From Escherichia coli phage Wa28: a stretch of 64,000 nucleotides of DNA. Within the stretch, counting starts at the first letter, position 1, and the number at the start of each line of letters is the position of its first letter. The stretch is from the sequence record LC788710.1, one strand, 5' to 3'. The notes below the pieces were generated by a model, which saw only the letters and a program-made list of their open reading frames with translations, was not told the origin of the DNA and made no database searches. The position numbers and the translations under genes are program-made. Of this stretch, positions 1 through 64,000 are shown one piece after another.

Positions 1-270
1 CTTATAGGTTTTCTTCTTGACTTTATCCAGCATCGTTTCAAGAACATTGAGAGGCAACTTCTGACCTTCAATATTCACGCCAAGCTCTTCCATTAGCATG
101 GTATTTAAGTCAATACGAGTAAGTTTCTTGCCCTTGCTAGACATACGAATTCCCGCCTTTTTCTCAAGTTTTGCACGCTCTGGTGAATCGAGGTCACGTA
201 ATGCGATGTTCAATTCATACGGAGCCATATTGTAATGGTTAGCCATCTGAGTATAGTAACGATCTGACAT
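1..270 (-). CDS. hypothetical protein, N-terminal part only (gene runs past window start)
   Basis: Open frame on minus strand starting at ATG 268-270 (MSDRYYTQMANHYNMAPYEL...), GAGGAG SD upstream, promoter module just upstream; not in ORF track because truncated. Confidence 0.4.
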   Translation of the reverse strand, partial: MSDRYYTQMANHYNMAPYELNIALRDLDSPERAKLEKKAGIRMSSKGKKLTRIDLNTMLMEELGVNIEGQKLPLNVLETMLDKVKKKTYK

Positions 271-303
271 TTGTGAAACTCCTCTGATTCAATTTATATA
301 AAT

Positions 304-332
304 ATTATATAAAAATTTCAGCGGAAAGTCAA
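304..332 (-). promoter_or_regulatory. sigma70-type early promoter (-35 TTGACT, 17 bp spacer, -10 TATAAT)
   Basis: Reverse complement of 304-332 gives TTGACT-N17-TATAAT followed by conserved ATTTATATAAATTG start region. Confidence 0.6.
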
Positions 333-345
333 CTACTTTTTTATA

Positions 346-762
346 TTAGTGTGCTTGATGTGGGAATCTCTTCCTAACTAAGTACATAGTTATTGGATAT
401 ATTGAATACATAAGTATAGGGGAGAAAAGGGTGAAATAAGCCGTGACTCCCCCAGCTAACATTAGTGGTATCAATGCTAGAGTAAGGGCCATAAGAATCA
501 TACCGAATGAGACAGCCAGGGCTACTGTGATGCAGTTCTCTAACTCCATCCAAAGCCAACAATATTTCGTATTCCTCTGGCAGTTGCATTTGCAAACGCC
601 GAATGTGCCCATAATTATATACTCTAGCCCATGAACGACTTTCTTTAATGTATCATTTTGGGTAACTAGTGCGACAACAGTGAGAATTATCATTAAGATG
701 AAAATTACTAGGCTTATTTTCCATATTCCTAGTAATATCATGGTGAATAGTTCTGCAAACAT
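346..762 (-). CDS. small integral membrane protein (several predicted TM helices), downstream of endolysin
   Basis: ORF track 138 aa; hydrophobic stretches ILLGIWKISLVIFILMIILTVVALV and others. Confidence 0.5.
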   Translation of the reverse strand: MFAELFTMILLGIWKISLVIFILMIILTVVALVTQNDTLKKVVHGLEYIIMGTFGVCKCNCQRNTKYCWLWMELENCITVALAVSFGMILMALTLALIPLMLAGGVTAYFTLFSPILMYSIYPITMYLVRKRFPHQAH

Positions 763-837
763 GGCTTTCTCCTATCATTAAGTTTTTAAAGCCCCCTTTG
801 CTTTAAAAGGCGGGAATTACCCCGCCTTGATTTATTA

Positions 838-1251
838 TCAGACTAATTCTACGTGACCACCGTCGTAAGTACCACGATCGATCTCATCATGATAATCACC
901 AGAACTATTCCAGTCGGCACCAAAACGAAGTTTGACACCAAGTTCCTTACCGGCTTGTTCAAAAGCCTTCTTAACAGCCCAAAATGCTTCCAGATCTTTC
1001 CAATCAATCTTTCCATTAATATATGGTGCAAAATCGATAGCGTCTCCAGTTACATGCTTACTCTTGCTAGGGTCTTTCAAAAATGAAGTACCATTAGCAA
1101 TGTTTTGGGCACTTTGTGCTACTGTACGAATACCCTGTACGATTGTGAAATCATATGGAGATAATTCTAAAGCCCTACGAGCTACCTTTTGTAGCTCGGG
1201 CTTAACAGTTGCTAATTGTTTTTCGCTATTTTTACCAAATTTAAAACTCAT
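838..1251 (-). CDS. lys: endolysin, L-alanyl-D-glutamate peptidase (M15 family zinc peptidase)
   Basis: 137 aa; motifs HVTGDAIDF and DGGHVEL typical of M15 peptidases; size and position match T5 endolysin. Confidence 0.75.
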   Translation of the reverse strand: MSFKFGKNSEKQLATVKPELQKVARRALELSPYDFTIVQGIRTVAQSAQNIANGTSFLKDPSKSKHVTGDAIDFAPYINGKIDWKDLEAFWAVKKAFEQAGKELGVKLRFGADWNSSGDYHDEIDRGTYDGGHVELV

Positions 1252-1904
1252 ATAGATCTACCTAATGATCTCCGTTGTGGGGAACAGAGCTTTGCTAAGT
1301 ACTCATTAAATTGTTCCGAATCAGCTGTATCTACGGGTTTATCCTTCCATGCAATACCTATGTATCCAGCATAGATATTATTTAGGTTGAAATATGGACA
1401 AGTGTAGACGTAATTAAAAGTAATGTTCTTAAATGCTGGTATATTTGACCCTGTATATTTATTTACTTTTACACTTAAATCCGCAGCGTAGTTAAAGCCT
1501 TCCAGGTGACGTCTATAAAGTTCAGACGTCTTATTTACTGCTTTATCGGCCAAGTCAGCCCTATCCAATTGCGCATTGCTTTCCCATGCAATAATGTTTG
1601 AATAATCATTTATAGCATCTGGTTTATACTTTACTACAAAAACGGCATCCGCACCAGTCTGGGAGAAAAGAACCATACTCTTTTCTCGTGCTACATTAGG
1701 AAAGTTATCTATCCTTTGGGTTTGAACATCCTGTAAAACCGAAGACGTGGAGAAAGTCTTTAAAAATGACATCACCTCGCTAGTGTTACTTACAAACAAG
1801 AAAATAATGACAGCAACTAAGATAGTTAGCAGACGTTTTAGTAGTGAAGCTGGATCTTTCGCTTCTTGTAGCAGTATCGTTAATAGTTGTATAAACTTTT
1901 CCAC
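1248..1904 (-). CDS. holin-like membrane protein immediately upstream of endolysin
   Basis: 218 aa, N-terminal TM helix (LLTILVAVIIFLFVSN), 4-nt overlap with endolysin start. Confidence 0.5.
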   Translation of the reverse strand: MEKFIQLLTILLQEAKDPASLLKRLLTILVAVIIFLFVSNTSEVMSFLKTFSTSSVLQDVQTQRIDNFPNVAREKSMVLFSQTGADAVFVVKYKPDAINDYSNIIAWESNAQLDRADLADKAVNKTSELYRRHLEGFNYAADLSVKVNKYTGSNIPAFKNITFNYVYTCPYFNLNNIYAGYIGIAWKDKPVDTADSEQFNEYLAKLCSPQRRSLGRSI

Positions 1905-2014
1905 TTGTAACCTCCTCTAACCACTACCATTATACTAATTCTAGAGTAAAATTACAATGTGTTTTTTAAGATCACTTCTGGAGCACAATTTTTTGTCGTT
2001 GTCAAGAAGAATTT

Positions 2015-2050
2015 TAGGCAAAAGAAAAGCCAGAGTCGTTAAACTCTGGC
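2015..2050 (-). terminator. rho-independent terminator (minus strand)
   Basis: Inverted repeat GCCAGAGT..ACTCTGGC followed on minus strand by T-rich run. Confidence 0.5.
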
Positions 2051-2060
2051 TTAAAACTAC

Positions 2061-2660
2061 TTACACTTCTCCATGTTCTTCTGGATGCGGGGCTTGAGCT
2101 TTACTACACTGCTCTTTACGATAATTCGCCAAAATTTCAATACGCTTATTGATTTCTTTGCTGTTGAGATAGATATTCTTATTCTCTTTTACCATGTCCT
2201 CGATTTCGTCGACAGAGAAGAACGGAAAGTAAATATCTAGCATCATATCTTCTACAAACTGGTTGTAGGATTCATATGCTTTCTTGATTTCTTGACCTTT
2301 CTCGCAGAATCCGCCAGAGAACGTATGTCCCATAAGCGTAGCATGTGGATGTACAACCCAACCGTGGCAAGATAGGAAGATTGTGCAGTAAGCAGAAGCA
2401 CTAGGACCGAGTAGGTGTCCAATAACAGTTCCACGACAGTTAGCGATTAGGTTAGATAGTTGTGCAGCAGTATCAACGTAACCACCCGGCCCATTAATCA
2501 TCAGATTAATTTCATCATCTTCACCAGCCTGCATCAGTATCATGGATAGGTCACGATACTCATCCGGTGAGCCTAATTCTTCATCAAAGAAAAAGGTATA
2601 TTCGTTAGATTGGCGAACAGTGTGAAACAGGTTAGTCTTTTCTTCTTTCTTGTTAGTCAT
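2061..2660 (-). CDS. ClpP-like serine protease
   Basis: 199 aa; ClpP-like core (MINGPGGYVDTAAQL ... GHTFSGG). Confidence 0.6.
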   Translation of the reverse strand: MTNKKEEKTNLFHTVRQSNEYTFFFDEELGSPDEYRDLSMILMQAGEDDEINLMINGPGGYVDTAAQLSNLIANCRGTVIGHLLGPSASAYCTIFLSCHGWVVHPHATLMGHTFSGGFCEKGQEIKKAYESYNQFVEDMMLDIYFPFFSVDEIEDMVKENKNIYLNSKEINKRIEILANYRKEQCSKAQAPHPEEHGEV

Positions 2661-2672
2661 AGTGATCCTTAA

Positions 2673-3425
2673 TTATCCAACTAGTGGTTCTAGCTCTAAG
2701 TCACAGAAGTGGTACACATCGGTACGAAGTGCATCAAGTCCGTTGAAGGTATTCTCAAATTTATGAGAAATATATTTTTCAGGAATACCGCTTTCAGACG
2801 GATGATCTGTCTCGATGCGATACTTATTAGTAATACCAGATTCAACCTTAATAAGCATGGAATCCATATCTAGAGTATTGGTTTCCATGATTAGTTCTCC
2901 CTCATTGGGGAAACGCACATCGGTAACGATTGCGACGTCTGGGTCGTCTTTATCGATGGATTGCTCCAGAATTATGAGCCAAATGCGTTCATGCACCAGC
3001 TGCCTTCCTAACTCAGTACCTACAAGCTGTAGCATTTTTCTTGGGGAGATAAATACGCTATACAGCGCATCATCAGCTTGCCCAATTAACTGCTGAGGAT
3101 CAAGGTATTTTCCTTCAAATATCGGCCAAACGTACGAGAAGTCCTCAAACTTATCGATACCATACTTAAACCATACGTCTCTAGCTCGCTCCAATTGAGA
3201 TTGTGTGACTGTAAACCATTGGTCAATCTCTTTTCCCCTGCGCTCTCCCAGAAACTCTGGAGTTACCCCGAGGATTACGGATGCAAGTTCGTAAACGGGT
3301 TTAGCAAAACTGTAACGACGGGATAAACACGTTGGGAACGTGTCATTACACCAGTCAATCATTAATTCTGCAACGGTATCTTTTCCCGCACCAGCCTCAC
3401 CATGTAAACCGACTAATACTGACAT
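2673..3425 (-). CDS. dnk: deoxynucleoside monophosphate kinase
   Basis: 250 aa; P-loop GLHGEAGAGKDT at N-terminus; typical position in T5-like phages. Confidence 0.7.
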   Translation of the reverse strand: MSVLVGLHGEAGAGKDTVAELMIDWCNDTFPTCLSRRYSFAKPVYELASVILGVTPEFLGERRGKEIDQWFTVTQSQLERARDVWFKYGIDKFEDFSYVWPIFEGKYLDPQQLIGQADDALYSVFISPRKMLQLVGTELGRQLVHERIWLIILEQSIDKDDPDVAIVTDVRFPNEGELIMETNTLDMDSMLIKVESGITNKYRIETDHPSESGIPEKYISHKFENTFNGLDALRTDVYHFCDLELEPLVG

Positions 3426-3778
3426 TAATCTTTCCTATTTGTAATGGGTGGATAGTAAACTAAGCAACGTTTTTCTTGTAAATCTTGACGATAGAAGCAA
3501 ACCATACCAGTCAGTCGTGAAATGTAAGAGTAAACTGCTTCCTCGCATTTTGCTTTTGCATTCCAATCTTTGTAAGGTACAACAACTACTACGCCATCTT
3601 CGCCATTCGTAGCTAATTTCTTTTCGAATTTGAAATCAAAGCTACACGGCTGAAGTCCTTTAGGCCAGTCAACATGGGCTTGCTTTAACTCATGTGAAGG
3701 CTCTGGTTTTATTTCTTCTGCACAGCCTGTGATTGTGATTGCGGCTGCGAGCAGTACTCCAAGTTTCCAGTTAAGCAT
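3425..3778 (-). CDS. lipoprotein, candidate outer-membrane spanin (Rz1-like)
   Basis: Signal peptide with lipobox LAAAITITG-C; overlaps 3' end of the upstream TM/coiled-coil ORF out of frame. Confidence 0.5.
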   Translation of the reverse strand: MLNWKLGVLLAAAITITGCAEEIKPEPSHELKQAHVDWPKGLQPCSFDFKFEKKLATNGEDGVVVVVPYKDWNAKAKCEEAVYSYISRLTGMVCFYRQDLQEKRCLVYYPPITNRKD

Positions 3779-4158
3779 GCTAATCTTTCCTCGAACTCCT
3801 TACTCTGCTTTTTAGCAATTAATGTAACCAATCCAGGCTTTGCAGCTATAATGTCTTGACGACTAAGTGCTTTATCAAGCTGACTAATTTTCTTGTCTAG
3901 ATCTGCTTGGGAAACATTATTCATTGTGAAATACTGATTCATACGAGTTTCACGAAGTTCACTTTCAGCTTTCACATTATTAAGGGAAGTCTCTAGGGAC
4001 GTAATCTTTTTAGTAGCTACTGCAAGATCACCTGCTAGAGTCTCAACCTTATTTACTAAGTGATAAGCACCGAATCCGATACCTATCGCAAGACCAGCTC
4101 CCAGGATATACCACTTACCTTGCCATATTCCTGAAAGAAGTTTTTGTATCAAATCCAT
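3709..4158 (-). CDS. membrane-anchored coiled-coil protein, candidate inner-membrane spanin (Rz-like)
   Basis: 149 aa; N-terminal TM (YILGAGLAIGIGFGAYHLV) then charged helical region. Confidence 0.5.
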   Translation of the reverse strand: MDLIQKLLSGIWQGKWYILGAGLAIGIGFGAYHLVNKVETLAGDLAVATKKITSLETSLNNVKAESELRETRMNQYFTMNNVSQADLDKKISQLDKALSRQDIIAAKPGLVTLIAKKQSKEFEERLACLTGNLEYCSQPQSQSQAVQKK

Positions 4159-4813
4159 GTGCTGCTAACCTGTCTTTATCTGATACGGTAATCATATCAG
4201 GCTCACCAGTTCCTAGTACACCGAAGATATACTGTTCGAGAACTTGGTGTAAACGGTATAAGTTACTTTCAATTTCCTGCCACGGAATACCTGACTGGTG
4301 GAAACGAATGTTTGTCTGAATTACGAAGTTACGAACATCATCGTTATCGTTCTTCTTAATACCTTTCACATATGCAATTGGTACGCGCAGTTCAGATAAG
4401 ATACGTTCTGCTTTAGGTTTTGCTTCAACCAACATATCTCGCATGGTTTCACGAACATCACCACGATTCTTGTCTAGTAAGTAAGAACGGGCATGTAATC
4501 CCATTTCTTCCATTTTATCAAATACAGCATCGATGTTGAACGTTTTGAAACTGAATGCCGGATGCCAGCAGGACAGCTCATGTAACCAGTAAACTTCACC
4601 TGCAATAAACAGCGGATTTACTGAGTATTCGAAATCACCACGGAAGGATAAGGAACCTTCACGAAACACCTGACGATTATGAACAATATTCTTTTCTACA
4701 TCGTCGGTTACTTTTACTCGCAGCTCTTCAGTTTTACGCTCCCAGACACGATCTGGATCAAATAAACTATTCTGCAAATCGTATACATCATTGAACTTTG
4801 AAATGATTCTCAT
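4115..4813 (-). CDS. hypothetical protein
   Basis: ORF track 232 aa, consistent strand and spacing. Confidence 0.5.
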   Translation of the reverse strand: MRIISKFNDVYDLQNSLFDPDRVWERKTEELRVKVTDDVEKNIVHNRQVFREGSLSFRGDFEYSVNPLFIAGEVYWLHELSCWHPAFSFKTFNIDAVFDKMEEMGLHARSYLLDKNRGDVRETMRDMLVEAKPKAERILSELRVPIAYVKGIKKNDNDDVRNFVIQTNIRFHQSGIPWQEIESNLYRLHQVLEQYIFGVLGTGEPDMITVSDKDRLAAHGFDTKTSFRNMAR

Positions 4814-4958
4814 AAATTATCCTTTTGCCTCAATCTATAAACATATTATACAATACTTGTGGCATCTGAGCAACTGAAATTTTATTACAAAAATAGCCCA
4901 GTCGCAAAATTGCAGGCTGGGCTTTGTCATTATTATTCTTGCTAGGAGGTGATTATCA

Positions 4959-5348
4959 TCACTCTTGTTTACTTAATTCTCTAGCACGACGTAGCGATCC
5001 AGCGGTTCTCCATAGTTTAATGTCGTCAACAACTTCTTTGTAGGGAGCAATAGTAAGACCTAGCGGCCCCGCTACCAACAGTCCAAAGAAACCAATTACA
5101 CGCATGTAAAGCAAGCATTCTTTGGGAGTCATTGACTGGACAGCCTGTCTTTCCTCAGCACTGTCGAACTCGTGTTCTCGATCGTCTAAACGTAGGTACT
5201 TAATAAACCATTCAGCAGAATATTCATCCAGATGACGAATAACTGCAATAGCATAGCCTAAACCAATAATAAACCATGCTGCTACAATGAATAAAATAAA
5301 GCTCATGATATCTCCAGTTAAAGTTGAGGTCAGCGACCAACTCACCAC
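4959..5348 (-). CDS. hypothetical membrane protein
   Basis: 129 aa with two hydrophobic helices. Confidence 0.5.
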   Translation of the reverse strand: MVSWSLTSTLTGDIMSFILFIVAAWFIIGLGYAIAVIRHLDEYSAEWFIKYLRLDDREHEFDSAEERQAVQSMTPKECLLYMRVIGFFGLLVAGPLGLTIAPYKEVVDDIKLWRTAGSLRRARELSKQE

Positions 5349-5423
5349 TTACCGCACTAAAGGGGCACGACTCCCTTATCCGTAACAGTTGCAGGTGACG
5401 CAACTCGGTCCTACGCGAGTTCT

Positions 5424-5708
5424 TTACTTGCTCTGCATTTCAGCGCGAAACTTTTTCATCTTACGAGTTTTACGGAAGAAGAAGTAAGTAGCTACTGGCC
5501 CGAACAAGGTGTCCATGATAAGCATACCTGACATAATGAATTTGAACATCTTTTCATCGTCAAATTCTGCTAATTCTGGTGGACGATATTTGTTTATAAC
5601 ATAAAGAATAACATCTTTATTTTTAGAGATATACAGATCATCAATCAGGCTGTAAATCGCGACAACTGCACCAATAACAAACCACAAAGCAAATGGAGAG
5701 ATAATCAT
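5424..5708 (-). CDS. hypothetical membrane protein
   Basis: 94 aa, hydrophobic N-terminus, 4-nt overlap with upstream gene. Confidence 0.5.
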   Translation of the reverse strand: MIISPFALWFVIGAVVAIYSLIDDLYISKNKDVILYVINKYRPPELAEFDDEKMFKFIMSGMLIMDTLFGPVATYFFFRKTRKMKKFRAEMQSK

Positions 5709-5998
5709 TTAAGATCCTTTTCATCAATTAGAATAGTAACAAACAATGGTACACAACCTGGGCACAAATCTTTACCAAACTTTTCCATCACATCCCAAAG
5801 TGGTAAAGTAATCACACCATTCTTAACTCTAGAATCTGTATACTCAGCTATTCGTTTATTTGCAAAATCAGTAGCTAAATCTGAGTTATGCTCGTAGCTA
5901 TAATCAGTCCAGAATTTAACATGATCCTTTCTAAGATATTCTAGCACAGCATCAGTTGCTGGAATCTGTACTAGACTGTTGAGATTTAGCTCTTTCAC
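5705..5998 (-). CDS. hypothetical protein
   Basis: ORF track 97 aa. Confidence 0.45.
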   Translation of the reverse strand: MKELNLNSLVQIPATDAVLEYLRKDHVKFWTDYSYEHNSDLATDFANKRIAEYTDSRVKNGVITLPLWDVMEKFGKDLCPGCVPLFVTILIDEKDLK

Positions 5999-6449
5999 GT
6001 TCTTCTCTCCGACGTTTGCGTTCTTTCATCATGTAAGCTGCTACAACTTCATGGTAGTAGTCGTTAATGTTACCTTCAGGCAAGAAATGCTTAATCGTTT
6101 CTAGCTGGCAGACAACACGGTAAAGATGTTTATTTGGTAAACATAATTTCATGCCCATAACAAATCCAGAGAAGCCTGGAACACTGAACATGGGTTGGGC
6201 TTCTACGTTGCCCTCTGGATTGATACTAAGTTCAATCGAGATGCCCATTTTCATGCTATAAAGCTGACAGCCTTCACCATTGCCAAATCTTGACCAAACA
6301 GTGAAGTCCTCATCTATCTGATCTTGGATTTCTTCGACTGCATGTTTAATTCTAGGGTCTAAATTACTCATCTTCACCTTCAAAGCCGCAGTCATAACGG
6401 CAAGTAAAAGAATCAGAACTATTAGTACGTTGAGTAGTGATTTCACCAC
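5952..6449 (-). CDS. hypothetical protein (N-terminal TM, basic C-terminus)
   Basis: ORF track 165 aa. Confidence 0.45.
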   Translation of the reverse strand: MVKSLLNVLIVLILLLAVMTAALKVKMSNLDPRIKHAVEEIQDQIDEDFTVWSRFGNGEGCQLYSMKMGISIELSINPEGNVEAQPMFSVPGFSGFVMGMKLCLPNKHLYRVVCQLETIKHFLPEGNINDYYHEVVAAYMMKERKRRREERERAKSQQSSTDSSN

Positions 6450-6663
6450 GTTTACTAACAGTAATAGCCGGAGTAGAGAAGTTTTTATTAGTATAGATTT
6501 CTACTTTGCCATTACGTTCTTTAACATCACGTACTTTACCATATTCGGTGGTAATGCCGTTCTGCTGAACTTTAACATTACCATTTTTCATAGAAACTTT
6601 GGTAGATGCCAGAGAACCGAAACTAACTGCTGAAATTACCAGAGCAATAATAAACTTATTCAT
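6364..6663 (-). CDS. small secreted protein (signal peptide); start moved to internal Met
   Basis: ATG at 6661-6663 with GAGGAAG SD; MNKFIIALVISAVSFGSLA signal peptide. Confidence 0.5.
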   Translation of the reverse strand: MNKFIIALVISAVSFGSLASTKVSMKNGNVKVQQNGITTEYGKVRDVKERNGKVEIYTNKNFSTPAITVSKRGEITTQRTNSSDSFTCRYDCGFEGEDE

Positions 6664-6937
6664 CAGGATCTTCCTCATTACAGTCACGGCATACATCATA
6701 ATCGTTGTAAGAATGTTCGTGCGCTTCACACCACCAGCCACATTCGTCACACAGAAAGATTTCGGTCTTTTCAATGGCTTGGCCTAGTAATTCGTAGGCT
6801 TCATCATGTGTAATCTTCAGGCTACAAACATCAGCTACTTGTTGAACAATCAGACTCCCTACTTTGTGGTAGGACATGCAGGTTCCTTGTGCATCATGCT
6901 CAAGGACGTGGATAGCACAGTCTAAGCGATTTTTCAT
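6656..6937 (-). CDS. cysteine-rich small protein (possible zinc-binding)
   Basis: 93 aa; CDECGWWCEAHEH...CRDCNEED; promoter plus SD directly upstream. Confidence 0.5.
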   Translation of the reverse strand: MKNRLDCAIHVLEHDAQGTCMSYHKVGSLIVQQVADVCSLKITHDEAYELLGQAIEKTEIFLCDECGWWCEAHEHSYNDYDVCRDCNEEDPDE

Positions 6938-6967
6938 TTCAAAGCCCTCTCATCAATTTATATAAAT

Positions 6968-6996
6968 ATTATATCAAAAGGAGAGGGTTTTAGCAA
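6968..6996 (-). promoter_or_regulatory. early promoter (-35 TTGCTA, 17 bp, -10 TATAAT)
   Basis: Reverse complement gives TTGCTA-N17-TATAAT then ATTTATATAAATTGATGAGAGG and ATG. Confidence 0.7.
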
Positions 6997-7013
6997 ATGA
7001 ATTATTTACGAAA

Positions 7014-7409
7014 TTAGTCGTAAACCCACCATAACCCACGCTTACGCAGGTCATGATCACGGTTATAGTCATAATTTTCTGGATCTTTCAGTACACGGTG
7101 AAGTTCGCGACGGCTTCCCTGACGAACCATTTTGTTAGAATGCCACTTAACACTTCTGCTAATAGAATCCCACCAGTGTCCATCTTTCTTCTCGTTACGG
7201 ATGATATTTTCCTGAATCTCCTTCTCAATTTCATCCCAAGTTTTAGCCCATGCTTCATTGGAGCGAACTTGATAATATTTCCACTGCTTACCATCCCTAT
7301 CCGTGTAGATATACGGAATACGGATATTAGTGCTATGAAAATTATAAGTAGAACGATGTGCAGCACGCCAGTGACGATCACCAGATTGTTTACGGTATGT
7401 ACGGCTCAT
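7014..7409 (-). CDS. hypothetical basic Trp-rich protein
   Basis: ORF track 131 aa. Confidence 0.45.
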   Translation of the reverse strand: MSRTYRKQSGDRHWRAAHRSTYNFHSTNIRIPYIYTDRDGKQWKYYQVRSNEAWAKTWDEIEKEIQENIIRNEKKDGHWWDSISRSVKWHSNKMVRQGSRRELHRVLKDPENYDYNRDHDLRKRGLWWVYD

Positions 7410-7467
7410 ATTACCTCCATTAAGTCTTTTAAATTAACTTAATGTGGGCGAACTTCAAAATATAACA

Positions 7468-7653
7468 TCAGTAATCTCCGTTGTCGTTGTATACTACCCC
7501 ACTGCTGGGGAGTTCTTCTACTGTCACATTTTCGAATTCTATAGAACTTCTATGGTTTCTAGCCAGTTCGATTGCTTCTTCCGCAGTTTCTGCAACGACA
7601 ATAGCTGTACCACCTAACCACAGACCTCTATAGCTCACTTTAAAAATTTTCAT
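7468..7653 (-). CDS. hypothetical small protein
   Basis: ORF track 61 aa. Confidence 0.4.
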   Translation of the reverse strand: MKIFKVSYRGLWLGGTAIVVAETAEEAIELARNHRSSIEFENVTVEELPSSGVVYNDNGDY

Positions 7654-7717
7654 TTCGAAAATCCTATATACAAGAAAACCCCAGACTACTTATTCAATAG
7701 CTGGGGTTTGTTATTAA

Positions 7718-8017
7718 TTAGATAATTTCTACAATATCCTGAGTTACAAAACCGTCGAATTCATCAGAGATACCACCTGTAAAGGTGATGCCCATAATCA
7801 TTGCATCCATCTTTTTAATCTCCGAGATTTTCATGCCTGCTTTACTATTCTTATAGTATTTGCGAGGATTCCCACACATCCAACAAGAACAGATGCAAGG
7901 AGTGGTAGTGATAATGCCTAACCGCTTAGGACTTTCTTCATGTGGGAAGACTGTCCAATACTTTTTGCGATTGTTTTTCACACGTTGCCGGTGATGGCGT
8001 CTTAATGCTCGATCCAC
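7718..8017 (-). CDS. hypothetical protein with Cys cluster
   Basis: 99 aa; CICSCWMCGNPRK. Confidence 0.45.
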   Translation of the reverse strand: MDRALRRHHRQRVKNNRKKYWTVFPHEESPKRLGIITTTPCICSCWMCGNPRKYYKNSKAGMKISEIKKMDAMIMGITFTGGISDEFDGFVTQDIVEII

Positions 8018-8098
8018 ACATTTCTCCTAAAACTTGGGAGATAAATGGAGTTTGCTCGACTACCTTGCGTAGTTGGTAGAAATCGTACCCAAACCCCA

Positions 8099-8467
8099 TT
8101 ACATCGCCTGAGTAAATGTACGACTAATAACGTCGTTCTGTTGTTCACGCGTCAATGCGTTAAATCGAACAGCATAGCCAGAGACACGGATGGTCAACTG
8201 AGGATATTTTTCAGGATGTTTCTGTGCATCCAAAAGCTGATCACGGCTTAACACATTGACATTTAGGTGCTGACCACCCTCGACTTGAGGAACCACTTCC
8301 ACATCTACAATGCGAAAGGCCTCAGGGTCAAAGTGAGGTGTGATACCTTCTAGATCTTCGACTAGAACTTTCTGTTTAAGTTCACCATCTTTAGAATATA
8401 GTTGAATGATCTGATTGTTATGAACAATGTTAATTACGCCAGACTTAAGACTTTGATATGCTTTCAT
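8099..8467 (-). CDS. autonomous glycyl radical cofactor (GrcA/YfiD-like)
   Basis: 122 aa; C-terminal [12 protein letters not shown]...[31 protein letters not shown] closely resembles the GrcA/pyruvate formate-lyase glycyl radical domain. Confidence 0.8.
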
Positions 8468-8832
8468 TAGATCTCCCTGATGTTAGAATTTGGCTCAGCT
8501 TTTTGTTAACCCAGAAGCAAGATAAAAACTGGAAGGCAGGCTTGCTTATTAAGTGAATACCCGATAATCGCTCGTAGTCCGGCTTGTGGATTGATAGTCC
8601 CATTCAGTTTAATAAGCACAGGAGCTTTGATTTTAACGTTGCGATCTTCCAGGTCTGTTGCAACTACGTGATTGCTCACGCTAAGACAATGGCTATCTAA
8701 AGTCTTAGCTTCTACATTTATACTCCTGGATAGCATGGAGTTGCAGTCTACTTCCTGCTGTCACGCCCGGCCATTTATAGAATGTGGACTCTCTTCTCAG
8801 CAGGATCTGGTACAATGACCTGATCCTCTGTT

Positions 8833-8908
8833 TGGTAGTTAGTAGTGGATTTGAACCACTGTAGTCGCTCCGTATGAAGGAGGTGCATAACCACTCTGCC
8901 AACTAACT
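8833..8908 (-). tRNA. tRNA-Met (anticodon CAT), manual call
   Basis: GTTCAAATCC T-arm, perfect 7-bp acceptor stem, encoded CCA, anticodon loop TTCATAC. Confidence 0.6.
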
Positions 8909-8914
8909 ATAATT

Positions 8915-8990
8915 TGGTACTCCGACTTGGGATCGAACCAAGATTTGACGATTATCGGTCGCCTGTTCTAACCGTTTGAACTATCGGAGC
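8915..8990 (-). tRNA. tRNA-Ile (anticodon GAT), manual call
   Basis: GGTTCGATCC T-arm, acceptor pairing, CCA end, anticodon loop CCGATAA. Confidence 0.6.
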
Positions 8991-8991
8991 A

Positions 8992-9285
8992 TTACATCAT
9001 TTCGTCTAAGTAAGAAGTATACTGGTATTTAGCTTCTCCAGTTTTATCTACTTCGACTTCTGTTCTAGGTACTTTTCGTACCAGACCGTGAATCATCTTG
9101 TACTGAATAGACTTAGATGGTTCGTGATCTTTTGGAAATACTTGTTTAACCGTTACTACTTTGAAGCCTTCACGAGGTGTTAGCACAACAACTTGATCAC
9201 CTTCTTTTATTTTCCAAGACTCAGGAAATTCGTAAGTGTAGCGTTGACCACCCGTTTGGAACACGACAGAAAGATAACGTTTCAT
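8992..9285 (-). CDS. hypothetical protein
   Basis: ORF track 97 aa; promoter module upstream. Confidence 0.5.
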   Translation of the reverse strand: MKRYLSVVFQTGGQRYTYEFPESWKIKEGDQVVVLTPREGFKVVTVKQVFPKDHEPSKSIQYKMIHGLVRKVPRTEVEVDKTGEAKYQYTSYLDEMM

Positions 9286-9315
9286 TTGGTTTCCCTCTCA
9301 TTAATTTATGTAAAT

Positions 9316-9344
9316 ATTATAACAAGAAATAAGAGAGAAGGCAA
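9316..9344 (-). promoter_or_regulatory. early promoter (-35 TTGCCT, -10 TATAAT)
   Basis: Conserved promoter module, reverse complement. Confidence 0.6.
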
Positions 9345-9359
9345 ATGAATTTTTAAATT

Positions 9360-9434
9360 TGGTGCTCCCACCAGGAATCGAACCCGGTTCAGATGCTTAC
9401 AAGGCAACTGCATCGCCAGCAATGCTTTAGGAGC
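9360..9434 (-). tRNA. tRNA-Thr (anticodon TGT), manual call
   Basis: GGTTCGATTCC T-arm, acceptor pairing with one G-U, CCA end. Confidence 0.55.
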
Positions 9435-9601
9435 AATAAACCCGTTATTTCAACGGAATTTCTTTTTCAAATACAGGAGACTTATCAGACATTACTGTCA
9501 TAGCCAACTGCTGTAGAAATTCGAATGAGAGTTTTAAACGTTCTTCACCCAACTCAACCTCAACACACTTCATTTGCTTATCAACCTTTAGCTTTAGATT
9601 A

Positions 9602-9823
9602 TCAGCCCTCTTCGGGTTCTCTTTGCTCAGCTATTGCTAGCCAGTCTGGTAAAAGAAACTTAGTACGAAATTCTTCATATGTTTCTTCTGGATGAAAGCT
9701 ATAGCCTTGCTTTTCATCATTTAATAAAACCGAACCGTCTTCCTGTTCATAAGCTCGGTATGTTTCACCAATAATTAAAACTCGTCTATTGGGGTTTTTA
9801 TTACGAAACTCAAAAACGTCCAT
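9602..9823 (-). CDS. hypothetical small protein
   Basis: ORF track 73 aa. Confidence 0.4.
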   Translation of the reverse strand: MDVFEFRNKNPNRRVLIIGETYRAYEQEDGSVLLNDEKQGYSFHPEETYEEFRTKFLLPDWLAIAEQREPEEG

Positions 9824-9838
9824 AACGTTTCCTTAAGT

Positions 9839-9913
9839 TGGTGCGGGATACGAGAGTCGAACTCGTGTCTACTGGTTGGAAGCCAGTTATTCTAGCCACT
9901 GAACTAATCACGC
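9839..9913 (-). tRNA. tRNA-Gly (anticodon TCC), manual call
   Basis: GAGTTCGACTC T-arm, CCA end, anticodon loop CTTCCAA. Confidence 0.55.
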
Positions 9914-9919
9914 ATAAAT

Positions 9920-9995
9920 TGGCTGGAGAAGGAGGAATCGAACCTACCATTAACGGAGTCAAAGGCCGTTGTGCTAACCGTTACACTACTCTCCA
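9920..9995 (-). tRNA. tRNA-Gln (anticodon TTG), manual call
   Basis: U1-A72 and discriminator G as in bacterial tRNA-Gln; loop CTTTGAC. Confidence 0.55.
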
Positions 9996-10001
9996 AGTAT
10001 T

Positions 10002-10077
10002 TGGCTGGGATGCCACGGATCGAACGTGGAACCTTCGGAGTCAGAGGCCGACGATCTGCCAATTGATCTACATCCCA
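10002..10077 (-). tRNA. tRNA-Gln (anticodon CTG), manual call
   Basis: U1-A72, discriminator G, loop CTCTGAC. Confidence 0.55.
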
Positions 10078-10084
10078 ATAATTT

Positions 10085-10285
10085 TTATTCTACAGGAACC
10101 GTGGCAATTGGATCTGGTTCTTCTAGACGTTTACCATTATGGTCAACACGAATAATACCACAACCTTCACAGATTACAACAGCACCATAGCCTTCTTTAA
10201 CTTCGGCTTCTGTAATCAGACCAGAAAGATCACCAGTATCTTTGCCCCACATATCGATAGAGCATTCTTTGCAGAAATCAGCCAT
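10085..10285 (-). CDS. hypothetical Cys-rich small protein
   Basis: 66 aa; CKEC...CEGC. Confidence 0.4.
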   Translation of the reverse strand: MADFCKECSIDMWGKDTGDLSGLITEAEVKEGYGAVVICEGCGIIRVDHNGKRLEEPDPIATVPVE

Positions 10286-10309
10286 ATTTTAGTTCCTGTA
10301 TAAGTTAAT

Positions 10310-10384
10310 TGGTGCATCCTCAGGGAATCGAACCCCGATCGTAAAGTTCGTAGCTTTACATTCTTTCCGTTGAAATAAGGACGC
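10310..10384 (-). tRNA. tRNA-Arg (anticodon ACG), manual call
   Basis: GGTTCGATTCCC T-arm, anticodon stem-loop GTAAAG-CTACGAA-CTTTAC. Confidence 0.55.
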
Positions 10385-10389
10385 ATATT

Positions 10390-10465
10390 TGGGGTGGCTA
10401 GTGGAATTCGAATCCACATAGGCCTGATTCACAATCAGGATCATTAACCAATTATGATATAGCCA
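10390..10465 (-). tRNA. tRNA-His (anticodon GTG), manual call
   Basis: Discriminator C, loop TTGTGAA, GGATTCGAATTCC T-arm. Confidence 0.6.
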
Positions 10466-10469
10466 CAAT

Positions 10470-10847
10470 TGAATACTATTAGGGGATGATCAGTCCTCCA
10501 TTTGGCCGTCTAAGGTACCAAAGTTAGTCATTCTGCGCACAGGTTTTTCTCCTGATTCTTTATTGCGAATGCTCTCTAATAATACTCAATTGTGGCGGCT
10601 CTCCGAAACTCTTCTACTCTAGCCTTAGCAGCTTACTCCCGAACGCATGTCGGGAAAGTCTTACTAAGAACATCAAATAGCACCGTTACACTTTGAGCCA
10701 TTAATGTATCAAGAAGCAGAAGGACTTGAACCTTCACGAGATAGACCATTTATCTCAGCCTCGTTTTCGGGTATCTTATGAGGAGTGGATGTTCCCCTTA
10801 CGCCCTTTAGGAAGCCCCGTCTACCGATTCCGGCATACTTCAAGATT
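10470..10847 (-). other. ORF-free segment inside tRNA cluster with T-arm-like motif; candidate degenerate tRNAs or small RNAs
   Basis: No ORF of 60 aa or more on the transcribed strand; GAAGGTTCAAGTCCTTC motif (reverse complement near 10720) without an obvious acceptor partner. Confidence 0.3.
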
Positions 10848-10937
10848 TGGCAGAAGATAATGGAGTCGAACCATCACCGTATCACTACAGCGGGCCGGTT
10901 TTCAAGACCGGTTACGTACCACTACGTCCTATCTTCT
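10848..10937 (-). tRNA. tRNA-Ser (anticodon TGA), class II, manual call
   Basis: Long variable arm, anticodon stem-loop CCGGT-CTTGAAA-ACCGG, CCA end. Confidence 0.55.
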
Positions 10938-11164
10938 AGTATTTGTTCTACTTCTTTTCGAAGATCTTCTGGATTATCATGATAGGTTGTTTGCCATACA
11001 TAAATAACTCCAGTATCACATGCTTTATCAAATATTTCTCGCTCAGGAAGTTTCATGCCCATTGCGTACTTGATATGAAACTCTAAAGCTTGCTTACTAG
11101 GGAATGTATGACGCAAGAAAAACTTATCATTAACTAAATCCAACATCATAATCTTGACTTTCAT
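10922..11164 (-). CDS. hypothetical protein
   Basis: ORF track 80 aa; 3' end overlaps the called tRNA 5' end. Confidence 0.4.
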   Translation of the reverse strand: MKVKIMMLDLVNDKFFLRHTFPSKQALEFHIKYAMGMKLPEREIFDKACDTGVIYVWQTTYHDNPEDLRKEVEQILEDRT

Positions 11165-11185
11165 TTATATTCCCTATTAGTTGTT

Positions 11186-11278
11186 TGGCGGAAGAAGAGA
11201 GATTCGAACTCTCAAGCCTGCTTTAACAAGTCAGCCACTTTCCAAGCGGTTTTCGTCACCTAATCGATTTGCTCTTCC
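11186..11278 (-). tRNA. tRNA-Ser (anticodon GGA?), class II, manual call
   Basis: GAGTTCGAATCTC T-arm, long variable region, loop TTGGAAA. Confidence 0.45.
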
Positions 11279-11452
11279 GTAGATCTCAGGATTAAATCAT
11301 AAACTTCATTAGCAGATACTGGAAGTATGAGATTATACATCTTTTGGTCATACCTCTGACCATACTCTATAAACACATACTCTTTAGTTAATGTATTAAC
11401 AGCTAACCAGATATCAGTTATAGGAGTTTTCATCATGAGTTAATCCAATGTT

Positions 11453-11533
11453 TGGTAGGGATGGAGGGACTCGAACCCACACCCGAAGACTAGAACCTAA
11501 ATCTAGCGCGTCTGCCAATTTCGCCACATCCCC
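11453..11533 (-). tRNA. tRNA-Leu (anticodon TAG), manual call
   Basis: Anticodon stem-loop CTAGA-TTTAGGT-TCTAG, extended variable arm, CCA end. Confidence 0.55.
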
Positions 11534-11540
11534 ATTTTAT

Positions 11541-11759
11541 TTAGTTAGAAATAAATAGTAACCCTGCAACAATGGAACCTATGCCACTGAATACCATTAT
11601 CAGCATAGCTTCTAAGCTGATAAAGCGGACGTTATATGGAGCGCCCCAAGAATAATCAGTAAAGAAAGTTTTCTTTTCTTTAGCTAAATCTTTAATAGTT
11701 CTAAAATAGATAGCTAGTGCTAAAGCTACAAGAACTACAGAGGCTGCTAAGAATACCAT
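11541..11759 (-). CDS. small membrane protein
   Basis: 72 aa, two hydrophobic helices. Confidence 0.45.
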   Translation of the reverse strand: MVFLAASVVLVALALAIYFRTIKDLAKEKKTFFTDYSWGAPYNVRFISLEAMLIMVFSGIGSIVAGLLFISN

Positions 11760-11778
11760 ATTATTTCCTTAATTTGTT

Positions 11779-11854
11779 TGGTGGAGTCACTCAGAATTGA
11801 ACTGAGTTCCACTGCTTGCAAGGCAGTAAGTTTAACCAAATAACCTATGACCCC
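11779..11854 (-). tRNA. tRNA-Ala (anticodon TGC), manual call
   Basis: G3-U70 pair, anticodon stem-loop ACTGC-CTTGCAA-GCAGT, CCA end. Confidence 0.6.
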
Positions 11855-11859
11855 GAATT

Positions 11860-11938
11860 TGGTGGAGAATAAGAGATTCGAACTCTTCTGATATCCTCGG
11901 TGCAAGCGAGGTGTCCACTCCAAGCAGACCCATTCCCC
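11860..11938 (-). tRNA. second tRNA-Ala-like gene (anticodon TGC), slightly longer, manual call
   Basis: G3-U70, anticodon stem-loop CCTCG-CTTGCAC-CGAGG; D-arm not resolved. Confidence 0.45.
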
Positions 11939-12200
11939 AAAATCTTTAAGTTTACTAAGGCTATTAGCTCGGTGTGCGTATTACCCTCAGACATTAGCCA
12001 GTAGAGGATAACCGCTCTTCACAAACCCGATACACTATTCAGTTGCCGCTGAATCTAGTGGACTAATCTAGAACTTATTGCAAAGTATCCCCCGCCATTA
12101 AGGGTCTACTTGCAATTGTGCTTTTTGGCAGCCAGTCCTAGGTCGAGCTAATACCTTAGTGAACTTTGATGAGGATTTCTCCTCATCAATTTATATAAAT

Positions 12201-12229
12201 ATTATAACAAGAAATTAAGCATCAAGCAA
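12201..12229 (-). promoter_or_regulatory. early promoter (-35 TTGCTT, -10 TATAAT) driving downstream noncoding leader and tRNAs
   Basis: Conserved module; overlaps stop of upstream ORF. Confidence 0.6.
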
Positions 12230-12581
12230 GTACATTTTTAGCGATTTCTTGTATTTCCTTAACGTCACTAACGAAAAGGTAATCAGAGCTTCCAGAGTGC
12301 ATACTCTGCATAACCACACCATCCTCTGGTGCATCTTCTTTCAAAGTAATACCTAACCAGAACTCGGCAAAACTAGGTGTTACCTCACCTTGACTTGCCT
12401 TGAATACATCGGCTTCTGTGATCTCCTGACCAGTAGAGAGTCCCATGTACGGTACGTTCAGATCAATATCTTTGTAAAACTCAGCTAGATCTTGTTCGAA
12501 GTCCCAACCTTTAGAGATAGCGAACTCCATTGTTACATGACCGAAATAGCCTTGAACCTTGCTTGATAATTGCATTTGCAA
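12222..12581 (-). CDS. hypothetical protein
   Basis: ORF track 119 aa. Confidence 0.5.
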   Translation of the reverse strand: MQMQLSSKVQGYFGHVTMEFAISKGWDFEQDLAEFYKDIDLNVPYMGLSTGQEITEADVFKASQGEVTPSFAEFWLGITLKEDAPEDGVVMQSMHSGSSDYLFVSDVKEIQEIAKNVLA

Positions 12582-12600
12582 TTCCTTATTTTGAGTTAAT

Positions 12601-12674
12601 TGGTACTCGGTGATAGAATCGAACTATCGCAACCGCCGTGTAAAGACGGGGTTCTCCCATTAAACTAACCGAGC
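12601..12674 (-). tRNA. tRNA with atypical anticodon arm (identity undetermined), manual call
   Basis: T-arm GTTCGATTC and acceptor pairing present; anticodon hairpin CCGT-CTTTAC-ACGG appears to have a 6-nt loop. Confidence 0.4.
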
Positions 12675-12678
12675 AATT

Positions 12679-12756
12679 TGGTGGATTGCCTGGGATTCGA
12701 ACCCAGAACTGACGGATTAAAGGTCCGCTACTCTTATCCGGTTGAGCTAGCAATCC
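12679..12756 (-). tRNA. tRNA-Lys (anticodon TTT?), manual call
   Basis: GGGTTCGAATCCC T-arm, loop CCTTTAA (C at position 33 is unusual). Confidence 0.5.
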
Positions 12757-13220
12757 AATTTTTCTACTAATAATTTAAAAGCATCTAGTACAGGTACTTC
12801 AAACCATTCCCCGGATACTCTGTAGTCTTTGAGAAGATTATGTAACTCTTTCTCCGTACGTCTTTTATCTGACGAAAATCTGAAATGGTGTAGCTTGTAG
12901 TCTCTATTAGGTGAATAGGTTTGATAACTTGCTAACCTCTCATTTACATCTATAGTCATACCTATTTTATACATGCCTGGCCATGCGGGATTACCGATTA
13001 CATATACAAAACCTTCCGTTATAGGTATTTTATGTTCTCTTTTGTATTTTAAGAGATTTAAAGCTGCCATTCGATAACAGAATTTAAATTCTGAAGTTTT
13101 TAACTTACCCTCTTTACCAGAAATTTCATTATATTTGCTCATATAAGCTCTTATAAGCTTATCATCTATAATAAAATTATCAGGAAGGTTTAAGGCAGCT
13201 AAAACTTTATTAATTAGCAT
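12747..13220 (-). CDS. T5orf172-domain protein (GIY-YIG-like putative homing endonuclease)
   Basis: 157 aa; motif FVYVIGNPAWPGMYKIGMTIDVNERLASYQ. Confidence 0.6.
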   Translation of the reverse strand: MLINKVLAALNLPDNFIIDDKLIRAYMSKYNEISGKEGKLKTSEFKFCYRMAALNLLKYKREHKIPITEGFVYVIGNPAWPGMYKIGMTIDVNERLASYQTYSPNRDYKLHHFRFSSDKRRTEKELHNLLKDYRVSGEWFEVPVLDAFKLLVEKLDC

Positions 13221-13374
13221 AAACTTCCTTAATAGAGTAGACTTTCAAGTAAGGATGATTAATACCAAATTCCGCCATTACTTCATTTTCATCTTTACCA
13301 TAATGGGCTAGTGGATACTTCTTACGATCTTTACTAGAACGTAAATCACTTACTTTTAAACGAAATAATTTCAT
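13210..13374 (-). CDS. small ORF (54 aa) missed by ORF track
   Basis: ATG at 13372-13374 with AAGGA SD; ends overlapping start of downstream gene. Confidence 0.35.
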   Translation of the reverse strand: MKLFRLKVSDLRSSKDRKKYPLAHYGKDENEVMAEFGINHPYLKVYSIKEVYAN

Positions 13375-13395
13375 TTCGAAATCCTTCTATTAAAT

Positions 13396-13472
13396 TGGAA
13401 GCGGGTGCAGGAATCGAACCTACCTCTTTCTAGCTTATGAGACTAGCGATCTCTACCAGAGATCTAACCCGC
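13396..13472 (-). tRNA. tRNA with CAT anticodon (Met/fMet candidate), manual call
   Basis: Loop CTCATAA; apparent mismatch at acceptor pair 1:72, which suggests initiator-like. Confidence 0.5.
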
Positions 13473-13479
13473 AATTGTT

Positions 13480-13557
13480 TGGTCTCCGTGGGAGGATTTG
13501 AACCCCCGACCCTATCGCCCCAAACGAAACGCTCTAGCCAAACTGAGCTACACGGAG
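13480..13557 (-). tRNA. tRNA-Pro (anticodon TGG), manual call
   Basis: GGGGGTTCAAATCCTCC T-arm, loop TTTGGGG, CCA end. Confidence 0.55.
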
Positions 13558-13589
13558 AATATTCTTTGTTAACTCACTTTATAAAATAT

Positions 13590-13618
13590 ATTATACAGAG
13601 AATTAAGCTAAATAGCAA
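13590..13618 (-). promoter_or_regulatory. early promoter (-35 TTGCTA, -10 TATAAT) upstream of tRNA-Pro and the CAT tRNA
   Basis: Conserved module. Confidence 0.6.
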
Positions 13619-13872
13619 CTACATTTTTTAATAAATTTACTTATTGCGTAGGCCACCTGGAGGGTTCAAGCCCCACGGCTGACAAAGAAGTTTGCGAGAC
13701 TTCTCTTAAACGCCAGAATAGACCCGCCGATCTATCGGAACCTACTCAATAAGTAAACTTTCGTTTACCTACACCTACCTGGTCGGGAGGATTTTCAGCG
13801 ACTAGAACCGGCCGGAAACTCATCGCCTTGTTTATCTAGGAGTCCGTTCTCTAGGAAGCAGAAACCTAAATT

Positions 13873-13946
13873 TGGTGCGGTCGGAGGGAATCGAACCCTC
13901 AACTTCTGGTTGGCAACCAAAAATTATACCTTTTAACTACGAACGC
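13873..13946 (-). tRNA. tRNA-Gly (anticodon GCC), manual call
   Basis: GAGGGTTCGATTCCCTC T-arm, loop TTGCCAA. Confidence 0.55.
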
Positions 13947-14159
13947 ATAATAAGTCAATCTAGGCAGGACTTGAACCTGCTATCACTTGTGCGGATTTAC
14001 GAGAACCATTCTTTCACTCGAATCGAACGAGCTTCTACCCTCGGCAAGCTGGTGTCCCCTCTCCACCACGCTAGAATGATAATTAGTGCCTGCTCCTTTG
14101 AATCAAGAAGTCCACCCCGGACTTTGGGTCTTTGCAGTACATCACGCTGCTCTGATGTT
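13947..14159 (-). other. ORF-free segment with two T-arm-like motifs; candidate degenerate tRNAs or small RNAs
   Basis: GCAGGTTCAAGTCCTGC and CTCGTTCGATTCGAG (reverse complement) without clean acceptor partners. Confidence 0.3.
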
Positions 14160-14236
14160 TGGTACACCCACTAGGACTTGAACCTAGAACCTACCGCTTA
14201 AGAGGCGGTAGCTCTAACCAATTGAGCTATGGATGT
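14160..14236 (-). tRNA. tRNA-Lys (anticodon CTT?), manual call
   Basis: CTAGGTTCAAGTCCTAG T-arm, anticodon stem-loop ACCGC-CTCTTAA-GCGGT. Confidence 0.5.
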
Positions 14237-14242
14237 ATAATT

Positions 14243-14317
14243 TGGCGGTACTAAGGGTAATCGAAACCCTACCTCTCCCGTGACAGGGGAGTATCCTAAC
14301 CGTTAGACTATAGTACC
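14243..14317 (-). tRNA. tRNA-Asp (anticodon GTC), manual call
   Basis: Discriminator G, anticodon stem-loop CTCCC-CTGTCAC-GGGAG. Confidence 0.6.
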
Positions 14318-14889
14318 TTTAACTTTTTAAGTTCTTTAGGATTGCCTCCTAAAGAAGTGTATCTTTTACGCAACCCATTATCTGAATAACTTAACTTTCT
14401 CCCTGCACCTGACCAGCCTAGCTCTCTTACTGTAACCTCGATTATTTCTTTAGTTATAGAGATATCTTTTGGTTTATGTGAAGAGCACTCCTGACATTTT
14501 TCAGCTTTTAAAGAAATAGCTTTACCACAATCCTTACAACAATTATCATGGTTTAGTTTACTAAATCCTTTATCTTTTAAAGTCTTTTCTAGATGCTGCT
14601 CTTTTGTGAGCACTTGTAAGTTATTAAGACCCCAATAAGTAATGTCTGTGTTAATATGGTCAACTTCTAGTTCAGAGTCTAGACTTGGTAATTTCTTAAA
14701 TGCACATGCTAAAATCCTATGTACACCGGTATTTCTCTGTTGACCATTTTTATGGAGACGTATAGATAAGTATCCGTAATTACTGGTTATTTGGGTTAGT
14801 ATTTTGTTTGATTTGATACTAAATACTAACCCATCCAAACTTACTAAGTACTCCTCAAACCCTGGAATGGGTAAGGATATTCCGTGCAT
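14308..14889 (-). CDS. HNH homing endonuclease
   Basis: 193 aa; GYLSIRL...VHRILACAF...EVDHINTDITYWGLNNLQVLT, C-terminal Cys cluster. Confidence 0.65.
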   Translation of the reverse strand: MHGISLPIPGFEEYLVSLDGLVFSIKSNKILTQITSNYGYLSIRLHKNGQQRNTGVHRILACAFKKLPSLDSELEVDHINTDITYWGLNNLQVLTKEQHLEKTLKDKGFSKLNHDNCCKDCGKAISLKAEKCQECSSHKPKDISITKEIIEVTVRELGWSGAGRKLSYSDNGLRKRYTSLGGNPKELKKLKVL

Positions 14890-14892
14890 AAT

Positions 14893-15078
14893 TTACTCAG
14901 TTTTGAGTTTTTCGATAGCTTCCTCAACCTCTTTTAGAGCTTCACGACGCTCTACTTGACCTTGAAGTTCTTCAAGAAGTTCAGCTTTCAGAGCCTTAAT
15001 AATATTACCACGAACCTTAATATTATTAATCAGATTATCACGATCAGCTTCTAGTCGAGCAATTGCACGAGTTGTCAT
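14893..15078 (-). CDS. small coiled-coil protein
   Basis: ORF track 61 aa. Confidence 0.4.
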   Translation of the reverse strand: MTTRAIARLEADRDNLINNIKVRGNIIKALKAELLEELQGQVERREALKEVEEAIEKLKTE

Positions 15079-15181
15079 ATCTATTTCCTCAGTTGTTAAT
15101 GAAAAATGGTATCTGTGACTGAATTCGATATCAGCAATGATAGCTGGTTGGCTACCGGTTTACTTAACTCTACACAGAATA

Positions 15182-15264
15182 TGGCGGGCCGTGTAGGATT
15201 CGAACCTACGTTGTCTTTCGACATGGATTAACAGTCCACCGCCAAACCGCTTGGCTAACGACCC
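15182..15264 (-). tRNA. tRNA, anticodon read as GTT (Asn?) but with long variable region; manual call
   Basis: Perfect T-arm GTAGGTTCGAATCCTAC, acceptor pairing, CCA end, loop CTGTTAA, 13-nt variable region. Confidence 0.45.
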
Positions 15265-15271
15265 TAAAATT

Positions 15272-15347
15272 TGGACGACCGCATGAGATTCGAACTCACA
15301 TAAGGAGGTTTTGCAGGCCTCCGCCTAAGCCATTCAGCCAACGGTCG
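15272..15347 (-). tRNA. tRNA-Cys (anticodon GCA), manual call
   Basis: Anticodon stem-loop GGAGG-(C)CTGCAAA(A)-CCTCC; GAGTTCGAATCTC T-arm. Confidence 0.5.
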
Positions 15348-15525
15348 ATTTATCTTGCTTTTCGAGATTAGTAAACTCTAGATCTTTAGAATGTCCTATA
15401 GATCTAGCATAATAGCCATCTCCAGCATCGTAGCCTGATTTACCGCACTCACACATCTTAAACTCTCTATAATGAGTGAAAATATGTTCAGAACCACAAC
15501 ACTTAAATTTAACTAACATTTTCAT
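15334..15525 (-). CDS. small Cys-rich protein
   Basis: 63 aa; CCGSEH...CECGKSGYD. Confidence 0.4.
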   Translation of the reverse strand: MKMLVKFKCCGSEHIFTHYREFKMCECGKSGYDAGDGYYARSIGHSKDLEFTNLEKQDKSTVG

Positions 15526-15764
15526 TTAACACGCTCCGGTAAATCTTCGAGTTTATATTGAGTAGCCACATTAGCAGCATCTAGTAACAAACCCATATGT
15601 TTAAGAATCCTAGTGATAGCCTCGCCTTCTGCTTCTTCTACAAAAGTGCGTAGTTGAATGAAGTCAATACCCCCATCCATACCAGAGAAAATGTTTAGTA
15701 AGCGAAGCATTACCAGCTTACGTTCTTTCAATTCTTGTTCTGTCATGTTGCTTCTCCAGTTCAA
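15522..15764 (-). CDS. hypothetical protein
   Basis: ORF track 80 aa; promoter module upstream. Confidence 0.45.
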   Translation of the reverse strand: MNWRSNMTEQELKERKLVMLRLLNIFSGMDGGIDFIQLRTFVEEAEGEAITRILKHMGLLLDAANVATQYKLEDLPERVK

Positions 15765-15775
15765 TTTATGTAATA

Positions 15776-15804
15776 ATTATACAGAACTTTAAGCGGTTAA
15801 GCAA
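15776..15804 (-). promoter_or_regulatory. early promoter (-35 TTGCTT, -10 TATAAT)
   Basis: Conserved module. Confidence 0.6.
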
Positions 15805-16075
15805 CTACATTTTTTAAGAATTTGATGCCTTTCTTTTTCTTCTTATATTTCCACGTTAACGGGTTCTGTCGATTATGAACGCTTGAGATCTTTGTCTCGT
15901 CAAAGTTCTTCAAAACCATGTAATCACAGGCCAACTGTTCTAGTGGGATGTGATCTCCATCAAAAGCATAAACATAAGGCTGTTGACTAGCACGATAATG
16001 ATAGACTTTGTTAATTCTGCGTTTCAGTGACTTATCCGCACAGTAAATAAAGAAGTTTTCAGGATGCATCAGCAT
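15797..16075 (-). CDS. hypothetical protein
   Basis: ORF track 92 aa. Confidence 0.4.
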   Translation of the reverse strand: MLMHPENFFIYCADKSLKRRINKVYHYRASQQPYVYAFDGDHIPLEQLACDYMVLKNFDETKISSVHNRQNPLTWKYKKKKKGIKFLKNVVA

Positions 16076-16086
16076 CTCCTTAAAAT

Positions 16087-16161
16087 TGGTGCACCCTGTT
16101 CGTATCGAACGAACCTCTCAAGCTCTTCAGGCAAGCGCTAATCCATCTCAGCTAAAGGTGC
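16087..16161 (-). tRNA. tRNA, anticodon not resolved by eye
   Basis: GTTCGTATCGAAC T-arm with 5-bp stem, acceptor pairing, CCA end. Confidence 0.4.
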
Positions 16162-16167
16162 AAATAT

Positions 16168-16243
16168 TGGCAAACCTACTAGGACTCGAACCTAGACCGT
16201 ACGGTTTTGGAGACCGACATGCTGTCCAGTAACACTCTAGGAA
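16168..16243 (-). tRNA. tRNA-Trp (anticodon CCA?), manual call
   Basis: CTAGGTTCGAGTCCTAG T-arm, loop CTCCAAA; acceptor has 2 mismatches. Confidence 0.4.
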
Positions 16244-16252
16244 TGCAGAAAT

Positions 16253-16329
16253 TGGCGTCCTGTGCGGGGATCGAACCCGCAAACCCCACCTTGAAAGGGT
16301 GGTGACTTTACCAGTTTGTCTAACAGGAC
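16253..16329 (-). tRNA. tRNA-Glu (anticodon TTC), manual call
   Basis: Discriminator G, anticodon stem-loop CCACC-CTTTCAA-GGTGG, GCGGGTTCGATCCCCGC T-arm. Confidence 0.6.
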
Positions 16330-16811
16330 TTAAATTGTTTATTGGATAGATTGTTAAACTCGGAAAGTATGTCGTCTACACTTCTGTCTAACACTACCCA
16401 TTCATTAAGCCGTTCAGGAAAGCTATTATGAAGCATTTTCTCCGCTTCTCTAGCATTAAACCAAAATGACCAATGTATTAACTTATAATCACGTAAGGGA
16501 GAATAAGTTTGGTAATTTCCTAATCTTGTTTTAGGATCAGAAGACATACCAATTTTTACATAGTTATCCCACGCTGGGTTAGTTATTGCATAAATAAAAC
16601 CACAGCTGGATTTTTCTCCAATACTTTTGTTATACTTGATAAAAGATAGGGCAGATAACTTCAAGCTATATCGACGATTACTATCGCGACCAAAGTTAGC
16701 TGTACCAAATGTGAGGCTTTCTAATATTAGATCTTTGTTTATATCGGCGGGTGAACCCAACTGTATAATACCTCTATTTGCAGCTTCTTGAATTATCCGA
16801 TCAATATACAT
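16320..16811 (-). CDS. T5orf172-domain protein (GIY-YIG-like), paralog of 12747-13220
   Basis: 163 aa; GFIYAITNPAWDNYVKIGMSSDPKTRLGNYQTYSP. Confidence 0.6.
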   Translation of the reverse strand: MYIDRIIQEAANRGIIQLGSPADINKDLILESLTFGTANFGRDSNRRYSLKLSALSFIKYNKSIGEKSSCGFIYAITNPAWDNYVKIGMSSDPKTRLGNYQTYSPLRDYKLIHWSFWFNAREAEKMLHNSFPERLNEWVVLDRSVDDILSEFNNLSNKQFKSC

Positions 16812-16829
16812 ATCCTTTACCTTTAATTT

Positions 16830-16917
16830 GGTGGGCGTTAATGGAGTCGAACCACTCGAGTCGCAATGACCAGGGATTTACAATCCCCTCCGCTACCACT
16901 TACGGAATAAACGCCCA
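16830..16917 (-). tRNA. tRNA-Tyr (anticodon GTA), class II, manual call
   Basis: Anticodon stem-loop GGGGA-TTGTAAA-TCCCT, long variable arm, CCA end. Confidence 0.6.
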
Positions 16918-17045
16918 TATTTAGAAGTATTCAAATACTTGTTTAAACACTTTTAAATATGTTTTCCAAATTAGATATCTATTATATCAAGTTTTGAAGG
17001 ACTGAGCAAGTCAAATTTTAAAGAACTTGCTCAGTGCTACATCAG

Positions 17046-17321
17046 TTACTCGAAGCTAGGAGTGACGCTCAGTTTGAATGGAAGCTCGAACACTTCTTCA
17101 TAATCATCATTGAGCGTAATTACACGACCTTCTAGCTTAGTCATGGTGATTTCGATATCAGCCCTTGCATCAGGAGCCATACCAGCTTCCACACATTTAG
17201 CTTTAACTTCCGGCAGAAGTTCTACGTCGTAGAAATAAAGCCATTCAATCTCACCTTCCCAGCCACCCCAGGATTTACAAACAGCACTTTCAACACCAGT
17301 TGCAGTAACACGTTTTGACAT
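17046..17321 (-). CDS. hypothetical protein
   Basis: ORF track 91 aa; promoter upstream. Confidence 0.45.
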   Translation of the reverse strand: MSKRVTATGVESAVCKSWGGWEGEIEWLYFYDVELLPEVKAKCVEAGMAPDARADIEITMTKLEGRVITLNDDYEEVFELPFKLSVTPSFE

Positions 17322-17351
17322 TCGTTAACTCCTTCATCAATTTATATAACT

Positions 17352-17381
17352 ATTATAACAGAAATCTTAAGTAAAAAGCAA
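17352..17381 (-). promoter_or_regulatory. early promoter (-35 TTGCTT, -10 TATAAT)
   Basis: Conserved module. Confidence 0.6.
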
Positions 17382-17411
17382 GTACATTTTTAAAATTTCT
17401 GCTTGGAGGAG

Positions 17412-17684
17412 TTAAACTCCTGATTCTTCAGCCAGATCAAGCCCAACCAACGTGATTGCCATAATAGCCGCGCCATGTTCTTTCTCCCCTAGCTCTTTGG
17501 CTTGAGCGAGAATATTGAGGAATTGCTTTTGAAAATCTGCAACTTCTTCTGTCATGCCTGCTTCAGCAATAATTCCTTTAAGCATAAAGCGTTGTGCCGT
17601 AATTTCAGGATTAGCCATTTGTTTTCTCCAGTTATTTAGAATGTAAGCCAAACTTAGGATCATAGCGATCGTAAGTCGTACCAT
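17412..17684 (-). CDS. hypothetical protein
   Basis: ORF track 90 aa. Confidence 0.45.
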   Translation of the reverse strand: MVRLTIAMILSLAYILNNWRKQMANPEITAQRFMLKGIIAEAGMTEEVADFQKQFLNILAQAKELGEKEHGAAIMAITLVGLDLAEESGV

Positions 17685-17769
17685 TAGTTGAAGCCTTAAT
17701 GCTATGGAAACGACAGTACATAAATTTACGTAGTGCTTTCTTAATAGCTTTCATTTTATTTCCTTAATT

Positions 17770-17846
17770 TGGTAGGGGTGGTGGGATTCGAACCCACAAA
17801 ACCTGAATTTTAAGTCCAGTACCTATGCCAATTCGATTACACCCCC
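17770..17846 (-). tRNA. tRNA with anticodon read as TAA but class I length (Leu-UAA? or misread Phe); manual call
   Basis: GTGGGTTCGAATCCCAC T-arm, anticodon stem-loop CTGGA-CTTAAAA-TTCAG, CCA end. Confidence 0.45.
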
Positions 17847-17854
17847 ATGTAATC

Positions 17855-18208
17855 TTAGCGAATCTCTAAACCCTGGAAATATCGAGGGAATGGAGAGCCA
17901 ACTTCAAAATTGATGCCCCAATTAAGTTCAACGAGTTCAGATTTATTAAGATCTAGGCCATTACCTTCAAAGATATAGCCGTAAACCGCAGGAAACATAG
18001 CTGCTAGATCTTCCATATCGGAATGAGCATTGTGTTCTTCACGGAACTGCTCAAACTCTTCAAAGAACTTTTCTAGGAAGAACTCAGGTACGATGAACGT
18101 TACCACATCAGTAGAATCATCGGTACGATACACCGTAGCTTGGAACAAGCCAACACCTAAAAGGTTTATTGCCGGAGTAGTAAAAATATCCATCTTAGCC
18201 TCGCTCAA
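17855..18208 (-). CDS. hypothetical acidic protein
   Basis: ORF track 117 aa. Confidence 0.45.
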   Translation of the reverse strand: MSEAKMDIFTTPAINLLGVGLFQATVYRTDDSTDVVTFIVPEFFLEKFFEEFEQFREEHNAHSDMEDLAAMFPAVYGYIFEGNGLDLNKSELVELNWGINFEVGSPFPRYFQGLEIR

Positions 18209-18380
18209 TGTCTAGACAAATTGCATATTCAGGGTTGATACCAGTACCTTTACATGTAGGACATTCCCATTCTCTACAGAAAATACCCCCCGGTTCTGCA
18301 TCATCCTGCCTACCACCACCATGACAGTCCTTACACCGACATTCTTCTAATGCTTTCTTCATTTCATAGAATCTAGACAT
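18195..18380 (-). CDS. small zinc-ribbon-like protein
   Basis: 61 aa; CKDCHGGG...CPTCKG. Confidence 0.4.
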   Translation of the reverse strand: MSRFYEMKKALEECRCKDCHGGGRQDDAEPGGIFCREWECPTCKGTGINPEYAICLDIERG

Positions 18381-18397
18381 ATAGTCTCCTGGTTAAT

Positions 18398-18475
18398 TGG
18401 TGGCTCCCGGAGGATTCGAACCTACCTACCTTTCGCTTATGAGGCGACGGCTCATACCAAATGAGCTTGAGAACC
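18398..18475 (-). tRNA. tRNA with CAT anticodon (Met or Ile2/lysidine candidate), manual call
   Basis: D-arm GCTC-ATTTGGTAT-GAGC, loop CTCATAA, acceptor GGTTCTC/GGGAGCC with G-U pairs. Confidence 0.5.
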
Positions 18476-18480
18476 AAATT

Positions 18481-18574
18481 TGGAGGAAGATGCCAGACTC
18501 GAACTGGCACACCGTGTCTCCACAGCTACTGGCTGTTTAGCAAACAGCTCCCTTACCTTTAGGGTTAATCTTCC
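18481..18574 (-). tRNA. tRNA-Ser (anticodon GCT), class II, manual call
   Basis: Anticodon stem-loop GCTGT-TTGCTAA-ACAGC, long variable arm, CCA end. Confidence 0.55.
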
Positions 18575-18588
18575 GAATTTATGAATAT

Positions 18589-18617
18589 ATTATACAGAAA
18601 ATTTCGGCATTAAGCAA
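18589..18617 (-). promoter_or_regulatory. early promoter immediately upstream of tRNA-Ser(GCT)
   Basis: Conserved module (-35 TTGCTT, -10 TATAAT). Confidence 0.6.
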
Positions 18618-18625
18618 GTGAAATT

Positions 18626-18922
18626 TTACTGAACACTGCACTGATACACTTGTTTGATACGTGTCACTGACTTCTTAGTTGGATTGATAGAAGAACCTTG
18701 CCACCAACGTGACTCTGAGCTAAGAACAGCGCCAGGAACAGCCTGCTCTTTTGGCAGAACAATATCAAAACACTGTTCACCCATATTATCTTTAATGTGT
18801 GACCAAATATCCAAAGTAAATCGTTCTAACTTATTACAAACCTGAACTTGACAAAGTTCCTGTTGCGGAGCAGCAAATACAGAAGTAGATACTAGAGCCA
18901 ATGCAAGTACAATGCGTTTCAT
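18626..18922 (-). CDS. secreted Cys-containing protein (signal peptide)
   Basis: 98 aa; MKRIVLALALVSTSVFAAP. Confidence 0.5.
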   Translation of the reverse strand: MKRIVLALALVSTSVFAAPQQELCQVQVCNKLERFTLDIWSHIKDNMGEQCFDIVLPKEQAVPGAVLSSESRWWQGSSINPTKKSVTRIKQVYQCSVQ

Positions 18923-18952
18923 GTTTGATTCCTCTCTCGAATTTATAAATAT

Positions 18953-18981
18953 ATTATACAGAAATTTTCTATATTAAGCAA
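18953..18981 (-). promoter_or_regulatory. early promoter
   Basis: Conserved module. Confidence 0.6.
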
Positions 18982-19028
18982 GTGAAAATTTCTGTATAAT
19001 AGCCCTCGCTTAGAGGGCTATAACTACT

Positions 19029-19721
19029 TTATTTGTTAACGCGTACAAAGTATCCTTTATAAGCTCCAAGAATAGAGTTGCCTAAGAATACTAGCCACAT
19101 TGCTAGGATTGCGTAAGATGCACCTGTAGATTGAGCAGTTACAAGCCAAATGTACACAGTACCAATGTTAATAGCAATCCAAATCAGCCATTGTTCAGCA
19201 TATTGTTTGACCATAAGCCACATAGCAATCACACTACCAACCGCAGTAAATGCATCCAACATTGGGAATGGATCAGCCGTAGTAGCAAGGAAACTACCAT
19301 AACCTAACGTGGCTACTGCTAAAATCCCTAGAGTCAGCAAAGCTTGAGCTTTTGTCAGAACTTTAGTTGGAACATCCGGTAGATTACTTGGCTTATTTTT
19401 ATGCCACAAGTACATTCCGTAGAACTGCATAGGAACGTAGTACAATAGGTTTAGTGCTGCGTTACCATAAAGATCAGCATTTAGAGCTGTAATACCGTAG
19501 GTCAGAACACCTACCAAACCCCAGACATAGTTGGAAACACGTCCTTTTGCAACCAGAATAACACAAACCACATTGGTTATTGCAGTAGCCCAATCTAGAG
19601 CTGTACCATTATAGTTTGCTAAACTAATGAAGACAACCGCTATGAACAGCCACAGATATTCCAGAGGTTTCCAGTTTTTAAAGTCATTTACGAGATAGTT
19701 AGTCATATTAAAACTCTCCAA
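19029..19721 (-). CDS. pnuC: nicotinamide riboside transporter PnuC-like
   Basis: 230 aa polytopic membrane protein with PnuC-like Trp/Tyr-rich helices (WKPLEYLW..., MQFYGMYLW). Confidence 0.7.
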   Translation of the reverse strand: MESFNMTNYLVNDFKNWKPLEYLWLFIAVVFISLANYNGTALDWATAITNVVCVILVAKGRVSNYVWGLVGVLTYGITALNADLYGNAALNLLYYVPMQFYGMYLWHKNKPSNLPDVPTKVLTKAQALLTLGILAVATLGYGSFLATTADPFPMLDAFTAVGSVIAMWLMVKQYAEQWLIWIAINIGTVYIWLVTAQSTGASYAILAMWLVFLGNSILGAYKGYFVRVNK

Positions 19722-20781
19722 CGTTAAAGTGATGAATCAGCCAGTCTACTGCGTTTACTGCTTCGTCCATACGAACTTTGTAGTCCGGAGAGTCGATGTA
19801 AACAGTACGCCCTTCAGGGAACTGATTTGGAAATTCTTTCTTCATCTGCTCGAACAGTTCAGAAGTAATTGAACGATCGGAGTTAATACGTAAACCATCA
19901 TCTACCCACTTGACAGTAGGCGCTAGAACAATTACTAAATCGTAATGTTCTTCTTTTGCAATTGCTGTAACCACAGGGTTCTTACTATGTTCATAAAGTC
20001 TGTGGTAGAACTCAGTAATAAAAGCATTTGTATCCACAAACATGATCTTATTTGCAGTACGTTCTGCTTCAAACTCTAGCTCTTTGTGTCTGAACGCAAT
20101 TTTACTATAGTCTTCGCTGGTAAGCAGATTTTCGTTACCAACTAGATCAACTTCACAATACGTTCGGCCATATTCTTCTACCCACGAAGTGTTGTATAGC
20201 TTCGCAAGGTATTTTGTTAAAGTAGTCTTTCCTGAGCTTTCAGTCCCAATGATTACAACCTTACGCACGTAATCTTTACGAGCTACGCTAGGAAGAAACT
20301 CCCAATACTTCATAAGATCATTACGAATCATTGTAGCTGAGATTGGAACACGAGTCCGATCAGAATCTACAATATAATGACCAAACTTCGGCAGATATTT
20401 CTTATATTCTGCATCATAGTCTAGTTCGCTAGAGAAAATGGTGATCTCAGGCAAATGTCCGTAATTTTCATTAAGGATTCTAGCATATTCCGGCCAACCA
20501 TTCGGATATTCAGGAATATCATCTTCAATAATGTACTCTACCGAAATGTGCTCAATATCCGCGTAAGTTTGTTCTAACCAACGAAGTCGATTCTTTAACT
20601 GTAATACTTCCTGATCACGAGTGTTCTGCTTATCCAGCCAACGATTATCATGACTAACTACAACAATAACTCGTTCACACATAGTTGCTGCTGTGTTTAT
20701 TAGGTTAATATGACCACGCGTTAATGGCGCGAACTTACCAATTACTAGACCAGTCTTAATCATATTTGATTCCTCTCTCAA
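19708..20781 (-). CDS. NadR-like bifunctional NMN adenylyltransferase / ribosylnicotinamide kinase
   Basis: 357 aa; nucleotidyltransferase motif GKFAPLTRGHINLI; Walker A IIGTESSGKTTL in C-terminal kinase-like domain. Confidence 0.7.
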   Translation of the reverse strand: MREESNMIKTGLVIGKFAPLTRGHINLINTAATMCERVIVVVSHDNRWLDKQNTRDQEVLQLKNRLRWLEQTYADIEHISVEYIIEDDIPEYPNGWPEYARILNENYGHLPEITIFSSELDYDAEYKKYLPKFGHYIVDSDRTRVPISATMIRNDLMKYWEFLPSVARKDYVRKVVIIGTESSGKTTLTKYLAKLYNTSWVEEYGRTYCEVDLVGNENLLTSEDYSKIAFRHKELEFEAERTANKIMFVDTNAFITEFYHRLYEHSKNPVVTAIAKEEHYDLVIVLAPTVKWVDDGLRINSDRSITSELFEQMKKEFPNQFPEGRTVYIDSPDYKVRMDEAVNAVDWLIHHFNVGEF

Positions 20782-20793
20782 ATTTATAAATAT

Positions 20794-20822
20794 ATTATAC
20801 AGAGAATTTAGCGTTCAAGCAA
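20794..20822 (-). promoter_or_regulatory. early promoter upstream of NadR-like gene
   Basis: Conserved module. Confidence 0.6.
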
Positions 20823-20969
20823 TCGAATTTTTAAACTTTTTAGTGGAAAAATCTCAAGGCATTTAGTGGTAGCACGTTGTTGCTACAATAATAGTATATG
20901 ATTCTAAAGAATTAAAGAATTAAATACTAAAGACCTTAGTTGAATAACTTATGGGCTTTTCTTTTGCCT

Positions 20970-21009
20970 TAAATACAGAAAAGCCCGCGCTCTCGGAGGA
21001 AACGCGGGC
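20970..21009 (-). terminator. rho-independent terminator (tandem hairpins)
   Basis: GCCCGCG...CGCGGGC hairpin followed on minus strand by TTTTCTGTATTT. Confidence 0.55.
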
Positions 21010-21034
21010 TTGGTTCGAAGATTACGTGTAACTA

Positions 21035-21979
21035 TTACTTGTTACGCATATCCATGATCATTTGACCATCGTAGCCAGTACCAACAACAGTCTGCGGTAC
21101 ACCACCTTGGTATTTTTCAGCACGAAGCATTTCAACTTCCAGCTGCTTCCAACGAATCATTTCAGGAGTAATGGTACGTTGCAGCGCGGCGTTAGCTTCA
21201 GCTTCTTTCTTAGCTGCGTACAGTTTAGCATCTGCGTCACGTTCGTTAGCTACTGCCATGTTTTCACGAGCAGAACGATCAGCTTCAGCTTGCTTAACTT
21301 TCTGCTGTGCTTCTTGTTCAACACGAGCCAATTCAGCTTTAGCGGCGTTAACTTGTTCTTCACGAACTTTTGTGTTTTGTACCTGTTCCATGATTACAGG
21401 TGGCAGAGTAATATCCTGAAGGAATACTTGCTTAACCGTGTAACCATAAGGACGCGCGTACTCTTCTACTTCTTGCTGAATAGCAGTTTGCAGTTGAGCC
21501 TGAATCTTAGCGTCGAACAGATCTTGTGCTTTTGGTACAGACTTACCAAACTCACGAATCGTAGATAGCATCTTCTCTTCAACGTACTTGTTCAGAGCTT
21601 GATCCTGAGTACCTGCGTTAACACGGTTCATAGGAGCTTTAGCACCATCAAACTGCAACATAACGGTAATGTCAACAGTGGACTTAAACTTATCCTGGCT
21701 AGGAACCTGGAGTTTATCCAGTTTCATAGAAATATCTTTCGTACTAAAAGTATCAAAAGAGGCGAATGGGTTGACAATATGGAACCCCGGCAATACAGGA
21801 TTAGGACTAACTTTACCCAGGAAAGTCTGAGTTTTAACCGTACCGTCCTGAACAACTGTATAGGAATTGAGAGCCAGAATAAGAGCGCCAAGACCAACTA
21901 CAGCACCAACACCCCAACGTTTAATAGTACGAATTACTTTTTGATCGGAAGTCAGTTCTTTAGTGTTTTTAGTAAACAT
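21035..21979 (-). CDS. SPFH/band-7 (prohibitin/HflK-like) membrane protein
   Basis: 314 aa; N-terminal TM, SPFH-like core and long Ala/Glu/Gln-rich coiled coil. Confidence 0.6.
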   Translation of the reverse strand: MFTKNTKELTSDQKVIRTIKRWGVGAVVGLGALILALNSYTVVQDGTVKTQTFLGKVSPNPVLPGFHIVNPFASFDTFSTKDISMKLDKLQVPSQDKFKSTVDITVMLQFDGAKAPMNRVNAGTQDQALNKYVEEKMLSTIREFGKSVPKAQDLFDAKIQAQLQTAIQQEVEEYARPYGYTVKQVFLQDITLPPVIMEQVQNTKVREEQVNAAKAELARVEQEAQQKVKQAEADRSARENMAVANERDADAKLYAAKKEAEANAALQRTITPEMIRWKQLEVEMLRAEKYQGGVPQTVVGTGYDGQMIMDMRNK

Positions 21980-21990
21980 ATATTTCCTTA

Positions 21991-22191
21991 TTATTTAGAA
22001 GAGTTAGCTACTACAGTTACTTTAGTTGCAGAAATAAACAGGCTAGCATCCACAGCAAATTCAGGAGCTTTGATATCTCCGTTATGAAATATGACTATAC
22101 CGGAGACTACTTCAAATGCTAGCGCTGTAACATCGGTGGTATTTACTTGTGAATGTTCACCTACTACTTTTACTATATATCGTGTTTTCAC
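21991..22191 (-). CDS. hypothetical small protein
   Basis: ORF track 66 aa. Confidence 0.35.
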   Translation of the reverse strand: MKTRYIVKVVGEHSQVNTTDVTALAFEVVSGIVIFHNGDIKAPEFAVDASLFISATKVTVVANSSK

Positions 22192-22217
22192 TTTATTTTC
22201 CTAGCAGTTAATAAAAT

Positions 22218-22292
22218 TGGCCGAGGTGACAGGATTCGAACCTGCATAAAGGAATTTAGAAGACTCCTGCCTATCCCTTAGACTACACCCCG
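22218..22292 (-). tRNA. tRNA-Arg (anticodon TCT), manual call
   Basis: CAGGTTCGAATCCTG T-arm, anticodon stem-loop GGAGT-CTTCTAA-ATTCC, CCA end. Confidence 0.55.
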
Positions 22293-22299
22293 TTTAGGT

Positions 22300-23130
22300 A
22301 TTTTTAAGAACTCTTATAAAAGCTCTTAAAGATACCAGACGGTAGGTAGGGTCAGCCCCCTCAGATTAAGCTCTGCAGCCCTTCCGTCAGACAATATCTT
22401 CCAGTTTAAGTCAGGGTGACTTTGTGGTTATGTTCTCCGTATGTGAAGAACTCGGTTAGGCTTAGGTCATGACTCCCAGCCTACTGCTGCCGCTCAACAG
22501 GAATTATCGCGAATTACCTGTACTATTGGGCACCATTAGTGACATCTCTCATGTCAGCGTTTCCCACTCTCATATTCACGCGGTCTGTTAGAATCGCACC
22601 TCCGATTTTCGATGCGAAGCTGGATGCCTAGTCTCAGGTTAAACGGGGCACACACTAGGCAGTGATCCCGAGTTCCGAGTTTGGTTGAGGCCGTCAGGTT
22701 TCCTCGTGGTTTAGCTGTTTCGATTCTAACCTAATACTGATCAGGTGGCGTACCTCCTGAACCGTCATAGTATGTACTCCAGCAGCGAATGCTTATCCGG
22801 TATAAGCCCGAGTTATCTGATTCTTTCCGACCGCAGGATTCGAACCTGCATCTTCCACCAGTTACGGTTTGATATTACCGTTTATACTAGGACGGCAGTG
22901 TTATCACATAAGTCAGTTCGACACCCCACTAACATAAACTAGAGAAGAGTTTACGAGATTTCGGGACAGCTCCCGAGTTTTCCGCAGATTTTCAGTTCCC
23001 TATCAATAGCAATAAGCGTTAGCTCGTAGCCTCTCTCAGAGTACTTACTAGTCTCCAACTCACCGACTCTATTCAGTGGAATAGCTATCCTAGTAGGAAT
23101 CACTAAACTCACTCAGCGTAATCGGCTCGC
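22300..23130 (-). ncRNA. ~0.8 kb promoter-driven region without ORFs; candidate structured noncoding RNA(s) with a tRNA-like T-arm element
   Basis: No minus-strand ORF of 60 aa or more; early promoter at 23152-23180 points into it; GCAGGTTCGAATCCTGC element near 22826-22850; locally higher GC. Confidence 0.35.
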
Positions 23131-23151
23131 TGTTCTCTAATTTATGAATCT

Positions 23152-23180
23152 ATTATACAGAATTTTGAGGCGTTTAGCAA
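23152..23180 (-). promoter_or_regulatory. early promoter directed into the noncoding region
   Basis: Conserved module (-35 TTGCTA, 17 bp, -10 TATAAT). Confidence 0.6.
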
Positions 23181-23188
23181 ATCAATTT

Positions 23189-23632
23189 TTAATTAAATTC
23201 GCCAGCAACCTGAGCAGCAATGCCACCGTCGTAACGACCAGGAAACTCTTCCTTAATCGCTTTCATCAGCATACCTTTTGTAATCCCAGGGTTCAACTTA
23301 ACTAATTCTGCAAAGTATTTGCGAATCTCAGAATCAGATAACTGAGGCGGCAGATACTGTTGTAGCCATTTGTTCAGTATATACTCATACTGAGCAGACT
23401 GCAAGCTATAATTATCAAGGTCTTGACCGTGAAGTTTAGCTTTCGTCTGATTAATGCTTTTCAGTTGAGCTTTTAGATAAGATACAAACTGTTCAGAAGT
23501 AATGAAGTCTTTATCAACACGCTGAAGATCTCCGATTATGGTCTGGTAGCTTTTAGCTACTTCTTTATCAGAACCATCAACCTTAGATTCCTGCAAAGCC
23601 CTACGCAAAACATCTAGAATATTCTCTTCCAT
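23189..23632 (-). CDS. GatB/YqeY-domain protein
   Basis: 147 aa; overall similarity to YqeY family, C-terminal GGIAAQVAGEF. Confidence 0.5.
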   Translation of the reverse strand: MEENILDVLRRALQESKVDGSDKEVAKSYQTIIGDLQRVDKDFITSEQFVSYLKAQLKSINQTKAKLHGQDLDNYSLQSAQYEYILNKWLQQYLPPQLSDSEIRKYFAELVKLNPGITKGMLMKAIKEEFPGRYDGGIAAQVAGEFN

Positions 23633-23802
23633 TATTTAATTCCCAGTGCTTGGTTAAAAGATTGTTCTGTCATAACTGCCGAGACTTTAGCGAAATCAAA
23701 CTTCTTAGGGTTTGTAGTAATTTCAGCAACGTTAGTAGTTTTAACTGTTTTCGTAGTACGGATACCACGAGTATTAACACCAATAATTACAACTGATTTC
23801 AT
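23632..23802 (-). CDS. small ORF (56 aa) missed by ORF track
   Basis: ATG at 23800-23802 with GAGAGG SD; stop overlaps ATG of downstream gene. Confidence 0.35.
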   Translation of the reverse strand: MKSVVIIGVNTRGIRTTKTVKTTNVAEITTNPKKFDFAKVSAVMTEQSFNQALGIK

Positions 23803-23833
23803 ATTTCGCTTCCTCTCATTAATTTATGAAAGT

Positions 23834-23862
23834 ATTATACAGAAATTTAAGGCTTTAAGCAA
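23834..23862 (-). promoter_or_regulatory. early promoter
   Basis: Conserved module. Confidence 0.6.
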
Positions 23863-23870
23863 TCGAATTT

Positions 23871-24338
23871 TTAAGTTTTCTTAACCACAGGCTTGTAGAA
23901 CGTATGGCCTTGAATCTTCGTTGTTTTCTTAAACTTCTTTGTCCAGTACGGTTTATCTTTACCACTATGGAAGTATAACGCTCCATGTGTTGGATCTTGT
24001 GGTAAATCAACGTAGTATATCACTCTAGCTAAATTCTTAGCAACTTGCCAAGCCTCATCGGTTTTATCAACTTTTGGTCTCTTGGCCACCCAAGAGAACT
24101 GGTTAGACTGATATACTACTTTACAGTAAGAATCAGGAAAAGTACCAGAGTTAACACGGTTTTTAGTAACCTGTGCAACTGCGATCATTCCTTTAGTGCC
24201 CTCACCTCGTGCTTCGAAGTAGATATTTTTTGCAATGCAATCAATCTGCTTTGAGTCGTAGGTCGCATGACTATTGAAGCTATAGGTTAGGGCAGCTATT
24301 AAAAGCAAAGCTGCCTTCATTTTATTTACTCCGGCCAA
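23871..24338 (-). CDS. secreted SleB-like cell wall hydrolase domain protein
   Basis: 155 aa; signal peptide; NIYFEARGEGTKGMIAVAQVTKNRV...FPDSYCKVVYQSNQFSW. Confidence 0.6.
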   Translation of the reverse strand: MAGVNKMKAALLLIAALTYSFNSHATYDSKQIDCIAKNIYFEARGEGTKGMIAVAQVTKNRVNSGTFPDSYCKVVYQSNQFSWVAKRPKVDKTDEAWQVAKNLARVIYYVDLPQDPTHGALYFHSGKDKPYWTKKFKKTTKIQGHTFYKPVVKKT

Positions 24339-24643
24339 TCGTACTCAATACGATTAGGGCTTTCTTGATACCCTTCGTCTAAGAGATCATTACGCATGGT
24401 CTCTTTAGCTACTGGGTTCGAGGTTACTAGTACCACTTTCTTGGGTCTCTGACCAAATTCTAGGAGTAAACGAAGAATTTGATAACCTTCCATACCATCT
24501 ACAGCCAGATCGTTATCCATATAAACGAAATGACCTGTGGTATCGGTTTTATTCAGAAACTCAACAGCGGCTTCGGGGGTTCGAATGATAATGTCCATTC
24601 CATGAAGGTTACGCACATCATCAATCAGAATATGAAAAATCAT
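24326..24643 (-). CDS. hypothetical protein
   Basis: ORF track 105 aa. Confidence 0.45.
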   Translation of the reverse strand: MIFHILIDDVRNLHGMDIIIRTPEAAVEFLNKTDTTGHFVYMDNDLAVDGMEGYQILRLLLEFGQRPKKVVLVTSNPVAKETMRNDLLDEGYQESPNRIEYDWPE

Positions 24644-24673
24644 AATAGCCTCGTCTCATCAATTTAAAAATAT

Positions 24674-24702
24674 ATTATACAGAAAACTAAACTAATTAGC
24701 AA
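24674..24702 (-). promoter_or_regulatory. early promoter
   Basis: Conserved module. Confidence 0.6.
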
Positions 24703-25082
24703 ATACATTTTTAAATTGAGAGACTAGTAAACCGATAAACAGCCTAGAGGCGCCACAGGCCATATCTTATGAGCCATGTACCTTTGATCTAGGGTTTGAA
24801 TCATCAACGAATACTTTGCATCTTTTAGCTTTAGAAGGTTAGAAGTTTGAGTGCTTTTAACTTTTCAGCTTTCATACTTGAGCGTTGATCTTTGAAGTTG
24901 TGTTGGTACTACCAACGACCGTTTTTACAGTTCAGCTTAAGAGGCTGGTGTAATAAACATAATCTCCAATAGATTATACTTTATAGTATGGTCAGCGGTC
25001 TTATTTAACCTCGTATTTCAACCGCTGCTGCGAGGTAAGATGCTTGGGCTTTCGTCTACCGATTTACTAGTCTTTTAAATTA

Positions 25083-25721
25083 TTACTCTACTTCGATAAA
25101 AGTAGAGGCGTTGGACTCAGATAGAACAAAGTCAACGTTAGTTGCAAAGTCCTGGTACTCTTCGTCGTGTTGCTTGATCAGCTTTTCCAGCCCCAGCGGA
25201 TCGATCAGGAACGGAGTGTTCTTGAGTTCCAGCAGGTTAAGCTGCATCTTAACTTCATCCTCGGAAGTCTTCTTGTCGCGGGTAGCCATGGTATCCTGCA
25301 AACGCTCATACTTAGCATCAAACTGAGCTTTCTGAGTGTTAAACTTAACAGTAGCAGCATGGAACTGCTTACGCATGTTAGCCAGCAACTGAGCTTTGAG
25401 TTCCATAGAACGCTTAGCTTCGATTGCTTCCGCAACAGTCATAGAGCGCGAACCGATCTCTACAACAGTTTCAGCATTGCTCTTGATCAGCGCAGCTTTC
25501 AGACGATCACGCTGGGACATCATATCCAGCAGAGACTGGAAATCAGTCTTAATACGGGTAGACAGAGCATCTACTTCGATTGCAGCGCCAACGACAACTT
25601 GGTTCTTGTCCTTACCTTCACCAACAGCGATCAAAAGCTGTTGTTCAGTAGCTTTACGGATTTTAGCTTCCAGAGACTTGATAGTTGCCAGAGCACGAGT
25701 TTTAGAGATACGAGTAGTCAT
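25083..25721 (-). CDS. hypothetical coiled-coil protein
   Basis: ORF track 212 aa. Confidence 0.5.
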   Translation of the reverse strand: MTTRISKTRALATIKSLEAKIRKATEQQLLIAVGEGKDKNQVVVGAAIEVDALSTRIKTDFQSLLDMMSQRDRLKAALIKSNAETVVEIGSRSMTVAEAIEAKRSMELKAQLLANMRKQFHAATVKFNTQKAQFDAKYERLQDTMATRDKKTSEDEVKMQLNLLELKNTPFLIDPLGLEKLIKQHDEEYQDFATNVDFVLSESNASTFIEVE

Positions 25722-25774
25722 TATTTGCTTCCTTATATGAAGTTTGAGATTTGAATTTGTTTAAAAACGGCCTA

Positions 25775-25957
25775 TTACAGACCGATTGCCAGCATAGTGT
25801 GCAGAACAGTATCAGAACTGTTATCAATATTCGGATTGGCGCGATTCAGTACATTAAAGATTTTCTGGATGCCGGACTGACGTTCAGCCATACGACGCAG
25901 ACCCAGGTTACGTTTTGCTACTTTACCATTTTTACGGACGTTTTTAGATACTGGCAT
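25775..25957 (-). CDS. small basic protein
   Basis: 60 aa; AAGGAAA SD upstream. Confidence 0.4.
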   Translation of the reverse strand: MPVSKNVRKNGKVAKRNLGLRRMAERQSGIQKIFNVLNRANPNIDNSSDTVLHTMLAIGL

Positions 25958-25997
25958 AATTGTTTTCCTTTTGTTGTTCTCTCAAATTTATGAATAT

Positions 25998-26026
25998 ATT
26001 ATACAGAATTTTGGAGCTGAAAGCAA
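25998..26026 (-). promoter_or_regulatory. early promoter
   Basis: Conserved module. Confidence 0.6.
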
Positions 26027-26027
26027 A

Positions 26028-26729
26028 TCAAATTTTGATTTTTTCGATCATGACGGCTACACAATAACTTTCAACTAAAGCATCGAATGCTGGATCATGC
26101 TTCACAGGATAGATTCCATAACGAATGGTGTCCATCTTTTCCATTTTAGCTTTTGCCCAGCTAGCACCTTCGGCTTCTAGATCTTTATAGCTATAACCAG
26201 CTTGCATCCACTGATTACGGAAAGATCGAACGTTACCTAAGTTCCAGAATTTCCACGGAACTATTTCTTCATGGGTTCCGGCATGGAACGTATTTGCAGA
26301 GTAGATTGTCATATCAAACTCTGGGCCATTGCCGTAGTACAGAGCATTATCTCCTAGAGACAATTCCATAATGTTCTGAGCCATAGAGAAGGCAGCATAA
26401 TTAGAGCCTACGTCATTAGTGCAGTGATGCTTACCATCACGGAAGGCAATCAGTTTAGGATTACGACCATTTAGAGCCTCCATAATATGGAGCGCAGATG
26501 GACTGTTTTTAGCTTGATCCATCCAGAATGCAATAGTAGAGGCAGTTACCTTAGCACCCGCATTAAGCTGATCTTGAACGTCTAGAGTAACGAATACCAG
26601 ATCAGGATCTTTATCAATTCCGTGCATCGCTACAAAAGCGAAAGAAGGCATTGCAATATGAGTAGTACCGCAATTTCCTGGAGTACCTAGAGATTCAATG
26701 TCCAGCATACCAAAGGGCTTGAATTTCAT
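26028..26729 (-). CDS. hypothetical protein, possibly DEDD-type exonuclease-like
   Basis: 233 aa; N-terminal FGMLDIESLG resembles Exo I motif; weak. Confidence 0.4.
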   Translation of the reverse strand: MKFKPFGMLDIESLGTPGNCGTTHIAMPSFAFVAMHGIDKDPDLVFVTLDVQDQLNAGAKVTASTIAFWMDQAKNSPSALHIMEALNGRNPKLIAFRDGKHHCTNDVGSNYAAFSMAQNIMELSLGDNALYYGNGPEFDMTIYSANTFHAGTHEEIVPWKFWNLGNVRSFRNQWMQAGYSYKDLEAEGASWAKAKMEKMDTIRYGIYPVKHDPAFDALVESYCVAVMIEKIKI

Positions 26730-26759
26730 AATTATGTCCTTTATTGTTGTAGAAAACTA

Positions 26760-26972
26760 TTAAAGAGCTGTCTCTTTAATAGACTCCCACTGTTTGGGGT
26801 CTTTCAGAGGAAGTTCCTCTTCTTCAAACAGGTCTGTTCCATTTTCACTAACATCCCAGTTTTCTTCCATGATTTCTTCTAGAAGCTCATGTTTAGAAAG
26901 ACGAGTGTAGTCTCTAGCAGACTTGTGAGTGCTAGCACGGTTAAAATCATTCTTTGCAACGAAGTTACGCAT
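26760..26972 (-). CDS. hypothetical small protein
   Basis: ORF track 70 aa. Confidence 0.4.
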   Translation of the reverse strand: MRNFVAKNDFNRASTHKSARDYTRLSKHELLEEIMEENWDVSENGTDLFEEEELPLKDPKQWESIKETAL

Positions 26973-26974
26973 AG

Positions 26975-27004
26975 TTTCTCCAAATAAGAGGGGCTTTCGC
27001 CCCC
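26975..27004 (-). terminator. rho-independent terminator
   Basis: AGGGGC-TTTC-GCCCCT hairpin followed on minus strand by T-rich tract. Confidence 0.5.
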
Positions 27005-27013
27005 TGATTTAAA

Positions 27014-27229
27014 TTACTTGCCCAGCAGTTTAAGGATATTTTCCTTAATAGTTTGAGCAGATTTTTCACTCTTATTGGTTTCAGCCAGTTTCAGAGCGAG
27101 TTCTTCCTGCTGTTTCTGAATATCAGCAGCAGTTTTCTGGTCAGCTTCAATACGAGCTTGAAGTTCATCAGTAATAGTGGTAAAGGAAGCAACGATTTCA
27201 GTAACGGAACGTGGTTTCTTAGAGAACAT
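27014..27229 (-). CDS. small coiled-coil protein
   Basis: ORF track 71 aa. Confidence 0.4.
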   Translation of the reverse strand: MFSKKPRSVTEIVASFTTITDELQARIEADQKTAADIQKQQEELALKLAETNKSEKSAQTIKENILKLLGK

Positions 27230-27290
27230 AAAAATATCCTTAATTAGTCAGAGAAAGAGTTAGTATATGGGGCTTTCGCCCCATCAATCA

Positions 27291-27815
27291 TTACTTCGCT
27301 TTACGCTTACGAGCAGGTTTAGTGGATTTAGTGGATTTACGATCAGAAGCACCAGTAAACTTAATACCGATACCATAGCACAGAGCGCGAACGTTGTCAC
27401 GGCTATACTCTACCCCGAAGATATTCGGTTTAACGGAGCCAAACTGTCCACGGGATTCACGCATTACGTCAGCCATTGGCTTACGCTTCTGATTGACTGC
27501 TTTTTCGTAATCTTTCAGAGCCATACCGTTGCGGGCGAACATCTCAGCACCTCCGTTAAAGCTCAGAGTTACCGGTACAGACTTATGACCTTCACCCTTG
27601 ATGAACACAACCTGCTTAGCAGTTGCGCGAGTGGAGTTCTTAGCCTTCGGCTTCTGACGAATCGGAGCCGGAGACTTCAGAGCAGTCTGAGCCTGAGCAT
27701 CGCTAGGATGCTTACGCAGATGACGTTCCAGACGAGCCTTACGATTGGCTTCGGTCTGAGCGAAAGTTTTAACTGCCGGAGCTGCCTGAGTTTTTGCGTT
27801 TTTCTGCTTAGCCAT
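27291..27815 (-). CDS. hypothetical basic protein
   Basis: 174 aa; Lys/Arg-rich termini. Confidence 0.5.
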   Translation of the reverse strand: MAKQKNAKTQAAPAVKTFAQTEANRKARLERHLRKHPSDAQAQTALKSPAPIRQKPKAKNSTRATAKQVVFIKGEGHKSVPVTLSFNGGAEMFARNGMALKDYEKAVNQKRKPMADVMRESRGQFGSVKPNIFGVEYSRDNVRALCYGIGIKFTGASDRKSTKSTKPARKRKAK

Positions 27816-27853
27816 TATTTGTTTTCCTTTTTGTTGATCAATTTATGAGATAT

Positions 27854-27882
27854 ATTATACTAAATTTTGAAGCGTTTAGCAA
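27854..27882 (-). promoter_or_regulatory. early promoter
   Basis: Conserved module. Confidence 0.6.
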
Positions 27883-27898
27883 ATGAATTTTTTAAAAA

Positions 27899-28177
27899 TT
27901 ATCTGCCGATCATCTTAGCTTGTTCCTCACTGGAAACGTATTGATAACCACCCTTGTTATACGCAGGAGCAGTACACAGTTTCTTACGCTCAATTTCTTC
28001 TTGAGCTTTGCGTTCCCTTTCGGCTAACTCTTCATCTAGGTAAACTAGACGTTGCTCCGGAGGTGGTGGAAGCCTAGTTTCTGGCTCACCAATATTTGCC
28101 TTTCTGATCTGACGCGGAGATTGTGCGCGTTTTCTCAAAGGTTTAAATCCTAATGAATTTGAGTTGTAAATTCGCAT
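27899..28177 (-). CDS. hypothetical protein
   Basis: ORF track 92 aa. Confidence 0.45.
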   Translation of the reverse strand: MRIYNSNSLGFKPLRKRAQSPRQIRKANIGEPETRLPPPPEQRLVYLDEELAERERKAQEEIERKKLCTAPAYNKGGYQYVSSEEQAKMIGR

Positions 28178-28204
28178 AAAGCCCTCCTCACTTTCAATAC
28201 GAAT

Positions 28205-28233
28205 ATTATACTAAATTCGAGGGCTTTAAGCAA
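28205..28233 (-). promoter_or_regulatory. early promoter
   Basis: Conserved module. Confidence 0.6.
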
Positions 28234-28253
28234 GTGAATTTTTAATTTATTTA

Positions 28254-28742
28254 TTACATCTCAGCAAGTTCTTGCTCAGTAATTACAGTATTGCATAGAG
28301 CATCAACTTCTTCATTACCACGAATACCTGAGTGACCTTTAACCTTAACAAAGGTTGGATTGGTATCATGGAAGTTAATGTACTGTTGGGTTAGTTTAAA
28401 TGCTTCTTGCCAGAGTTCTAGATTAAGAGGGGTTTCACCATCTCCCTTCTTCCAGCCTTTCTTCTGCCAAGACCACATCCAGCTTTCCATACCATTTTTG
28501 CAGTAAGCAGAATCAGTGTAGATAATTACTGGACGATTATCTTTCTTAGTAGACCAACGAAGAACTTCTACAATTGCAGTAAGTTCCATTTCGTTATTAG
28601 TAGTTTTAGGGCTGAAGCCAGATTTAGAGCCAATACGATCATCATTATCATTATAGACAACGAATCCCCACGCACCTAAACCAGGATTGCCTTTACATGC
28701 ACCATCTGTATATATGTGGAAAACCGACATTATTTGCTCCAA
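28254..28742 (-). CDS. rnh: ribonuclease H (RNase HI-like)
   Basis: 162 aa; IYTDGACKGNPG ... MELTAIVEVL ... IYTDSAYC ... KGHSGIRGNEEVD. Confidence 0.8.
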   Translation of the reverse strand: MEQIMSVFHIYTDGACKGNPGLGAWGFVVYNDNDDRIGSKSGFSPKTTNNEMELTAIVEVLRWSTKKDNRPVIIYTDSAYCKNGMESWMWSWQKKGWKKGDGETPLNLELWQEAFKLTQQYINFHDTNPTFVKVKGHSGIRGNEEVDALCNTVITEQELAEM

Positions 28743-28999
28743 TCAATTTCAAGCCAAAAACCTTCACGCTGTTCATACTTAGCTTCTACAACATAACCTA
28801 GTTTGCTAAGTTTTTGCATGACGCTATTTCTAGCGTTTTCTGAGTATTCAGTTAATCCCTGGATGTGACAATTAAATTCTTTATCTTTAATAGCTTTGTC
28901 AATCTCTACGGCAATAAGTGATTCTAGGTCAATTACTTCCTTTTTAATGCTAGCAATAGTATTTTGTTTTGCTTCTAAAGCAGATAAAAGAATAGACAT
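28730..28999 (-). CDS. hypothetical protein
   Basis: ORF track 89 aa. Confidence 0.45.
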   Translation of the reverse strand: MSILLSALEAKQNTIASIKKEVIDLESLIAVEIDKAIKDKEFNCHIQGLTEYSENARNSVMQKLSKLGYVVEAKYEQREGFWLEIDWSK

Positions 29000-29001
29000 A
29001 T

Positions 29002-29580
29002 TTATTCTCCAATTACTAAAATATCATGTTGAGAAGATACACCACACATATAATCTGCACAATGCGTAAAAGCCAGATCAATGATTTCAAATATATCATC
29101 TACATCTAAATCTGTGGCTCGACAATCCGCAATAGCTAAACCTGTACGAATACTGGAAAGTACATCTTCTCCTCCACAGCCTACACCGGCATATTCAACT
29201 TCTAGAATAGAAGCATTAGATTGGAAAATAAAGATTCTTCCTTTGTAGAGCATAATAAATTGTCCCAGATTAGGTTCAGCATATTTTTCATTTTTCTTTT
29301 CGCCAAAATCTTTCTGGTTAAACATATCACGTAATTTAGGTACTATTTCCGTATATAAATATTTATCATCAGAAATATCTGCTAAACGTGGTGGTACAGT
29401 AAAGCTATGCTCTAGTAATTGTCCCATGTAGAAGGAACTAGTGTATCCGAAGCACAAATCATCAGAGATTTTGAATACTTTCGGATTTTTAACCAGCAGT
29501 TTCGTATAGCCATTAGAACCCATACGATCACCGGCTAAGTATACTTTATCTTTATATTTAAATGCTACTATGGCTGTCAT
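29002..29580 (-). CDS. hypothetical protein, possibly HslV/proteasome-like Ntn hydrolase
   Basis: 192 aa; MTAIVAF...YLAGD...GVGCGG resembles HslV Thr2 / GD / GSGG pattern; weak. Confidence 0.4.
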   Translation of the reverse strand: MTAIVAFKYKDKVYLAGDRMGSNGYTKLLVKNPKVFKISDDLCFGYTSSFYMGQLLEHSFTVPPRLADISDDKYLYTEIVPKLRDMFNQKDFGEKKNEKYAEPNLGQFIMLYKGRIFIFQSNASILEVEYAGVGCGGEDVLSSIRTGLAIADCRATDLDVDDIFEIIDLAFTHCADYMCGVSSQHDILVIGE

Positions 29581-29610
29581 TATTAAATCCTTCTGTCAAA
29601 TTAGAAGTAT

Positions 29611-29639
29611 ATTATATTTGAATTTCACTCAGTAAGCAA
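29611..29639 (-). promoter_or_regulatory. early promoter
   Basis: Conserved module. Confidence 0.6.
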
Positions 29640-29678
29640 ATGAAATTTAAATATAATAGCCCCGAAGGGCTATTTGAA

Positions 29679-30032
29679 TTAGATTATAATCAAGATTATT
29701 AGGGCGTATGTCAGATAATGCAGTAACTGATCAAATCCTAAAGCTATCCAAAACTTAGCATCGCTTATAGCGTATTTACAGCGTTGTGCTTTCCAATAAT
29801 CTATAATAAAGTGTAGAATTAATTCCATAATAGCTAAAGCTATAGACATTCCTGGTGATGTGAATAGGATTAGAATTGCAAATGTTAATCCAGCATGTAC
29901 TAGCGAATGGGTTAATAATGGAAGTTTCCACCCTATTTTATGCGTCTTTCTTAGCATATATGGTGTTTGGAGTGGATAATCGGCCATAAAATGTTTTAGA
30001 AAGAATATGACAAATAATAGTATAATTAACAT
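29679..30032 (-). CDS. small membrane protein
   Basis: 117 aa, three hydrophobic helices. Confidence 0.45.
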   Translation of the reverse strand: MLIILLFVIFFLKHFMADYPLQTPYMLRKTHKIGWKLPLLTHSLVHAGLTFAILILFTSPGMSIALAIMELILHFIIDYWKAQRCKYAISDAKFWIALGFDQLLHYLTYALIILIII

Positions 30033-30035
30033 ATG

Positions 30036-30890
30036 TTACACCGTAAATGGATATGCAATAGCAGGATGGTGTTCATAGCCACGAACAGTAAAATCATCCT
30101 TACTTACCCACGTTAATACATCATCCAAAGTTCTAATATTTGGATTGATTTCTAAAGTAGGAGGTGCAAAAGGTTCACGATCGAATTGCTTGTGCTCCAT
30201 CAGAACATTATACTGATCTTCATAGATATGAAGATTAATAATCTTTTGACGAGCAATACCTGGCTTAAGACCTGTAATCTGTGCCATAATAGCTAGAAGT
30301 GCATAGCATTGCACCATATTAAATACTTGGCCCAGCAAGAAATCATTAGACCTCTGGAAAGAGTTTAGGTATAGTGTATCACCTAAAATAGAGAATTGAT
30401 GGGTATGCATACACGGACGTAGGCATCCTTTACGAAATTCCCCAGGGTTCCAAAAAGTTAAAATTTCTCCACGATCGTCAATCCCTCTTTTCAAATTATG
30501 ATAGACTTTGGCTAACTGATCAAATACCATACCATCAGAATTAGTCCAATGACGTCCTTGAACACCATAGACTCGTCCCATATCATCCTCGCCTTTACGG
30601 AATGGATTACCTAGCCAGGCAATATTTTCATTTGCATTAGCATTCCATGTATTAACACCAATAGCGCGGAATTGTGCTGCTGAGTCGTACCCACGGAGAT
30701 ATCCGATCATTTCCATTATTGCTTGTTTAGCAAATGCTTTACGAGTAGTTACTAGCGGCAGTTCTCCTGCTCCTACGTTAAAGGTAAAGTCTGCATCAAT
30801 AATGGTTAGGCAACGAACCCCTGTTCTAGGATTCGTTACCCATACACCCTCTTCAAGAATACGTTTTCCAGTTTCAATATATTGCTTCAT
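30036..30890 (-). CDS. thyA: thymidylate synthase
   Basis: 284 aa; active-site region [11 protein letters not shown] and overall ThyA-like sequence. Confidence 0.85.
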
Positions 30891-31417
30891 TTAAATATCA
30901 CCAATTCTTGTAAGAATGAAAGCGTTTTATCTGCATTCTGTCCTGCTACATAATCCATTCTAGTTGCCATTGAATTAGTTAAAGTAATGTGATGATGCAG
31001 ATGTACATCAGCAGATAATGGTGTAGCTGAAGTAATAGTAGAGATATACGCCATATCTAGATGATTTTTGACATACATTTCAAGAAGCAGAGTTGCTCCC
31101 CCTAATACTACAGTTACTTCTTCCTTGAGGAAATCAGGTAGACTGTATCCAATGTTACTTATGCGTGTGGCTGATCCTACAGAGTTAGGTAGTGGTCTAT
31201 TTGCATAAATAAATAGGTCAGAATCTCCTAGTATTCTTTTTTGCAGAGTCTCAGGGAAGGCTAACCAAGTTCCTGCACCTACAATAATATTATCAGGTGC
31301 TAGAGAATCCAAAGTAGTATAGAAGATATCTAGTTCTTCTTTGAAAGAACCCCAGGGGAGCTTACCATTGAGGCCGAACTCCCCATTCGGCCCAGTTGCA
31401 TAGATTGCTGCTATCAT
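30887..31417 (-). CDS. dihydrofolate reductase
   Basis: 176 aa; N-terminal [22 protein letters not shown] typical of DHFR; adjacent to thyA. Confidence 0.7.
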
Positions 31418-32562
31418 TAGAACATGCCCTCAAATTCGTTACCCAGATCTTTCAGGGTATCAGCAGAAGTTTCAGTTACCTGACCCACACGATATGCTGC
31501 ACCAATCTGGATTTCTTGTGGGGCAGGCTGTAAGGAAGTAGTATCCAGCCAGTTCATAATCCACGGAATAGGGTTCTTAGTAATTACAGGTAAGTGGCTT
31601 GGCCATTCTACACCAATGTGCATAAATGCGTTACGTCCTACAAAGTAAAGGTATTCTTCAAGCAGTTCTGCATTCAAACCAATCAGACTACGGCCTTTAA
31701 AGATAAAGTGACCCCATTCAATCTCAGTTTTCAGAGTTTTCAGGAGTTGTGCTGGTGCTTTAGCTAATGCTTCATCTACCAGATCTTTATCAAACTGCTG
31801 GAACATAATCTGGATGATAGCTTTAGACATTTGAGTATGCAGAGCTTCATCTTTAGCGATTAATTGCAGGTTCTTAGCAATACCTTGCAGAATATCGTTC
31901 TCTGCTAGAGCAAAGGTACATGCAAAAGATGCGTAGAACTGCATTGCTTCCAGACCGTAGATTGCAAAGTAAGCATCTAACAGCTTAGCCTGAGTTTCAC
32001 GTTTAACTTCAGGGAACTCAGTTTCTGGATAAGTATTATCACCACGATGATCACGTACTGCAAGGAAATACTGACCTAACAGATACAATTCATCAAACAG
32101 TTCAACAGAATCTGCGATACGTGCAAATGCTTCTTGGTTTTTAGTTACAGAATCAATAAATTCTGCTGGGTCAGTCAGAACGTTACGAATAATGTTACTA
32201 TACGCACGGCTATGTAGATCTTCGAAGTAGCTCCACTGCTTGAGCATACCTTCCAATTCAGGACGGCTTACAAGTGGCATAATAGCTGCCTCAGGAGCAC
32301 GACTAATGAAAGAATCTGTTTGAACCTGCCAAGCTAAGTTCAGCAGAGTGATTTCTTGTATTTCTCTTGGAAGATTAGGCCATTGCTTTTTGTCACTTTC
32401 TAGACTGATTTCAGTTTCAGTCCAAAACTGGCTCCTCTGTAATAGTGCGAGTCGTTCTAGCTCTGGATGAGCAACACGAACATAGTCTGCTACTCCCAGG
32501 GCATCTCCGAGAAATAGCTCTTCAGAATCAGGATTCCAGTTCAGATTTAGTAAGGTTGTCAT
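31417..32562 (-). CDS. nrdB: ribonucleotide reductase class Ia beta subunit
   Basis: 381 aa; NrdB-like length and ferritin-like helical pattern; adjacent to nrdA. Confidence 0.8.
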   Translation of the reverse strand: MTTLLNLNWNPDSEELFLGDALGVADYVRVAHPELERLALLQRSQFWTETEISLESDKKQWPNLPREIQEITLLNLAWQVQTDSFISRAPEAAIMPLVSRPELEGMLKQWSYFEDLHSRAYSNIIRNVLTDPAEFIDSVTKNQEAFARIADSVELFDELYLLGQYFLAVRDHRGDNTYPETEFPEVKRETQAKLLDAYFAIYGLEAMQFYASFACTFALAENDILQGIAKNLQLIAKDEALHTQMSKAIIQIMFQQFDKDLVDEALAKAPAQLLKTLKTEIEWGHFIFKGRSLIGLNAELLEEYLYFVGRNAFMHIGVEWPSHLPVITKNPIPWIMNWLDTTSLQPAPQEIQIGAAYRVGQVTETSADTLKDLGNEFEGMF

Positions 32563-32565
32563 TAA

Positions 32566-33084
32566 TTATTCTCCATTATTAGCGTATTCGCCATGAAATT
32601 CTTTAAGTTTAATATCTCTATGTTCTAGAGCTTTTTCTAGAGGCATTGCGGAAGATCTGTAAACAGTACCGTTGTGTGTTATCCTAACCCTCCAGTTTCC
32701 TGAACTAAGAGGCTCTAGGTTTTTATGTCCATGGGTATTGTTTTTACCGGCTCCCCTATTTTGGGCATTACCAGCATCGGTTGATTCTCGTAGATTTAAA
32801 GGATGGTTATTAAGTTTATTTGTATCTTTATGGTCTACTGTCTTAGTTGGGTAATATCCATAATAGAGACAGAAGATTACTACATGATTTCTTAATTCCC
32901 ATCTATAACCTTCCACGTTAAGTCGGAAGCATAGGTAGCCATTTCCATTGACGGCTCCTACAGGTTTTCCAGCAAATCTAGTATTAAATCCACCTTTATT
33001 AGTCTCTCTTGGCTTCCAATAGAGAGTATCTTCTCTGAGTTCTAGATATTTCTCTAGAAATTCTTTTGTTAGTTGAGGTTTCAC
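32566..33084 (-). CDS. HNH homing endonuclease (freestanding, between nrdB and nrdA)
   Basis: 172 aa; GYLCFRL...VDHKDTNKLNNHPLNLR plus AP2-like C-terminal region. Confidence 0.65.
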   Translation of the reverse strand: MKPQLTKEFLEKYLELREDTLYWKPRETNKGGFNTRFAGKPVGAVNGNGYLCFRLNVEGYRWELRNHVVIFCLYYGYYPTKTVDHKDTNKLNNHPLNLRESTDAGNAQNRGAGKNNTHGHKNLEPLSSGNWRVRITHNGTVYRSSAMPLEKALEHRDIKLKEFHGEYANNGE

Positions 33085-33108
33085 AGTATATCTCCTTAAT
33101 ATAGAGAT

Positions 33109-33137
33109 ATTATAGCAAATCTGGTAGCGATTAGCAA
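33109..33137 (-). promoter_or_regulatory. early promoter
   Basis: Conserved module (-35 TTGCTA, -10 TATAAT). Confidence 0.6.
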
Positions 33138-33183
33138 GTAAAATTTCAAAGAAAAAGGAGACCCGAAGATCTCCTTGTTTTTA

Positions 33184-35514
33184 TTATAGGTTACAACCAC
33201 CGGATGCACAACCTGCTGCTTCTTCACCAGCTCCACCACCATTTTCAGTGTTGAAGTTAGCGTAGTACCAAGTTTTCCAACCATACTTAACAGCAGTCAT
33301 GAAGTCACGAACTACTACTGGGCCAGGAATAATTTCATTCTCAAACTTGGTGTAGTCATAGTACATATTCGTACTTATAGACTGACTGAAGAATTTCTGC
33401 ATGGTTGCTACCCATTTGATCCACTCGATACGATCTACATCATAAGCCAGTTTATAGCTCATTAATGTATCCCAATCAGTTGCACCTGGAGCAATTGCAA
33501 TTACTTTATTCACTGCACTACCCTTGATAGATACAATCTTACGAGGCGGTTCAATAGAGTTAGTAACACCTAGCAGTACAGAGGAACTTTCACCCGGCAT
33601 CTGAGCAGTCAGAACGGAGTTACGCATACCATATTTCAGGATATCTGCACGCAGAGATTCCCAATCCATTTCTAGATCAACAGTTACCAGTTCATCAACA
33701 GTTTTCTTGTACGTGTCGATTACCAGAGTCCCTTTGGATGGCTTAGTACGATTAAACCAGTCACATGCACCTTGTTCTTTAGCCAGACGTACAGAGGCTT
33801 TGTGCAGGAAGTAGGACAGCTTCTCAGCTTCACGGTGAATCCAGTTACGGGCTTCAACACCTTCATAAGCCAAACCTTCTGCTGCCATTGCACCTGCTGC
33901 ATTCATCAGACCAATACCAACGTTACGACGTTTCTTAGCCGTGTATTCCATGGTTGGGAATGGATAATCCTGAATCTCGATGATTGTATCAACGAATTTC
34001 AGAAGGATGTAGCAAGTTTTCTCCCATTCAGCCAGAGATTCCATGCGACCTAGTACAACACCACCTAAGTTACACAGAGATACTTCACCAATGTCCTCTG
34101 GACGCATATCGTCTAACTGATCTTGGGTCTTATACAGTTCCGTAATGTGATGGAATGGACGGGTTGGCTGAGTAATTTCAACACAAAGGTTGGTCATACG
34201 AATCGGGTCAAGGAAGTTACCATGACGGTTAGATTCACCAATGTGATGAGCATACATACGCCCTGTTTCCATACGGATACGTAACCAAGTATCTAGGATT
34301 TCTTTTGCAGAGATTCTAGGAGCTGCTGGAATTGTTTTTCCTTCGTGGTCGATCTTTGTAAGAGATGCCACACGTTTCTCCGCTGCCACGTAGATTTCTT
34401 CAAACTTAGCCTCATCTTCATCATAAAACGCTTCATGAACTTCTGGTGCGTAGAAGTAGGACATTAGCGTAATATCTTCGTTTTTCAGGTAACGTTTTAA
34501 CAGAAGGTTGTTAAAGCTCAGAGAGTAATCCATTTTATCGATTTTATTCTCGTCTGTAGCACGTTGTTGTTTAACCTGCATCAATTGAATGATTTCAGGA
34601 TCGAAGTATGGATAAGACACAGTAGCAGAACCGCCACGGGTTTGCTGAGTGTTAGCTTTTACTGAACGGTCAATGTGTCGATAATATGGCAGTTTTCCGG
34701 AATGCGGGAATGCCCCATTTCGCACCGGATCAGCAATTGATCGGCTTTCAAGATGATACCCGATTCCCGCTCGGGCTGCGACCATTTTGAAGACGATATG
34801 CTCGGCTGTGTCGATTGAATCGAGGGTATCAGTACTATCAACAAGACAACAAGAAGCAAAACCGCGGTCGCTGCTCCTAAGACCCACGAGAGGTGGAGTC
34901 GGCACGTTGATTTTATGGAGTGACATTGCGTTGTAGAGGTCGATTGCATCGAGAATTGTCCAGTTAGGTTGAGATAACATCGCCATTGCCATACCCATAT
35001 AGGCAAACTGCGGGGTTTCATAAATTTCACCAGTTGCAATATTACGACGAGAATACTTGTCGAAGAACTGTTTCAGTCCACCACTGGTGAATAAACGATC
35101 ACGATCATGATCAATAACTTGGTTCAGAGCGTCAAACTGATCATCGCTAATCCATGCACTCATGTCTTCCCAAGCGCCTGCACGAACCATATGATCGTGG
35201 AAGAAACGCAGAGAAGGAGGTTCAAAGGAATCATATAGGCGTTTACGCATCTGCGCAAGACGTAATTCCTTTGCTACAGTATCATATGCTGGGTTGTCTT
35301 TGATAAGACCTTCAGCGGCTTTAATTAACACATCTTGGAGTGTATCGGAGTCTACAACACCTTTGGGTAGATTTTTCAGGGCAGCCATAACTACGGCAGA
35401 CCAACTTACGTCAGTATCTTTACATGCCCATGCAGCCCAATCATTGAGTTTTTCAGGAGCAAAGTCCTGAACAGTACCGTCACGTTTAATTACTTTTTCG
35501 ATGCGATGGCTCAT
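33184..35514 (-). CDS. nrdA: ribonucleotide reductase class Ia alpha subunit; start moved to second Met
   Basis: Strong similarity to NrdA including FASCCLVDSTDTLDSI active-site region; ATG at 35512-35514 with AAGGAAA SD; track start at 35574 lies inside the promoter. Confidence 0.85.
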   Translation of the reverse strand: MSHRIEKVIKRDGTVQDFAPEKLNDWAAWACKDTDVSWSAVVMAALKNLPKGVVDSDTLQDVLIKAAEGLIKDNPAYDTVAKELRLAQMRKRLYDSFEPPSLRFFHDHMVRAGAWEDMSAWISDDQFDALNQVIDHDRDRLFTSGGLKQFFDKYSRRNIATGEIYETPQFAYMGMAMAMLSQPNWTILDAIDLYNAMSLHKINVPTPPLVGLRSSDRGFASCCLVDSTDTLDSIDTAEHIVFKMVAARAGIGYHLESRSIADPVRNGAFPHSGKLPYYRHIDRSVKANTQQTRGGSATVSYPYFDPEIIQLMQVKQQRATDENKIDKMDYSLSFNNLLLKRYLKNEDITLMSYFYAPEVHEAFYDEDEAKFEEIYVAAEKRVASLTKIDHEGKTIPAAPRISAKEILDTWLRIRMETGRMYAHHIGESNRHGNFLDPIRMTNLCVEITQPTRPFHHITELYKTQDQLDDMRPEDIGEVSLCNLGGVVLGRMESLAEWEKTCYILLKFVDTIIEIQDYPFPTMEYTAKKRRNVGIGLMNAAGAMAAEGLAYEGVEARNWIHREAEKLSYFLHKASVRLAKEQGACDWFNRTKPSKGTLVIDTYKKTVDELVTVDLEMDWESLRADILKYGMRNSVLTAQMPGESSSVLLGVTNSIEPPRKIVSIKGSAVNKVIAIAPGATDWDTLMSYKLAYDVDRIEWIKWVATMQKFFSQSISTNMYYDYTKFENEIIPGPVVVRDFMTAVKYGWKTWYYANFNTENGGGAGEEAAGCASGGCNL

Positions 35515-35550
35515 TTGGCTTTCCTTTTTGTAGTTATCAGGATTTAGGAA

Positions 35551-35579
35551 ATATTCTACTTTGTTTTGGGTCATTTTGC
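35551..35579 (-). promoter_or_regulatory. nrdA promoter (-35 TTGCAA, 17 bp, -10 TAGAAT)
   Basis: Reverse complement gives TTGCAA-N17-TAGAAT. Confidence 0.5.
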
Positions 35580-35589
35580 AAGTACAATT

Positions 35590-35630
35590 TTACAGATAAA
35601 AAGAGCCCGGATATTTTCATACCCAGGCTC
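35590..35630 (-). terminator. rho-independent terminator
   Basis: GAGCCCGG...CCAGGCTC hairpin followed on minus strand by CTTTTTATCTG. Confidence 0.5.
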
Positions 35631-35637
35631 GTCTGTC

Positions 35638-35880
35638 TTACCATTTAAGTTTATCGGTCATATCAGTTAGTTTCTGTCGTATTTCCTTAGCCATAAGAAT
35701 GTCTATAGAAGTACTCAGTTCATTATAGTTGAAAGGCCGATTTGGATTAGAGGCTACAATTTTCCACGCTAGGGTAGTCTTAGGACTTTCTTCTCCTTCC
35801 TTACGTGTAATCATATTAGCAGCACTCAATGAAGTACGGTGGATCTTAGTTTTGCGGTGCAGATGTACGACGTTTTCCAT
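35638..35880 (-). CDS. hypothetical protein
   Basis: ORF track 80 aa. Confidence 0.4.
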   Translation of the reverse strand: MENVVHLHRKTKIHRTSLSAANMITRKEGEESPKTTLAWKIVASNPNRPFNYNELSTSIDILMAKEIRQKLTDMTDKLKW

Positions 35881-35881
35881 A

Positions 35882-36643
35882 TTACACCTTCCCCATATCC
35901 TTAAAGATATCGTAGAATGCTTTAGACTCTGGTGAGCGAACGTTGTCGATCAGTTCGATCATAGAGAAAGGAGAGTTTTCGTACTTCTCATAGACTTCCA
36001 TAAGAAGTGCTAGACCTGAATCACCCTTGATGTCTTTCTGAGCTATATCTCCACAGATAATTAGACGACAATCTTGTCCGACACGAGTCAAGAGACAGAT
36101 CATTGCTTCAACGGAGATATTCTGAGCTTCATCGACAATTACATAGGAGTTGTTGAAAGTTCGGCCACGGGCATGTTCGATAGCCAGGAATTTAATTTTC
36201 TGACGTTCGACATATCCTTTGTAGGCGTGATCACCGATTGCCCATTTCATGCCATCGGCTATTGGTTCCAACCAAGGCTCTAGCTTTTCTGCCAGATCAC
36301 CTGGGAGCATACCAAGAGATTTACCTAGAGGTTCGTTTGGACGCACGAGGATCACTTGCTCAATATCTGAGTGAATGTCTACGAGTTCCTGAGCTGCAAG
36401 AACGGATGGAATAAAGGTTTTACCAGTACCTGGCTCACCAATACCCACAGTCACTGTGTTGTTCTTGATCATATTGATATATGATTTTTGCTCACGGTTT
36501 TTACCAACTAGGGATTTAGCAACTGGATTGGCGTAATCACCAGAGAAATCTGCTTGAATTACGTTACTCTCGTACTTGTTGCCACGCTTTCTTGAACCAT
36601 TGCGGTTCTCTCTTTTTTGACGTGCTTTTCCCATAAATAACAC
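35882..36643 (-). CDS. phoH: PhoH-like ATPase
   Basis: 253 aa; Walker A GEPGTGKT and Walker B VIVDEAQN. Confidence 0.8.
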   Translation of the reverse strand: MLFMGKARQKRENRNGSRKRGNKYESNVIQADFSGDYANPVAKSLVGKNREQKSYINMIKNNTVTVGIGEPGTGKTFIPSVLAAQELVDIHSDIEQVILVRPNEPLGKSLGMLPGDLAEKLEPWLEPIADGMKWAIGDHAYKGYVERQKIKFLAIEHARGRTFNNSYVIVDEAQNISVEAMICLLTRVGQDCRLIICGDIAQKDIKGDSGLALLMEVYEKYENSPFSMIELIDNVRSPESKAFYDIFKDMGKV

Positions 36644-36707
36644 TCCTATAGTGTACTTCGCTAACAGAGGATCAACAAAAAGATCTTGTTTATCAACTTA
36701 CAAATAT

Positions 36708-36736
36708 ATTATACCAATATATGCGGGAGAAAGCAA
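36708..36736 (-). promoter_or_regulatory. early promoter for phoH (minus-strand side of divergent region)
   Basis: Conserved module. Confidence 0.6.
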
Positions 36737-36928
36737 CTACAATTTTAAATAAGCCTATGATATTGCATTTAAATAAAAAATTTGCTTGCTTTTATTGGGA
36801 GATGTATGGTACTAGATAATCATTTTATATCGCGTACACGGGTGCGTGATTATACTATTTTTAGTAGAGGTTGGCAAATAAAATTTTTTGACTCAGATCA
36901 ATTTACAGAATGTTATAGTAAAATATTG

Positions 36929-36957
36929 TTGACATCCGCCTTCGAATGAGTTATAAT
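36929..36957 (+). promoter_or_regulatory. consensus sigma70 promoter for nrdD (TTGACA-17bp-TATAAT)
   Basis: TTGACA at 36929-36934, TATAAT at 36952-36957, AGGAGGG SD before ATG 36987. Confidence 0.7.
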
Positions 36958-36986
36958 AGTAGTCTTAGTTAGAGAAGGAGGGTATA

Positions 36987-38861
36987 ATGAATCGCAATGA
37001 AGAACTAAAGTATAAAGGAATGCAGTCCTTGATTCGAAACTGCAAAGAAATTATCGAAGGTTCAGCAGATGAAGAGCTGCTGTTTAATAATGCCAATAAG
37101 CCCTCAGAACGTTTCCCTACACAAAGGGATATGCTTGCAGGGGAATTGAGTAAATATCTGATTCTGGAAGAAATGCCGATCCAGATTCGAAATGCTCACA
37201 TGATTGGTGATATTCACTTCCATGATGCTGATTACGCTGCGTTAGGTATGACTAACTGTTGCCTGGTTGCTTTGGAAGATATGTTGAAGAATGGTATGAA
37301 GGTTGGTAATGCTGAAATCAGTACGCCAAACTCTATCACTACTGCGGCTGCTATTACAGCTCAGATTATCACTCAGGTTAGCTCACACCAATATGGTGGT
37401 ACTTCTGTAGACCGATTAGATGAAGTATTGGCTCCTTATGTTCGTAAGTCTTATGATAAGAATCATGCGTTTGCAAAACGTTGGACTAAGGATGAAGCCA
37501 AAGCATCTGTAATGGCTACGGAAATGACTGAGAAAGAAGTTTACGATGCCTGCCAGGGTCTAGAGTACGAAATCAATACGATGTTCAACTCTAATGGTCA
37601 GAGTCCATTTATTACCTTTGGTTTCGGTTTAGGAACTTCTTGGGAAGCACGTCTTGTACAGAAAGCAATCTTAGAAGTGCGTATGGATGGTTTGGGTATC
37701 AATAAACGTACTGCTATCTTCCCTAAACTGGTATTTGTTCTACGTGACGGCGTAAACATGAAACCTGGCGATGTTAACTATGATATCAAGAAGTTAGCTA
37801 TGAAGTGTACTGCTGAACGTATGTATCCGGACTATATCAGCTATGATAAGGTTGTAGAAGTTACGGGGGACTACAAAGTCTCTATGGGCTGTCGTTCATT
37901 CCTGGCTGCTGCGGAAGATGGTGAAACTTCTGGTCGTAACAACTTAGGCGTTGTTTCCGTAAACCTTCCTCGAATCGCTATCGAAGCGGAAGGAAATATT
38001 GATCTATTCTTCGATCTGCTTGAGCTGCGTGTGGATACCGCGTTAAAAGCATTGGAGTGGAGGGTTGATCGCTTAAAATACATTCAAGCTAAAGCTGCGC
38101 CCATCCTCTATATGTCAGGAGCCTTTGGATTACGTCTGGGGCCAGATGAATATGTATTTGATCATTTCTACAAGCGTGCTTCTGTATCCCTAGGATATAT
38201 TGGCTGCCACGAAATGTTGCAGCTCATGTTTGGTAAAGATGTAGATACAATGTCTGAGTCTTGTATCAAGTTCGTTCAACGTGTGCTACAATACATGCGT
38301 GATCGTGCTGATCAGAAGAAGGAAGAGACTCAATTAGGGTATAGTCTGTATGCTACACCATCTGAATCTCTATGTGATCGCTTCTGTCGCCTAGACCGTG
38401 AGTATTTCCCAGAGCATGAAGATATTCTGGCTAAAGGATATTACACTAATTCCCATCACCTTGATGTAGAACGTAAGGTTGCTCCAAATGTGAAGTTTGA
38501 TTATGAGTCTAACTTTACTCCTATTGCTTCTGGTGGGTGCATTTCCTATGTGGAATTACCTGATATGAAACGATTCCCTGATGCATTGGAATGGGTTATT
38601 AACTATGCTGCAAGTAAAGTTCATTACTTCGGTATTAATACTCCAGTAGACTCTTGTGGGGAATGCGGGTTCTTGGGTGAAACTATAGCTTCTGAGGATG
38701 GTTTCAAATGTCCAATTTGTGGCAATCATGATCCTGAGACTCTTGAGGTAACTCGTCGAGTTTGTGGATATCTTGGAAATCCAGGTGCTCGTCCGTTTAA
38801 CCCAGGTAAACAACATGAGGTTATGGGTCGAGTGAAACATCAAGACATTCGCGCTAAATAA
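36987..38861 (+). CDS. nrdD: anaerobic ribonucleoside-triphosphate reductase (class III)
   Basis: 624 aa; C-terminal CPICGNHD zinc site and RRVCGYLG glycyl radical motif. Confidence 0.85.
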   Translation: MNRNEELKYKGMQSLIRNCKEIIEGSADEELLFNNANKPSERFPTQRDMLAGELSKYLILEEMPIQIRNAHMIGDIHFHDADYAALGMTNCCLVALEDMLKNGMKVGNAEISTPNSITTAAAITAQIITQVSSHQYGGTSVDRLDEVLAPYVRKSYDKNHAFAKRWTKDEAKASVMATEMTEKEVYDACQGLEYEINTMFNSNGQSPFITFGFGLGTSWEARLVQKAILEVRMDGLGINKRTAIFPKLVFVLRDGVNMKPGDVNYDIKKLAMKCTAERMYPDYISYDKVVEVTGDYKVSMGCRSFLAAAEDGETSGRNNLGVVSVNLPRIAIEAEGNIDLFFDLLELRVDTALKALEWRVDRLKYIQAKAAPILYMSGAFGLRLGPDEYVFDHFYKRASVSLGYIGCHEMLQLMFGKDVDTMSESCIKFVQRVLQYMRDRADQKKEETQLGYSLYATPSESLCDRFCRLDREYFPEHEDILAKGYYTNSHHLDVERKVAPNVKFDYESNFTPIASGGCISYVELPDMKRFPDALEWVINYAASKVHYFGINTPVDSCGECGFLGETIASEDGFKCPICGNHDPETLEVTRRVCGYLGNPGARPFNPGKQHEVMGRVKHQDIRAK

Positions 38862-38867
38862 TGAATC

Positions 38868-38899
38868 AGCCAGGTTGCTAGTCGACCTGGCTTTTATTT
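38868..38899 (+). terminator. rho-independent terminator
   Basis: GCCAGGT..ACCTGGC hairpin then TTTTATTTT. Confidence 0.6.
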
Positions 38900-38902
38900 T
38901 AT

Positions 38903-38931
38903 TTGCTTTCGAGCTAAAACTTATGTATAAT
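38903..38931 (+). promoter_or_regulatory. early promoter (TTGCTT-17bp-TATAAT)
   Basis: Followed by conserved ATTTATAAATTTGAGAGGAG and ATG. Confidence 0.65.
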
Positions 38932-38959
38932 TGATTTATAAATTTGAGAGGAGAAAGCT

Positions 38960-39241
38960 ATGAGCGAATTGCTTCCGAAAGTAGATGTTTCCCATCTTGT
39001 AGAGCCTAGTGAAGAACGTAAGGCTCTAGATTGGTTGGGCGGATTTGATTATCGTCGTGTTGTTGCAACATGGAATGATAAGAAAGTTAAGAAGTTTCGG
39101 GTACATTATGTAGGTAAAGACAAGTGGCTCTGGATTGATTATGAAGAATCGAAGGGGTCTACTAAGGCTGTGAAAATTTATCGTATGTATGGGTATTATT
39201 ATGCTCACTGTGATAAGAATGAATTTACAGTACAGAACTAA
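38960..39241 (+). CDS. hypothetical protein
   Basis: ORF track 93 aa. Confidence 0.5.
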   Translation: MSELLPKVDVSHLVEPSEERKALDWLGGFDYRRVVATWNDKKVKKFRVHYVGKDKWLWIDYEESKGSTKAVKIYRMYGYYYAHCDKNEFTVQN

Positions 39242-39250
39242 GGAACAAGA

Positions 39251-39454
39251 ATGAAAAACGTAAAACATCTTAAATATCGCTTAATTTACAACGGACGTAT
39301 GGAAACAGAAGATCTAGCTCAGCTAGCGATCAATTCAGATGAAGTTACAGTTCGTGCTTTGTCCATCGAGAAGCTGCGTGCTTCTTACGAAAATCGTATT
39401 ATGGAATTGGAGGAAAAACTTTATGGACTTCTTGAATCAGAATCTAAAAAGTAA
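39251..39454 (+). CDS. hypothetical small protein
   Basis: ORF track 67 aa. Confidence 0.45.
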   Translation: MKNVKHLKYRLIYNGRMETEDLAQLAINSDEVTVRALSIEKLRASYENRIMELEEKLYGLLESESKK

Positions 39455-39617
39455 TTTAGAAAATATGCTTATGGAGCAGTGGAATGCTGGGTATAATGCT
39501 GGAGTAGCTACCTGTATTGCTGGTTTGGATATGCTTATTAAGCAAGAGAAGGTTCGCCCAGAAGAAGCAATTCTGCTCCAAAATATCATCGAAGGATTCA
39601 AGCAAGGAATCGTATAA
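39423..39617 (+). CDS. hypothetical small protein (start uncertain; track gives 39339)
   Basis: In-frame ATG at 39423 limits overlap with upstream ORF. Confidence 0.35.
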   Translation: MDFLNQNLKSNLENMLMEQWNAGYNAGVATCIAGLDMLIKQEKVRPEEAILLQNIIEGFKQGIV

Positions 39618-40468
39618 TGCGTAGACTAATCGTTGTTAGTGGTGCAGGTTTGAGTGTAGATAGTGGTGTTCGTGCTTTCCGTACTGATACTGCTAGTGGG
39701 AAATCCTTATGGGATGAGTACGATCTAGAGGAAGTATGTAGCTTGCCTAACTTTGAAGCTGGCTTCCGTCGCTTCTGTGGTGAAGATGATCCTAACTACT
39801 TCAGTGCTCGTTTCCCTGGCATTGATGAAGATGGTAACGATCTGTATCTCAAGACTCATGAGTTCTACAACATGCGTCGTCAGGAATTACAGACTGTTGA
39901 GCCTAACATTGCCCATCTGCGAATTGCAGAATGGTTCCAGCGTTATGGTGCGGATAGCGTGAAGAACTTCACTACTAACGTTGATGACCTTCTGGAACGT
40001 GCTGGTATCCCTCGTGATGAAATCATTCACGCTCACGGGTACTTGAAAGAGGTGATCTATCGTCAGGGTCGCAACCAAATCATTGAAGATGTTGGGTATA
40101 CTGCGATTGCCCCTGAGGATTACGAATGGGTAAAACCAAACGTAACATTCTTTGGTGAGACGGCTCCGTGGTATATGGGTCAGATTAACCTGTTTGATAC
40201 ACTTACTAGCAATGATATGGTTATTGTAGTAGGTTGTAGCAACCAAGTAATCGACTTCAACTGGGAGCTATTTCCTGCTGTATGTCGTGGAACTAAGATG
40301 ATGGTTGTTAACCCACAAGTTCGTTATGACGAACAGCTTGAGTATGAGAAACGTGGTGTTACTGTATGGCGTGCTGGAGCTGCCGAAGTTTTTGGTAATA
40401 AACACTTTATTGATCAAGTTGAAGCTTTTATGGAGGGAAATATTTATGTCCCAGAAAAGCATGTGTGA
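39617..40468 (+). CDS. Sir2-family (sirtuin-like) NAD-dependent protein
   Basis: 283 aa; N-terminal VVSGAGLSVDSGVRAFRT matches the sirtuin GAGIS...G...FR NAD-binding motif. Confidence 0.6.
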   Translation: MRRLIVVSGAGLSVDSGVRAFRTDTASGKSLWDEYDLEEVCSLPNFEAGFRRFCGEDDPNYFSARFPGIDEDGNDLYLKTHEFYNMRRQELQTVEPNIAHLRIAEWFQRYGADSVKNFTTNVDDLLERAGIPRDEIIHAHGYLKEVIYRQGRNQIIEDVGYTAIAPEDYEWVKPNVTFFGETAPWYMGQINLFDTLTSNDMVIVVGCSNQVIDFNWELFPAVCRGTKMMVVNPQVRYDEQLEYEKRGVTVWRAGAAEVFGNKHFIDQVEAFMEGNIYVPEKHV

Positions 40469-40628
40469 TCTTTTAGTATGGCCAGACGGTAGTTGGTGCT
40501 ACCGTTTCGAATTTGCTACTGATGACTTCTCATGGAAGAGTGATGATTTCTGCGTTATCTATGAGGATACAGCAGAATGGAAAGAGTTCCTTATTAAGGA
40601 GGGAGAATATGGTGAAGAAGATTTTTAA
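40446..40628 (+). CDS. hypothetical small protein
   Basis: ATG at 40446 with GGAGGG SD; 60 aa. Confidence 0.3.
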   Translation: MSQKSMCDLLVWPDGSWCYRFEFATDDFSWKSDDFCVIYEDTAEWKEFLIKEGEYGEEDF

Positions 40629-40794
40629 GGGTATCTGGAAAGGTCTAGTATGGTTTGTTAACCTAATCGGTATGATTACCATTTATTCTCTGTTCCTATC
40701 TGTTATGTGGGGTAAAGGTGAGCTGAAGGTTCCAATTCCTTTTACTGATGAAGTTAAAGTCTGGACGTGGGATGCTACTGGTGGAAATAAGTAA
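40609..40794 (+). CDS. small membrane protein
   Basis: ATG at 40609 with AAGGAGGG SD; hydrophobic helix. Confidence 0.35.
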   Translation: MVKKIFKGIWKGLVWFVNLIGMITIYSLFLSVMWGKGELKVPIPFTDEVKVWTWDATGGNK

Positions 40795-41287
40795 TACTCC
40801 TATAATTTTTCTGGATATTGATGGAGTGCTCAATTCGAGCATCTCTCACCATCATGCTCCAGATAGTGAAAAGCTATTCTTTGGTAGTGATTGGGTTTAT
40901 AAGCCCTTACTCCAGGCTTTTCAGAACTTCCTTAAACCTTCTCCAATAATGATTGTTGGGGTATCTTCGTGGTTTTCTGTACGAAACGAGATGGAGAACG
41001 TCCAGATTATGACCGGACTCGGTTTGATCGATCGTTTTCTTGGTACTACAGATTTTACTGGAGGTGGTTTATATCGAGGTAATTCTGTCTTACGTTTCGT
41101 AGAAAAACATAAGCTCAAGCATTGGTGCGTCCTAGATGATGCTGGTGCTATGATGTACCAATTTCCTACTGTTATTGTAAATGGCAGGAATGGAATAAAC
41201 CTTCAAGATTTAAATGCTATAAGCTATATGCTGGAATTTAGTCCAGATCTTGAAATGTGTAAGGCTCTTCAGAAACTTAAGGTATAA
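40772..41287 (+). CDS. HAD-superfamily phosphatase-like protein (start uncertain; track gives 40748)
   Basis: N-terminal IIFLDIDGVLN matches HAD motif I (DxDG). Confidence 0.5.
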   Translation: MLLVEISNTPIIFLDIDGVLNSSISHHHAPDSEKLFFGSDWVYKPLLQAFQNFLKPSPIMIVGVSSWFSVRNEMENVQIMTGLGLIDRFLGTTDFTGGGLYRGNSVLRFVEKHKLKHWCVLDDAGAMMYQFPTVIVNGRNGINLQDLNAISYMLEFSPDLEMCKALQKLKV

Positions 41288-41289
41288 GC

Positions 41290-41718
41290 ATGTTCAATAA
41301 TATTTTCATGAAAGAGGTAAATCCTATGCTCCTCAACTTCTGGCGTTCTCTCCCTAATGGTATGTACAATGAAACCATCAATCTGCTTAAGATTTGGTGT
41401 GAGAATAACGATATCTTCCTGTCTTTTAAAGGCCCACTAGAGGAAGCTCCGTGTATTGGAGTTAGCGTGGATTTAGGGGAGGGAGTAGAAGAAATTGTAG
41501 ACTGGAAAGAACTCGATGAAATGGGTCTGGTTTTTGCCTTGAACCATAAGCTGTTTATGCCTGCAAATCACCGTCTTATTGTAAACTATCGCACTGGTGA
41601 AGCTCCTGCTTTCCAGGTAAATGAACGTGAGGGCTGGTCATATTCGCCCGAAGAAGTAAATGAGGGGATTCAGAAACTTCGTCGTTTCGGGTATATGATC
41701 CCAGGTTTAACTGCTTAA
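41290..41718 (+). CDS. hypothetical acidic protein (paralog A)
   Basis: 142 aa; shares WxELxxMGLxxALN ... GE(A/S)P ... PGL pattern with the next ORF. Confidence 0.5.
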   Translation: MFNNIFMKEVNPMLLNFWRSLPNGMYNETINLLKIWCENNDIFLSFKGPLEEAPCIGVSVDLGEGVEEIVDWKELDEMGLVFALNHKLFMPANHRLIVNYRTGEAPAFQVNEREGWSYSPEEVNEGIQKLRRFGYMIPGLTA

Positions 41719-41727
41719 GGAGGCAGA

Positions 41728-42123
41728 ATGGAACAAGTATTTTGGCGTCAGATAGATCCTAGTTTGGTAGAGCGTGCTGAAGGGCTCCTTGCACGTTGGT
41801 GGGGGGTTGACAAGGTTAGTGTAACATTTCCGTTTACTTCTGTAACAGACCCTAGTGTAGGTGTCTTTGTGGACGAAGATGAAGATGATGGTTGGGAAGC
41901 TGACTGGAATGAATTGTCCAGTATGGGCTTGATTGTTGCCCTCAACTTCTCTATATTCCACCCACGTGGTTTAGCTATTACACGTGATCCCGAAACCGGT
42001 GAATCCCCTTATCTTTTGCAAGTAGAAGATGATATTTGGGAGTACACCGAAGATATTCTCGAAGAAGCTAAAGGTCAATTAAATCGCATTGGGATCTATG
42101 TTCCAGGCCTAAATGATGATTGA
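41728..42123 (+). CDS. hypothetical acidic protein (paralog B)
   Basis: 131 aa; tandem paralog of 41290-41718. Confidence 0.5.
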   Translation: MEQVFWRQIDPSLVERAEGLLARWWGVDKVSVTFPFTSVTDPSVGVFVDEDEDDGWEADWNELSSMGLIVALNFSIFHPRGLAITRDPETGESPYLLQVEDDIWEYTEDILEEAKGQLNRIGIYVPGLNDD

Positions 42124-42146
42124 TTTTCATTAGTCCAATCCTGATT

Positions 42147-42170
42147 ACCGAGTCATTTTGGCTCGGTTTT
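42147..42170 (+). terminator. rho-independent terminator
   Basis: CCGAGTCATTTTGGCTCGG then TTTT. Confidence 0.6.
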
Positions 42171-42214
42171 CTCTGTGCTCAAAGACACTGATAGCACCTT
42201 CGGAAAAATTTTAC

Positions 42215-42243
42215 TTGCAGGATGGTCAAAATCTTGATATAAT
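42215..42243 (+). promoter_or_regulatory. promoter with extended -10 (TTGCAG-17bp-TGATATAAT)
   Basis: Followed by conserved ATTTATATTGAATTGAGAG start region. Confidence 0.55.
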
Positions 42244-42739
42244 ATTTATATTGAATTGAGAGACATTAGTAAAAATTGATTTTGCTAATTTTTCTTGTTT
42301 ACAATCCGCAATACGGAACAGTTAGGCTGCCCCATTAAGGGTTGTTTTAACTATTACTAGTGTTTATACTGCATTAGTTAATTATCAATTAAGTGATCTG
42401 CGTACCCTGAATTCGGAAAGGTAAATCCAAACCGTGCATATTTAGCTCGTTATATAGGCAGAGCTTTATATGGGGGTGCGAACGAAAAGAGCAGCGAATG
42501 GTGACACGTCCAGTAGCCACCTACCAATAGGATAGTGAGGGCAATCAGAATCGGCTTAGCGGCCAATGACCTAGGTTCTGATCTGGATAAGAGTTAAGAG
42601 AGCGCAGCACTGAGGTATGATAACTTATTCATACTGCTTGATGATGATTAATGTTTGTGTAAATGGTAGTAATAGTTGTTCTATTCTTTTGAATAGTCCT
42701 AAAGAAAGATATTCGAATAACCAACATAGGAGTATTGTT

Positions 42740-45529
42740 GTGTTCTCAATCCTACAAGGTCACGCAGGATTTTCCAGAGATAAAGCTACTGGCATCTGGA
42801 AAGAGATCAAAGTGGAAGATTACACCTTTGCAAAGCGATTCTCTAAAGAGCATCCAGAAGGTAAACCAGCTTCCATGCCCTTCAAATTTGATGTACTTGA
42901 AGAACTTGACCCGCAAAACCTTGCTGAAATGTTACCTATCATGCGTCGTCTTACCAAAGACCCGCATATTGTAGCTATTCGTGGTAAATGTTTAGCTCCA
43001 AAAGATAATGTGCGTCGTACCAGAGGAAACTTTAACGTATCCAATCCTAGTCATATTATTGCTATGGACGTGGACGGTATTGTAGATACTGGTGGCTATG
43101 ACAAGTTTAATCTTGTTGGCATGGCACGTCATATTATTAAGATGTTGAATAGTATTAGTGAGGATATGTTTCCTCTTGATGCAGGGTTTATTGCTCATGC
43201 ATCGTCTTCGGCTGGCCTAAAACCAGGTATCCGAATGCACTTAATGCTAGAATCTAATGTCAAGGTAACGCAGGGACAATTAAAATTCTTATTTACATCC
43301 ATCAATGACAGTAGTAAGCAAAAGTATGGCTTTGATATTGCTGACTTAGCTTATTATTCTTCTGTTCAGCTTCACTATTTCGCAGATCCCTTATTTGATG
43401 ATGGTATAGTCGATCCGTTTAAAGCGGAGAATAAACCACGTCTTGTGTATGTTAAGGGTTCGAAAGTGAATCTACCCAATAACCTAGTTGACTTTGAAAC
43501 AACTAGAGGTGAGTTTAAAGAAGAATTCTACTCCTTACTTGACCAAATTAAAGGCAAGAAGGCTGCATCTGATAAAGTGGAAGAAACCATCAGCGAACTA
43601 GAAGAAGCTGAGGATGGGGTGTACCTGCGTATTATTCCAAAACTTTACCACAGAGCGTTAGAAGATGGTGTTGACTTTACATGGTTAGAACGTGAGATTA
43701 AACCAGCTTTATCTGAATATATTGCAACTAAAGATAATAGTCGTAATATTCAAGATTACTTTAATAACGGTCGTAAGCAGGCTCTCAAAGCCTTTGTAAA
43801 TAACTCCAAACGTGAGATTCCACCCAACTTAAAAGGTGTACCATTAAAACGTCTGGACACAGATTCTCCACCAGAAGTTCCATACCTGAAAATTAATATT
43901 GTACCACCAAAAGGACATTTAACATTTGTTAAGGCAAGTCTTGGTACGGGTAAAACTACAGCAGTAACTAAGTGGCTAGATGCAGGTGTTCTTCCAGGAA
44001 ACTTTATTGCAATCACAAATACTAGGGCACTTGTATCTTCTAACGCGAAGAAATTCGGTGCTGGTCAGTATGATAAGTCAGTTGATATGCTGAACTTCAA
44101 ACGTGGTGCCATTGATCGTATGTCTTCAACTATTCACTCTATCCATAAGTTCAAGAGCTTTGTGGGTCAGATTGATACGATCTTTATTGATGAATGTGAC
44201 GCAGTAATGAATGATCTGTTATTCGCTCCGGTTGTTAAAAATCGTCGTGAATGTATTCAGGTTCTTCGTGATATCCTTATTACTGCTAAAACTGTTATCT
44301 TATCCGATGGTGATATTAGTGCAGAAACGATTGAAGCCTATGGTTCTTTGATTGATTTTGATAAACCAGTCGCATTTTATAATCACCACCGTAAAATGCT
44401 GGCGAAAGCTCATGCTTATGAATTCCCTGATGAATCCAGTATTTGGGTTGCACTTCAAACATCTTTAGAGATGGGGGGGAAATCAATCCTAGTATCTGAC
44501 TGTGGCCCGGATGAACTGAATGAGAAGGGAATGGCATTACGTCGTAATACTGGTGCGTTAGTTAAAGAAATTCACTCAAACTCTACGTCTGATGTAGATA
44601 TCCGACGTATTCTGGATTATACAACTAATGAGCTAATTGATCAACAGATTGATTGTTTATTATGTAGTCCATCTGTAACGAGTGGTGTTGACTTTAACTA
44701 TTTTGATAACGTATTCGTAATCACTAGAACCTCAAACCAAGCGCCAAACATGCGTTTTCAAGCAATCAGGCGCGACCGTGGTGCTCAGAACATTTATTAT
44801 TTTATTGATAAATCTACGAGTGGATTTTCTGCGGGTTCCGAGCAATATAATATTGACGAAGGTTGGATTGAGTTAGCCCAACAACTGTACGCACGTCGTC
44901 GTGAGCTGGAATCTAGAAACTATACCAGTACTTTGCGGTATTATCTTCTCGATCAAGGTGCAACTATTGATATTTTCAGTGAAAGCTGGGGAACTATCGA
45001 AGGTGCAGGCAAAGAGTATACAGAAGAGCGAATCAAAGCTATTTTGCACTCAACTCCTGAATATTGCGCACCACGTCATGCAGACGCATATGAAGCTAAA
45101 TTGCTTCTGGTTCGCTATTATCATCTGGATTCTATCAAAGATGTAACAATGGAACATGTTGAACAGTATATCAAGGATAAACCGAATGATCGAGCTGCAT
45201 TTTTCCACAAGATGCACGACATGTTCTGGGAAGATATTAAAAAGTGTTCAAACGTAACAATCAAACCGTTTATCGAAGCTCTTAAGAATAAGAAGAAGGA
45301 TTTCTTCCTTAAGACAGGTCAGAGCGCTAACCCAAAATATGCTCGTATGTATCTTGGCATGATGGGTATCGGTAAAGATCTGGATACGGAAAAGATTGTG
45401 GACTGGTACAGAACTTACTGTAAGATCGAATGTATGCCGATTCCAGTTAAGTTTATGACAGACGAAGAACGTCAGATGCACGAGGAAGCTCTTGCTGAAT
45501 TGGGAGCTAGAAATGACAGTGAAGAATAA
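42740..45529 (+). CDS. large P-loop NTPase, putative replication helicase/initiator-like protein; start moved to GTG
   Basis: Walker A SLGTGKTT and Walker B IFIDECD; GTG at 42740 with AGGAG SD 7 nt upstream. Confidence 0.6.
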   Translation: MFSILQGHAGFSRDKATGIWKEIKVEDYTFAKRFSKEHPEGKPASMPFKFDVLEELDPQNLAEMLPIMRRLTKDPHIVAIRGKCLAPKDNVRRTRGNFNVSNPSHIIAMDVDGIVDTGGYDKFNLVGMARHIIKMLNSISEDMFPLDAGFIAHASSSAGLKPGIRMHLMLESNVKVTQGQLKFLFTSINDSSKQKYGFDIADLAYYSSVQLHYFADPLFDDGIVDPFKAENKPRLVYVKGSKVNLPNNLVDFETTRGEFKEEFYSLLDQIKGKKAASDKVEETISELEEAEDGVYLRIIPKLYHRALEDGVDFTWLEREIKPALSEYIATKDNSRNIQDYFNNGRKQALKAFVNNSKREIPPNLKGVPLKRLDTDSPPEVPYLKINIVPPKGHLTFVKASLGTGKTTAVTKWLDAGVLPGNFIAITNTRALVSSNAKKFGAGQYDKSVDMLNFKRGAIDRMSSTIHSIHKFKSFVGQIDTIFIDECDAVMNDLLFAPVVKNRRECIQVLRDILITAKTVILSDGDISAETIEAYGSLIDFDKPVAFYNHHRKMLAKAHAYEFPDESSIWVALQTSLEMGGKSILVSDCGPDELNEKGMALRRNTGALVKEIHSNSTSDVDIRRILDYTTNELIDQQIDCLLCSPSVTSGVDFNYFDNVFVITRTSNQAPNMRFQAIRRDRGAQNIYYFIDKSTSGFSAGSEQYNIDEGWIELAQQLYARRRELESRNYTSTLRYYLLDQGATIDIFSESWGTIEGAGKEYTEERIKAILHSTPEYCAPRHADAYEAKLLLVRYYHLDSIKDVTMEHVEQYIKDKPNDRAAFFHKMHDMFWEDIKKCSNVTIKPFIEALKNKKKDFFLKTGQSANPKYARMYLGMMGIGKDLDTEKIVDWYRTYCKIECMPIPVKFMTDEERQMHEEALAELGARNDSEE

Positions 45530-45746
45530 AAAGTGGGAAACAAGGAAGTTTCCAGTAAAAGAACGTAAAACTTCTGTTTACGATACTGCGGAGAAACTAT
45601 GTAGGGTTGTACCACCTCGTCTCGCTGGCATCCCTAATGTCTCCATATGGTTACTTAAACAACGGAAGACTCGTGTGTCTCTTCGCATTGGCTTTGAGTT
45701 AGATAAAGTCTATGCTGAACTTGCTTCTTTGCTCAAAGAATCATAA
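45513..45746 (+). CDS. hypothetical small basic protein
   Basis: ATG at 45513 with GGGAG SD. Confidence 0.4.
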   Translation: MTVKNKKWETRKFPVKERKTSVYDTAEKLCRVVPPRLAGIPNVSIWLLKQRKTRVSLRIGFELDKVYAELASLLKES

Positions 45747-45755
45747 AAATTTTAT

Positions 45756-45784
45756 TTGCTTTCAGGAAAAATTTTCTGTATAAT
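45756..45784 (+). promoter_or_regulatory. T5 PN25-type strong early promoter
   Basis: TCATAAAAAATTTATTTGCTTTCAGGAAAATTTTTCTGTATAATAGATTCATAAATTTGAGAGAGGAG matches the PN25 sequence as I recall it. Confidence 0.85.
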
Positions 45785-45815
45785 AGATTCATAAATTTGA
45801 GAGAGGAGTTTAAAT

Positions 45816-46520
45816 ATGGCTGGTTCTCGTAGAAAGAAACTTATCCATGAAATCCCTGATGAAACCTTTAAAAAGGTTATTGAACATCTGGAGAATGGTG
45901 GTACTAAGAAAGCAGCATGTGAGATGCTCGGTGTTTCTTCTAACCCAACTATGGAACGAATGATCGAGGAATGGAGAGATCGTCAGGTTCAAGTTGCGGA
46001 AATGAAAAAGAAGAAGCGCGGAACACTAATTGAAGGTGTTGAGCTTGCAAACGTAATTGAACAGTATCTTTCTGGTGATTCTTTTGAAGAAATCGCAGAT
46101 CGTAACTATCGTTCTGTAGCGATGATTAAATCTGTTCTGGAACGTTATGGTGCTCTGCTTCGTTTAAACGATATTGTTGATCCATTGAATCCTCCATTGA
46201 TTCCTGATGATGCAATGGCAGAAGAATTTGAAGTTGGAGAACTTGTTTGGGTTCCCGGCTACCAGTGTATTGGTGAAATCAAGAAAGCAATGACTAACCC
46301 AGTTGGCTGCTACCGTGTTTGGTTGTTATCAGAAGGTAAACAACAGAACGTTCATTATATGCACTACGAATTAGCTTCTGTTAAACATCTGGAAAAGCTG
46401 GGAGTTAATGTTAAAGCTCTGGGCTTTAAATGGAGCCGTGAAGAAGTTATCACGTTGGTTAATGAAGCTGTTAAAGCCGCCCTGAAACTCGATAAAGAGA
46501 AAGGAAAACGTCGTGAGTAA
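45816..46520 (+). CDS. hypothetical protein, possible HTH DNA-binding N-terminus
   Basis: 234 aa directly downstream of PN25-type promoter. Confidence 0.55.
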   Translation: MAGSRRKKLIHEIPDETFKKVIEHLENGGTKKAACEMLGVSSNPTMERMIEEWRDRQVQVAEMKKKKRGTLIEGVELANVIEQYLSGDSFEEIADRNYRSVAMIKSVLERYGALLRLNDIVDPLNPPLIPDDAMAEEFEVGELVWVPGYQCIGEIKKAMTNPVGCYRVWLLSEGKQQNVHYMHYELASVKHLEKLGVNVKALGFKWSREEVITLVNEAVKAALKLDKEKGKRRE

Positions 46521-46746
46521 ACTAACTGATCTGTTAAAAGCTGGAGACGTGAAATATCTCCAGCGAGATAGCTGGAAGAACACCCGAGACTTTACATTCT
46601 TGTTAAAATTTGATGTAGATAGTGACACTGTTAAGCTATATGAGTGGCCTAGTATACACTGCGTACGCCCGATAGTAACAGTAGTTAATCTTAGTCTAGA
46701 AGAAGCTCTGGCCGACGATTGGGAGATCGTTGAACTAGATGTGTAG
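46513..46746 (+). CDS. hypothetical small protein
   Basis: ORF track 77 aa. Confidence 0.45.
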   Translation: MSKLTDLLKAGDVKYLQRDSWKNTRDFTFLLKFDVDSDTVKLYEWPSIHCVRPIVTVVNLSLEEALADDWEIVELDV

Positions 46747-46766
46747 CAGTTACTGAAAAATTTCAG

Positions 46767-46795
46767 TTGCTTAATCCTGTAATTCTTGATATAAT
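46767..46795 (+). promoter_or_regulatory. early promoter (TTGCTT-17bp-TATAAT)
   Basis: Sequence. Confidence 0.6.
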
Positions 46796-46853
46796 ATTCT
46801 CATAGTTTGAAAGAACTATTCTGTTTAATTCTTAATTAAGGAAATCGAAAAAT

Positions 46854-47264
46854 ATGACTACTCCAACTCAGTGGACTGATGAACTGTTCGAAAAAATGTC
46901 TTCCGACTACGTTGCTCGTATGGAGCAATTCCCAGAAGACGAGCGTCCGGGCGTTAGCATGGAAATTGTTAGCGAAATTGCTCAGGAAAATGGTGTAACT
47001 CCGAACGGTTTCCGTATGAAGCTGACCAAAGCAGGTCTGTATATCAAGAAAGCTGCTGGCTCTACTTCTAAATCAAGCGCATCTACTGGAGAAAAAGCTT
47101 CTGGTGGTTCTCGTACTTCCAAAGCTCAGGCTCACTCCGATCTTCGCTCTGCATTCTCTGATGCTGGCTTAGCACCGGACTTCCTGGACGACGCAATCAT
47201 CGACAAGCTGACCGGTAAAGCAGCTGCTCATCTGGCAGAAGCTATCCGAGCTATCACTAAGTAA
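46854..47264 (+). CDS. hypothetical protein with high-expression-like codon usage
   Basis: 136 aa; strong bias to CTG/GGT/CGT/GCT codons. Confidence 0.55.
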   Translation: MTTPTQWTDELFEKMSSDYVARMEQFPEDERPGVSMEIVSEIAQENGVTPNGFRMKLTKAGLYIKKAAGSTSKSSASTGEKASGGSRTSKAQAHSDLRSAFSDAGLAPDFLDDAIIDKLTGKAAAHLAEAIRAITK

Positions 47265-47300
47265 TTCTTAGATAAATCCACCAACACAAGGAATACAGTT

Positions 47301-47597
47301 ATGAATAAAGCTGAAATTATTGCTCAATGCGAAAAATTTGGTGAGTTTTATCTTCATTACGAAAAACTTCGTCAGAAAGGAACCACGTACCTTCAGGGTA
47401 CGATGGAGTTTGATCCAGCTCAGGATAAATACCTGGCTGAGCGTATTAAACGTGAGCGCATCCGTAAGCCGAAAGAAGATGAAATCCTCGTTTTCTCTCG
47501 TACTAACGATAGCTTCCGTTTCATTCCTGTTGCGAAAGTTCGCCGTGTGACGAGCCTCCAGTCAGAGTTAGATCGTGCTTCTCCAGTAGGCCGATAA
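47301..47597 (+). CDS. hypothetical protein
   Basis: ORF track 98 aa. Confidence 0.5.
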   Translation: MNKAEIIAQCEKFGEFYLHYEKLRQKGTTYLQGTMEFDPAQDKYLAERIKRERIRKPKEDEILVFSRTNDSFRFIPVAKVRRVTSLQSELDRASPVGR

Positions 47598-47607
47598 GAA
47601 ACCAATT

Positions 47608-47629
47608 AGCCCCTATATGGGGCTTTTTG
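47608..47629 (+). terminator. rho-independent terminator
   Basis: AGCCCC-TATAT-GGGGCT then TTTTTG. Confidence 0.6.
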
Positions 47630-47647
47630 TGTATTTGGGATATGTAA

Positions 47648-47956
47648 ATGAGCGATCAGGTAAATCAAAACTATGAAGGACACATTGACGACCAGTCCAT
47701 CATGCTTTGGGAGAAGGACGGGGAACAAGTAAGACTAACCGTATCTGAATTTCGTGGGAATCTATACATGGGAATTCGTTACTGGCTCCAAGATATTACT
47801 GGAGAGTGGTTTCCAACGAAATCCGGCTTCTCTTTTCCTTATACCCTAGAAACTACATCACAGCTATTTTACGCTTTTACGCAAATCCTCAGTGAATCCG
47901 AGGTCTTGCATGAAATACAGAAACGAGCTGAAGAACTCAAAGCCAAGAATGCCTAG
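47648..47956 (+). CDS. hypothetical protein
   Basis: ORF track 102 aa. Confidence 0.5.
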   Translation: MSDQVNQNYEGHIDDQSIMLWEKDGEQVRLTVSEFRGNLYMGIRYWLQDITGEWFPTKSGFSFPYTLETTSQLFYAFTQILSESEVLHEIQKRAEELKAKNA

Positions 47957-47970
47957 TTCTTGGCTTTTTC
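47943..47970 (+). terminator. rho-independent terminator
   Basis: CCAAGAA..TTCTTGG hairpin then CTTTTTCTTT. Confidence 0.55.
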
Positions 47971-47983
47971 TTTATAAATGTAC

Positions 47984-48012
47984 TTGCTTTCGACTCAGTT
48001 TTGTTATATAAT
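47984..48012 (+). promoter_or_regulatory. early promoter (TTGCTT-17bp-TATAAT)
   Basis: Followed by ATTTATATAAATTGATGAGAG and ATG 48044. Confidence 0.65.
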
Positions 48013-48043
48013 ATTTATATAAATTGATGAGAGATATAAATAA

Positions 48044-49015
48044 ATGACTAATGTAAAAGAATTTATTAAACGCTGTCAAGAAGCATATTATCAAGGTATG
48101 TCTTTAATCTCTGACGAAGAATATGATCGTCTGATTAAAAGATTCCCACTAGAGGAAGAAATCGGACCGAAAGGTGATATTCCTCATTTGTATCGTATGT
48201 ATTCTTTGCAGAAAGTCTATTACGGTCGCGGTGATAAAGCTCCATTCAATCCATTAGGTCAGGTTGAAACTGATAAGTTAGATGGTTGTGCGATTTCTCT
48301 ATTATATATTAATGGTGAATTTGTTCAAGCGTTAACTCGTGGTAACGGTATTCTAGGGAATGATGTAACGCATAATGTTAAAATGCTGAACATCCCCAAA
48401 ACTATTTCCCAAAAAGTACCAACTCAAATCACTGGTGAAGTTCTCATTACTAAAGAAGTAGAGAACAAACGTAACTACGCTTCGGGTGCTATTAACCTGA
48501 AAGACAGCGATGATTTCATCCAACGTATTGGTGAAGGTGGTTTAATCTTCGTTGCATACGGTATCCAGTGTTCAGCGGAAACAGTCGGTATTACAGAAGC
48601 CTATTTAAAAGATATGCTTTGGCTAGAGAATGAGAACTTCTTGACAGTTGTTAATGTTCGTTCCTTCTTTAAATGGATTCCGACAGATGGTAAAGTTGTT
48701 CGCATTAACGACAACAATAAATTCTTCCGTGAAGGTTGGACTAATAAATTTCCTCGTGGTGCATTTGCTATTAAAGAGGATGAAGAAGGCGAAATTACCA
48801 CACTTGTTAAAGTTGAATGGCAAGTAGGGGCTTCTGGTAAAGTAACTCCAGTTGGTTATTTCGAACCGGTGATTATTGATGATGCCACAATCGTTAAAGC
48901 AACTCTTAATAACGTTGATTATATTAACGCTCTCGATTTAGAGATCGGTTGCCAGATTCGAGTGATTCGTGCTGGTGGTGTAATCCCTTGTATAGTAGAG
49001 CGAGTATACGACTAA
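48044..49015 (+). CDS. ligA: NAD-dependent DNA ligase, N-terminal (adenylation/OB) part
   Basis: 323 aa; adenylation motif KLDGCAISLLY and LigA-like domain order. Confidence 0.75.
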   Translation: MTNVKEFIKRCQEAYYQGMSLISDEEYDRLIKRFPLEEEIGPKGDIPHLYRMYSLQKVYYGRGDKAPFNPLGQVETDKLDGCAISLLYINGEFVQALTRGNGILGNDVTHNVKMLNIPKTISQKVPTQITGEVLITKEVENKRNYASGAINLKDSDDFIQRIGEGGLIFVAYGIQCSAETVGITEAYLKDMLWLENENFLTVVNVRSFFKWIPTDGKVVRINDNNKFFREGWTNKFPRGAFAIKEDEEGEITTLVKVEWQVGASGKVTPVGYFEPVIIDDATIVKATLNNVDYINALDLEIGCQIRVIRAGGVIPCIVERVYD

Positions 49016-49158
49016 TTCGTAACCCTTTGCTACCCGTTTACCATGTCGGAATTATAAAGTGGTTATTGACATTTTCGCCGCTTAGGTATATACTATTATC
49101 ATTCAGTTGAGGGATAGAAAGTTATGGCGAGGGTAAGCAAAGTTAGTTAAAATTGTAG

Positions 49159-49188
49159 TTGCTAAATGCTTAAATACTTGCTATAATA
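49159..49188 (+). promoter_or_regulatory. early promoter between the two ligase ORFs
   Basis: TTGCTA ... TATAAT then ATTTATATAAATTGATAAGGAAG. Confidence 0.6.
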
Positions 49189-49214
49189 TTTATATAAATT
49201 GATAAGGAAGAAAT

Positions 49215-49997
49215 TTGATGAAAATCGAAATTCCAACACAATGTCCCTCTTGTGGTTCTAAGCTAGATCTTGTCAACGGGCAATTATTCTGTAGGAATAA
49301 GTCCAACTGTCCAGCGCAATCAAGTAAGTTAATCGAGAACTTCTGCACAAAAATGAAGTTAAAGGGCTTTGGCCCGAAAACTATTGAGAAACTGGAGCTG
49401 ACTAAGATCTCAGAACTGTTTTACCTGACCGAAGAAGATTTGGTCGGAGCTGTGGGTAGCAAGGTTGCCACTAAATTGATTAGCGAGTTAAATACTAAGG
49501 TTCGCGGAGACATTGACTTTGGTTCAGTTCTCGGTTCTTTAGGAATTCCTCTTATTGGAGAGGTTGCAGCAAAGAAACTGTCCCAAAATTGCACTAGCTT
49601 CCACGATGTGAAGGCTGACGGCAAGGCTGGAGAAAATTACAAAACCTGGCTAAATTCCCCACAAGGCAAGGATGTTATTGAATTACCGTGGAAATTCTCA
49701 ACTGGTATCCGAGGTGCTAAAGCTGACATCATCATTACAGATGATTTAGTTGCCCAGCCAAATGGAATCACGGTCTGTATTACCGGATCTTTGCAATATT
49801 TTGCAAATCGAACGGATGCAACAAACTATTTAGAAAGTCTAGGGTATACGGTTAAGAAGTCCGTTACCAAAGACGTCAAATACCTAATCTGTGAGGATGA
49901 ATCAAAACGTTCTTCCTCATCTTATAAGAAAGCCGAAACGAATGGGATAGAAATCCTGTCGATTAAAGAACTATTGGAGAAAAATAATAATGTCTAA
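49215..49997 (+). CDS. NAD-dependent DNA ligase, C-terminal (Zn-finger/HhH/BRCT) part
   Basis: 260 aa; CPSCGSKLDLVNGQLFCRNKSNCPAQ zinc finger like LigA; BRCT-like C-terminus. Confidence 0.75.
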   Translation: MMKIEIPTQCPSCGSKLDLVNGQLFCRNKSNCPAQSSKLIENFCTKMKLKGFGPKTIEKLELTKISELFYLTEEDLVGAVGSKVATKLISELNTKVRGDIDFGSVLGSLGIPLIGEVAAKKLSQNCTSFHDVKADGKAGENYKTWLNSPQGKDVIELPWKFSTGIRGAKADIIITDDLVAQPNGITVCITGSLQYFANRTDATNYLESLGYTVKKSVTKDVKYLICEDESKRSSSSYKKAETNGIEILSIKELLEKNNNV

Positions 49998-50757
49998 ACT
50001 GAACTGGAACGTAGAAGGTGTAACCGAGTCTCTGAAAGCAAAAGCCACTGCTCTGGGTGTTGCTGTAATCTCTCAAGAACAAGTAGCTGCTATCGCTGCT
50101 GAACTGGCTACCGAGACTGGTAAAGACGTTACCGCTCGCTCTGTTGGCTCTAAGCTGCGTAAAGAAGGTTTCGAAGTACAGAAAGCTAACGAAGTACAGA
50201 AATCCCCGTGGACTCCTGAGCAGGAAGCTGAACTGGTTGATTTCCTGAACGCTCATGCGGGTCAGTATACTTACGCTGAAATCGCTGCTGCTGTAGCTGG
50301 TGGTCAGTTCGGTGCTAAGCAGGTTCAGGGTAAGATCCTGAGTCTGGAAATGACTGCTTCTGTTAAGCCAACCGAAAAAGCTGCTGCTGTTCGTTCCTTC
50401 ACTCCTGACGAAGAAACTGATTTCGTTAATCAGGTTGTTGCTGGTGCTACTATTGAAGCTATCGCTGCTCACTTCGGTCGCAATATTAAGCAGATCCGTG
50501 GTAAAGCTCTGAGTCTGCTTCGTGAAGGTCGTATCGCTGCTATGCCGGTACAGGAAACTTCAAGTGCTAAAACTCGTGAAGATCTGTTAGAAGGTCTGGA
50601 TCTGGCTAACATGACTGTTGCTGAGATCGCTGAGAAAACTGGTAAGTCTGAGCGCGGTGTTAAATCTATGCTGTCTCGTCGTGGTCTGGTTGCTAAGGAC
50701 TATGATGGTGCCGCTAAGCGTGCTAAACTGGATGCAAAAGCTGCGGCTGCTGAATAA
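49990..50757 (+). CDS. hypothetical protein with four internal repeats, high-expression-like codon usage
   Basis: 255 aa; repeated ~50-aa units with AEIA...G...GK.LS.. pattern. Confidence 0.55.
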   Translation: MSKLNWNVEGVTESLKAKATALGVAVISQEQVAAIAAELATETGKDVTARSVGSKLRKEGFEVQKANEVQKSPWTPEQEAELVDFLNAHAGQYTYAEIAAAVAGGQFGAKQVQGKILSLEMTASVKPTEKAAAVRSFTPDEETDFVNQVVAGATIEAIAAHFGRNIKQIRGKALSLLREGRIAAMPVQETSSAKTREDLLEGLDLANMTVAEIAEKTGKSERGVKSMLSRRGLVAKDYDGAAKRAKLDAKAAAAE

Positions 50758-50773
50758 TCTGGTAAATTAAACC

Positions 50774-50808
50774 TAAGGGGAGGGGGCTATGCTCCTTCCC
50801 CTTTTTGC
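50774..50808 (+). terminator. rho-independent terminator
   Basis: AAGGGGAGGGGG..CTCCTTCCCCTT hairpin then TTTTTGC. Confidence 0.6.
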
Positions 50809-50839
50809 ATTTAGAAGGCACGAAAGCGTGCAAAGGAGA

Positions 50840-52312
50840 ATGACCTTGTTTAACGTGCAAGCTGTAGTGTTGAAGATGCTTCTCGCTTCTGAACAGAAGC
50901 AAATAGCATTGGAAACATTCTCAAAACTGCATAAAGATCATTTTAATGACGCTTTCTCCTCAATTTACCAAGCCGTCCAGAATTATTATAAGAAATATAA
51001 CGCAATGCCGTCCATTGACGCACTGATGCTTGAGGCCAATAGGAACGCCCGCCTTTCTCAAGCTCTTGTCGTCTTAGCTAACACTCAAATTCCAGAAGTG
51101 AGCATGGAACAGGCGCTTGAAGTCCTAGAAGCCGAATATACACAGGATCTATTCCTGAAACTTCTAGAAACAGACGTGCTTCAAGATTTAACAATGCTGG
51201 ATCAGGGAGAAATTCTCAACCGAGTTGCCTCCCTTCACTTAAAATTAGAAGAGAAAGTAACGAATACTGGAAAGGTATTCAACGCAGACACAATGCGTAT
51301 TTTCCAGAGAGAAGAAGATACCAAACTGAACTTGATCGCTCTTGGTATTTGTAATGAGTTCGACGCTCAAATTGGTTTAGCTCGCACAGAAACGTTACTG
51401 CTTGGTGGTTGGCGTGGTACTGGTAAATCCATTATCTGTTCAAACATACAGGTTCAGCAATATTTGAATGGAGACATTGCTCCATATTTCTCAATTGAGA
51501 TGAAAGAGCACGAAGTGTTTAGACGTAATCTGGCTATGTTAGCTGGAGTATCTGCATTAGCAATGCGTAACAACACTCTTGAAGGTGCTGCTCTGTTGAG
51601 ATTAGCCAGAACTAGGGCTAGGATGTTTAATGGTGGTGAAGAGCTTTTCGATAACTTCGTTAAGCAATACACTATGGCTAAAATGAGTGACTTCTATGAT
51701 ATGGAAAGTAAACTCCTTGAAGGCTATGAGCTTCACACTCCTATGATCATCGTTTACGATCCTGAACTGTCTATTACGACGGTTGACGTAGAATTAAATA
51801 AACTAGTTGCTAAGTATGGTGATAAGGTTACTGTAGCTCTTCTAGACTATATTAACCAAACAAGACTTCCAGATTCAAAGACCATTGATATGTATGACTG
51901 GAAAGAACAGATGGTTGTTAGTTCATCTTTCAAATCTATCTGCCAGAAACATAACGTGGCTGGTGTTGCCCCTTACCAGATTGACCAAGATGGTAGAACG
52001 CGTATGTCTAAAGGGATTCTTGATTCCGCAGATATGGCTGCTAATCTTAATGCTGCAAAAGCTGATAACGGTCAAGGTGCTATTATGTTTGACTTCGTTA
52101 AGACTCGTTCCTCTGATAGTGTGAAGTTTATGCCTAAGATGAACTGGGAAACTCTACGAATGGATAACACTACCAACCTAGCAATGGAAGATATTGCGCA
52201 AATGGAAGCTGAGTTCGTTATTCCAATTGAAAAGGATAAACCAACTCAACCTAAACGTGCTAAGAAAGACAAAGTTGAAAATTCAACAGGTGAACAGGCC
52301 AGCGATATATGA
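50840..52312 (+). CDS. DnaB-like replicative helicase (RecA-fold ATPase); start uncertain
   Basis: Walker A GGWRGTGKS; track start 50789 lies inside the terminator hairpin, so a later in-frame start is likelier. Confidence 0.6.
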   Translation: MTLFNVQAVVLKMLLASEQKQIALETFSKLHKDHFNDAFSSIYQAVQNYYKKYNAMPSIDALMLEANRNARLSQALVVLANTQIPEVSMEQALEVLEAEYTQDLFLKLLETDVLQDLTMLDQGEILNRVASLHLKLEEKVTNTGKVFNADTMRIFQREEDTKLNLIALGICNEFDAQIGLARTETLLLGGWRGTGKSIICSNIQVQQYLNGDIAPYFSIEMKEHEVFRRNLAMLAGVSALAMRNNTLEGAALLRLARTRARMFNGGEELFDNFVKQYTMAKMSDFYDMESKLLEGYELHTPMIIVYDPELSITTVDVELNKLVAKYGDKVTVALLDYINQTRLPDSKTIDMYDWKEQMVVSSSFKSICQKHNVAGVAPYQIDQDGRTRMSKGILDSADMAANLNAAKADNGQGAIMFDFVKTRSSDSVKFMPKMNWETLRMDNTTNLAMEDIAQMEAEFVIPIEKDKPTQPKRAKKDKVENSTGEQASDI

Positions 52313-53199
52313 GTAGAATAACAGAACTACTTGATCTGAAAGGCATTGAATACAAAGACACAGGTGGGGACATCCTCATCTGTTGTCTCAATCCAGATCA
52401 TGATGATAAACACCCAAGTTTGCGTATTGATCCTGAATCAGGTATTATGCATTGCTTGAGCTGTGGCTTCGGTAGAGGAATACCGAGCATTTACCATTAT
52501 TTTAATGAGACTCAGTACAGACAGTCACCAAGATTGTCACAAGTACGTAAAAAGATTTCAGAGATTAGGAATGGATCTACGAATCTTGCAATTCCTGAAT
52601 CTGCTTACCTTTTCGAAGGTGATTTCCGAGGTATCAGTTCTAAGACCTTGAAGAAATATTTTGCTTTCCAACATCAAGCAGATTGGGAAGGCAGAATTGT
52701 ATTCCCAATAACAGATGCTGTTGGACGCAATATCCTATTCTTGGGACGTTCTATAAACAGTTCTGCCCCTCCTAAATACTTAGTAAAACCAAAACAAGTT
52801 TCACCACCGATTTTCCCTGTACGATATAATACACCAGTCCTTGTTCTAGTTGAAGGTATCTTTGATATGTTGAATCTAGAAGATAATGGTGTGGATTATG
52901 CTTCTTGCTGCTTTGGTACGCATCAGTTCACCTCTGATAATATTGCAGATAAGTTCAGTCCTTACATTATTGCTGGAGTAAGAGTAGTTGTTATCTTACT
53001 AGATAACGATGCTTCTGGTAATAAAGCTGCACAAGCATTGGCGAAGCTAATTCGTACAAAAACGCGTTTAACACCTGTAGTTGGTAACTTCCTTCTTCCA
53101 GAAGGTAAAGACCCAGGTGATTTAAATAAAGAAGAGATCGATATGTTGGCTCAACGTATTGAAATTTTAGTTGCCGAATCGCTAAAAGATTTGGTATAA
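52309..53199 (+). CDS. DNA primase (zinc-binding plus TOPRIM-like)
   Basis: 296 aa; N-terminal CLNPDHDDKHPS...HCLSCG zinc motif. Confidence 0.7.
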   Translation: MSRITELLDLKGIEYKDTGGDILICCLNPDHDDKHPSLRIDPESGIMHCLSCGFGRGIPSIYHYFNETQYRQSPRLSQVRKKISEIRNGSTNLAIPESAYLFEGDFRGISSKTLKKYFAFQHQADWEGRIVFPITDAVGRNILFLGRSINSSAPPKYLVKPKQVSPPIFPVRYNTPVLVLVEGIFDMLNLEDNGVDYASCCFGTHQFTSDNIADKFSPYIIAGVRVVVILLDNDASGNKAAQALAKLIRTKTRLTPVVGNFLLPEGKDPGDLNKEEIDMLAQRIEILVAESLKDLV

Positions 53200-53200
53200 T
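53171..53200 (+). promoter_or_regulatory. promoter with extended -10 (TGGTATAAT) overlapping primase stop
   Basis: TTGCCG ... TGGTATAAT; followed by a 9-bp hairpin and SD AAAGGAGA. Confidence 0.5.
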
Positions 53201-53261
53201 ATATTGGTAAGTTAGAGAAGAAACACTGAAGTTATACTTACTTACCAAAAGGAGACTAAAT

Positions 53262-55829
53262 TTGAAAATTGCAGTAGTTGATAAAGCTCTAAATAATACT
53301 CGTTATGATAAACACTTCCAGCTTTACGGTGAGGAAGTTGATGTATTCCATATGTGTAACGAGAAGTTATCTGGTCGTTTGCTGAAAAAGCATATTACAA
53401 TCGGAACTCCAGATAACCCGTTCGATCCGAACGATTACGATTTTGTTGTACTAGTTGGTGCTGAACCTTTCCTGTATTTTGCAGGTAAGAAAGGTATCGG
53501 TGATTATACTGGTAAACGTGTAGAGCATGGCGGTTATGCCAACTGGATTGCAAGTATTAGTCCAGCTCAGCTACACTTTAAGCCTGAAATGAAACCGGTC
53601 TTTGAAGCAACTGTAGAAAGTATTCACGACATTATTAATGGTCGTGAGAAGATTGCAAAAGCCGGTGATTATCGTCCTATTACTGATCCAGATGAAGCTG
53701 AAGAATACATCAAGATGGTGTATAACATGGTTATAGGACCTATCGCATTCGACTCCGAAACCTCAGCTCTGTATGCTCGTGATGGTTATCTTCTAGGTGT
53801 TTCTATGTCTCACCAAGAGTATCAGGGTGTCTATATTGACTCTGACAGCATCACCGAAGTAGCTGTACATTATCTCCAGAAAATTCTGGATAGCAAGAAT
53901 CATCAGATCGTTTTTCATAACTTGAAGTTCGATATGCACTTTTACTCCTATCATCTAGGACTTTCCTTCGAGAAAGCACATAAAGAGCGTAGACTTCATG
54001 ATACCATGTTACAACACTATGTTCTCGATGAACGTCGTGGTACTCACGGCTTGAAATCTCTGGCTATGAAGTATACTGACATGGGCGATTACGACTTTGA
54101 ACTGGATAAGTTCAAGGATGATTATTGCAAAGCACATAAGATCAAGAAAGAAGATTTCAGCTATGATCTGATTCCATTTGATATTATGTGGCCTTATGCT
54201 GCAAAAGATACCGATGCTACTCTGCGTCTGCATAACTTCTTCTTACCGAAAATTGAGAAGAATGAAAAACTTCGCAGTCTATACTATGATGTTCTGATGC
54301 CTGGTTGCGTATTCCTGCAACGTGTTGAAGATCGTGGTGTACCAATTTCTGTTGATCGCTTGAAAGAAGCTCAGTATCAGTTAACTCACAACCTGAACAA
54401 GGCTCGTGAAAAGCTGTATACTTATCCAGAAGTCGTTCAGCTAGAGAAAGATCAGAACGAAGCATTTAACCCGAACTCTGTTAAGCAACTTCGTGTTCTT
54501 CTGTTTGATTATGTTGGTCTGACTCCAACTGGTAAACTGACAGATACAGGTGCAGATTCTACAAACGCAGAAGCTCTGAATGAATTGGCTACTCAGCACC
54601 CGATTGCGAAAACTCTGCTAGAGATTCGTAAGCTGACTAAGCTGATCTCTACTTATGTTGAGAAAATTCTTCTGAGCATCGATGCAGATGGTTGCATTCG
54701 TACCGGTTTCCACGAACACATGACTACTTCTGGTCGTCTGAGTTCTTCTGGTAAGCTAAACCTGCAACAGTTACCACGTGATGAATCTATTATTAAGGGT
54801 TGTGTAGTAGCTCCCCCTGGATATCGTGTAATCGCATGGGACTTAACAACTGCGGAAGTTTATTACGCTGCTGTGCTGTCTGGTGACAGAAACATGCAAC
54901 AAGTATTTATCAACATGAAGAATGAGCCTGATAAATACCCTGACTTCCACTCAAACATCGCACACATGGTATTTAAACTGACCTGTGAACCACGTGATGT
55001 TAAGAAGCTGTTCCCAGCTCTGCGTCAGGCTGCTAAGGCAATTACCTTCGGTATTCTGTATGGTTCTGGCCCAGCTAAAGTAGCTCATTCTGTTAACGAA
55101 GCTCTTCTGGAACAGGCTGCTAAGACAGGCGAACCGTTTGTTGAATGTACCGTTGCAGATGCGAAGGACTATATCGAAACTTACTTCGGTCAGTTCCCTC
55201 AGCTTAAGCGTTGGATTGATAAGTGCCACGATCAGATTAAGAACTTTGGATTCATCTATAGTCACTTTGGTCGTAAGCGTCGTCTGCACAATATCCACTC
55301 CGAAGATCGCGGTGTTCAGGGTGAAGAAATCCGTTCTGGATTTAACGCAATCATTCAGTCTGCATCTTCTGATAGCCTGTTGTTAGGTGCTATTGATGCG
55401 GATGAGGAAATCCTGTCCCTGGGTCTAGGAAAAGAGATGAAGATCGTCATGTTGGTTCACGACTCCGTGGTTGCTATTGTACGTGAAGATCTGATTGATC
55501 AATATAACGAGATTCTGATTCGTAACATCCAGAAGGATCGTGGTATTAGTATCCCTGGCTGCCCAATCGGTATTGATTCTGATTCTGAGAAAGGTGGTTC
55601 TCGTGACTACTCTTGTGGTAAGATGAAGAAACAGCACCCATCAATCGCTTGTATTGATGATGATGAGTATACTCGTTATGTTAAGGGTGTATTACTCGAT
55701 GCAGATTTCGAGTATAAGAAGTTAGCTGCAATGGATAAAGAGCATCCAGACCACAGCAAGTACAAGGATGATAAGTTTATTGCTGTATGTAAAGATCTGG
55801 ATAATGTGAAAAGGATTTTAGGTGCTTGA
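53262..55829 (+). CDS. DNA polymerase, family A (T5-type), TTG start
   Basis: 855 aa; Pol A motif B RQAAKAITFGILYGSG; 3'-5' exonuclease region; matches size of T5 DNA polymerase. Confidence 0.9.
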   Translation: MKIAVVDKALNNTRYDKHFQLYGEEVDVFHMCNEKLSGRLLKKHITIGTPDNPFDPNDYDFVVLVGAEPFLYFAGKKGIGDYTGKRVEHGGYANWIASISPAQLHFKPEMKPVFEATVESIHDIINGREKIAKAGDYRPITDPDEAEEYIKMVYNMVIGPIAFDSETSALYARDGYLLGVSMSHQEYQGVYIDSDSITEVAVHYLQKILDSKNHQIVFHNLKFDMHFYSYHLGLSFEKAHKERRLHDTMLQHYVLDERRGTHGLKSLAMKYTDMGDYDFELDKFKDDYCKAHKIKKEDFSYDLIPFDIMWPYAAKDTDATLRLHNFFLPKIEKNEKLRSLYYDVLMPGCVFLQRVEDRGVPISVDRLKEAQYQLTHNLNKAREKLYTYPEVVQLEKDQNEAFNPNSVKQLRVLLFDYVGLTPTGKLTDTGADSTNAEALNELATQHPIAKTLLEIRKLTKLISTYVEKILLSIDADGCIRTGFHEHMTTSGRLSSSGKLNLQQLPRDESIIKGCVVAPPGYRVIAWDLTTAEVYYAAVLSGDRNMQQVFINMKNEPDKYPDFHSNIAHMVFKLTCEPRDVKKLFPALRQAAKAITFGILYGSGPAKVAHSVNEALLEQAAKTGEPFVECTVADAKDYIETYFGQFPQLKRWIDKCHDQIKNFGFIYSHFGRKRRLHNIHSEDRGVQGEEIRSGFNAIIQSASSDSLLLGAIDADEEILSLGLGKEMKIVMLVHDSVVAIVREDLIDQYNEILIRNIQKDRGISIPGCPIGIDSDSEKGGSRDYSCGKMKKQHPSIACIDDDEYTRYVKGVLLDADFEYKKLAAMDKEHPDHSKYKDDKFIAVCKDLDNVKRILGA

Positions 55830-56319
55830 TTTCAAATTGCCCGTATATGCTTTACGGGCGTTTGTATCAATTGAGCAGGAAGGTGATTATTCCGTAACTA
55901 CAACAAGATATAATAAATATGTGCTAGATAACAGGGAGTTGCCTGGCACATTCTCTCAACGTAGGTTAGCCTTATTTGAGAAGCGGAAAGAATTACCTTA
56001 TAAGCTCTATCCTATTCGTGGTAGAATATCAATGTTGTCCCAATTAGTTGGGTCAAAGCGTAGCCAGTTCATAGATTCTGATGGAAATCTCATTAACTGG
56101 AAGAAAACTACGTTCTATGATGTTATCACGTCTAAAGTTCTGCATTCTGCAAGAATTTATAATGGAAAGTATCAATGCTATGTGGCTAAAGTCCCGTATC
56201 CATTCGTGCTATCCTATGTTCCAGCTTATATAAGCTATATTCTGGTAAATAATAGCCCTGTTATTTACCAAGTCCATCAAGAGGAGCCTGAAATTCCTAG
56301 ACTTAGAATAAAATTATGA
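55822..56319 (+). CDS. hypothetical protein
   Basis: ORF track 165 aa. Confidence 0.5.
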   Translation: MLDFKLPVYALRAFVSIEQEGDYSVTTTRYNKYVLDNRELPGTFSQRRLALFEKRKELPYKLYPIRGRISMLSQLVGSKRSQFIDSDGNLINWKKTTFYDVITSKVLHSARIYNGKYQCYVAKVPYPFVLSYVPAYISYILVNNSPVIYQVHQEEPEIPRLRIKL

Positions 56320-57668
56320 AGGTCATTATATCTAATAAAGCCTATTTCAAGCCCGATGATGAACTCTGGGATTATTGTAGTAAGCAAACCACTTATCACA
56401 TAGAGACAATGACTAGTAAATACCCTATTATGTATAAGAATAGTGGTGTTGTTGCTAAAGAGATTAAGTGGATTCCCATTACGCGTCTGGATTTGCTAGA
56501 TGCTAAGGGAGTAAAATACGAATTAGTTGATAAACGCACGTTAGCTCCTGTAGAAATACCAGAACCTCAGTTCAAGCTACGTGAAGAAGATCAGCTTCCT
56601 ATATATGAAGAGTGCGATGATACCTGTATTATTAATGGTAAGCCTGGATTTGGTAAAACTATCCTAGCTCTAGCTCTTGCATATAAGTTTGGCCAGAAAA
56701 CTCTGGTAATCTGTACCAACACATCCATTCGTGAAATGTGGGCTGCAGAAGTTCGTAAATGGTTTGGATTCGAGCCGGGTATTATAGGTTCTGGGAAGTA
56801 TAATATTGATCCACCAATAGTGGTCAGTAATATACAAACAGTGAACAAACATGCGAATAATCTTTCTAAGGTGTTCGGTACTGTTATAGTTGATGAAGTA
56901 CACCACTGTGTAGCTACAACTTTCACTAATTTCCTAGAGATCTCGTGTGCTCGCTACAAGATTGGTTTATCAGGTACGTTAAAGCGTAAAGACGGCCTAC
57001 AAGTTATGTTCAAAGATTTCTTTGGATATAAGATCTTTAGTCCGCCTGTTAATAACACTGTTCCACCCACAATCCATAGGTACTCCGTGCCTGTTGAGTT
57101 ATCAGGAAACCAGAACGTACCGTGGGCATTACGTGCTAACGATGTGTATAATCATCCTGAATATCGAGAGACTATTATAAATCTAGCTCATTTATATGTG
57201 TCCATGGGGCATAAGGTTCTCTTTGTAAGTGATAGAACAGAACTAATTCAAACAATACTAGAAGCTCTCGCACAACGTGGTGTTACAACCTATGAGATTA
57301 TAGGTGCAACTCCTTTGGATGATCGATTGAGAATCCAGAAAGATGTAGCGGAGGGCGGACCTTGTGTACTTGCAGCAGCTCAGAGTATCTTCTCAGAAGG
57401 TATTTCTCTTAACGAGCTATCTTGTTTAATAATGGGAAGTCTCATTAATAATGAATCTCTCATAGAACAGCTAGCAGGTCGCGTTCAACGTATTGTTGAC
57501 GGAAAACTAGATCCGATTGTTGTAGATTTAATTATGAAAGGAGGTACTGGTTTAAGACAGGCTTCTGGACGTATGGCCGTGTATCGCAATAATGCATGGA
57601 AAACTATTACTATGACTCCGGAGAAAGCAGTACAATTAGCTAAAATTGCATTTGGCAACTGCTCATAA
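56316..57668 (+). CDS. SF2 DEAD/DEAH-box helicase
   Basis: 450 aa; Walker A GKPGFGKT and Walker B VIVDEVHH. Confidence 0.75.
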   Translation: MKVIISNKAYFKPDDELWDYCSKQTTYHIETMTSKYPIMYKNSGVVAKEIKWIPITRLDLLDAKGVKYELVDKRTLAPVEIPEPQFKLREEDQLPIYEECDDTCIINGKPGFGKTILALALAYKFGQKTLVICTNTSIREMWAAEVRKWFGFEPGIIGSGKYNIDPPIVVSNIQTVNKHANNLSKVFGTVIVDEVHHCVATTFTNFLEISCARYKIGLSGTLKRKDGLQVMFKDFFGYKIFSPPVNNTVPPTIHRYSVPVELSGNQNVPWALRANDVYNHPEYRETIINLAHLYVSMGHKVLFVSDRTELIQTILEALAQRGVTTYEIIGATPLDDRLRIQKDVAEGGPCVLAAAQSIFSEGISLNELSCLIMGSLINNESLIEQLAGRVQRIVDGKLDPIVVDLIMKGGTGLRQASGRMAVYRNNAWKTITMTPEKAVQLAKIAFGNCS

Positions 57669-57680
57669 TTATTGTATAAT
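57652..57680 (+). promoter_or_regulatory. early promoter (first of tandem pair)
   Basis: TTGGCA-17bp-TATAAT then ATACACATAAATTTGAGAGAG. Confidence 0.55.
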
Positions 57681-57751
57681 ATACACATAAATTTGAGAGA
57701 GAAAGTTTCGGATTGATAAGAAAGTCCGAAGCAGAAAAATAAAAATTGTAC

Positions 57752-57781
57752 TTGTCAAATCCTCCCGATTTAATGTATAAT
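57752..57781 (+). promoter_or_regulatory. early promoter (second of tandem pair)
   Basis: TTGTCA-18bp-TATAAT then ATATACATAAATTGATGAGAG and ATG 57809. Confidence 0.6.
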
Positions 57782-57808
57782 ATATACATAAATTGATGAG
57801 AGACAAAA

Positions 57809-58171
57809 ATGAAATTCTTTGATTACGAGAGAATTTACCTCTTAGCTAAAGGAAACTCCGACCTGATTGTCAAGCTATTTAATAGAATGCTTGCAGAGCC
57901 TGATGCTCACCAACTACTGGTCGGTTCTTCATTCATCTTGAATGAATCAACTATTGTTGATAACCCTTACAAATTGTCTAATAGACAACTGGCAGAATAT
58001 CTAGGAATTCTAAGTCTACGAAATTATGCCGAATATAAGTTTACAAACGATCCGAGTTTGGACATGCAATATGTTCCCGTATGGATACCACGTTCTGTAA
58101 TCGACACTAACCCACTAATTGCAATCAATAAATCGAAGATAATCTTTAAAGAGGAAATAAAATATGGCTAA
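57809..58171 (+). CDS. hypothetical protein
   Basis: ORF track 120 aa. Confidence 0.5.
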   Translation: MKFFDYERIYLLAKGNSDLIVKLFNRMLAEPDAHQLLVGSSFILNESTIVDNPYKLSNRQLAEYLGILSLRNYAEYKFTNDPSLDMQYVPVWIPRSVIDTNPLIAINKSKIIFKEEIKYG

Positions 58172-58937
58172 GTCTTGGGGCGAAACTACTGGCGGTTCTA
58201 ACGATAAAATCGACTTCCTGAAATTCAACAACGGTGTAACTCGTGTTCGTATCGTTTCTGGTGTTCTTCCACGTTATGTATACTGGCTGACTAACAAAGA
58301 TGGTAATGCAGCTCCGTTTGAGTGCCTGCGTTTCAACCGTACTAAAGAGAGCTTCGTTCGCGGTAAAGCTGACCCGATTCACGAAATGGGTTTCTTCGAG
58401 AAAGAGCTGGACAAAGATGGTAATCGTGTTCCGCTGAAACCGAAGAAAAACTACATCGCTTTCGTTATCGACCGTTCTGATAACAAACTGAAAGTTATGG
58501 AAGTTAAAGCTACGATCCTGAAAGGCATCCAGTCTATCATGAAGCAGCTTGAACTGGCAGATCCATTCGATATCGATATTTCTATCGAGAAGAAAGGTAA
58601 AGGCTTCGATACTGAGTACGATGTACAGCAGATCGCAGCAATGCAGTTCCAGATGAAACTGAAAGATCCTACCAGTGCTGAGTCTAAACTGCACGCCGCT
58701 GATGTTGATATCCTCGGTGAAGCTATGTGTGATGATACTGGTGAGTTCATCAAGTTCGAAAAAGTTCCTTCTCTGGAAGAAACCTACCCGGTTCCGTCCT
58801 ATGAAGAGCAGAAAGAAGCTATTCTCGCCTTCATGGAAGGTCGTGAGAAGCAAGAAGGCGGTGACGCTAAGTCTGGTGGAGATGCTGGTTCTCAGAAAGG
58901 CATCGACGCTGAAGCTGCTAGCGATCTGGACGACTAA
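58164..58937 (+). CDS. hypothetical protein with acidic C-terminal tail (possible ssDNA-binding protein), high-expression-like codon usage
   Basis: 257 aa; C-terminal GIDAEAASDLDD tail; sits inside the replication gene block. Confidence 0.45.
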   Translation: MAKSWGETTGGSNDKIDFLKFNNGVTRVRIVSGVLPRYVYWLTNKDGNAAPFECLRFNRTKESFVRGKADPIHEMGFFEKELDKDGNRVPLKPKKNYIAFVIDRSDNKLKVMEVKATILKGIQSIMKQLELADPFDIDISIEKKGKGFDTEYDVQQIAAMQFQMKLKDPTSAESKLHAADVDILGEAMCDDTGEFIKFEKVPSLEETYPVPSYEEQKEAILAFMEGREKQEGGDAKSGGDAGSQKGIDAEAASDLDD

Positions 58938-58944
58938 TAAACCA

Positions 58945-58971
58945 AGGGGAGCTACGGCTCCCTTTCTTTTT
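58945..58971 (+). terminator. rho-independent terminator
   Basis: GGGGAGC-TACG-GCTCCC then TTTCTTTTT. Confidence 0.6.
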
Positions 58972-58976
58972 AACTT

Positions 58977-59954
58977 ATGAGAATACTATTTAGTGCTGAT
59001 CATCATATCAAATTAGGACAAGATAAAGTTCCAAAGGAATGGCAGAAGCGTCGCTTCCTGATGCTAGGAGAACGGTTAAATGACATATTCCATAATCATA
59101 ACTGTGATCTGCATATTGCTGGTGGTGATATTCTTGATGTTGCCGACCCATCGTCGGAAGAAATAGAACTTCTTGAACAGTTCATGTCAAGACTTGACCA
59201 TCCAGGCAAGATCTTCACAGGGAACCATGAAATGTTAACTAAAACTATTTCATGTCTGTATCACTATGCAGGAGTTATTAATAAAGTAACAAACGGAAAT
59301 TGGGAAGTCATTACTAAACCATATCGTTCTCCTGAATTTGATATTGTCCCTTATGATGAGATCCACAAACCAAAGTGGAAACCATCTGAGTCAAAACTAT
59401 GTTTCACGCATGTTCGTGGTGAAATCCCTCCACATGTAAAACCAGAGATTGATCTAACGAGGTATAACTGTTATGACACTGTAATTGCTGGCGATTTACA
59501 TTCTTATACTAATAGTCAAACTGTTGGTTCTACTAGACTTCTTTATCCAGGATCTCCATTAACTACATCGTTCCACAGAGAACGCACAAAAGGTACAAAT
59601 GGTTGTTTTATCATTGATACCGACACATTAAAAGTAGAATGGATTGAACTTGGTGACTTACCACAGCTGATTCGTAAAACAATCGGAGTTGGTGAGGAAA
59701 TGGAGCCTAGTGACTATGACCGTGTAATTTATGAAGTCACTGGTGACGTCGTTCAGTTAAAGTCTATTAAAGATTCCGATCTCCTAGATAAAAAGATTAA
59801 CCATCGAGTTACTAAAGATGCTAAGTTAAATCTTGTCGATCTTGATATGTTAGGCGAGCTTGAGCTTTACTTCCGTGAAGTTGAAAAGCTGTCTCAAGGC
59901 GACATTGATAGAATCTTAGCTAGAGCTGCTAAATATGTCAAAGATTACAATTAA
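58977..59954 (+). CDS. SbcD/Mre11-like metallophosphatase nuclease
   Basis: 325 aa; MRILFSADHH, GDILD, GNHE metallophosphoesterase motifs. Confidence 0.75.
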   Translation: MRILFSADHHIKLGQDKVPKEWQKRRFLMLGERLNDIFHNHNCDLHIAGGDILDVADPSSEEIELLEQFMSRLDHPGKIFTGNHEMLTKTISCLYHYAGVINKVTNGNWEVITKPYRSPEFDIVPYDEIHKPKWKPSESKLCFTHVRGEIPPHVKPEIDLTRYNCYDTVIAGDLHSYTNSQTVGSTRLLYPGSPLTTSFHRERTKGTNGCFIIDTDTLKVEWIELGDLPQLIRKTIGVGEEMEPSDYDRVIYEVTGDVVQLKSIKDSDLLDKKINHRVTKDAKLNLVDLDMLGELELYFREVEKLSQGDIDRILARAAKYVKDYN

Positions 59955-61773
59955 GACACTAAAATTCAGCAACGTCATGTCTTACGGTAAGGATATCGTA
60001 ATTCATTTCGATAAGAATCCAGTTACTCAGTTAATTGGAGGAAATGGTCTAGGGAAGTCCACTATTGCTACTGTTATTGAGGAATTGTTTTATAACAAGA
60101 ACTCACGTGGTATCAAGAAGGACGCCCTATTCTCTTGGGGTTCTCCGAAGAAAGAGTATGATATGCACGCTTACTTCTCGAAAGATGAAGATGAGTATGA
60201 ATTGCATAAAGTAGTTAAATCAACTGCTAAGGTTACGCTGATTAAGAACGGGGAAGATATCAGTGGGCACACAGCAACTCAAACGTACAAGATGATTGAA
60301 GAGATTATGGGTGGTGACTTCCAAACATTCACTAAACTGATCTATCAATCTGTTGGTTCCAATCTAGACTTCCTCAAAGCAACTGATGCAACACGTAAAG
60401 CTTTTCTTGTTAATCTGTTCAATCAGGAACAGTATAAAGAGATGTCAGAAACTATTAAGGCTGATCGTAAAGAAGTGGCAAGTACGTTAAGTAACTTGCA
60501 AGGCCAGATGGCCGTAATTACGAAGATCCTCAATGGAAAAGGTAATCTCGGAAGTTTACAAGAACCAGTTGAAGTTCCAGAGTTTGATGAAGAACCGTTA
60601 GCACAAGAACTTACTGAATCGAAAATTAAGGCGGCATTAGCCAAGTCACAAGAGGCTAATATTACTAAACTCCGTAATTTGGACAAAGCTGTACAAGTTG
60701 CCGAACAATCTTTCGAGCCTTTCAAAAATTTCCCTGCGCCCACTGACCAATCTGAAGAGATCTCAAGTGTTACGCGTGACCTAACGATCGTTACCTCACG
60801 TGCGGGAGAAGTCAAGAAACGTTATCAGAAGTTCAAGCAAGAGGCTTCAAATACTGAATGTCCTACTTGTGGCACTCACCTTGATACAACTGCTGCTCAA
60901 AAAGCCATGGATATGGCTAGAACAGAATATGATCCTCTGTTTAAAGAGAAACAATCTCTTGAAGCTACATTGGAGCAGTTGAAGAAAGAACAAGTCGAGT
61001 ACACTGCGTATACTAGAGCTAAGGATGCTTTGGATAAGGCAGTAGCAGCTAGAGACGAATTCAAAAATTCAATGAGTGATGCTTCTTTTGAAGAACTCAA
61101 TGTGCAAATCCTACAGGTGCAAATCCGACAATTAGAACAGGAAATCGCAGATGGACGTTCTAAAGTTGCAATTGCCAAAGAACATAATGCAAATGTCGAA
61201 TTAGCCAATGCAAAGTATAAAGCGAAACTAGAACAGATTGAGAAAGCTGAGGCAGAAATGTCTGAGATAACGTCCAAACTGGAAGGAGTATCAGAAGCTG
61301 TTGCTGATCTTGATATTCTGATCGCTGCATTGAAAAATCTGGTAGGATATAAACTAGAGCATAGTGTGAAAGTATTTGAGGAATTAATTAATAAATATCT
61401 TTCTATTATGACTGGTGGTAAGTTCGCACTTGGATTTGAACTTGATGAAACTAAATTACAAGTAGTAATCTTCAATGATGGAAATCGTACTAGTATGGAG
61501 AACTGCTCCACTGGTCAGCAAAGTAGAATTAATTTAGCAACTCTGTTAGCTATTCGAATGCTGTTAACATCTATCAGCAAAGTTAATATTAATCTTCTGT
61601 TCCTTGACGAAGTTATTAGCTTTATTGATACGAAAGGACTTGATACTCTCGTTGAATTATTAAATGAGGAAGATAGTCTAAACTCTATCATTGTTTCTCA
61701 TGGGCATACGCATCCATTAGCCCATAAGATTACTGTCAAAAAAGATGCAGAAGGATTTTCCTACTTAGAATAA
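59935..61773 (+). CDS. SbcC/Rad50-like ATPase
   Basis: 612 aa; Walker A GGNGLGKST, central coiled coil with CPTCG hook, C-terminal LLFLDEV. Confidence 0.75.
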   Translation: MSKITIKTLKFSNVMSYGKDIVIHFDKNPVTQLIGGNGLGKSTIATVIEELFYNKNSRGIKKDALFSWGSPKKEYDMHAYFSKDEDEYELHKVVKSTAKVTLIKNGEDISGHTATQTYKMIEEIMGGDFQTFTKLIYQSVGSNLDFLKATDATRKAFLVNLFNQEQYKEMSETIKADRKEVASTLSNLQGQMAVITKILNGKGNLGSLQEPVEVPEFDEEPLAQELTESKIKAALAKSQEANITKLRNLDKAVQVAEQSFEPFKNFPAPTDQSEEISSVTRDLTIVTSRAGEVKKRYQKFKQEASNTECPTCGTHLDTTAAQKAMDMARTEYDPLFKEKQSLEATLEQLKKEQVEYTAYTRAKDALDKAVAARDEFKNSMSDASFEELNVQILQVQIRQLEQEIADGRSKVAIAKEHNANVELANAKYKAKLEQIEKAEAEMSEITSKLEGVSEAVADLDILIAALKNLVGYKLEHSVKVFEELINKYLSIMTGGKFALGFELDETKLQVVIFNDGNRTSMENCSTGQQSRINLATLLAIRMLLTSISKVNINLLFLDEVISFIDTKGLDTLVELLNEEDSLNSIIVSHGHTHPLAHKITVKKDAEGFSYLE

Positions 61774-61776
61774 AAC

Positions 61777-62259
61777 ATGGCCGTAGATAGTAGAGAGAAA
61801 GGTAAACGTGGTGAATATCAGGTAAGAGATATACTGCGTGAACGTACAGGTCTTGAGTGGGAACGTGTTCCAGGCTCTGGTGCTTTTGGCCAGAGCCATG
61901 GACTGAAGGGTGACATCTACCTCCCACCACAAAGCGGACACATTAGTAAATACTGCTTCGAAGTTAAGTGGTATAAAGATGATAACATATCAAGTAATTT
62001 ATTTAACGTTGGTGAATCCACTCTAGAGAAGTGGTGGCAGCAGTGTTCCCGTGAAGGTGAACAGATGAACTCCAAACCAGCCTTAATATTCAAGAAAGAC
62101 AGAGGACAGTGGTTAATTGCTTTGGATAGCTCAGACCCGATGGTTGACAACTTAATGAGTCGTACCCATATGGTGTTAAATAAGAAAGACATGGAAATCG
62201 TAATAGGGTTATTCGAACCGTGGTTACATCACGCATCTGTTGAGGACTTAATTAAATAA
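61777..62259 (+). CDS. putative PD-(D/E)xK nuclease, Hjc-like Holliday junction resolvase
   Basis: 160 aa; GKRGE...GSG...GDIY...EVK pattern. Confidence 0.45.
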   Translation: MAVDSREKGKRGEYQVRDILRERTGLEWERVPGSGAFGQSHGLKGDIYLPPQSGHISKYCFEVKWYKDDNISSNLFNVGESTLEKWWQQCSREGEQMNSKPALIFKKDRGQWLIALDSSDPMVDNLMSRTHMVLNKKDMEIVIGLFEPWLHHASVEDLIK

Positions 62260-63134
62260 TGAGTAAATCCTGGGGAAAATTTATTGAAGAGGAAGAAGCT
62301 GAGCTGGCTTCTCGTCGCAACCTAATGATTGTTGACGGAACTAACTTAGGCTTCCGCTTTAAGCATAATAACAGTAAGAAACCTTTTGCTTCTAGTTATG
62401 TATCAACGATTCAATCTTTAGCGAAATCTTACTCTGCTAGAACTACGATCGTCCTTGGTGATAAAGGTAAGTCTGTGTTCCGTCTTGAACATCTTCCTGA
62501 TTATAAAGGCAATCGTGATGAAAAGTATGCACAACGTACAGAAGAAGAGAAAGCTCTAGATGAGCAGTTCTTTGAGTATCTTCGTGACGCTTTCGAGTTG
62601 TGTGAAACTACATTTCCAACCTTCACTATTCGCGGTGTAGAAGCAGATGATATGGCAGCTTATATTGTTAAGCTCATTGGTCACTTATATGATCACGTTT
62701 GGCTGATCTCTACTGATGGTGACTGGGATACTTTATTAACTGATCGAGTTTCTCGCTTCTCCTTTACCACACGTCGTGAATACCATCTTCGTGATATGTA
62801 TGAACACCATAACGTTGATGATGTTGACCAGTTTATCTCTCTGAAAGCAATCATGGGAGATCTTGGTGATAACATTCGTGGTGTTGAGGGCATTGGTGCA
62901 AAACGTGGTTATAATATTATACGTGAATTTGGTAATGTTCTGGATATTATTGATCAACTCCCGTTGCCTGGGAAACAGAAATATATACAGAATCTGAACG
63001 CATCGGAGGAGTTGCTTTTCCGAAACTTGATTCTGGTTGATTTACCGACCTATTGTGTAGATGCTATTGCTGCTGTAGGTCAAGACGTATTAGATAAGTT
63101 TACGAAAGATATTTTGGAGATCGCAGGACAATGA
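62259..63134 (+). CDS. flap endonuclease / 5'-3' exonuclease
   Basis: 291 aa; N-terminal MIVDGTNLGFRF and FEN-like acidic motifs; matches T5 5'-exonuclease in size. Confidence 0.85.
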   Translation: MSKSWGKFIEEEEAELASRRNLMIVDGTNLGFRFKHNNSKKPFASSYVSTIQSLAKSYSARTTIVLGDKGKSVFRLEHLPDYKGNRDEKYAQRTEEEKALDEQFFEYLRDAFELCETTFPTFTIRGVEADDMAAYIVKLIGHLYDHVWLISTDGDWDTLLTDRVSRFSFTTRREYHLRDMYEHHNVDDVDQFISLKAIMGDLGDNIRGVEGIGAKRGYNIIREFGNVLDIIDQLPLPGKQKYIQNLNASEELLFRNLILVDLPTYCVDAIAAVGQDVLDKFTKDILEIAGQ

Positions 63135-63577
63135 TTAAAATTAAACTAACTCATCCAGATTGCATGCCGAAGATTGGTTCTGATGATGCCGCAGGTATGG
63201 ATCTGCGCGCATTCTTCGGTACTAACCTTGCAGCAGATTTACGTGCTATTGCACCAGGCAAATCCCTTATGATTGACACCGGTGTCGCGGTGGAAATTCC
63301 GCGAGGTTGGTTTGGTTTGGTAGTTCCTCGCAGCTCTTTAGGTAAGCGTAAACTGATGATCGCAAACACCGCAGGAGTGATCGACTCAGACTACCGTGGT
63401 ACTATTAAGATGAACCTTTATAACTACGGTTCTGAAATGCAAACTCTGGAGAATTTCGAGAGACTTTGTCAGCTAGTGGTACTACCACACTATTCAACCC
63501 ATCATTTTGAAATCGTTGACGAACTAGAGGAGACTGATCGTGGAGAAGGCGGCTTTGGAAGCTCAGGAAGTAAATAA
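63131..63577 (+). CDS. dut: dUTP diphosphatase
   Basis: 148 aa; AAGMDLRA, IANTAGVIDSDYRGTI, GEGGFGSSG dUTPase motifs. Confidence 0.85.
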   Translation: MIKIKLTHPDCMPKIGSDDAAGMDLRAFFGTNLAADLRAIAPGKSLMIDTGVAVEIPRGWFGLVVPRSSLGKRKLMIANTAGVIDSDYRGTIKMNLYNYGSEMQTLENFERLCQLVVLPHYSTHHFEIVDELEETDRGEGGFGSSGSK

Positions 63578-63806
63578 TTTTGCTGATCCTAATATGGTAG
63601 GGGTAGATGTAGACCAACCTAATTTTTGCAAGATTGATATTAAATACGTTGAACCTGAGAAAATAGTATTGAGGGTTGATGTATCTGGTGTAGTAGAACA
63701 GTGGGATGAAGAAGGATTTATCGCACTTTGCACTGAATCTCAAGATCATATGCTTAAAGCCATGCTAGCAGTATATAACTTAGGTAGTATTGCAGGTAGT
63801 AGATAA
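63540..63806 (+). CDS. hypothetical small protein
   Basis: ORF track 88 aa, overlaps dut end. Confidence 0.4.
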   Translation: MEKAALEAQEVNNFADPNMVGVDVDQPNFCKIDIKYVEPEKIVLRVDVSGVVEQWDEEGFIALCTESQDHMLKAMLAVYNLGSIAGSR

Positions 63807-63812
63807 TAATAA

Positions 63813-63848
63813 ACCCCAGTGGACAATCCACTGGGGTTTTCTCTTATT
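63813..63848. terminator. bidirectional rho-independent terminator
   Basis: CCCCAGTGG-ACAAT-CCACTGGGG with T-runs on both strands. Confidence 0.65.
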
Positions 63849-63889
63849 TAGTAAGGAGTTGTTTTACTAATTCCTTTATTTTATTAATC

Positions 63890-63914
63890 TTTTTTTTTTT
63901 TTTTTTTTTTTTTT
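63890..63914. repeat. homopolymeric T25 tract
   Basis: 25 consecutive T residues. Confidence 0.95.
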
Positions 63915-63938
63915 GAGAGGGTGCAAAACGAACCTCTT

Positions 63939-63966
63939 GCATTTTGCATTTTGCATTTTGCGTTTT
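63939..63966. repeat. tandem heptamer repeat (GCATTTT x3 plus GCGTTTT)
   Basis: gcattttgcattttgcattttgcgtttt. Confidence 0.9.
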
Positions 63967-64000
63967 CATATTGTACATAAGAACAGCCTAAGAATCAGCG

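What the first reader, a model, noticed from the sequence alone, without database searches (positions are those of the whole stretch)
8833..18574. Three separate tRNA genes with a CAT anticodon
Manual folding gives CAT-anticodon tRNAs at 8833-8908, 13396-13472 (with an apparent 1:72 mismatch, initiator-like) and 18398-18475. A plausible reading is that the phage supplies initiator tRNA-fMet, elongator tRNA-Met and a lysidine-dependent tRNA-Ile2. That would mean the phage depends on or manipulates host TilS and formyltransferase.
Basis: inference. Interest (0 to 1): 0.45.

Follow-up and report, generated by a model that had tools for sequence, protein, structure and literature searches.

The report
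T5-type phage Met, fMet, Ile2 tRNAs
The three CAT-anticodon tRNA genes are real and are the known elongator tRNA-Met, initiator-like tRNA-fMet and AUA-reading tRNA-Ile2 of phage T5 and its relatives, so the finding is correct but ordinary.

Summary
ARAGORN and Rfam both call CAT-anticodon tRNAs on the minus strand at 8833-8908 (A), 13396-13473 (B) and 18398-18475 (C). They lie in a 29-tRNA cluster of a T5-like phage (Epseptimavirus, 98% identical to E. coli phage Shin27).

T5's curated record has the same three genes in the same positions. A equals T5 tRNA-Met and B equals T5 'initiator tRNA fMet', both at 100% identity. C is a variant of T5 tRNA-Ile2 with compensatory stem changes.

Identity elements agree with these labels:
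- A carries U4-A69, A5-U68 and C30-G40, like E. coli tRNA-Met.
- B has an unpaired U1·U72, G2-C71, C3-G70, G4-C69, A11-U24 and G30-C40.
- C has C5-G68, an invariant C29-G41, a non-paired 27·43 and A73, and it matches T4's tRNA-Ile(CAU) anticodon stem.

Two textbook features are missing. B has one G-C pair where initiators have three. C has U4-A69 where E. coli TilS prefers C4-G69.

No TilS or Fmt homologue occurs in the window or in any T5-like genome, so dependence on the host enzymes is inferred. Nothing suggests manipulation. AUA is about 1.8 times more frequent here than in E. coli. Verdict: already known, low interest.

The parts
8833..8908 (-). tRNA A: elongator tRNA-Met(CAU), 76 nt including the templated CCA. 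Its anticodon loop is UUCAUAC and its discriminator is A73.
   Evidence: ARAGORN and Rfam at 51.5 bits both call it. It is 100% identical to T5 tRNAM(CAU) T5t01 and sits next to tRNA-Ile(GAU) as in T5. It has A1-U72, U4-A69, A5-U68 and C30-G40. It is closest to E. coli tRNA-Met: 35/60 structural positions, against 27 for fMet and 28 for Ile2.
13396..13473 (-). tRNA B: initiator-type tRNA-fMet(CAU), 78 nt. It has a U1·U72 mismatch, a U73 discriminator, an extended D stem, and the anticodon stem CUAGU/GCUAG.
   Evidence: ARAGORN and Rfam at 43.6 bits both call it. It is 100% identical to T5 tRNAfM(CAU) T5t14, annotated 'initiator tRNA fMet', and sits next to tRNA-Pro(UGG) as in T5. The MFE fold is a cloverleaf with positions 1 and 72 unpaired, z = -2.9. 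Its acceptor stem plus position 73 matches E. coli fMet at 10/15, against 4 for Met and 6 for Ile2.
18398..18475 (-). tRNA C: tRNA-Ile2(CAU), the presumed lysidine-dependent AUA decoder, 78 nt. It has A8, a non-paired G27·A43, and a T stem with a bulged U.
   Evidence: ARAGORN and Rfam at 40.0 bits both call it. It is the syntenic orthologue of T5 tRNAI2(CAU) T5t23, next to tRNA-Ser(GCU). C29-G41 is invariant in 11/11 variants while 28:42, 30:40 and 31:39 covary. The bulged T-stem model pairs 98.2% of cells, against 70.9% for the standard stem. It shares G27·A43, U28-A42 and C29-G41 with T4 tRNA-Ile(CAU).
8915..8990 (-). tRNA-Ile(GAU), the AUU/AUC decoder. Together with C it completes phage-encoded reading of the Ile codon box.
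   Evidence: ARAGORN and Rfam at 58.9 bits call it. T5 annotates the syntenic gene as tRNAI1(GAU).
8833..18574 (-). Main tRNA gene cluster of the T5-like phage. It holds 28 of the 29 tRNA genes, interleaved with small ORFs and homing-endonuclease-type ORFs. The 29th gene, tRNA-Arg(UCU), lies at 22218-22292.
   Evidence: The tRNA calls are. The region is 98% identical to Shin27 and collinear with T5, IrmaTschudi and DaisyDussoix. The interleaved ORFs carry T5orf172/MUG113 and HNH_3/NUMOD4 domains. All 29 genes template CCA.

Best explanation
The window comes from a T5-like siphovirus (Demerecviridae, Epseptimavirus). Its three CAT-anticodon genes are the lineage's known trio.

A (8833-8908) is an elongator tRNA-Met. 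Host MetRS charges it through the CAU anticodon and A73. Its U4-A69 and A5-U68 pairs keep it away from TilS.

B (13396-13473) is an initiator-type tRNA. Its unpaired U1·U72, together with G2-C71, C3-G70 and G4-C69, is the signature that host methionyl-tRNA formyltransferase reads. The same mismatch disfavours use of a tRNA as an elongator. Its G30-C40 pair is the one anticodon-stem pair shown to be essential for P-site initiation in E. coli.

C (18398-18475) is a tRNA-Ile2. Its C34 must be converted to lysidine by host TilS. After that, IleRS charges it and it reads AUA. IleRS determinants C29-G41, U12-A23, A37, A38 and A73 are present.

With tRNA-Ile(GAU), the phage therefore supplies every decoder of the AUN box. 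This fits its higher use of AUA, and fits keeping translation going while the host genome is degraded.

Shown here: the genes, their folds, their orthology to the T5 genes, the determinant patterns and their conservation, the absence of phage TilS and Fmt, and the AUA usage. Inferred: charging, formylation, lysidine formation, and actual use in initiation.
For: - Two independent predictors call all three genes.
- T5's curated record names the syntenic genes tRNA-Met, 'initiator tRNA fMet' and tRNA-Ile2(CAU). A and B are 100% identical to the T5 genes, and C is a compensated variant.
- E. coli K-12 reference tRNAs were fetched with their annotation. Over 60 fixed structural positions, A is nearest Met (35, against 27 and 28), B is nearest fMet (40, against 33 and 35) and C is nearest Ile2 (41, against 37 and 31). 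C's relatives are clearer: BIS47 scores 47 against 41, and PM135 scores 50 against 37.
- B family, 20 distinct variants: 1:72 is UU in 14, UA in 2, CU in 2 and UC in 2, and is never G-C. G2-C71, C3-G70 and G30-C40 occur in 20/20, G4-C69 in 19/20 and A11-U24 in 16/20. Some members have a full three G-C stem.
- The formyltransferase determinants are the unpaired 1-72 pair plus A73, G2-C71, C3-G70 and G4-C69 (PMC9976931). A11-T24 discriminates fMet (PMC1635315).
- Only G30-C40 is essential for initiator function, and an au/GC/gu initiator sustains E. coli (PMC5389676).
- C family, 11 variants: C29-G41 and C5-G68 are invariant, 27·43 is unpaired in 10/11, and three stem pairs covary.
- TilS and TmcA determinants come from PMC2500205. 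T4 tRNA-Ile(CAU) has the same upper anticodon stem as C.
- Lysidine has been found on a phage-encoded tRNA(CAU) (PMC13191261). T4-like phages all carry a predicted tRNA-Ile(CAU) (PMC1524935).
- No TilS or Fmt homologue occurs in the window or in any Demerecviridae record.
- AUA occurs at 8.9 per 1000 codons in the window's ORFs, against 4.9 per 1000 in E. coli (PMC12514573).
Against: - B lacks the three consecutive G-C pairs. It has A29-U41 / G30-C40 / U31·G39, and its 31:39 wobble is in the opposite orientation to the tested au/GC/gu mutant.
- B has U73 rather than A73, and U12-A23 rather than the G12-C23 that Silva et al. list as an fMet discriminator.
- B is missing from some T5-like phages such as HildyBeyeler, so it is dispensable.
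- C has U4-A69, which is a negative determinant for E. coli TilS when it occurs in tRNA-Met. It also has U3·G70, A8 and a bulged T stem. ARAGORN fails to call the T5-type copy.
- C's overall similarity to Ile2 is only slightly higher than to Met (41 against 37 of 60).
- A has U3-A70 instead of the usual C3-G70, and needs a bulged C to form C27-G43.
- Nearly all database records label all three genes plain tRNA-Met.
- No experiment on charging or modification was available to me.
Confidence: 0.8

Rival explanations
1. All three genes are ordinary tRNA-Met isoacceptors that simply raise the supply of AUG decoders, as almost every deposited annotation states.
For: Shin27, IrmaTschudi, KpGranit and most other records label them all tRNA-Met. 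An unmodified tRNA-Ile(CAU) is charged with Met and reads AUG (PMC1635315).
Against: Those labels come from anticodon-only callers. The three sequences are very different from one another. Each one tracks a different host class at the known determinant positions. A 1:72 mismatch conserved across 20 variants and an invariant C29-G41 amid covarying neighbours are not expected of redundant elongator Met genes. Under this reading the phage, which uses AUA 1.8 times more than its host, would carry no AUA decoder, although it carries tRNAs for every amino acid.
Confidence: 0.05
2. B is initiator-derived, but its role is not routine initiation. It may be a replacement initiator that escapes host nucleases such as enteric VapC, or that tolerates relaxed IF3 proofreading. 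Alternatively it may be a decaying, poorly functional copy.
For: The first and third G-C pairs are replaced in most T5-like copies, and position 39, next to the A38 side of the loop, is G rather than C in 15/20 variants. Phage tRNAs have been proposed to evade anticodon nucleases, with VapC-LT2 named as targeting tRNA-fMet (PMC10264068). From my own knowledge, not checked here because the paper is not held, enteric VapC cuts the initiator at the 38/39 junction. B is absent from HildyBeyeler.
Against: Related copies on two T5-like contigs, L015 and L031, keep three and two G-C pairs respectively, so loss of those pairs is not universal in the lineage. The retained G30-C40 is sufficient for initiation in E. 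coli. The sequence is 99-100% conserved in about 200 genomes, which argues against decay. VapC's recognition rules are unknown.
Confidence: 0.15
3. C is not an efficient substrate of the E. coli or Salmonella TilS because of U4-A69. It therefore acts largely as a second elongator tRNA-Met, or as a mixed Met/Ile species.
For: E. coli TilS uses C4-G69 and C5-G68 as dominant positive elements, and U4-A69 and A5-U68 are negative elements in tRNA-Met (PMC2500205; PMC12514573). All 8 T5-like and Sugarlandvirus variants have U4-A69.
Against: C keeps C5-G68 in 11/11 variants. It also keeps the IleRS determinant C29-G41 in 11/11, and a non-Watson-Crick 27·43 that blocks the Met-specific TmcA enzyme. 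Homologues of the same odd tRNA in Mydovirus phages have the full C4-G69/C5-G68 pair. T5's curated record calls it Ile2 and notes that its amber-suppressor derivative is active, like tRNA-Ile1 and unlike tRNA-Met. EcTilS is very efficient, so a partial substrate may still be modified.
Confidence: 0.12

Closest known systems
Phage T5 tRNA genes T5t01 (tRNA-Met), T5t14 (initiator tRNA-fMet) and T5t23 (tRNA-Ile2 CAU), in NC_005859
   Same: The gene order and neighbours are the same: Met next to Ile-GAU, fMet next to Pro-UGG, Ile2 next to Ser-GCU. A and B are 100% identical to the T5 genes. C has the same acceptor stem, D arm, loops and T arm.
   Different: C differs from the T5 copy at three anticodon-stem pairs (28:42, 30:40, 31:39), at 27, at position 26 and at the closing T-stem pair. 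The paired positions are compensated. The window's version is the Epseptimavirus allele, found at 100% identity in other Salmonella and E. coli phages.
Phage T4 tRNA-Ile (CAU anticodon) and the tRNA-Ile(CAU) of T4-like phages
   Same: It is a phage-encoded CAU tRNA read as Ile after lysidine formation by the host enzyme. It has the same G27·A43, U28-A42 and C29-G41 upper anticodon stem and the same CUCAUAA loop.
   Different: T4's copy has the full C4-G69/C5-G68 TilS signature, U8, a normal T stem and no templated CCA. The window's C has U4-A69, A8, a bulged T stem and a templated CCA.
E. coli initiator tRNA-fMet (metZWV / metY)
   Same: It shares the CAU anticodon, the CUCAUAA loop, no Watson-Crick 1:72 pair, G2-C71, C3-G70, G4-C69, G5-C68, G6-C67, A11-U24 and G30-C40.
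   Different: B has U1·U72 where the host has C1·A72, U73 where the host has A73, and U12-A23 where the host has G12-C23. Its anticodon stem is A-U / G-C / U·G instead of three G-C pairs, and its D stem is extended with a small loop.
E. coli tRNA-Ile2 (ileX) and elongator tRNA-Met (metT/U)
   Same: C shares C5-G68, U12-A23, C29-G41, G30-C40, a non-Watson-Crick 27·43 and A73 with ileX. A shares U4-A69, A5-U68, C30-G40 and A73 with metT.
   Different: C has U3·G70 and U4-A69 where ileX has C3-G70 and C4-G69. A has A1-U72, U3-A70 and the loop UUCAUAC where metT has G1-C72, C3-G70 and CUCAUAA.

Membership tests
Bacterial initiator tRNA-fMet (gene B, 13396-13473) | CAU anticodon in a 7-nt loop, CUCAUAA | tested here: met
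Bacterial initiator tRNA-fMet (gene B, 13396-13473) | No Watson-Crick pair at 1:72. This is the major formyltransferase determinant, and the 1:72 mismatch also disfavours use as an elongator. | tested here: met
   B has U1·U72, and both bases are unpaired in the MFE fold. Across 20 family variants the pair is UU, CU, UC or UA, and is never G-C. The determinant is defined in PMC9976931.
Bacterial initiator tRNA-fMet (gene B, 13396-13473) | Minor formyltransferase determinants G2-C71, C3-G70, G4-C69 and A73 | tested here: inconclusive
   The three base pairs are present, in 20/20, 20/20 and 19/20 family variants. The discriminator is U73, not A73; across the family it is U in 14 variants and A in 6.
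Bacterial initiator tRNA-fMet (gene B, 13396-13473) | A11-U24 and G12-C23 in the D stem (Silva et al. 2006 discriminators) | tested here: inconclusive
   A11-U24 is present, in 16/20 family variants. 12:23 is U-A in the window copy, and G-C in 6/20 variants.
Bacterial initiator tRNA-fMet (gene B, 13396-13473) | Three consecutive G-C pairs at 29-31:39-41 | tested here: not met
   B has A29-U41, G30-C40 and U31·G39. Only the middle pair is kept, and that pair is the one shown to be essential (PMC5389676). Two related T5-like contigs keep three (L015) or two (L031) G-C pairs.
Bacterial initiator tRNA-fMet (gene B, 13396-13473) | Formylation of Met-tRNA and use in P-site initiation | not testable with these tools
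   This needs biochemistry or genetics.
tRNA-Ile2 (CAU to lysidine-AU) (gene C, 18398-18475) | CAU anticodon with A37 and A38, and orthology to a gene curated as tRNA-Ile2 | tested here: met
   The loop is CUCAUAA. It is the syntenic orthologue of T5 tRNAI2(CAU).
tRNA-Ile2 (CAU to lysidine-AU) (gene C, 18398-18475) | E. coli TilS positive determinants C4-G69 and C5-G68 | tested here: inconclusive
   C5-G68 is present in 11/11 variants. 4:69 is U-A in the window and in all 8 T5-like and Sugarlandvirus variants, and C-G only in the 3 Mydovirus homologues. The rule comes from PMC2500205.
tRNA-Ile2 (CAU to lysidine-AU) (gene C, 18398-18475) | IleRS determinants C29-G41, U12-A23 and A73 | tested here: met
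   All three are present and invariant in 11/11 variants, while neighbouring pairs covary.
tRNA-Ile2 (CAU to lysidine-AU) (gene C, 18398-18475) | Non-Watson-Crick 27·43, the negative determinant for the Met-specific acetyltransferase TmcA | tested here: met
   The window copy has G27·A43. The pair is unpaired in 10/11 variants.
tRNA-Ile2 (CAU to lysidine-AU) (gene C, 18398-18475) | Lysidine at position 34 and charging with Ile | not testable with these tools
   This needs mass spectrometry or an aminoacylation assay. There is precedent for a phage tRNA(CAU) carrying k2C34 (PMC13191261).
Elongator tRNA-Met (gene A, 8833-8908) | CAU anticodon, A73 and a Watson-Crick 1:72 pair | tested here: met
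   A has A1-U72 and A73. It is 100% identical to T5 tRNAM(CAU).
Elongator tRNA-Met (gene A, 8833-8908) | TilS negative determinants U4-A69 and A5-U68 | tested here: met
   Both are present, as in E. coli metT.
Elongator tRNA-Met (gene A, 8833-8908) | TmcA positive determinants C27-G43 and C30-G40 | tested here: inconclusive
   C30-G40 is present. C27 pairs with a G only if the C after G42 is bulged. The KpGranit and L015 orthologues have a clean C27-G43.
Elongator tRNA-Met (gene A, 8833-8908) | C3-G70, usual in Met and fMet tRNAs (Silva et al. 2006) | tested here: not met
   A has U3-A70.

The most novel reading that the evidence does not exclude
The T5-type initiator (B) is a specialised phage initiator, not just a spare copy. 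By replacing C1·A72 with U1·U72, and the outer two G-C pairs with A-U and U·G (G39 in place of C39), it would keep formylation and the minimal G30-C40 licence for the P site. At the same time it would escape host nucleases that cut tRNA-fMet at the anticodon stem-loop, such as enteric VapC/MvpT, or it would alter IF3 proofreading in favour of phage mRNAs. A parallel idea applies to C: its U4-A69, A8 and bulged T stem could mark a tRNA tuned to avoid a host tRNase while still being lysidinylated.
Probability: 0.12. Interest if true: 0.5.

Novelty: already known. Interest (0 to 1): 0.12.

Why it matters
It matters little as a discovery. T5 has been annotated with exactly these three genes for about two decades, and phage tRNA-Ile(CAU) genes date back to T4.

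It has some practical value. Almost every T5-like genome in the databases labels the Ile2 gene as tRNA-Met, and usually labels the initiator-type gene that way too. Codon-usage and tRNA-complement analyses of these phages therefore miss their AUA decoder.

The determinant tables also raise two small testable questions. One is how well E. coli TilS accepts a tRNA-Ile2 with U4-A69. The other is whether an initiator with U1·U72 and a single G-C pair initiates normally.

Tried and rejected
- I searched E. coli RefSeq genomes for a PGAP-annotated copy of the cluster, to borrow tRNAscan-SE isotype calls. There was no match.
- I looked for Silva et al.'s classified reference sets so I could build class profiles. 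No supplementary files are held. I used determinant tables and fixed-position identity to E. coli references instead.
- I tried to read Winther & Gerdes 2011 for the VapC cleavage site. It is not held, so that point rests on my own knowledge.
- The MAFFT alignment of family B (A3) placed a gap inside the 3' strand of the anticodon stem. I did not run pair counts on it and used a structure-aware parse instead.
- The IMG/VR pattern for B's T arm was not specific: 96 stretches were returned, many of them unrelated tRNA-like 3' ends. I filtered by ARAGORN CAT calls and by acceptor-stem sequence.
- A templated CCA is not an initiator mark here, because all 29 genes template CCA.
- Promoter-like sites in the cluster are not more frequent than in shuffled sequence (24 against 26.5), so I make no expression claim.
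- I considered and rejected a phage-encoded TilS or Fmt. The few 'phage' hits at host-level identity are 2-3 kb unannotated fragments or bacterial contigs.

Full report
**Observation.** ARAGORN finds 29 tRNA genes in the window, all on the minus strand. Three have a CAT anticodon: A at 8833-8908, B at 13396-13473 and C at 18398-18475. Rfam's tRNA model matches each over its full length, at 51.5, 43.6 and 40.0 bits against a gathering score of 29. In the tRNA sense, each gene is a cloverleaf with CAT at positions 34-36 and a templated CCA.

**What the window is.** The tRNA region is 98% identical to E. coli phage Shin27, and 94-97% identical to many Salmonella and Escherichia phages of the genus Epseptimavirus (Demerecviridae, T5-like). 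G+C content is about 40%.

**Comparison with T5.** The curated T5 reference record (NC_005859) has three CAU genes in the same neighbourhoods:
- tRNAM(CAU) sits next to tRNA-Ile1(GAU).
- tRNAfM(CAU), annotated 'initiator tRNA fMet', sits next to tRNA-Pro(UGG).
- tRNAI2(CAU) sits next to tRNA-Ser(GCU).

A and B are 100% identical to the first two. C is a variant of the third, with the same acceptor stem, D arm, loops and T arm but a different anticodon stem. By contrast, Shin27, IrmaTschudi, KpGranit and most other records call all three 'tRNA-Met'. DaisyDussoix calls B 'tRNA-fMet' but still calls C 'tRNA-Met'.

**Conservation.** Sensitive blastn (distant mode) finds A in 551 phage records, B in 398 and C in 505. 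Some T5-like phages lack B: HildyBeyeler has only A and C. More distant Demerecviridae also carry CAT tRNAs. KpGranit (Sugarlandvirus) has three and PM135 (Novosibvirus) has two. A C-type tRNA also occurs in Vequintavirinae Mydovirus phages.

**Reference rules.** I fetched E. coli K-12 metT/U, metZWV and ileX with their annotation. The determinants come from the literature:
- Formyltransferase reads the unpaired 1-72 position, plus A73, G2-C71, C3-G70 and G4-C69 (PMC9976931).
- A11-T24 and G12-C23 discriminate fMet, and C4-G69/C5-G68 are frequent in Ile(CAT) (PMC1635315).
- E. coli TilS reads C4-G69 and C5-G68 positively, and U4-A69 and A5-U68 negatively. TmcA reads C27-G43 and C30-G40 of tRNA-Met, and G27·U43 blocks it (PMC2500205).
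- IleRS determinants include C29-G41, U12-A23 and A73.
- Of the three initiator G-C pairs, only G30-C40 is essential, and an au/GC/gu mutant sustains E. coli (PMC5389676).

**Gene A.** A has A1-U72, G2-C71, U3-A70, U4-A69, A5-U68, A73 and C30-G40, with the loop UUCAUAC. C27 pairs with a G only if one C is bulged, but the KpGranit and L015 orthologues have a clean C27-G43. A therefore matches E. coli tRNA-Met at the positions that keep TilS off and let TmcA on. It is nearest to Met overall: 35 of 60 structural positions, against 27 for fMet and 28 for Ile2.

**Gene B.** B has a U1·U72 mismatch, G2-C71, C3-G70, G4-C69, G5-C68, G6-C67, U73 and A11-U24. Its anticodon stem is C27-G43, U28-A42, A29-U41, G30-C40 and U31·G39, with the loop CUCAUAA.
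- The MFE fold is a cloverleaf that leaves positions 1 and 72 open, with z = -2.9.
- An IMG/VR scan plus ARAGORN gave 20 distinct family members. In these, 1:72 is UU (14), UA (2), CU (2) or UC (2), and never a G-C pair. G2-C71, C3-G70 and G30-C40 occur in 20/20, and G4-C69 in 19/20.
- 29:41 is A-U in 13 and G-C in 7. 31:39 is U·G in 15. Members with three G-C pairs exist (L015, L096).
- B's acceptor stem plus discriminator matches E. coli fMet at 10/15, against 4 for Met and 6 for Ile2.

B is therefore an initiator-lineage tRNA that keeps the formylation signature and the minimal P-site element. It fails the classical three-G-C test, and it has U73 and U12-A23.

**Gene C.** C has G1-C72, G2-C71, U3·G70, U4-A69, C5-G68, U6·G67, C7-G66, A73, A8 and U12-A23. 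Its anticodon stem is G27·A43, U28-A42, C29-G41, G30-C40 and C31-G39, with the loop CUCAUAA.
- Eleven distinct variants were aligned. C29-G41 and C5-G68 are invariant.
- 28:42 is C-G in 6 and U-A in 5. 31:39 is G-C in 5, A-U in 4 and C-G in 2. 30:40 is G-C in 10 and A-U in 1. 27·43 is unpaired in 10/11.
- A T stem with a bulged pyrimidine pairs 98.2% of cells and shows a C-G/G-C swap. The standard stem pairs only 70.9%. The MFE fold gives the same bulge.
- This oddity explains the low Rfam score, and explains why ARAGORN misses the T5-type copy.
- The Mydovirus homologues have the full C4-G69/C5-G68 pair, and PM135's second CAT tRNA closely resembles ileX.
- T4's tRNA-Ile, which has a CAT anticodon, shares G27·A43, U28-A42 and C29-G41 with C.

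C is therefore a tRNA-Ile2. The T5-like copies carry U4-A69, which is a negative element for E. coli TilS when it occurs in tRNA-Met. I could not find data on how much a single 4:69 change costs.

**Dependence on the host.** tblastn with E. coli TilS and Fmt finds nothing in the window (best E-value 0.37) and no Demerecviridae genome among 50,697 phage records. The high-identity enteric hits, at 75-92%, are short unannotated fragments or bacterial contigs. Dependence on host TilS, Fmt, MetRS and IleRS is therefore the natural inference. Nothing indicates manipulation of those enzymes. Lysidine has been detected on a phage-encoded tRNA(CAU) in a vibriophage (PMC13191261), and T4-like phages all carry a predicted lysidine tRNA-Ile (PMC1524935).

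**Why the phage carries them.** AUA makes up 13% of Ile codons in 54 long ORFs of the window, or 8.9 per 1000 codons. E. coli uses AUA at 4.9 per 1000 (PMC12514573). The cluster covers all 20 amino acids. Codon supplementation, and self-sufficiency while the host chromosome is degraded, are the usual explanations. Evasion of host anticodon nucleases is a newer, non-exclusive proposal (PMC10264068). The latter motivates the only moderately novel reading, that B's altered stem protects it from initiator-specific nucleases. I rate that reading as unlikely and untested.

**Verdict.** The residual interest lies in three things: the systematic mislabelling of C as tRNA-Met, and usually of B too, in databases; the atypical features of B (U1·U72 and a single G-C pair); and the atypical features of C (U4-A69, A8 and a bulged T stem).

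Noticed in passing
window 22825-22896 (-): Rfam calls a marginal tRNA here (29.3 bits against a cut-off of 29) that ARAGORN does not call. It has no templated CCA and a poor acceptor stem. It lies about 530 nt upstream of tRNA-Arg(UCU) at 22218-22292. T5 annotates stable tRNA-like RNAs ('RNAX') in the equivalent place. It is probably a tRNA-like RNA or a pseudogene.
   Followed up: partly
window 11860-11938 (-) and 16829-16916 (-): ARAGORN's second tRNA-Ala(UGC), 79 nt, and its tRNA-Tyr(GUA), 88 nt, do not reach Rfam's gathering score. They are atypical phage tRNAs or degenerate copies.
   Followed up: no
window 16320-16811 (-), with 12747-13220 (-) and 14308-14889 (-): These are homing-endonuclease-type ORFs. 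Two carry T5orf172/MUG113 domains and one carries HNH_3/NUMOD4. They sit between tRNA genes, and each ORF's 3' end overlaps the 5' end of the next tRNA gene (Glu, Lys-UUU, Asp) by 10 nt. The 16320-16811 ORF lies in an insertion of about 492 bp between tRNA-Glu and tRNA-Tyr that is absent from the 98%-identical phage Shin27.
   Followed up: partly
window 8833-22292, all 29 tRNA genes: Every tRNA gene templates its 3' CCA and is followed by an A/T-rich spacer. Many genes are only 4-8 nt apart, which suggests polycistronic precursors.
   Followed up: partly
window 18398-18475 (-); L012:5997-6074 (Klebsiella phage BIS47): The unusual C-type tRNA has A8 instead of U8 and a bulged pyrimidine in the T stem. 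It is shared between Demerecviridae siphoviruses and Vequintavirinae (Mydovirus) myoviruses at about 89% identity, which suggests horizontal transfer of this tRNA between unrelated phage families.
   Followed up: partly
window 8099-8467 (-), 19029-19721 (-), 23189-23632 (-): Three auxiliary genes flank the cluster. One is a small glycyl-radical (GrcA-like) protein. One is a PnuC nicotinamide-riboside/NMN transporter. One is a weak YqeY-like ORF that T5 annotates as 'tRNA amidotransferase'.
   Followed up: partly
L011 (Escherichia phage HildyBeyeler) 13001-13078 and the whole locus: This Tequintavirus lacks the initiator-type gene B altogether. ARAGORN also fails to call its T5-type tRNA-Ile2, so automated tRNA counts for T5-like phages can be short by one.
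   Followed up: partly
IMG/VR loci L048, L049, L053, L073, L079, L080, L085, L086, L089, L101, L104 and L107: The T-arm pattern used for B also hit a recurring element in unrelated viral contigs. It is a G+C-rich hairpin followed by a T run, then ...CATGCCATGAATGGA-AGGTAGGTTCGATTCCT(R)CACATGG. It looks like a truncated tRNA or tmRNA 3' end, possibly an attachment-site remnant.
   Followed up: no

What the first reader, a model, noticed from the sequence alone, without database searches (positions are those of the whole stretch)
10470..10847. ~380 bp ORF-free stretch inside the tRNA cluster with an orphan T-arm motif
It lies between tRNA-His and tRNA-Ser with no ORF, and contains GAAGGTTCAAGTCCTTC (reverse complement around 10717-10735) without a matching acceptor partner. 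It could hold degenerate tRNAs, tRNA fragments or small stable RNAs.
Basis: seen in the sequence. Interest (0 to 1): 0.4.

Follow-up and report, generated by a model that had tools for sequence, protein, structure and literature searches.

The report
Three small phage RNAs, one tRNA-shaped
The gap between two tRNA genes in this T5-like phage holds three folded small-RNA genes in a row, counterparts of the "stable RNAs of unknown function" long recorded for phages T5 and BF23, so it is real and conserved but not a new kind of element.

Summary
Window 10467-10847 is a 381-nt gap between tRNA-Ser and tRNA-His with no canonical tRNA, no Rfam match and no conserved ORF. The window is 100% identical to E. 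coli phage Shin27, a T5-like Epseptimavirus.

One detail is wrong: the "orphan" T-arm does have an acceptor partner. The minus strand carries three back-to-back RNA modules.

- **RNA1 (about 10842-10712):** a complete class-II, tRNA-Leu-like cloverleaf. A ~47-nt covarying helical extension replaces the anticodon loop. It lacks the encoded CCA that all 29 tRNA genes here have.
- **RNA I (10699-10593):** a 107-nt rod-shaped RNA with an acceptor-like end stem, a discriminator G and an encoded CCA.
- **RNA III slot (10588-10467):** a 122-nt RNA closed by a 13-bp terminal stem. Related phages carry at least five different interiors behind the same 12-13-bp stem.

The curated BF23 record AJ604530 annotates the same slot as RNA1 ("tRNA-like RNA"), RNAI and RNAIII ("stable RNA with unknown functions"). 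Covariation is strong: 98% paired with 15 compensatory pairs for RNA1, and 96% paired with 8 for RNA I.

The function is still unknown. My best inference is that these are tRNA-pathway-processed mimic or decoy RNAs. I rate this a new member of a known kind, of moderate interest.

The parts
10712..10842 (-). RNA1: tRNA-shaped RNA built on a class-II tRNA-Leu-like scaffold, with no anticodon loop and no encoded CCA. Counterpart of BF23 'RNA1, tRNA-like RNA with unknown functions'. Leader is 10847-10843; conserved trailer UUGAUA... is 10711-10700.
   Evidence: 81% identical to BF23 RNA1. CM R1 scores 167.7 bits. 33 pairs are 98.4% paired, 15 of them with compensatory changes. RNAalifold independently gives the same helices.
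10836..10841 (-). RNA1 acceptor stem, 5' strand (GAAGUA). It pairs with 10718-10713 (UGCUUC). Position 1:72 is a U.U mismatch.
   Evidence: 5 of 6 pairs change on both sides among 17 sequences.
10817..10833 (-). RNA1 D arm: CCG-GAAUCGGUAGA-CGG. U8, A14, G18, G19 and A21 are invariant. The D loop is identical to that of E. coli tRNA-Leu(UAA) leuZ.
   Evidence: Invariant columns in A2. CM alignment to leuZ.
10758..10815 (-). RNA1 anticodon-type stem GCUUC/GAGGC (10815-10811 with 10762-10758). It encloses a 48-nt extension with an inner helix GGG/CCC (10805-10803 with 10771-10769) and a hairpin (10798-10793 with 10784-10779). The 8-nt hairpin loop ACAUCCAC (10792-10785) is nearly invariant.
   Evidence: Stem: 3 of 5 pairs compensatory. 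Inner helix: 2 of 3. Hairpin: 4 of 6. The position equivalent to U33 varies U/G/C.
10738..10756 (-). RNA1 long variable arm: GAGAU-AAAUGGUCU-AUCUC, with an invariant 9-nt loop.
   Evidence: A-U changes to U-A and C-G at one pair; 100% paired.
10719..10735 (-). RNA1 T arm: GAAGG-UUCAAGU-CCUUC.
   Evidence: U54, U55, C56 and A58 are invariant.
10593..10699 (-). RNA I: 107-nt rod-like RNA. The end stem GGCUC/GAGCC is followed by discriminator G and an encoded CCA (10596-10593). Counterpart of BF23 'RNAI, stable RNA with unknown functions'.
   Evidence: 91% identical to BF23 RNAI over 107 nt. CM R2 scores 136 bits. 27 pairs are 95.6% paired, 8 compensatory, against 35-51% paired in slid controls. 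The MFE fold of the single sequence gives the same rod.
10589..10592 (-). 4-nt spacer CAAU between the CCA of RNA I and the third RNA.
   Evidence: CAAU in 27 of 28 loci and CAAG in DU_PP_V.
10467..10588 (-). RNA in the RNA III slot (122 nt). A 13-bp terminal stem (10588-10576 with 10482-10470) is followed by a 3-nt tail AUU (10469-10467) that abuts G-1 of tRNA-His. The interior is unrelated to T5/BF23 RNA III. It has a 3'-proximal hairpin with loop CUGAUCA (10493-10487).
   Evidence: Same position as BF23 RNAIII, but only the ends align. The terminal stem is 12-13 bp in most variants. z = -2.17. This interior occurs in 54 phage records, all >=95% identical and none annotated as RNA. The CUGAUCA hairpin is shared with Pectobacterium phage DU_PP_V, with a flipped closing pair.

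Best explanation
The gap is a cassette of three small non-coding RNA genes on the minus strand. They lie inside the phage's early tRNA operon and correspond to the T5/BF23 stable RNAs RNA1, RNA I and RNA III.

**Shown here**
- Each module is a separate folded unit whose helices covary.
- RNA1 is a tRNA-Leu-type L-shape. It keeps every elbow nucleotide and a Leu-type D loop. A long helical arm ending in a nearly invariant loop replaces the anticodon loop, so it cannot decode. It lacks the encoded CCA.
- RNA I is a rod with an acceptor-like end and an encoded GCCA.
- The third RNA keeps only a 12-13-bp terminal helix. That is the length of a stacked acceptor plus T stem. Its interior is swapped between lineages.

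**Inferred**
- The array is transcribed together with the flanking tRNAs.
- The host tRNA-processing machinery cuts it out. RNase P would cut at each U(-1) junction, and the 3' end of the third RNA would be made by the RNase P cut at tRNA-His G-1. RNA I would be maintained through its CCA end.

**Function (inferred, about 0.25-0.3)**
- The RNAs act as tRNA mimics that bind tRNA-recognising host or phage proteins. LeuRS, processing or modification enzymes, and tRNA-targeting defence nucleases are candidates.
- RNA1 would be a non-decoding decoy or adaptor that presents its conserved loops.
- The variable third RNA would be a fast-evolving sponge or processing module.

The confidence value below refers to the identity and architecture, not to the function.
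For: **Identity**
- The window is 100% identical to the T5-like phage Shin27.
- BF23 record AJ604530 annotates RNA1 (tRNA-like), RNAI and RNAIII (stable RNAs) in the same place, directly upstream of tRNA-His.
- Identity to BF23 is 81% for RNA1 and 91% for RNA I.
- The same order RNA1, RNA I, RNA III, tRNA-His is found in Markadamsvirinae and in Pectobacterium phage DU_PP_V of the Mccorquodalevirinae.
- RNA1 is also present in Sugarlandvirus.

**Structure**
- RNA1 is 98.4% paired with 15 compensatory pairs, against 41-55% paired in slid controls. RNAalifold agrees.
- RNA I is 95.6% paired with 8 compensatory pairs. The MFE fold gives the same rod.
- The third RNA keeps a 12-13-bp terminal stem around five different interiors.

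**tRNA-Leu affinity**
- After RNA1 itself, the best R1 hits are tRNA-Leu genes: the phage's own at 39 and 32 bits, T4's at 32 bits and E. coli leuZ at 35.9 bits.
- The leuZ alignment shares an identical D loop and T loop once a 41-nt insert is skipped.

**Processing logic**
- All 29 tRNA genes encode CCA. RNA I does too, and RNA1 does not.
- Spacers are 3-6 nt with U at -1.
- There is no convincing internal promoter or terminator. The only terminator-like site is the T arm itself.

**Not coding**
- ORFs are not conserved.
- There is a 1-nt indel inside RNA1.

**Modularity**
- Some phages carry an extra ~115-nt module between RNA1 and RNA I.
Against: - No expression data exist for this phage. 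"Stable RNA" rests on the BF23 record's annotation of homologues. Its RNA1 label may be sequence-based.
- Single-sequence folding z-scores are weak.
- The RNA I alignment was fitted to the model, which inflates the paired percentage.
- The D stem of RNA1 is invariant, so it cannot be told apart from an alternative local hairpin.
- The T5 tRNA region is a deletion hotspot and dispensable in the laboratory (PMC12483538, citing Glukhov 2018). Any function is therefore conditional.
- The discriminator position is U, not the A73 that E. coli LeuRS needs (textbook knowledge, not tested). That argues against leucylation.
- No target or partner has been identified, and the decoy function is pure inference.
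Confidence: 0.85

Rival explanations
1. The stretch is evolutionary debris: decayed tRNA pseudogenes and spacer sequence. It may be transcribed, but it has no function of its own.
For: RNA1 is clearly tRNA-derived and cannot decode. The third module's interior is replaced freely and can shrink to a 29-nt hairpin. The tRNA region of T5 tolerates large deletions (PMC12483538). Other odd tRNA-like genes sit nearby at 11186-11278 and 22825-22896.
Against: Debris does not accumulate compensatory changes. RNA1 has 15 and RNA I has 8 doubly changed pairs with 96-98% pairing. The loops ACAUCCAC and AAAUGGUCU and all elbow nucleotides stay invariant or nearly so across three subfamily-level groups. RNA I keeps an encoded CCA.
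Confidence: 0.1
2. The modules, especially the third, are only cis-acting processing scaffolds. Their helices exist to position RNase P, RNase E or exonucleases so that neighbouring tRNAs such as tRNA-His with its G-1 are matured correctly. The excised pieces are by-products.
For: The only conserved feature of the third module is a 12-13-bp terminal helix with a 3-nt tail abutting tRNA-His. Junction sequences resemble tRNA leaders. The interior is not conserved.
Against: Other tRNAs in the same cluster are separated by only 5-6 nt and need no scaffold. RNA1 and RNA I have conserved loops and internal helices far beyond what end-processing needs. The BF23 homologues are recorded as stable species.
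Confidence: 0.2
3. The stretch encodes small proteins, as several GenBank records annotate (PMBT22, gmork_122, DU_PP_V p042).
For: Short ORFs of 34-44 aa exist here. Other annotators called 31-68-aa hypothetical proteins over the homologous DNA.
Against: No ORF is conserved in frame and extent across homologues. The best candidates span module boundaries that are broken by insertions in other phages. Substitutions follow base-pairing rather than codon structure. A 1-nt indel lies inside RNA1.
Confidence: 0.03
4. RNA1 is a real tRNA-Leu interrupted by an intron, or it is a tmRNA-like molecule. After processing it would take part in translation.
For: The insert sits at the anticodon-loop position of a tRNA-Leu scaffold. 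tRNA-Leu(UAA) is the classic host of a bacterial group I intron (general knowledge). LeuRS does not read the anticodon (general knowledge).
Against: The insert is only ~41-48 nt, far below group I size, and Rfam gives no intron hit. The flanking residues that would form the anticodon loop vary (CUAAA, CGAAU, CCAAU, UAACG), so no conserved anticodon could be rebuilt. ARAGORN and Rfam find no tmRNA, and there is no tag reading frame. No CCA is encoded, and the discriminator is U.
Confidence: 0.03

Closest known systems
Bacteriophage BF23/T5 small RNAs RNA1 ('tRNA-like RNA'), RNA I and RNA III ('stable RNA with unknown functions'), GenBank AJ604530
   Same: Same genomic slot, downstream of tRNA-Ser1 and directly upstream of tRNA-His. 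RNA1 is 81% and RNA I 91% identical. RNA I has the same length (107 nt) and the same GCCA end. The third RNA has the same UGA...UCA-AUU ends.
   Different: The interior of the third RNA is unrelated: 122 nt here against 106 nt in BF23, with no BLAST match. In BF23 a small ORF separates tRNA-Ser from RNA1, whereas here RNA1 follows the tRNA after 5 nt.
Class-II tRNA-Leu (E. coli leuZ tRNA-Leu(UAA), phage T5-group and T4 tRNA-Leu)
   Same: Acceptor, 3-bp D stem, D loop GGAAUCGGUAGAC, 5-bp anticodon stem, long variable arm and T loop UUCAAGU. tRNA-Leu genes are the best non-self hits of the RNA1 model at 32-39 bits.
   Different: No 7-nt anticodon loop; a ~47-nt structured extension takes its place. 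The variable arm is larger with an invariant loop. There is a U.U at 1:72, a discriminator U and no encoded CCA. tRNA finders do not detect it.
Phage T4 species 1 and species 2 RNAs (RNAC, RNAD)
   Same: Two ~120-140-nt stable RNAs embedded in a phage tRNA cluster, with roles still unknown (PMC3014915, PMC9697503). rnaC carries a canonical T arm near its 3' end, and the neighbouring rnaD ends in ...CACC(A). This parallels RNA1 and RNA I.
   Different: No demonstrable homology. The RNA1 model gives only 10.6 bits on rnaC. The gene order is reversed, and the phage family is different.
3'ETS-leuZ and other spacer-derived small RNAs of tRNA operons
   Same: A stable RNA released from a tRNA precursor by the tRNA-processing machinery. 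It is annotated next to leuZ in E. coli. This is a precedent for a functional spacer RNA, which acts as a sponge according to the literature I recall.
   Different: No sequence relation. No base-pairing target of the phage RNAs was found or tested.
tmRNA and bacterial Y-RNA-like YrlA (other RNAs with tRNA-like domains)
   Same: They carry a tRNA-like elbow or acceptor module without a decoding anticodon.
   Different: No tag ORF or pseudoknots, and ARAGORN finds no tmRNA. Rfam models for these families give no hit. The RNA1 ends lie at the acceptor stem like a tRNA, unlike YrlA.

Membership tests
Canonical tRNA | Acceptor stem paired with the strand directly 3' of the T stem | tested here: met
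   6 Watson-Crick or G.U pairs plus a U.U at 1:72. 5 of 6 pairs are compensatory.
Canonical tRNA | Elbow nucleotides U8, A14, G18, G19, A21, U54, U55, C56 and A58, and a T arm of 5 bp with a 7-nt loop | tested here: met
   All are invariant in 17 of 17 sequences. The T arm is 100% paired.
Canonical tRNA | 7-nt anticodon loop with U33 and a defined anticodon | tested here: not met
   A 48-nt structured insert lies between the strands of the anticodon stem. The residue at the U33 position varies U/G/C.
Canonical tRNA | 3' CCA, which every tRNA gene of this phage encodes | tested here: not met
   29 of 29 tRNA genes end in CCA. RNA1 continues with UUGAUA.
Canonical tRNA | Recognition by tRNA gene finders or the Rfam tRNA model | tested here: not met
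   ARAGORN finds none. Rfam finds none at E<=10.
T5/BF23 stable RNA cassette (RNA1, RNA I, RNA III) | Synteny: an array immediately upstream of tRNA-His and downstream of tRNA-Ser(UGA) | tested here: met
T5/BF23 stable RNA cassette (RNA1, RNA I, RNA III) | Sequence homology of RNA1 and RNA I | tested here: met
   81% over 145 nt and 91% over 107 nt. CM scores are 167.7 and 136 bits.
T5/BF23 stable RNA cassette (RNA1, RNA I, RNA III) | Sequence homology of RNA III | tested here: not met
   Only the terminal-stem ends align, with no BLAST hit. It is the same slot with a different interior.
T5/BF23 stable RNA cassette (RNA1, RNA I, RNA III) | Accumulation as discrete stable RNAs in infected cells | not testable with these tools
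   Rests on the BF23 annotation. There are no expression data for this phage.
tmRNA | tRNA-like domain plus tag reading frame and pseudoknots, detectable by ARAGORN or Rfam | tested here: not met
Group I intron-containing tRNA-Leu | Intron with a conserved catalytic core (over 200 nt) that interrupts a reconstructible anticodon loop | tested here: not met
   The insert is 41-48 nt. Rfam gives no intron hit. The flanking loop residues are not conserved.
T4 RNAC/RNAD | Homology to T4 rnaC or rnaD | tested here: inconclusive
   R1 gives 10.6 bits (E 0.014) on rnaC, driven by the T arm. The architectural analogy was seen only by eye.

The most novel reading that the evidence does not exclude
RNA1 is an anticodon-less tRNA-Leu mimic kept across Demerecviridae. 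It would bind a specific tRNA-recognising protein through its intact elbow, Leu-type D loop and acceptor end. Candidates are LeuRS, a processing or modification enzyme, or a tRNA-targeting host defence nuclease. RNA1 would act as a decoy, inhibitor or adaptor, presenting its conserved ACAUCCAC and AAAUGGUCU loops. The neighbouring RNA III slot would be a rapidly exchanged cassette of sponge or decoy RNAs, each packaged behind a 12-13-bp tRNA-like processing handle. That would make the T5 tRNA region a counter-defence and host-takeover RNA arsenal and not only a codon-supply locus.
Probability: 0.2. Interest if true: 0.7.

Novelty: new member of a known kind. Interest (0 to 1): 0.4.

Why it matters
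These RNAs have been listed as "stable RNA with unknown functions" for T5 and BF23 for decades. Even so, they are missing from Rfam and from almost all of the ~500 T5-like genome records that carry them. In several records they are overwritten by spurious hypothetical proteins.

The comparative structures worked out here give concrete, testable objects:
- an anticodon-less tRNA-Leu scaffold;
- a CCA-tailed rod;
- a swappable RNA behind a tRNA-length helix.

Phage tRNA clusters are now being re-read as counter-measures to tRNA-cleaving defence systems. If the RNAs prove to be decoys or regulators of tRNA-binding proteins, that would extend the idea from real tRNAs to tRNA mimics. If not, the practical gain is correct annotation and a candidate set of new RNA families.

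Tried and rejected
- **tmRNA, including permuted forms:** ARAGORN and Rfam are negative, and there is no tag frame.
- **Intron-containing tRNA-Leu:** the insert is too small, there is no intron hit, and the loop flanks are not conserved.
- **Protein-coding ORFs:** they are not conserved.
- **14-nt pattern scan of viral contigs:** too unspecific, and it returned mostly chance hits.
- **Longer patterns:** they recovered only T5-like genomes.
- **Genome and metagenome scans followed by the CM:** only T5-like contigs are real, and the bacterial hits are chance.
- **Plain pairwise alignment of RNA1 to the phage's class-II tRNAs:** uninformative. The CM comparison was needed.
- **MAFFT/RNAalifold on mixed RNA I types:** helices P3 and P4 were misaligned. 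I replaced this with a CM-guided alignment.
- **Homology to T4 rnaC:** only 10.6 bits.
- **Literature searches for functional work on T5 RNA I and RNA III:** nothing was found in the held library, and the Glukhov 2018 paper is not held.
- **Loop complementarity, by eye:** I compared the conserved RNA1 loops with RNA I, RNA III and rRNA. I found nothing beyond 3-7-nt matches expected by chance, and I make no claim from it.

Full report
**Context.** The window is a T5-like phage. A 701-nt query around the finding is 100% identical to E. coli phage Shin27 (Demerecviridae, Epseptimavirus) and over 98% identical to many Salmonella phages. ARAGORN finds 29 tRNA genes between 8.8 and 22.3 kb, all on the minus strand. 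The finding is the 381-nt gap, 10467-10847, between tRNA-Ser(UGA) at 10848-10937 and tRNA-His at 10390-10466.

**Checking the observation.**
- No tRNA or tmRNA is called in the gap.
- Rfam gives nothing at E<=1 when 15 kb are searched. At E<=10 on the gap alone it gives only a meaningless 6.9-bit lncRNA match.
- ORFs overlapping the gap are 44 aa or shorter.
- The T-arm motif is at 10735-10719 on the minus strand.

The observation therefore holds, except for the statement that the T-arm has no acceptor partner.

**What is annotated elsewhere.** BLAST of the gap finds 499 phage records, nearly all without annotation under the match. One curated record, the BF23 tRNA gene region AJ604530, is the exception. 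It places three features in this slot, followed directly by tRNA-His:
- RNA1, "tRNA-like RNA with unknown functions", 144 nt;
- RNAI, "stable RNA with unknown functions", 107 nt;
- RNAIII, "stable RNA with unknown functions", 106 nt.

The window aligns to BF23 RNA1 at 81% and to RNAI at 91%. The last 122 nt align only at their two ends.

**RNA1 (about 10842-10712).** I aligned 17 distinct homologues from Tequintavirus, Epseptimavirus, Pectobacterium phage DU_PP_V (Mccorquodalevirinae) and Klebsiella phage GZ8 (Sugarlandvirus). The alignment supports a complete class-II cloverleaf with these parts:
- acceptor stem GAAGUA/UGCUUC;
- D arm CCG-GAAUCGGUAGA-CGG;
- a 5-bp anticodon-type stem GCUUC/GAGGC;
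- a long variable arm GAGAU-AAAUGGUCU-AUCUC;
- T arm GAAGG-UUCAAGU-CCUUC.

The anticodon-type stem does not close a 7-nt loop. It encloses 48 nt that form an inner 3-bp helix and a 5-6-bp hairpin with the nearly invariant loop ACAUCCAC.

On my structure, 98.4% of cells are paired and 15 of 33 pairs change on both sides. Versions with the 3' partner slid by one to three columns are 41-55% paired with 0-4 such pairs. RNAalifold, run independently, predicts the same helices. The one exception is the invariant D region, which covariation cannot resolve.

All elbow nucleotides (U8, A14, G18, G19, A21, U54, U55, C56, A58) are invariant. The position equivalent to U33 varies.

A covariance model of RNA1 scores 167.7 bits here. 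Its next-best hits are tRNA-Leu genes:
- the phage's own, at 39 and 32 bits;
- T4 tRNA-Leu, at 32 bits;
- E. coli leuZ tRNA-Leu(UAA), at 35.9 bits.

In the leuZ alignment the D loop and T loop are identical and 41 nt are skipped at the anticodon loop. All 29 tRNA genes of the window encode CCA. RNA1 instead continues with the conserved trailer UUGAUA. RNA1 is thus a tRNA-Leu-derived, non-decoding tRNA mimic under strong structural selection.

**RNA I (10699-10593).** It begins GGCUC and ends GAGCC-G-CCA, which is an acceptor-like stem, a discriminator and an encoded CCA. Two sequence types exist, T5-type and gmork-type, and DU_PP_V has a third. MAFFT misaligned them. I therefore built a model from the T5-type with a hand-derived nested structure and aligned all homologues to it.

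The RNA is one long irregular hairpin of 27 pairs in five stacked helices.
- 95.6% of cells are paired and 8 pairs are compensatory, against 35-51% paired in slid controls. The caveat is that the alignment was fitted to the model.
- The plain MFE fold of the window sequence gives the same rod.
- Conserved single-stranded segments include GUGUAACGGUGC, GUAA and GAGUUUC.
- No paralogue exists elsewhere in the window, and Sugarlandvirus lacks RNA I.

**RNA III slot (10588-10467).** After a CAAU spacer, every phage examined has an RNA ending 3 nt before G-1 of tRNA-His. In all but the 29-nt variant it starts UGA and ends UCA-AUU (CUU in DU_PP_V). Its interior comes in at least five versions of 29, 64, 107, 118-122 and 134 nt. 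The terminal helix is 12-13 bp in all of them except the 29-nt variant (6 bp) and one 134-nt sequence that has a single mismatch. Its sequence differs between versions.

Twelve base pairs is the length of a stacked acceptor plus T stem, which RNase P and other tRNA enzymes measure. That point is established knowledge, and I did not test it here.

The window's version occurs in 54 records, mostly Salmonella phages, all at least 95% identical. Its only diverged relative is in DU_PP_V. The two share the terminal stem and a 3'-proximal hairpin with loop CUGAUCA, in which the closing pair is flipped.

**Modularity and context.**
- Some phages (Klebsiella phage 150049 and L121) carry an extra ~115-nt structured module between RNA1 and RNA I. 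BF23 has an ORF between tRNA-Ser and RNA1. The units therefore behave as cassettes.
- Junctions look like the 5-6-nt A/U-rich spacers between tRNAs, with U at -1.
- No convincing promoter or terminator lies inside the gap. The only terminator-like hit is the T arm itself.
- Pattern scans of viral, genome and metagenome collections, checked with the CM, find RNA1 only in T5-like contigs.

**Coding potential.** No ORF is preserved in frame and extent across homologues. The commonest one, 38 aa, crosses the RNA1/RNA I boundary and is broken wherever other modules are inserted. Hypothetical proteins annotated over this DNA in PMBT22, gmork and DU_PP_V are therefore probably spurious.

**Mechanism.**
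- *Shown:* three independently folded, covarying RNA units, of which one is tRNA-shaped, one is CCA-tailed, and one has a tRNA-length terminal helix.
- *Inferred from the architecture and from knowledge of tRNA maturation:* co-transcription with the tRNA operon, release by RNase P at each junction, and stabilisation of RNA I through its CCA end.
- *Function:* it is unknown in the literature I could reach. The analogous T4 RNAs C and D are likewise described as being of unknown role (PMC3014915, PMC9697503). The T5 tRNA region is a deletion hotspot (PMC12483538), so any role is conditional.

My best guess, at about 0.25-0.3, is tRNA mimicry towards a tRNA-binding protein. RNA1 keeps the parts that LeuRS and processing enzymes read and discards decoding. 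Its discriminator U argues against charging by LeuRS, though that rests on textbook identity rules I did not test.

The variable third RNA could be a sponge or decoy, or only a processing scaffold. The spacer-derived sRNA 3'ETS-leuZ, annotated next to leuZ in E. coli, is a precedent for a functional tRNA-operon spacer RNA.

**Verdict.** The feature is real and conserved. It is best filed as an unannotated member of the known T5/BF23 stable-RNA cassette, with a third-module variant that is not annotated as RNA in any record. It is not a new kind of system. Interest is moderate, because the function remains open and the structures make it testable.

Noticed in passing
window 12019-12153 (minus strand): Homologue (78% over 135 nt) of BF23 'RNA 2H', another 'stable RNA with unknown functions'. 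It is unannotated in Shin27. A perfect 10-bp hairpin lies just upstream at 12166-12189.
   Followed up: partly
window 11186-11278 (minus strand): tRNA-Ser(GGA)-like gene with an encoded CCA, 89% identical to BF23 tRNAS2. ARAGORN misses it, and it is far below threshold in Rfam (23.8 bits on the tRNA-Sec model). The T5 record flags its counterpart as a pseudogene. The annotated CDS Shin27_0870 overlaps its 5' end.
   Followed up: partly
window 22825-22896 (minus strand): Weak tRNA-like sequence, 29.3 bits, right at the Rfam tRNA threshold. It has a good T arm, a mismatched acceptor stem and no CCA. ARAGORN does not call it.
   Followed up: no
L129 742-862 (Klebsiella phage 150049) and L121: An extra ~115-nt hairpin-rich module sits between RNA1 and RNA I, giving four small RNAs in a row. 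It is unrelated in sequence to the other modules.
   Followed up: no
L126 385-1018 (Klebsiella phage GZ8, Sugarlandvirus): The RNA1 homologue (131 bits) has a completely different acceptor sequence. It lies in a ~630-nt ORF-free stretch after tRNA-Val. There is no RNA I, and several other strong hairpins flank it.
   Followed up: partly
L124 387-614; L128 499-705; L125 710-886: GenBank records of PMBT22, gmork and DU_PP_V annotate hypothetical proteins directly over RNA1, RNA I and RNA III. These are likely false gene calls.
   Followed up: partly
window 8833-22292: All 29 ARAGORN tRNA genes encode their 3' CCA and are followed by A-rich spacers. Adjacent genes are typically 5-6 nt apart.
   Followed up: yes
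L178 2909-3172 (phage T4 rnaC and rnaD): T4 rnaC has a canonical T arm CCGGG-UUCGAAU-CCCGG 9 nt from its annotated 3' end. rnaD ends ...GCGCACC(A). The annotated rnaD boundaries look shifted by one base relative to the CCA.
   Followed up: no

What the first reader, a model, noticed from the sequence alone, without database searches (positions are those of the whole stretch)
12747..16811. Two paralogous T5orf172-domain (GIY-YIG-like) genes embedded among the tRNAs
12747-13220 and 16320-16811 share the motif (F/G)(V/I)Y(V/A)I(G/T)NPAW...(Y)(K/V)KIGM...R(L)..YQTYSP. Both are flanked by tRNA genes and sit near an HNH gene (14308-14889). This looks like mobile endonuclease genes accumulating in the tRNA cluster, possibly driving tRNA gene turnover.
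Basis: partly seen in the sequence, partly recalled or inferred. Interest (0 to 1): 0.4.

Follow-up and report, generated by a model that had tools for sequence, protein, structure and literature searches.

The report
Mobile nuclease genes inside phage tRNA cluster
Two related small nuclease genes and one HNH nuclease gene in the tRNA cluster of a T5-like phage behave as selfish "homing endonuclease" genes that come and go between related phages, sometimes carrying the neighbouring tRNA gene with them; this kind of element is known, but this subfamily's close tie to tRNA clusters appears not to have been described.

Summary
ORF A (12747-13220, minus strand) and ORF B (16320-16811, minus strand) are real paralogues: 44% identical, both above the Pfam T5orf172/MUG113 cut-offs, both in PHROG 5032. 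The window is an Epseptimavirus-like T5 relative, closest to Shin27. The family's founding protein, T5 ORF172 (T5.069), lies in the same tRNA cluster at a third site that is empty here.

Each gene occupies one fixed site but is present in only a minority of about 399 related records: ORF A 21%, ORF B 10%, the HNH gene 14%. Insertion boundaries are precise and the three assort independently. Intact copies are under strong purifying selection (dN/dS 0.03-0.07); some copies are frameshifted or truncated.

ORF B with its tRNA-Tyr allele is 100% identical across backgrounds whose adjacent gene is about 81% identical. The 99.86% identity between window and Shin27 breaks exactly at ORF B. ORF A is almost always linked to one tRNA-Lys allele (85 of 86 records).

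All three stop codons are the U8-A9-G10 of the downstream tRNA. Homologues sharing the helical N-terminal domain were next to tRNA genes in all 26 other loci examined. These are most likely free-standing GIY-YIG-type homing endonuclease genes, functionally like T4 SegB. No nuclease activity has been shown.

The parts
12747..13220 (-). ORF A: 157-aa protein with a helical N-terminal domain (residues 1-62) and a T5orf172/GIY-YIG-type nuclease domain (residues 70-154)
   Evidence: AlphaFold2 model with mean pLDDT 87.6. dN/dS of 0.03-0.05 against orthologues. Present in 85 records.
12679..12756 (-). tRNA-Lys(UUU), the allele linked to ORF A. Its first 10 nt encode the last codons and the TAG stop (tRNA positions 8-10) of ORF A.
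   Evidence: This allele is found with ORF A in 85 of 86 records. Empty genomes (T5, GreteKellenberger, faergetype) carry other tRNA-Lys alleles.
13210..13374 (-). 54-aa ORF, the homologue of T5.065. Its last codons overlap the ORF A start codon and mark the left boundary of the ORF A cassette.
   Evidence: PHROG 6221. In empty genomes this gene is followed directly by tRNA-Lys, and its last four codons differ.
14308..14889 (-). NUMOD4 + HNH endonuclease gene, a third mobile nuclease gene. It is a paralogue (43% identity) of T5 F-TflII.
   Evidence: Present at 80% identity or more in 57 records. Absent with a precise empty site in T5, S133, GreteKellenberger, ESCO30, Bf23 and slur09.
14243..14317 (-). 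tRNA-Asp. Its positions 8-10 supply the TAG stop codon of the HNH ORF.
16320..16811 (-). ORF B: 163-aa paralogue of ORF A with the same two-domain architecture.
   Evidence: dN/dS about 0.06. 39 full-length and 2 truncated copies in the phage collection.
16253..16329 (-). tRNA-Glu. Its positions 8-10 supply the TAG stop codon of ORF B. The 99.86% identity between the window and Shin27 ends at this junction.
16829..16916 (-). tRNA-Tyr, allele 1, carried by every ORF B-bearing genome. It has compensated stem differences from the alleles in Shin27/Eps7 and in T5.
   Evidence: 100% identical in five ORF B carriers from two genera, 64% identical to Shin27 and 80% to T5. The allele also occurs without ORF B in about 79 records.
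16812..16828 (-). 17-nt leader between tRNA-Tyr and the ORF B start codon (AATTAAAGGTAAAGGAT, containing a Shine-Dalgarno-like AAGG). Together with the ORF it replaces the 6-8-nt AATT(T)AA spacer seen at empty sites.
15265..15271 (.). Empty tRNA-Cys|tRNA-Asn junction. In T5 and Bf23 this is the site occupied by the family's founding gene, T5 ORF172 (T5.069).

Best explanation
ORF A, ORF B and the neighbouring HNH ORF are free-standing homing endonuclease genes living in the intergenic spacers of the phage's tRNA cluster. ORF A and ORF B belong to the T5orf172 branch of the GIY-YIG nuclease superfamily. Their nuclease domain is C-terminal and is preceded by a roughly 65-residue three-helix domain, which I infer determines target specificity. 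The proposed mechanism is inferred by analogy with T4 Seg endonucleases. [quoted passage not shown] Recombinational repair then uses the gene-bearing genome as template. This copies in the nuclease gene together with flanking DNA, including the adjacent tRNA allele: tRNA-Lys for ORF A and tRNA-Tyr for ORF B. The result is patchy presence at a fixed site, transfer across genera, recombination boundaries at the gene, and replacement of tRNA alleles. Each ORF lacks its own stop codon and ends on the U8-A9-G10 of the downstream tRNA. RNase P processing of the polycistronic transcript should therefore cut off the stop codon and keep nuclease expression low, as was proposed for T4 SegB. Shown here: family membership, conserved catalytic-type residues, site-specific presence/absence polymorphism, horizontal spread, allele linkage, purifying selection and decaying copies. 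Inferred, not shown: nuclease activity, the target sequence, self-catalysed homing, and regulation through tRNA processing.
For: Family and fold: both ORFs score above the Pfam T5orf172 and MUG113 cut-offs. G70, Y73, K85, G87, R95, Q100, P104, E123, E138 and W139 are invariant in both alignments, and Y99 in one of them. These include the GIY-type Tyr, the Arg 8 residues after the KIG Gly, the Tyr at Arg+4, and a Glu about 43 residues further on, a spacing similar to my recollection of the I-TevI catalytic residues (not checked here). The AlphaFold2 model (pLDDT 87.6) shows a beta-beta-alpha-beta-alpha core. The only PDB hits with non-trivial probability are the GIY-YIG nucleases Slx1, HIGLE and UPF0213. 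BFVD T5 Orf172 proteins match at E = 1e-27 to 1e-10.

Mobility: ORF A occurs in 85, ORF B in 39 and the HNH gene in 57 of about 399 related records. The three assort independently in the panel of T5, Shin27, Eps7, S133, GreteKellenberger, faergetype, ESCO30, Bf23 and slur09. Boundaries are precise.

Horizontal spread: ORF B plus tRNA-Tyr is 97.5-100% identical in Epseptimavirus and Tequintavirus backgrounds whose adjacent gene is only 81-83% identical. Bf23 combines a T5-type upstream gene with the window-type ORF A and tRNA-Lys.

Recombination boundary: the window and Shin27 differ by 12 mismatches in 8348 nt up to position 16347, then become mosaic.

Linkage: the ORF A-type tRNA-Lys allele is found with ORF A in 85 of 86 records.

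Selection and decay: dN/dS is 0.03-0.07. Eps7 has a +1 frameshift. Several records show length variants. AZ23 carries a truncated ORF B.

Stop codons inside tRNAs: all three are TAG at tRNA positions 8-10. Seven of seven nuclease ORFs lying directly upstream of a tRNA end inside it, against 2 of 6 other small ORFs, Fisher p = 0.02.

Precedents: T4 SegB (PMC2330249) and ICP1 T5orf172 homing endonuclease genes sitting at boundaries of genetic exchange (PMC10448857).
Against: No cleavage, homing or expression data exist for these proteins or any T5-like orthologue that I could find. Foldseek E-values against the PDB are not significant (0.25-1.6), and sequence and profile searches of the PDB found nothing. 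The N-terminal domain matches no Pfam family and no solved DNA-binding fold, so its role in target recognition is a guess. Linkage of each gene to the tRNA 0-17 nt away is expected from physical proximity alone. The ORF B-type tRNA-Tyr allele also occurs without ORF B in about 79 records. At least one genome, Kenya-K37, has an empty site with both window-type flanks. So there is no sign of drive to fixation and no evidence that the flanking allele is an immunity variant. A dN/dS of 0.03-0.07 is strong constraint for a purely selfish gene and is compatible with a function useful to the phage. Record counts include GenBank/RefSeq duplicates and closely related isolates.
Confidence: 0.78

Rival explanations
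1. The genes are accessory 'moron-like' cargo that is useful to the phage, for example a DNA-binding regulator derived from a nuclease or a weapon against competing phages or satellites. In this view ordinary homologous recombination between the highly similar tRNA genes shuffles them, not their own endonuclease activity.
For: Purifying selection is very strong (dN/dS 0.03-0.07). The Pfam domain was first described as DNA-binding and many records annotate it that way. Domesticated T5orf172 relatives exist, such as CapR in PLE and the Odn nuclease in ICP1. Conserved tRNA genes give plenty of homology for cassette exchange. Empty sites with both cognate flanks persist, as in Kenya-K37.
Against: The catalytic-type residues (Tyr, Arg, Glu) are invariant in both paralogues and in all homologues aligned. 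Frameshifted and truncated copies occur, as expected from the gain-and-decay cycle of a homing endonuclease gene. Three unrelated or paralogous nuclease genes, but no other gene class, show this pattern at separate tRNA junctions. The sharp break in identity exactly at ORF B matches the published behaviour of phage homing endonuclease genes.
Confidence: 0.13
2. The proteins act on RNA or on tRNA metabolism, for example in processing or repair of the phage tRNA transcripts, or in countering host anticodon nucleases. Their position in the cluster would then reflect co-regulation with the tRNAs, not DNA homing.
For: The helical-domain subfamily is next to tRNA genes in all 26 additional loci examined across several phage families. 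The ORFs are co-transcribed with tRNAs and physically overlap them.
Against: A function needed for tRNA biology should be conserved, yet each gene is absent from 79-90% of close relatives that carry the same tRNAs. To my knowledge, characterised GIY-YIG and T5orf172 enzymes are DNA endonucleases. Sites differ between paralogues (Lys, Glu and Asn junctions) and show no consistent tRNA partner.
Confidence: 0.05
3. The ORFs are non-functional remnants or chance reading frames between tRNA genes.
For: Many genome records leave them unannotated, for example slur09 and ESCO30. Some copies are frameshifted.
Against: Pfam and PHROG E-values reach 1e-52. dN/dS is 0.03-0.07, with 24 synonymous against 3 non-synonymous differences between the window and S133 for ORF A. 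The structure prediction is confident.
Confidence: 0.02

Closest known systems
T5 ORF172 (T5.069, AAS77115.1), the founding member of Pfam T5orf172 (PF10544)
   Same: It has the same two-domain architecture and the same PHROG. phmmer E-values against ORF A and ORF B are 3e-39 and 2e-36, and tblastn identity is 47% and 40%. It lies in the same tRNA cluster and also reads into the downstream tRNA (24 nt into tRNA-Asn).
   Different: It is a different paralogue at a different site, tRNA-Cys|tRNA-Asn, which is empty in this window. Conversely, T5 is empty at both the ORF A and ORF B sites. It has not been characterised experimentally either.
T5orf172 homing endonuclease genes of Vibrio phage ICP1 and relatives (Barth, Dunham and Seed 2023, PMC10448857)
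   Same: Same nuclease domain family. Presence is variable between isolates, some copies are frameshifted, and the genes sit at boundaries of genetic exchange. That paper already notes that T5orf172 genes are abundant in T5-like phages.
   Different: The ICP1-type proteins use CapR, DUF723 or DUF4397 Zn-finger DNA-binding repeats and sit next to essential genes such as terminase, ribonucleotide reductase and capsid genes. The window's proteins have a short helical N-terminal domain with no Zn finger and sit in tRNA clusters. The paper does not mention tRNA clusters as a T5orf172 niche. Zn-ribbon relatives sampled here lie elsewhere, e.g. between helicase and DNA polymerase genes, with no tRNA nearby.
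T4 SegB, a GIY-YIG homing endonuclease in the T4 tRNA cluster (PMC2330249)
   Same: It is a free-standing GIY-YIG-superfamily gene inside a phage tRNA cluster and is absent from close relatives. It drives preferential inheritance of the tRNA region. tRNA processing cuts its transcript between the last sense codon and the stop codon. Its target lies in a tRNA gene and includes the T-psi-C motif.
   Different: SegB is a canonical GIY-YIG protein and not a T5orf172 protein; Barth et al. state that T4 has no T5orf172 genes. From memory, its nuclease domain is N-terminal, the opposite order to the proteins here. Its activity, recognition site and homing are demonstrated experimentally, whereas here they are only inferred.
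[quoted passage not shown] 2004, pmid 15456135)
   Same: The window's HNH ORF is 43% identical to F-TflII and shares the NUMOD4 + HNH architecture. It lies in the tRNA cluster and ends inside a tRNA, as hegC and hegD do.
   Different: It occupies a different site, T5.068-homologue|tRNA-Asp, which is empty in T5. It is unrelated in fold to ORF A and ORF B.

Membership tests
Pfam T5orf172 (PF10544) / MUG113 (PF13455), GIY-YIG clan | Profile HMM score above the curated gathering threshold | tested here: met
   ORF A scores 56.3 bits (T5orf172) and 68.2 bits (MUG113). ORF B scores 34.7 and 34.6 bits. The cut-offs are 20 and 22.3 bits.
Pfam T5orf172 (PF10544) / MUG113 (PF13455), GIY-YIG clan | Conserved catalytic-type residues: the GIY-type Tyr, the Arg after the (Y/K)IG motif, and a downstream Glu | tested here: met
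   Y73, K85, G87, R95, E138 and W139 are invariant in 17- and 18-sequence alignments that include both window proteins; Y99 is invariant in one and nearly invariant in the other. The second Tyr of the canonical YIG motif is not conserved; the motif reads K-I-G. Barth et al. report Glu-dependent nuclease activity for one T5orf172 protein.
Pfam T5orf172 (PF10544) / MUG113 (PF13455), GIY-YIG clan | GIY-YIG alpha/beta fold | tested here: inconclusive
   The AlphaFold2 model (pLDDT 87.6) has a beta-beta-alpha-beta-alpha-beta-beta-alpha core. The best specific PDB matches are GIY-YIG proteins: Slx1 with probability up to 0.84, HIGLE and UPF0213. Their E-values are only 0.25-1.6, and sequence and profile searches of the PDB were empty.
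Pfam T5orf172 (PF10544) / MUG113 (PF13455), GIY-YIG clan | Mg-dependent DNA endonuclease activity | not testable with these tools
   Requires a biochemical assay.
Free-standing homing endonuclease gene | Present or absent at one fixed site among closely related genomes, with precise empty sites | tested here: met
   ORF A is in 85, ORF B in 39 and the HNH gene in 57 of about 399 records, always at the same junction. Empty sites were aligned base by base.
Free-standing homing endonuclease gene | Horizontal spread that is incongruent with the flanking genome, with recombination boundaries at the gene | tested here: met
   ORF B plus tRNA-Tyr is identical in backgrounds whose neighbouring gene is 81-83% identical. 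Bf23 is a chimera. Identity between the window and Shin27 breaks at ORF B.
Free-standing homing endonuclease gene | Decaying copies (frameshifts, truncations) alongside intact copies under selection | tested here: met
   Eps7 has a +1 frameshift. AZ23 has a truncated copy. Several records show length variants. dN/dS of intact copies is 0.03-0.07.
Free-standing homing endonuclease gene | The enzyme cleaves the allele that lacks the gene, and inheritance in crosses is super-Mendelian | not testable with these tools
   Requires cleavage assays and mixed-infection crosses.
SegB-like tRNA-cluster homing system (works like, not a member of) | The gene lies inside a phage tRNA cluster, and its stop codon is removed by 5' processing of the downstream tRNA | tested here: met
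   The location and the overlap are shown: the stop codon is tRNA positions 8-10 for all three ORFs. Actual processing and its effect on expression were not tested. The precedent is described in PMC2330249.
SegB-like tRNA-cluster homing system (works like, not a member of) | The recognition site lies in a tRNA gene (T-psi-C motif) | not testable with these tools
   There is only indirect support: allele linkage and the subfamily's restriction to tRNA clusters.

The most novel reading that the evidence does not exclude
The helical-N-domain T5orf172 proteins (roughly PHROG 5032) would be a distinct lineage of homing endonucleases specialised for phage tRNA gene arrays. Their three-helix N-terminal domain, which resembles no solved fold, would recognise tRNA-gene DNA. 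This would let the lineage colonise tRNA junctions in unrelated phage groups: several Demerecviridae lineages, four Straboviridae genera, and Vibrio and uncultured phages. It would also move whole tRNA alleles between phages as nuclease-plus-tRNA cassettes. These genes would then be a main driver of the diversity of phage tRNA repertoires. Their expression would be throttled by RNase P cleavage, because they borrow their stop codon from the tRNA.
Probability: 0.4. Interest if true: 0.55.

Novelty: new member of a known kind. Interest (0 to 1): 0.36.

Why it matters
Phage tRNA clusters are now studied as counter-measures against host tRNA-cleaving defences and as aids to codon usage, but how their gene content changes so quickly is poorly understood. 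This locus gives a concrete and testable system. It has three nuclease genes at defined tRNA junctions. Natural donor and recipient pairs exist that are 99.9% identical next to the site (this phage and Shin27). One nuclease is almost perfectly linked to a particular tRNA-Lys allele. If the nucleases do home, they would explain the mosaic tRNA repertoires of T5-like phages, which are widely used for therapy and biocontrol. The T5orf172 subfamily would also offer small (about 160 aa) site-specific nucleases with a new type of targeting domain. If they do not home, the strong purifying selection points to an unknown function that benefits the phage and is tied to tRNA clusters.

Tried and rejected
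1. I tested the idea that the tRNA-Tyr allele next to ORF B is specific to ORF B carriers (an immunity variant). It is not: about 79 records carry the allele with an empty site.

2. I tested the idea that every empty site with both window-type flanks (Tyr-1|Glu-1) has already been filled by homing. It has not: Kenya-K37 is exactly such an empty site.

3. I tested whether the roughly 155-nt tRNA-Cys|tRNA-Asn spacer in S133, slur09 and ESCO30 is a decayed T5.069-type gene. It shows no meaningful similarity.

4. I first claimed that all full-length homologues lie in tRNA clusters. IMG/VR showed 8 of 25 exceptions. All eight have a different, Zn-ribbon N-terminus, and the one examined in detail lies between helicase and DNA polymerase genes. 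The claim was therefore narrowed to the helical-domain subfamily.

5. Sequence and profile searches against the PDB found nothing.

6. Foldseek of the isolated N-terminal domain against the PDB gave no significant match, and Pfam finds nothing in either N-terminal domain.

7. The consensus promoter and terminator scan found no more sites than in shuffled sequence. The transcription context therefore rests on homology to the promoters annotated in T5.

8. Most fetched loci were not visible to the Python sandbox. Locus comparisons were made with the built-in aligner, and the classification of IMG/VR loci was tallied by hand.

Full report
OBSERVATION. ARAGORN finds 29 tRNA genes in the window, all on the minus strand, 28 of them between 8.8 and 18.6 kb. 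The quoted motif is present in both proteins. They align at 44% identity over 88 residues (E = 6e-25). Both exceed the curated Pfam cut-offs for T5orf172 and MUG113, two families of the GIY-YIG clan. Both match the same phage family, PHROG 5032, at about 4e-52. A six-frame phmmer scan finds no further paralogue in the window. The ORF at 14308-14889 is a NUMOD4 + HNH endonuclease and is 43% identical to the T5 endonuclease F-TflII. One detail needs correcting: ORF A has a tRNA only on its downstream side, and a 54-aa ORF lies upstream.

WHAT THE WINDOW IS. The region is 98% identical to E. coli phage Shin27 and 92-96% identical to many Epseptimavirus and Tequintavirus phages of the Demerecviridae, the T5-like phages. 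In T5 itself the annotated gene T5.069 is 519 nt, or 172 aa. It is the ORF172 that gave the Pfam family its name. It lies in the same tRNA cluster, between tRNA-Cys and tRNA-Asn. That junction is only 7 nt long, and therefore empty, in the window. In turn, T5 is empty at the ORF A, ORF B and HNH sites.

PRESENCE AND ABSENCE AT FIXED SITES. A conserved neighbouring gene, the T5.071 homologue, occurs in about 399 records of the phage collection. ORF A orthologues at 80% or more protein identity occur in 85 records. ORF B orthologues occur in 39 records, plus two truncated copies. The HNH gene occurs in 57 records. When present, each gene is always at the same junction. In a nine-genome panel the three genes and T5.069 assort independently:
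- Shin27 has ORF A and the HNH gene but not ORF B.
- S133 has ORF A and ORF B but not the HNH gene.
- GreteKellenberger has only ORF B.
- Bf23 has ORF A and T5.069.
- T5 has only T5.069.

Base-level alignments show precise cassettes. ORF B with a 17-nt leader replaces a 6-8-nt AATT(T)AA spacer between tRNA-Tyr and tRNA-Glu. ORF A is inserted between the last codons of the T5.065 homologue and the first base of tRNA-Lys.

HORIZONTAL SPREAD AND tRNA ALLELES. The five ORF B carriers compared come from two genera. They share a 100% identical tRNA-Tyr allele and nearly identical ORF B sequences (97.5-100% across all carriers in the collection), while the next gene upstream is only 81-83% identical in three of the four backgrounds compared with the window. 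The tRNA-Tyr alleles of empty genomes differ by compensated changes in the acceptor and anticodon stems. The window and Shin27 differ at 12 of 8348 positions up to coordinate 16347. That identity ends exactly at the junction of ORF B and tRNA-Glu, and the sequence beyond it is mosaic. This is the behaviour reported for phage nuclease genes by Barth et al. (PMC10448857).

For ORF A, the downstream tRNA-Lys allele is found with the gene in 85 of 86 records. Bf23, a close relative of T5, carries a T5-type upstream gene joined to the window-type ORF A and tRNA-Lys. T5.069 is likewise followed by a tRNA-Asn allele unlike the one in genomes that lack it.

Two caveats apply. Such tight linkage is expected for sequences 0-17 nt apart. 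The ORF B-type tRNA-Tyr allele also occurs with an empty site in about 79 records, and Kenya-K37 has an empty site with both window-type flanks. So I reject the ideas that the flanking allele is carrier-specific or that all cognate sites have been filled.

REAL PROTEINS, WITH DECAY. Nei-Gojobori dN/dS is 0.03-0.05 for ORF A and about 0.06 for ORF B; for example, the window and S133 differ by 24 synonymous and 3 non-synonymous changes in ORF A. Eps7 has a +1 frameshift at about codon 6. Several records show length variants of 1, 4 or 10 nt. AZ23 retains only the 5' half of ORF B, at the edge of a large deletion of the tRNA cluster.

STRUCTURE. In alignments of 17 and 18 homologues, G70, Y73, K85, G87, R95, Q100, P104, E123, E138 and W139 are invariant, and Y99 is invariant or nearly so. 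This is the pattern expected for a GIY-YIG-type active site: Tyr, Arg, Tyr at Arg+4, and Glu. The AlphaFold2 model (pLDDT 87.6) has three N-terminal helices (residues 2-62) and a C-terminal beta-beta-alpha-beta-alpha core. Against the PDB, the only matches with meaningful probability are GIY-YIG nucleases (Slx1, HIGLE, UPF0213), but their E-values are 0.25-1.6. Against BFVD, T5 Orf172 proteins match over the full length at 1e-27 to 1e-10. The N-terminal domain alone (pLDDT 84.9) matches no solved structure and no Pfam family.

STOP CODONS BORROWED FROM tRNAs. ORF A, ORF B and the HNH ORF each end 10 nt inside the downstream tRNA, and in each case the stop is TAG formed by U8-A9-G10. T5.069, hegC, hegD and the faergetype paralogue also end inside a tRNA, by 24, 14, 23 and 15 nt. 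So 7 of 7 nuclease ORFs directly upstream of a tRNA end inside it, against 2 of 6 other small ORFs in the window (p = 0.02). The T4 SegB paper describes the same arrangement. It proposes that tRNA 5' processing cuts off the stop codon and lowers expression, and it notes that the T5 F-Tfl genes are similarly placed (PMC2330249).

BEYOND T5-LIKE PHAGES. I examined nine isolates outside the Markadamsvirinae: Aeromonas 44RR2.8t.2, Stenotrophomonas IME13, Edwardsiella PEi26, E. coli REP3, Vibrio Hades, Achelous, PG07 and 1.121.O, and Klebsiella K7_rec9. In all nine the two-domain homologue is next to a tRNA gene. In four it overlaps the downstream tRNA by 10-27 nt, and in two it stops 1 nt short. 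A nuclease-only homologue in a jumbo phage lies between capsid and tail-fibre genes.

In 79 IMG/VR loci, 17 of 25 full-length matches but only 2 of 54 nuclease-only matches have an adjacent tRNA (p = 2e-9). The eight full-length exceptions all carry a Zn-ribbon N-terminus (CNRC...ICKxCD) in place of the helical domain, and the one examined lies between a helicase gene and a DNA polymerase gene. The helical-domain subfamily is therefore tRNA-adjacent in 26 of 26 additional loci examined. These loci are not phylogenetically independent, and the IMG/VR classification was tallied by hand. I found no paper that links T5orf172 genes to tRNA clusters. HNH homing endonuclease genes in phage tRNA clusters, and SegB, are documented.

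MECHANISM AND VERDICT. The best-supported reading is that these are free-standing homing endonuclease genes. They would cut empty alleles at or near the tRNA junction during co-infection and be copied in by repair, together with the flanking tRNA alleles. Their expression would be limited by tRNA processing. The population-genetic signatures are shown here; the enzymology and the homing are inferred. The main rival is useful cargo shuffled by ordinary recombination between conserved tRNA genes. It is not excluded, and the very low dN/dS counts in its favour.

The genes themselves are not new. Orthologues are in dozens of database phages, some already annotated as putative homing endonucleases. 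The family name comes from this very cluster. What may be new is the restriction of the helical-domain subfamily to tRNA clusters and the nuclease-plus-tRNA cassettes.

Noticed in passing
window 32569-33180 (-): A second HNH endonuclease ORF (204 aa, Pfam HNH_3 E = 1.5e-10) lies outside the tRNA cluster. It is only weakly similar to T5 hegC.
   Followed up: partly
window 16829-16916 (-) and 11860-11938 (-); also 22825-22896 (-): ARAGORN calls tRNA-Tyr and a second tRNA-Ala here, but neither reaches the gathering score of the Rfam tRNA model. Some database records label this tRNA-Tyr allele 'pseudo' or 'other'. Its stems pair correctly when inspected by eye. Rfam also reports a borderline extra tRNA-like hit at 22825-22896 (29.3 bits) that ARAGORN does not call.
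   Followed up: partly
window 15334-15525 (-) and 10922-11164 (-): Two small ORFs that are not nucleases (PHROG 7042/DUF7695, and an 80-aa ORF) also run into the downstream tRNA: 14 nt into tRNA-Cys and 16 nt into tRNA-Ser. Reading into a tRNA is therefore not exclusive to the nuclease genes.
   Followed up: partly
L010 (E. coli phage AZ23) 1501-1871; also AZ21: A large deletion joins the 5' half of ORF B directly to a distal tRNA-Met and removes most of the tRNA cluster (the genome is about 104 kb). One deletion end-point lies inside the nuclease gene.
   Followed up: partly
window 13558-13872 and 13947-14159: These two stretches of 315 and 213 nt inside the cluster have no tRNA and no sizeable minus-strand ORF. 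T5 annotates stable RNAs and tRNA-like RNAs (RNA2, RNAIV and others) in this part of its cluster. Rfam found nothing here at gathering threshold.
   Followed up: no
L004 (S133) 6912-7066; L009 (slur09) 5024-5175; L007 (ESCO30) 5201-5352: Some relatives have a conserved spacer of about 155 nt between tRNA-Cys and tRNA-Asn, where the window has 7 nt and T5 has ORF172. It is not a remnant of ORF172, and its nature is unknown.
   Followed up: partly
L005 (GreteKellenberger) 4787-5104; L006 (faergetype) 4808-5125; window 12675-12678: Genomes lacking ORF A carry a 318-nt gene (VOG9698) between tRNA-Lys and tRNA-Val, where the window has a 4-nt spacer. This is another insertion/deletion polymorphism in the cluster, associated with the alternative tRNA-Lys allele.
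   Followed up: no
window 17855-18400 and 17047-17346: Relative to Shin27, two further blocks are strongly divergent (about 40-60% and about 80% identity) and are separated by stretches that are 98-100% identical. The mosaic therefore continues upstream of ORF B.
   Followed up: no
L006 (faergetype) 8329-8874: In faergetype a different T5orf172 paralogue (about 41% identical to ORF A) sits upstream of tRNA-Glu, tRNA-Tyr is absent, and a deletion reaches to pnuC. The same tRNA-Glu junction can therefore host different paralogues.
   Followed up: partly
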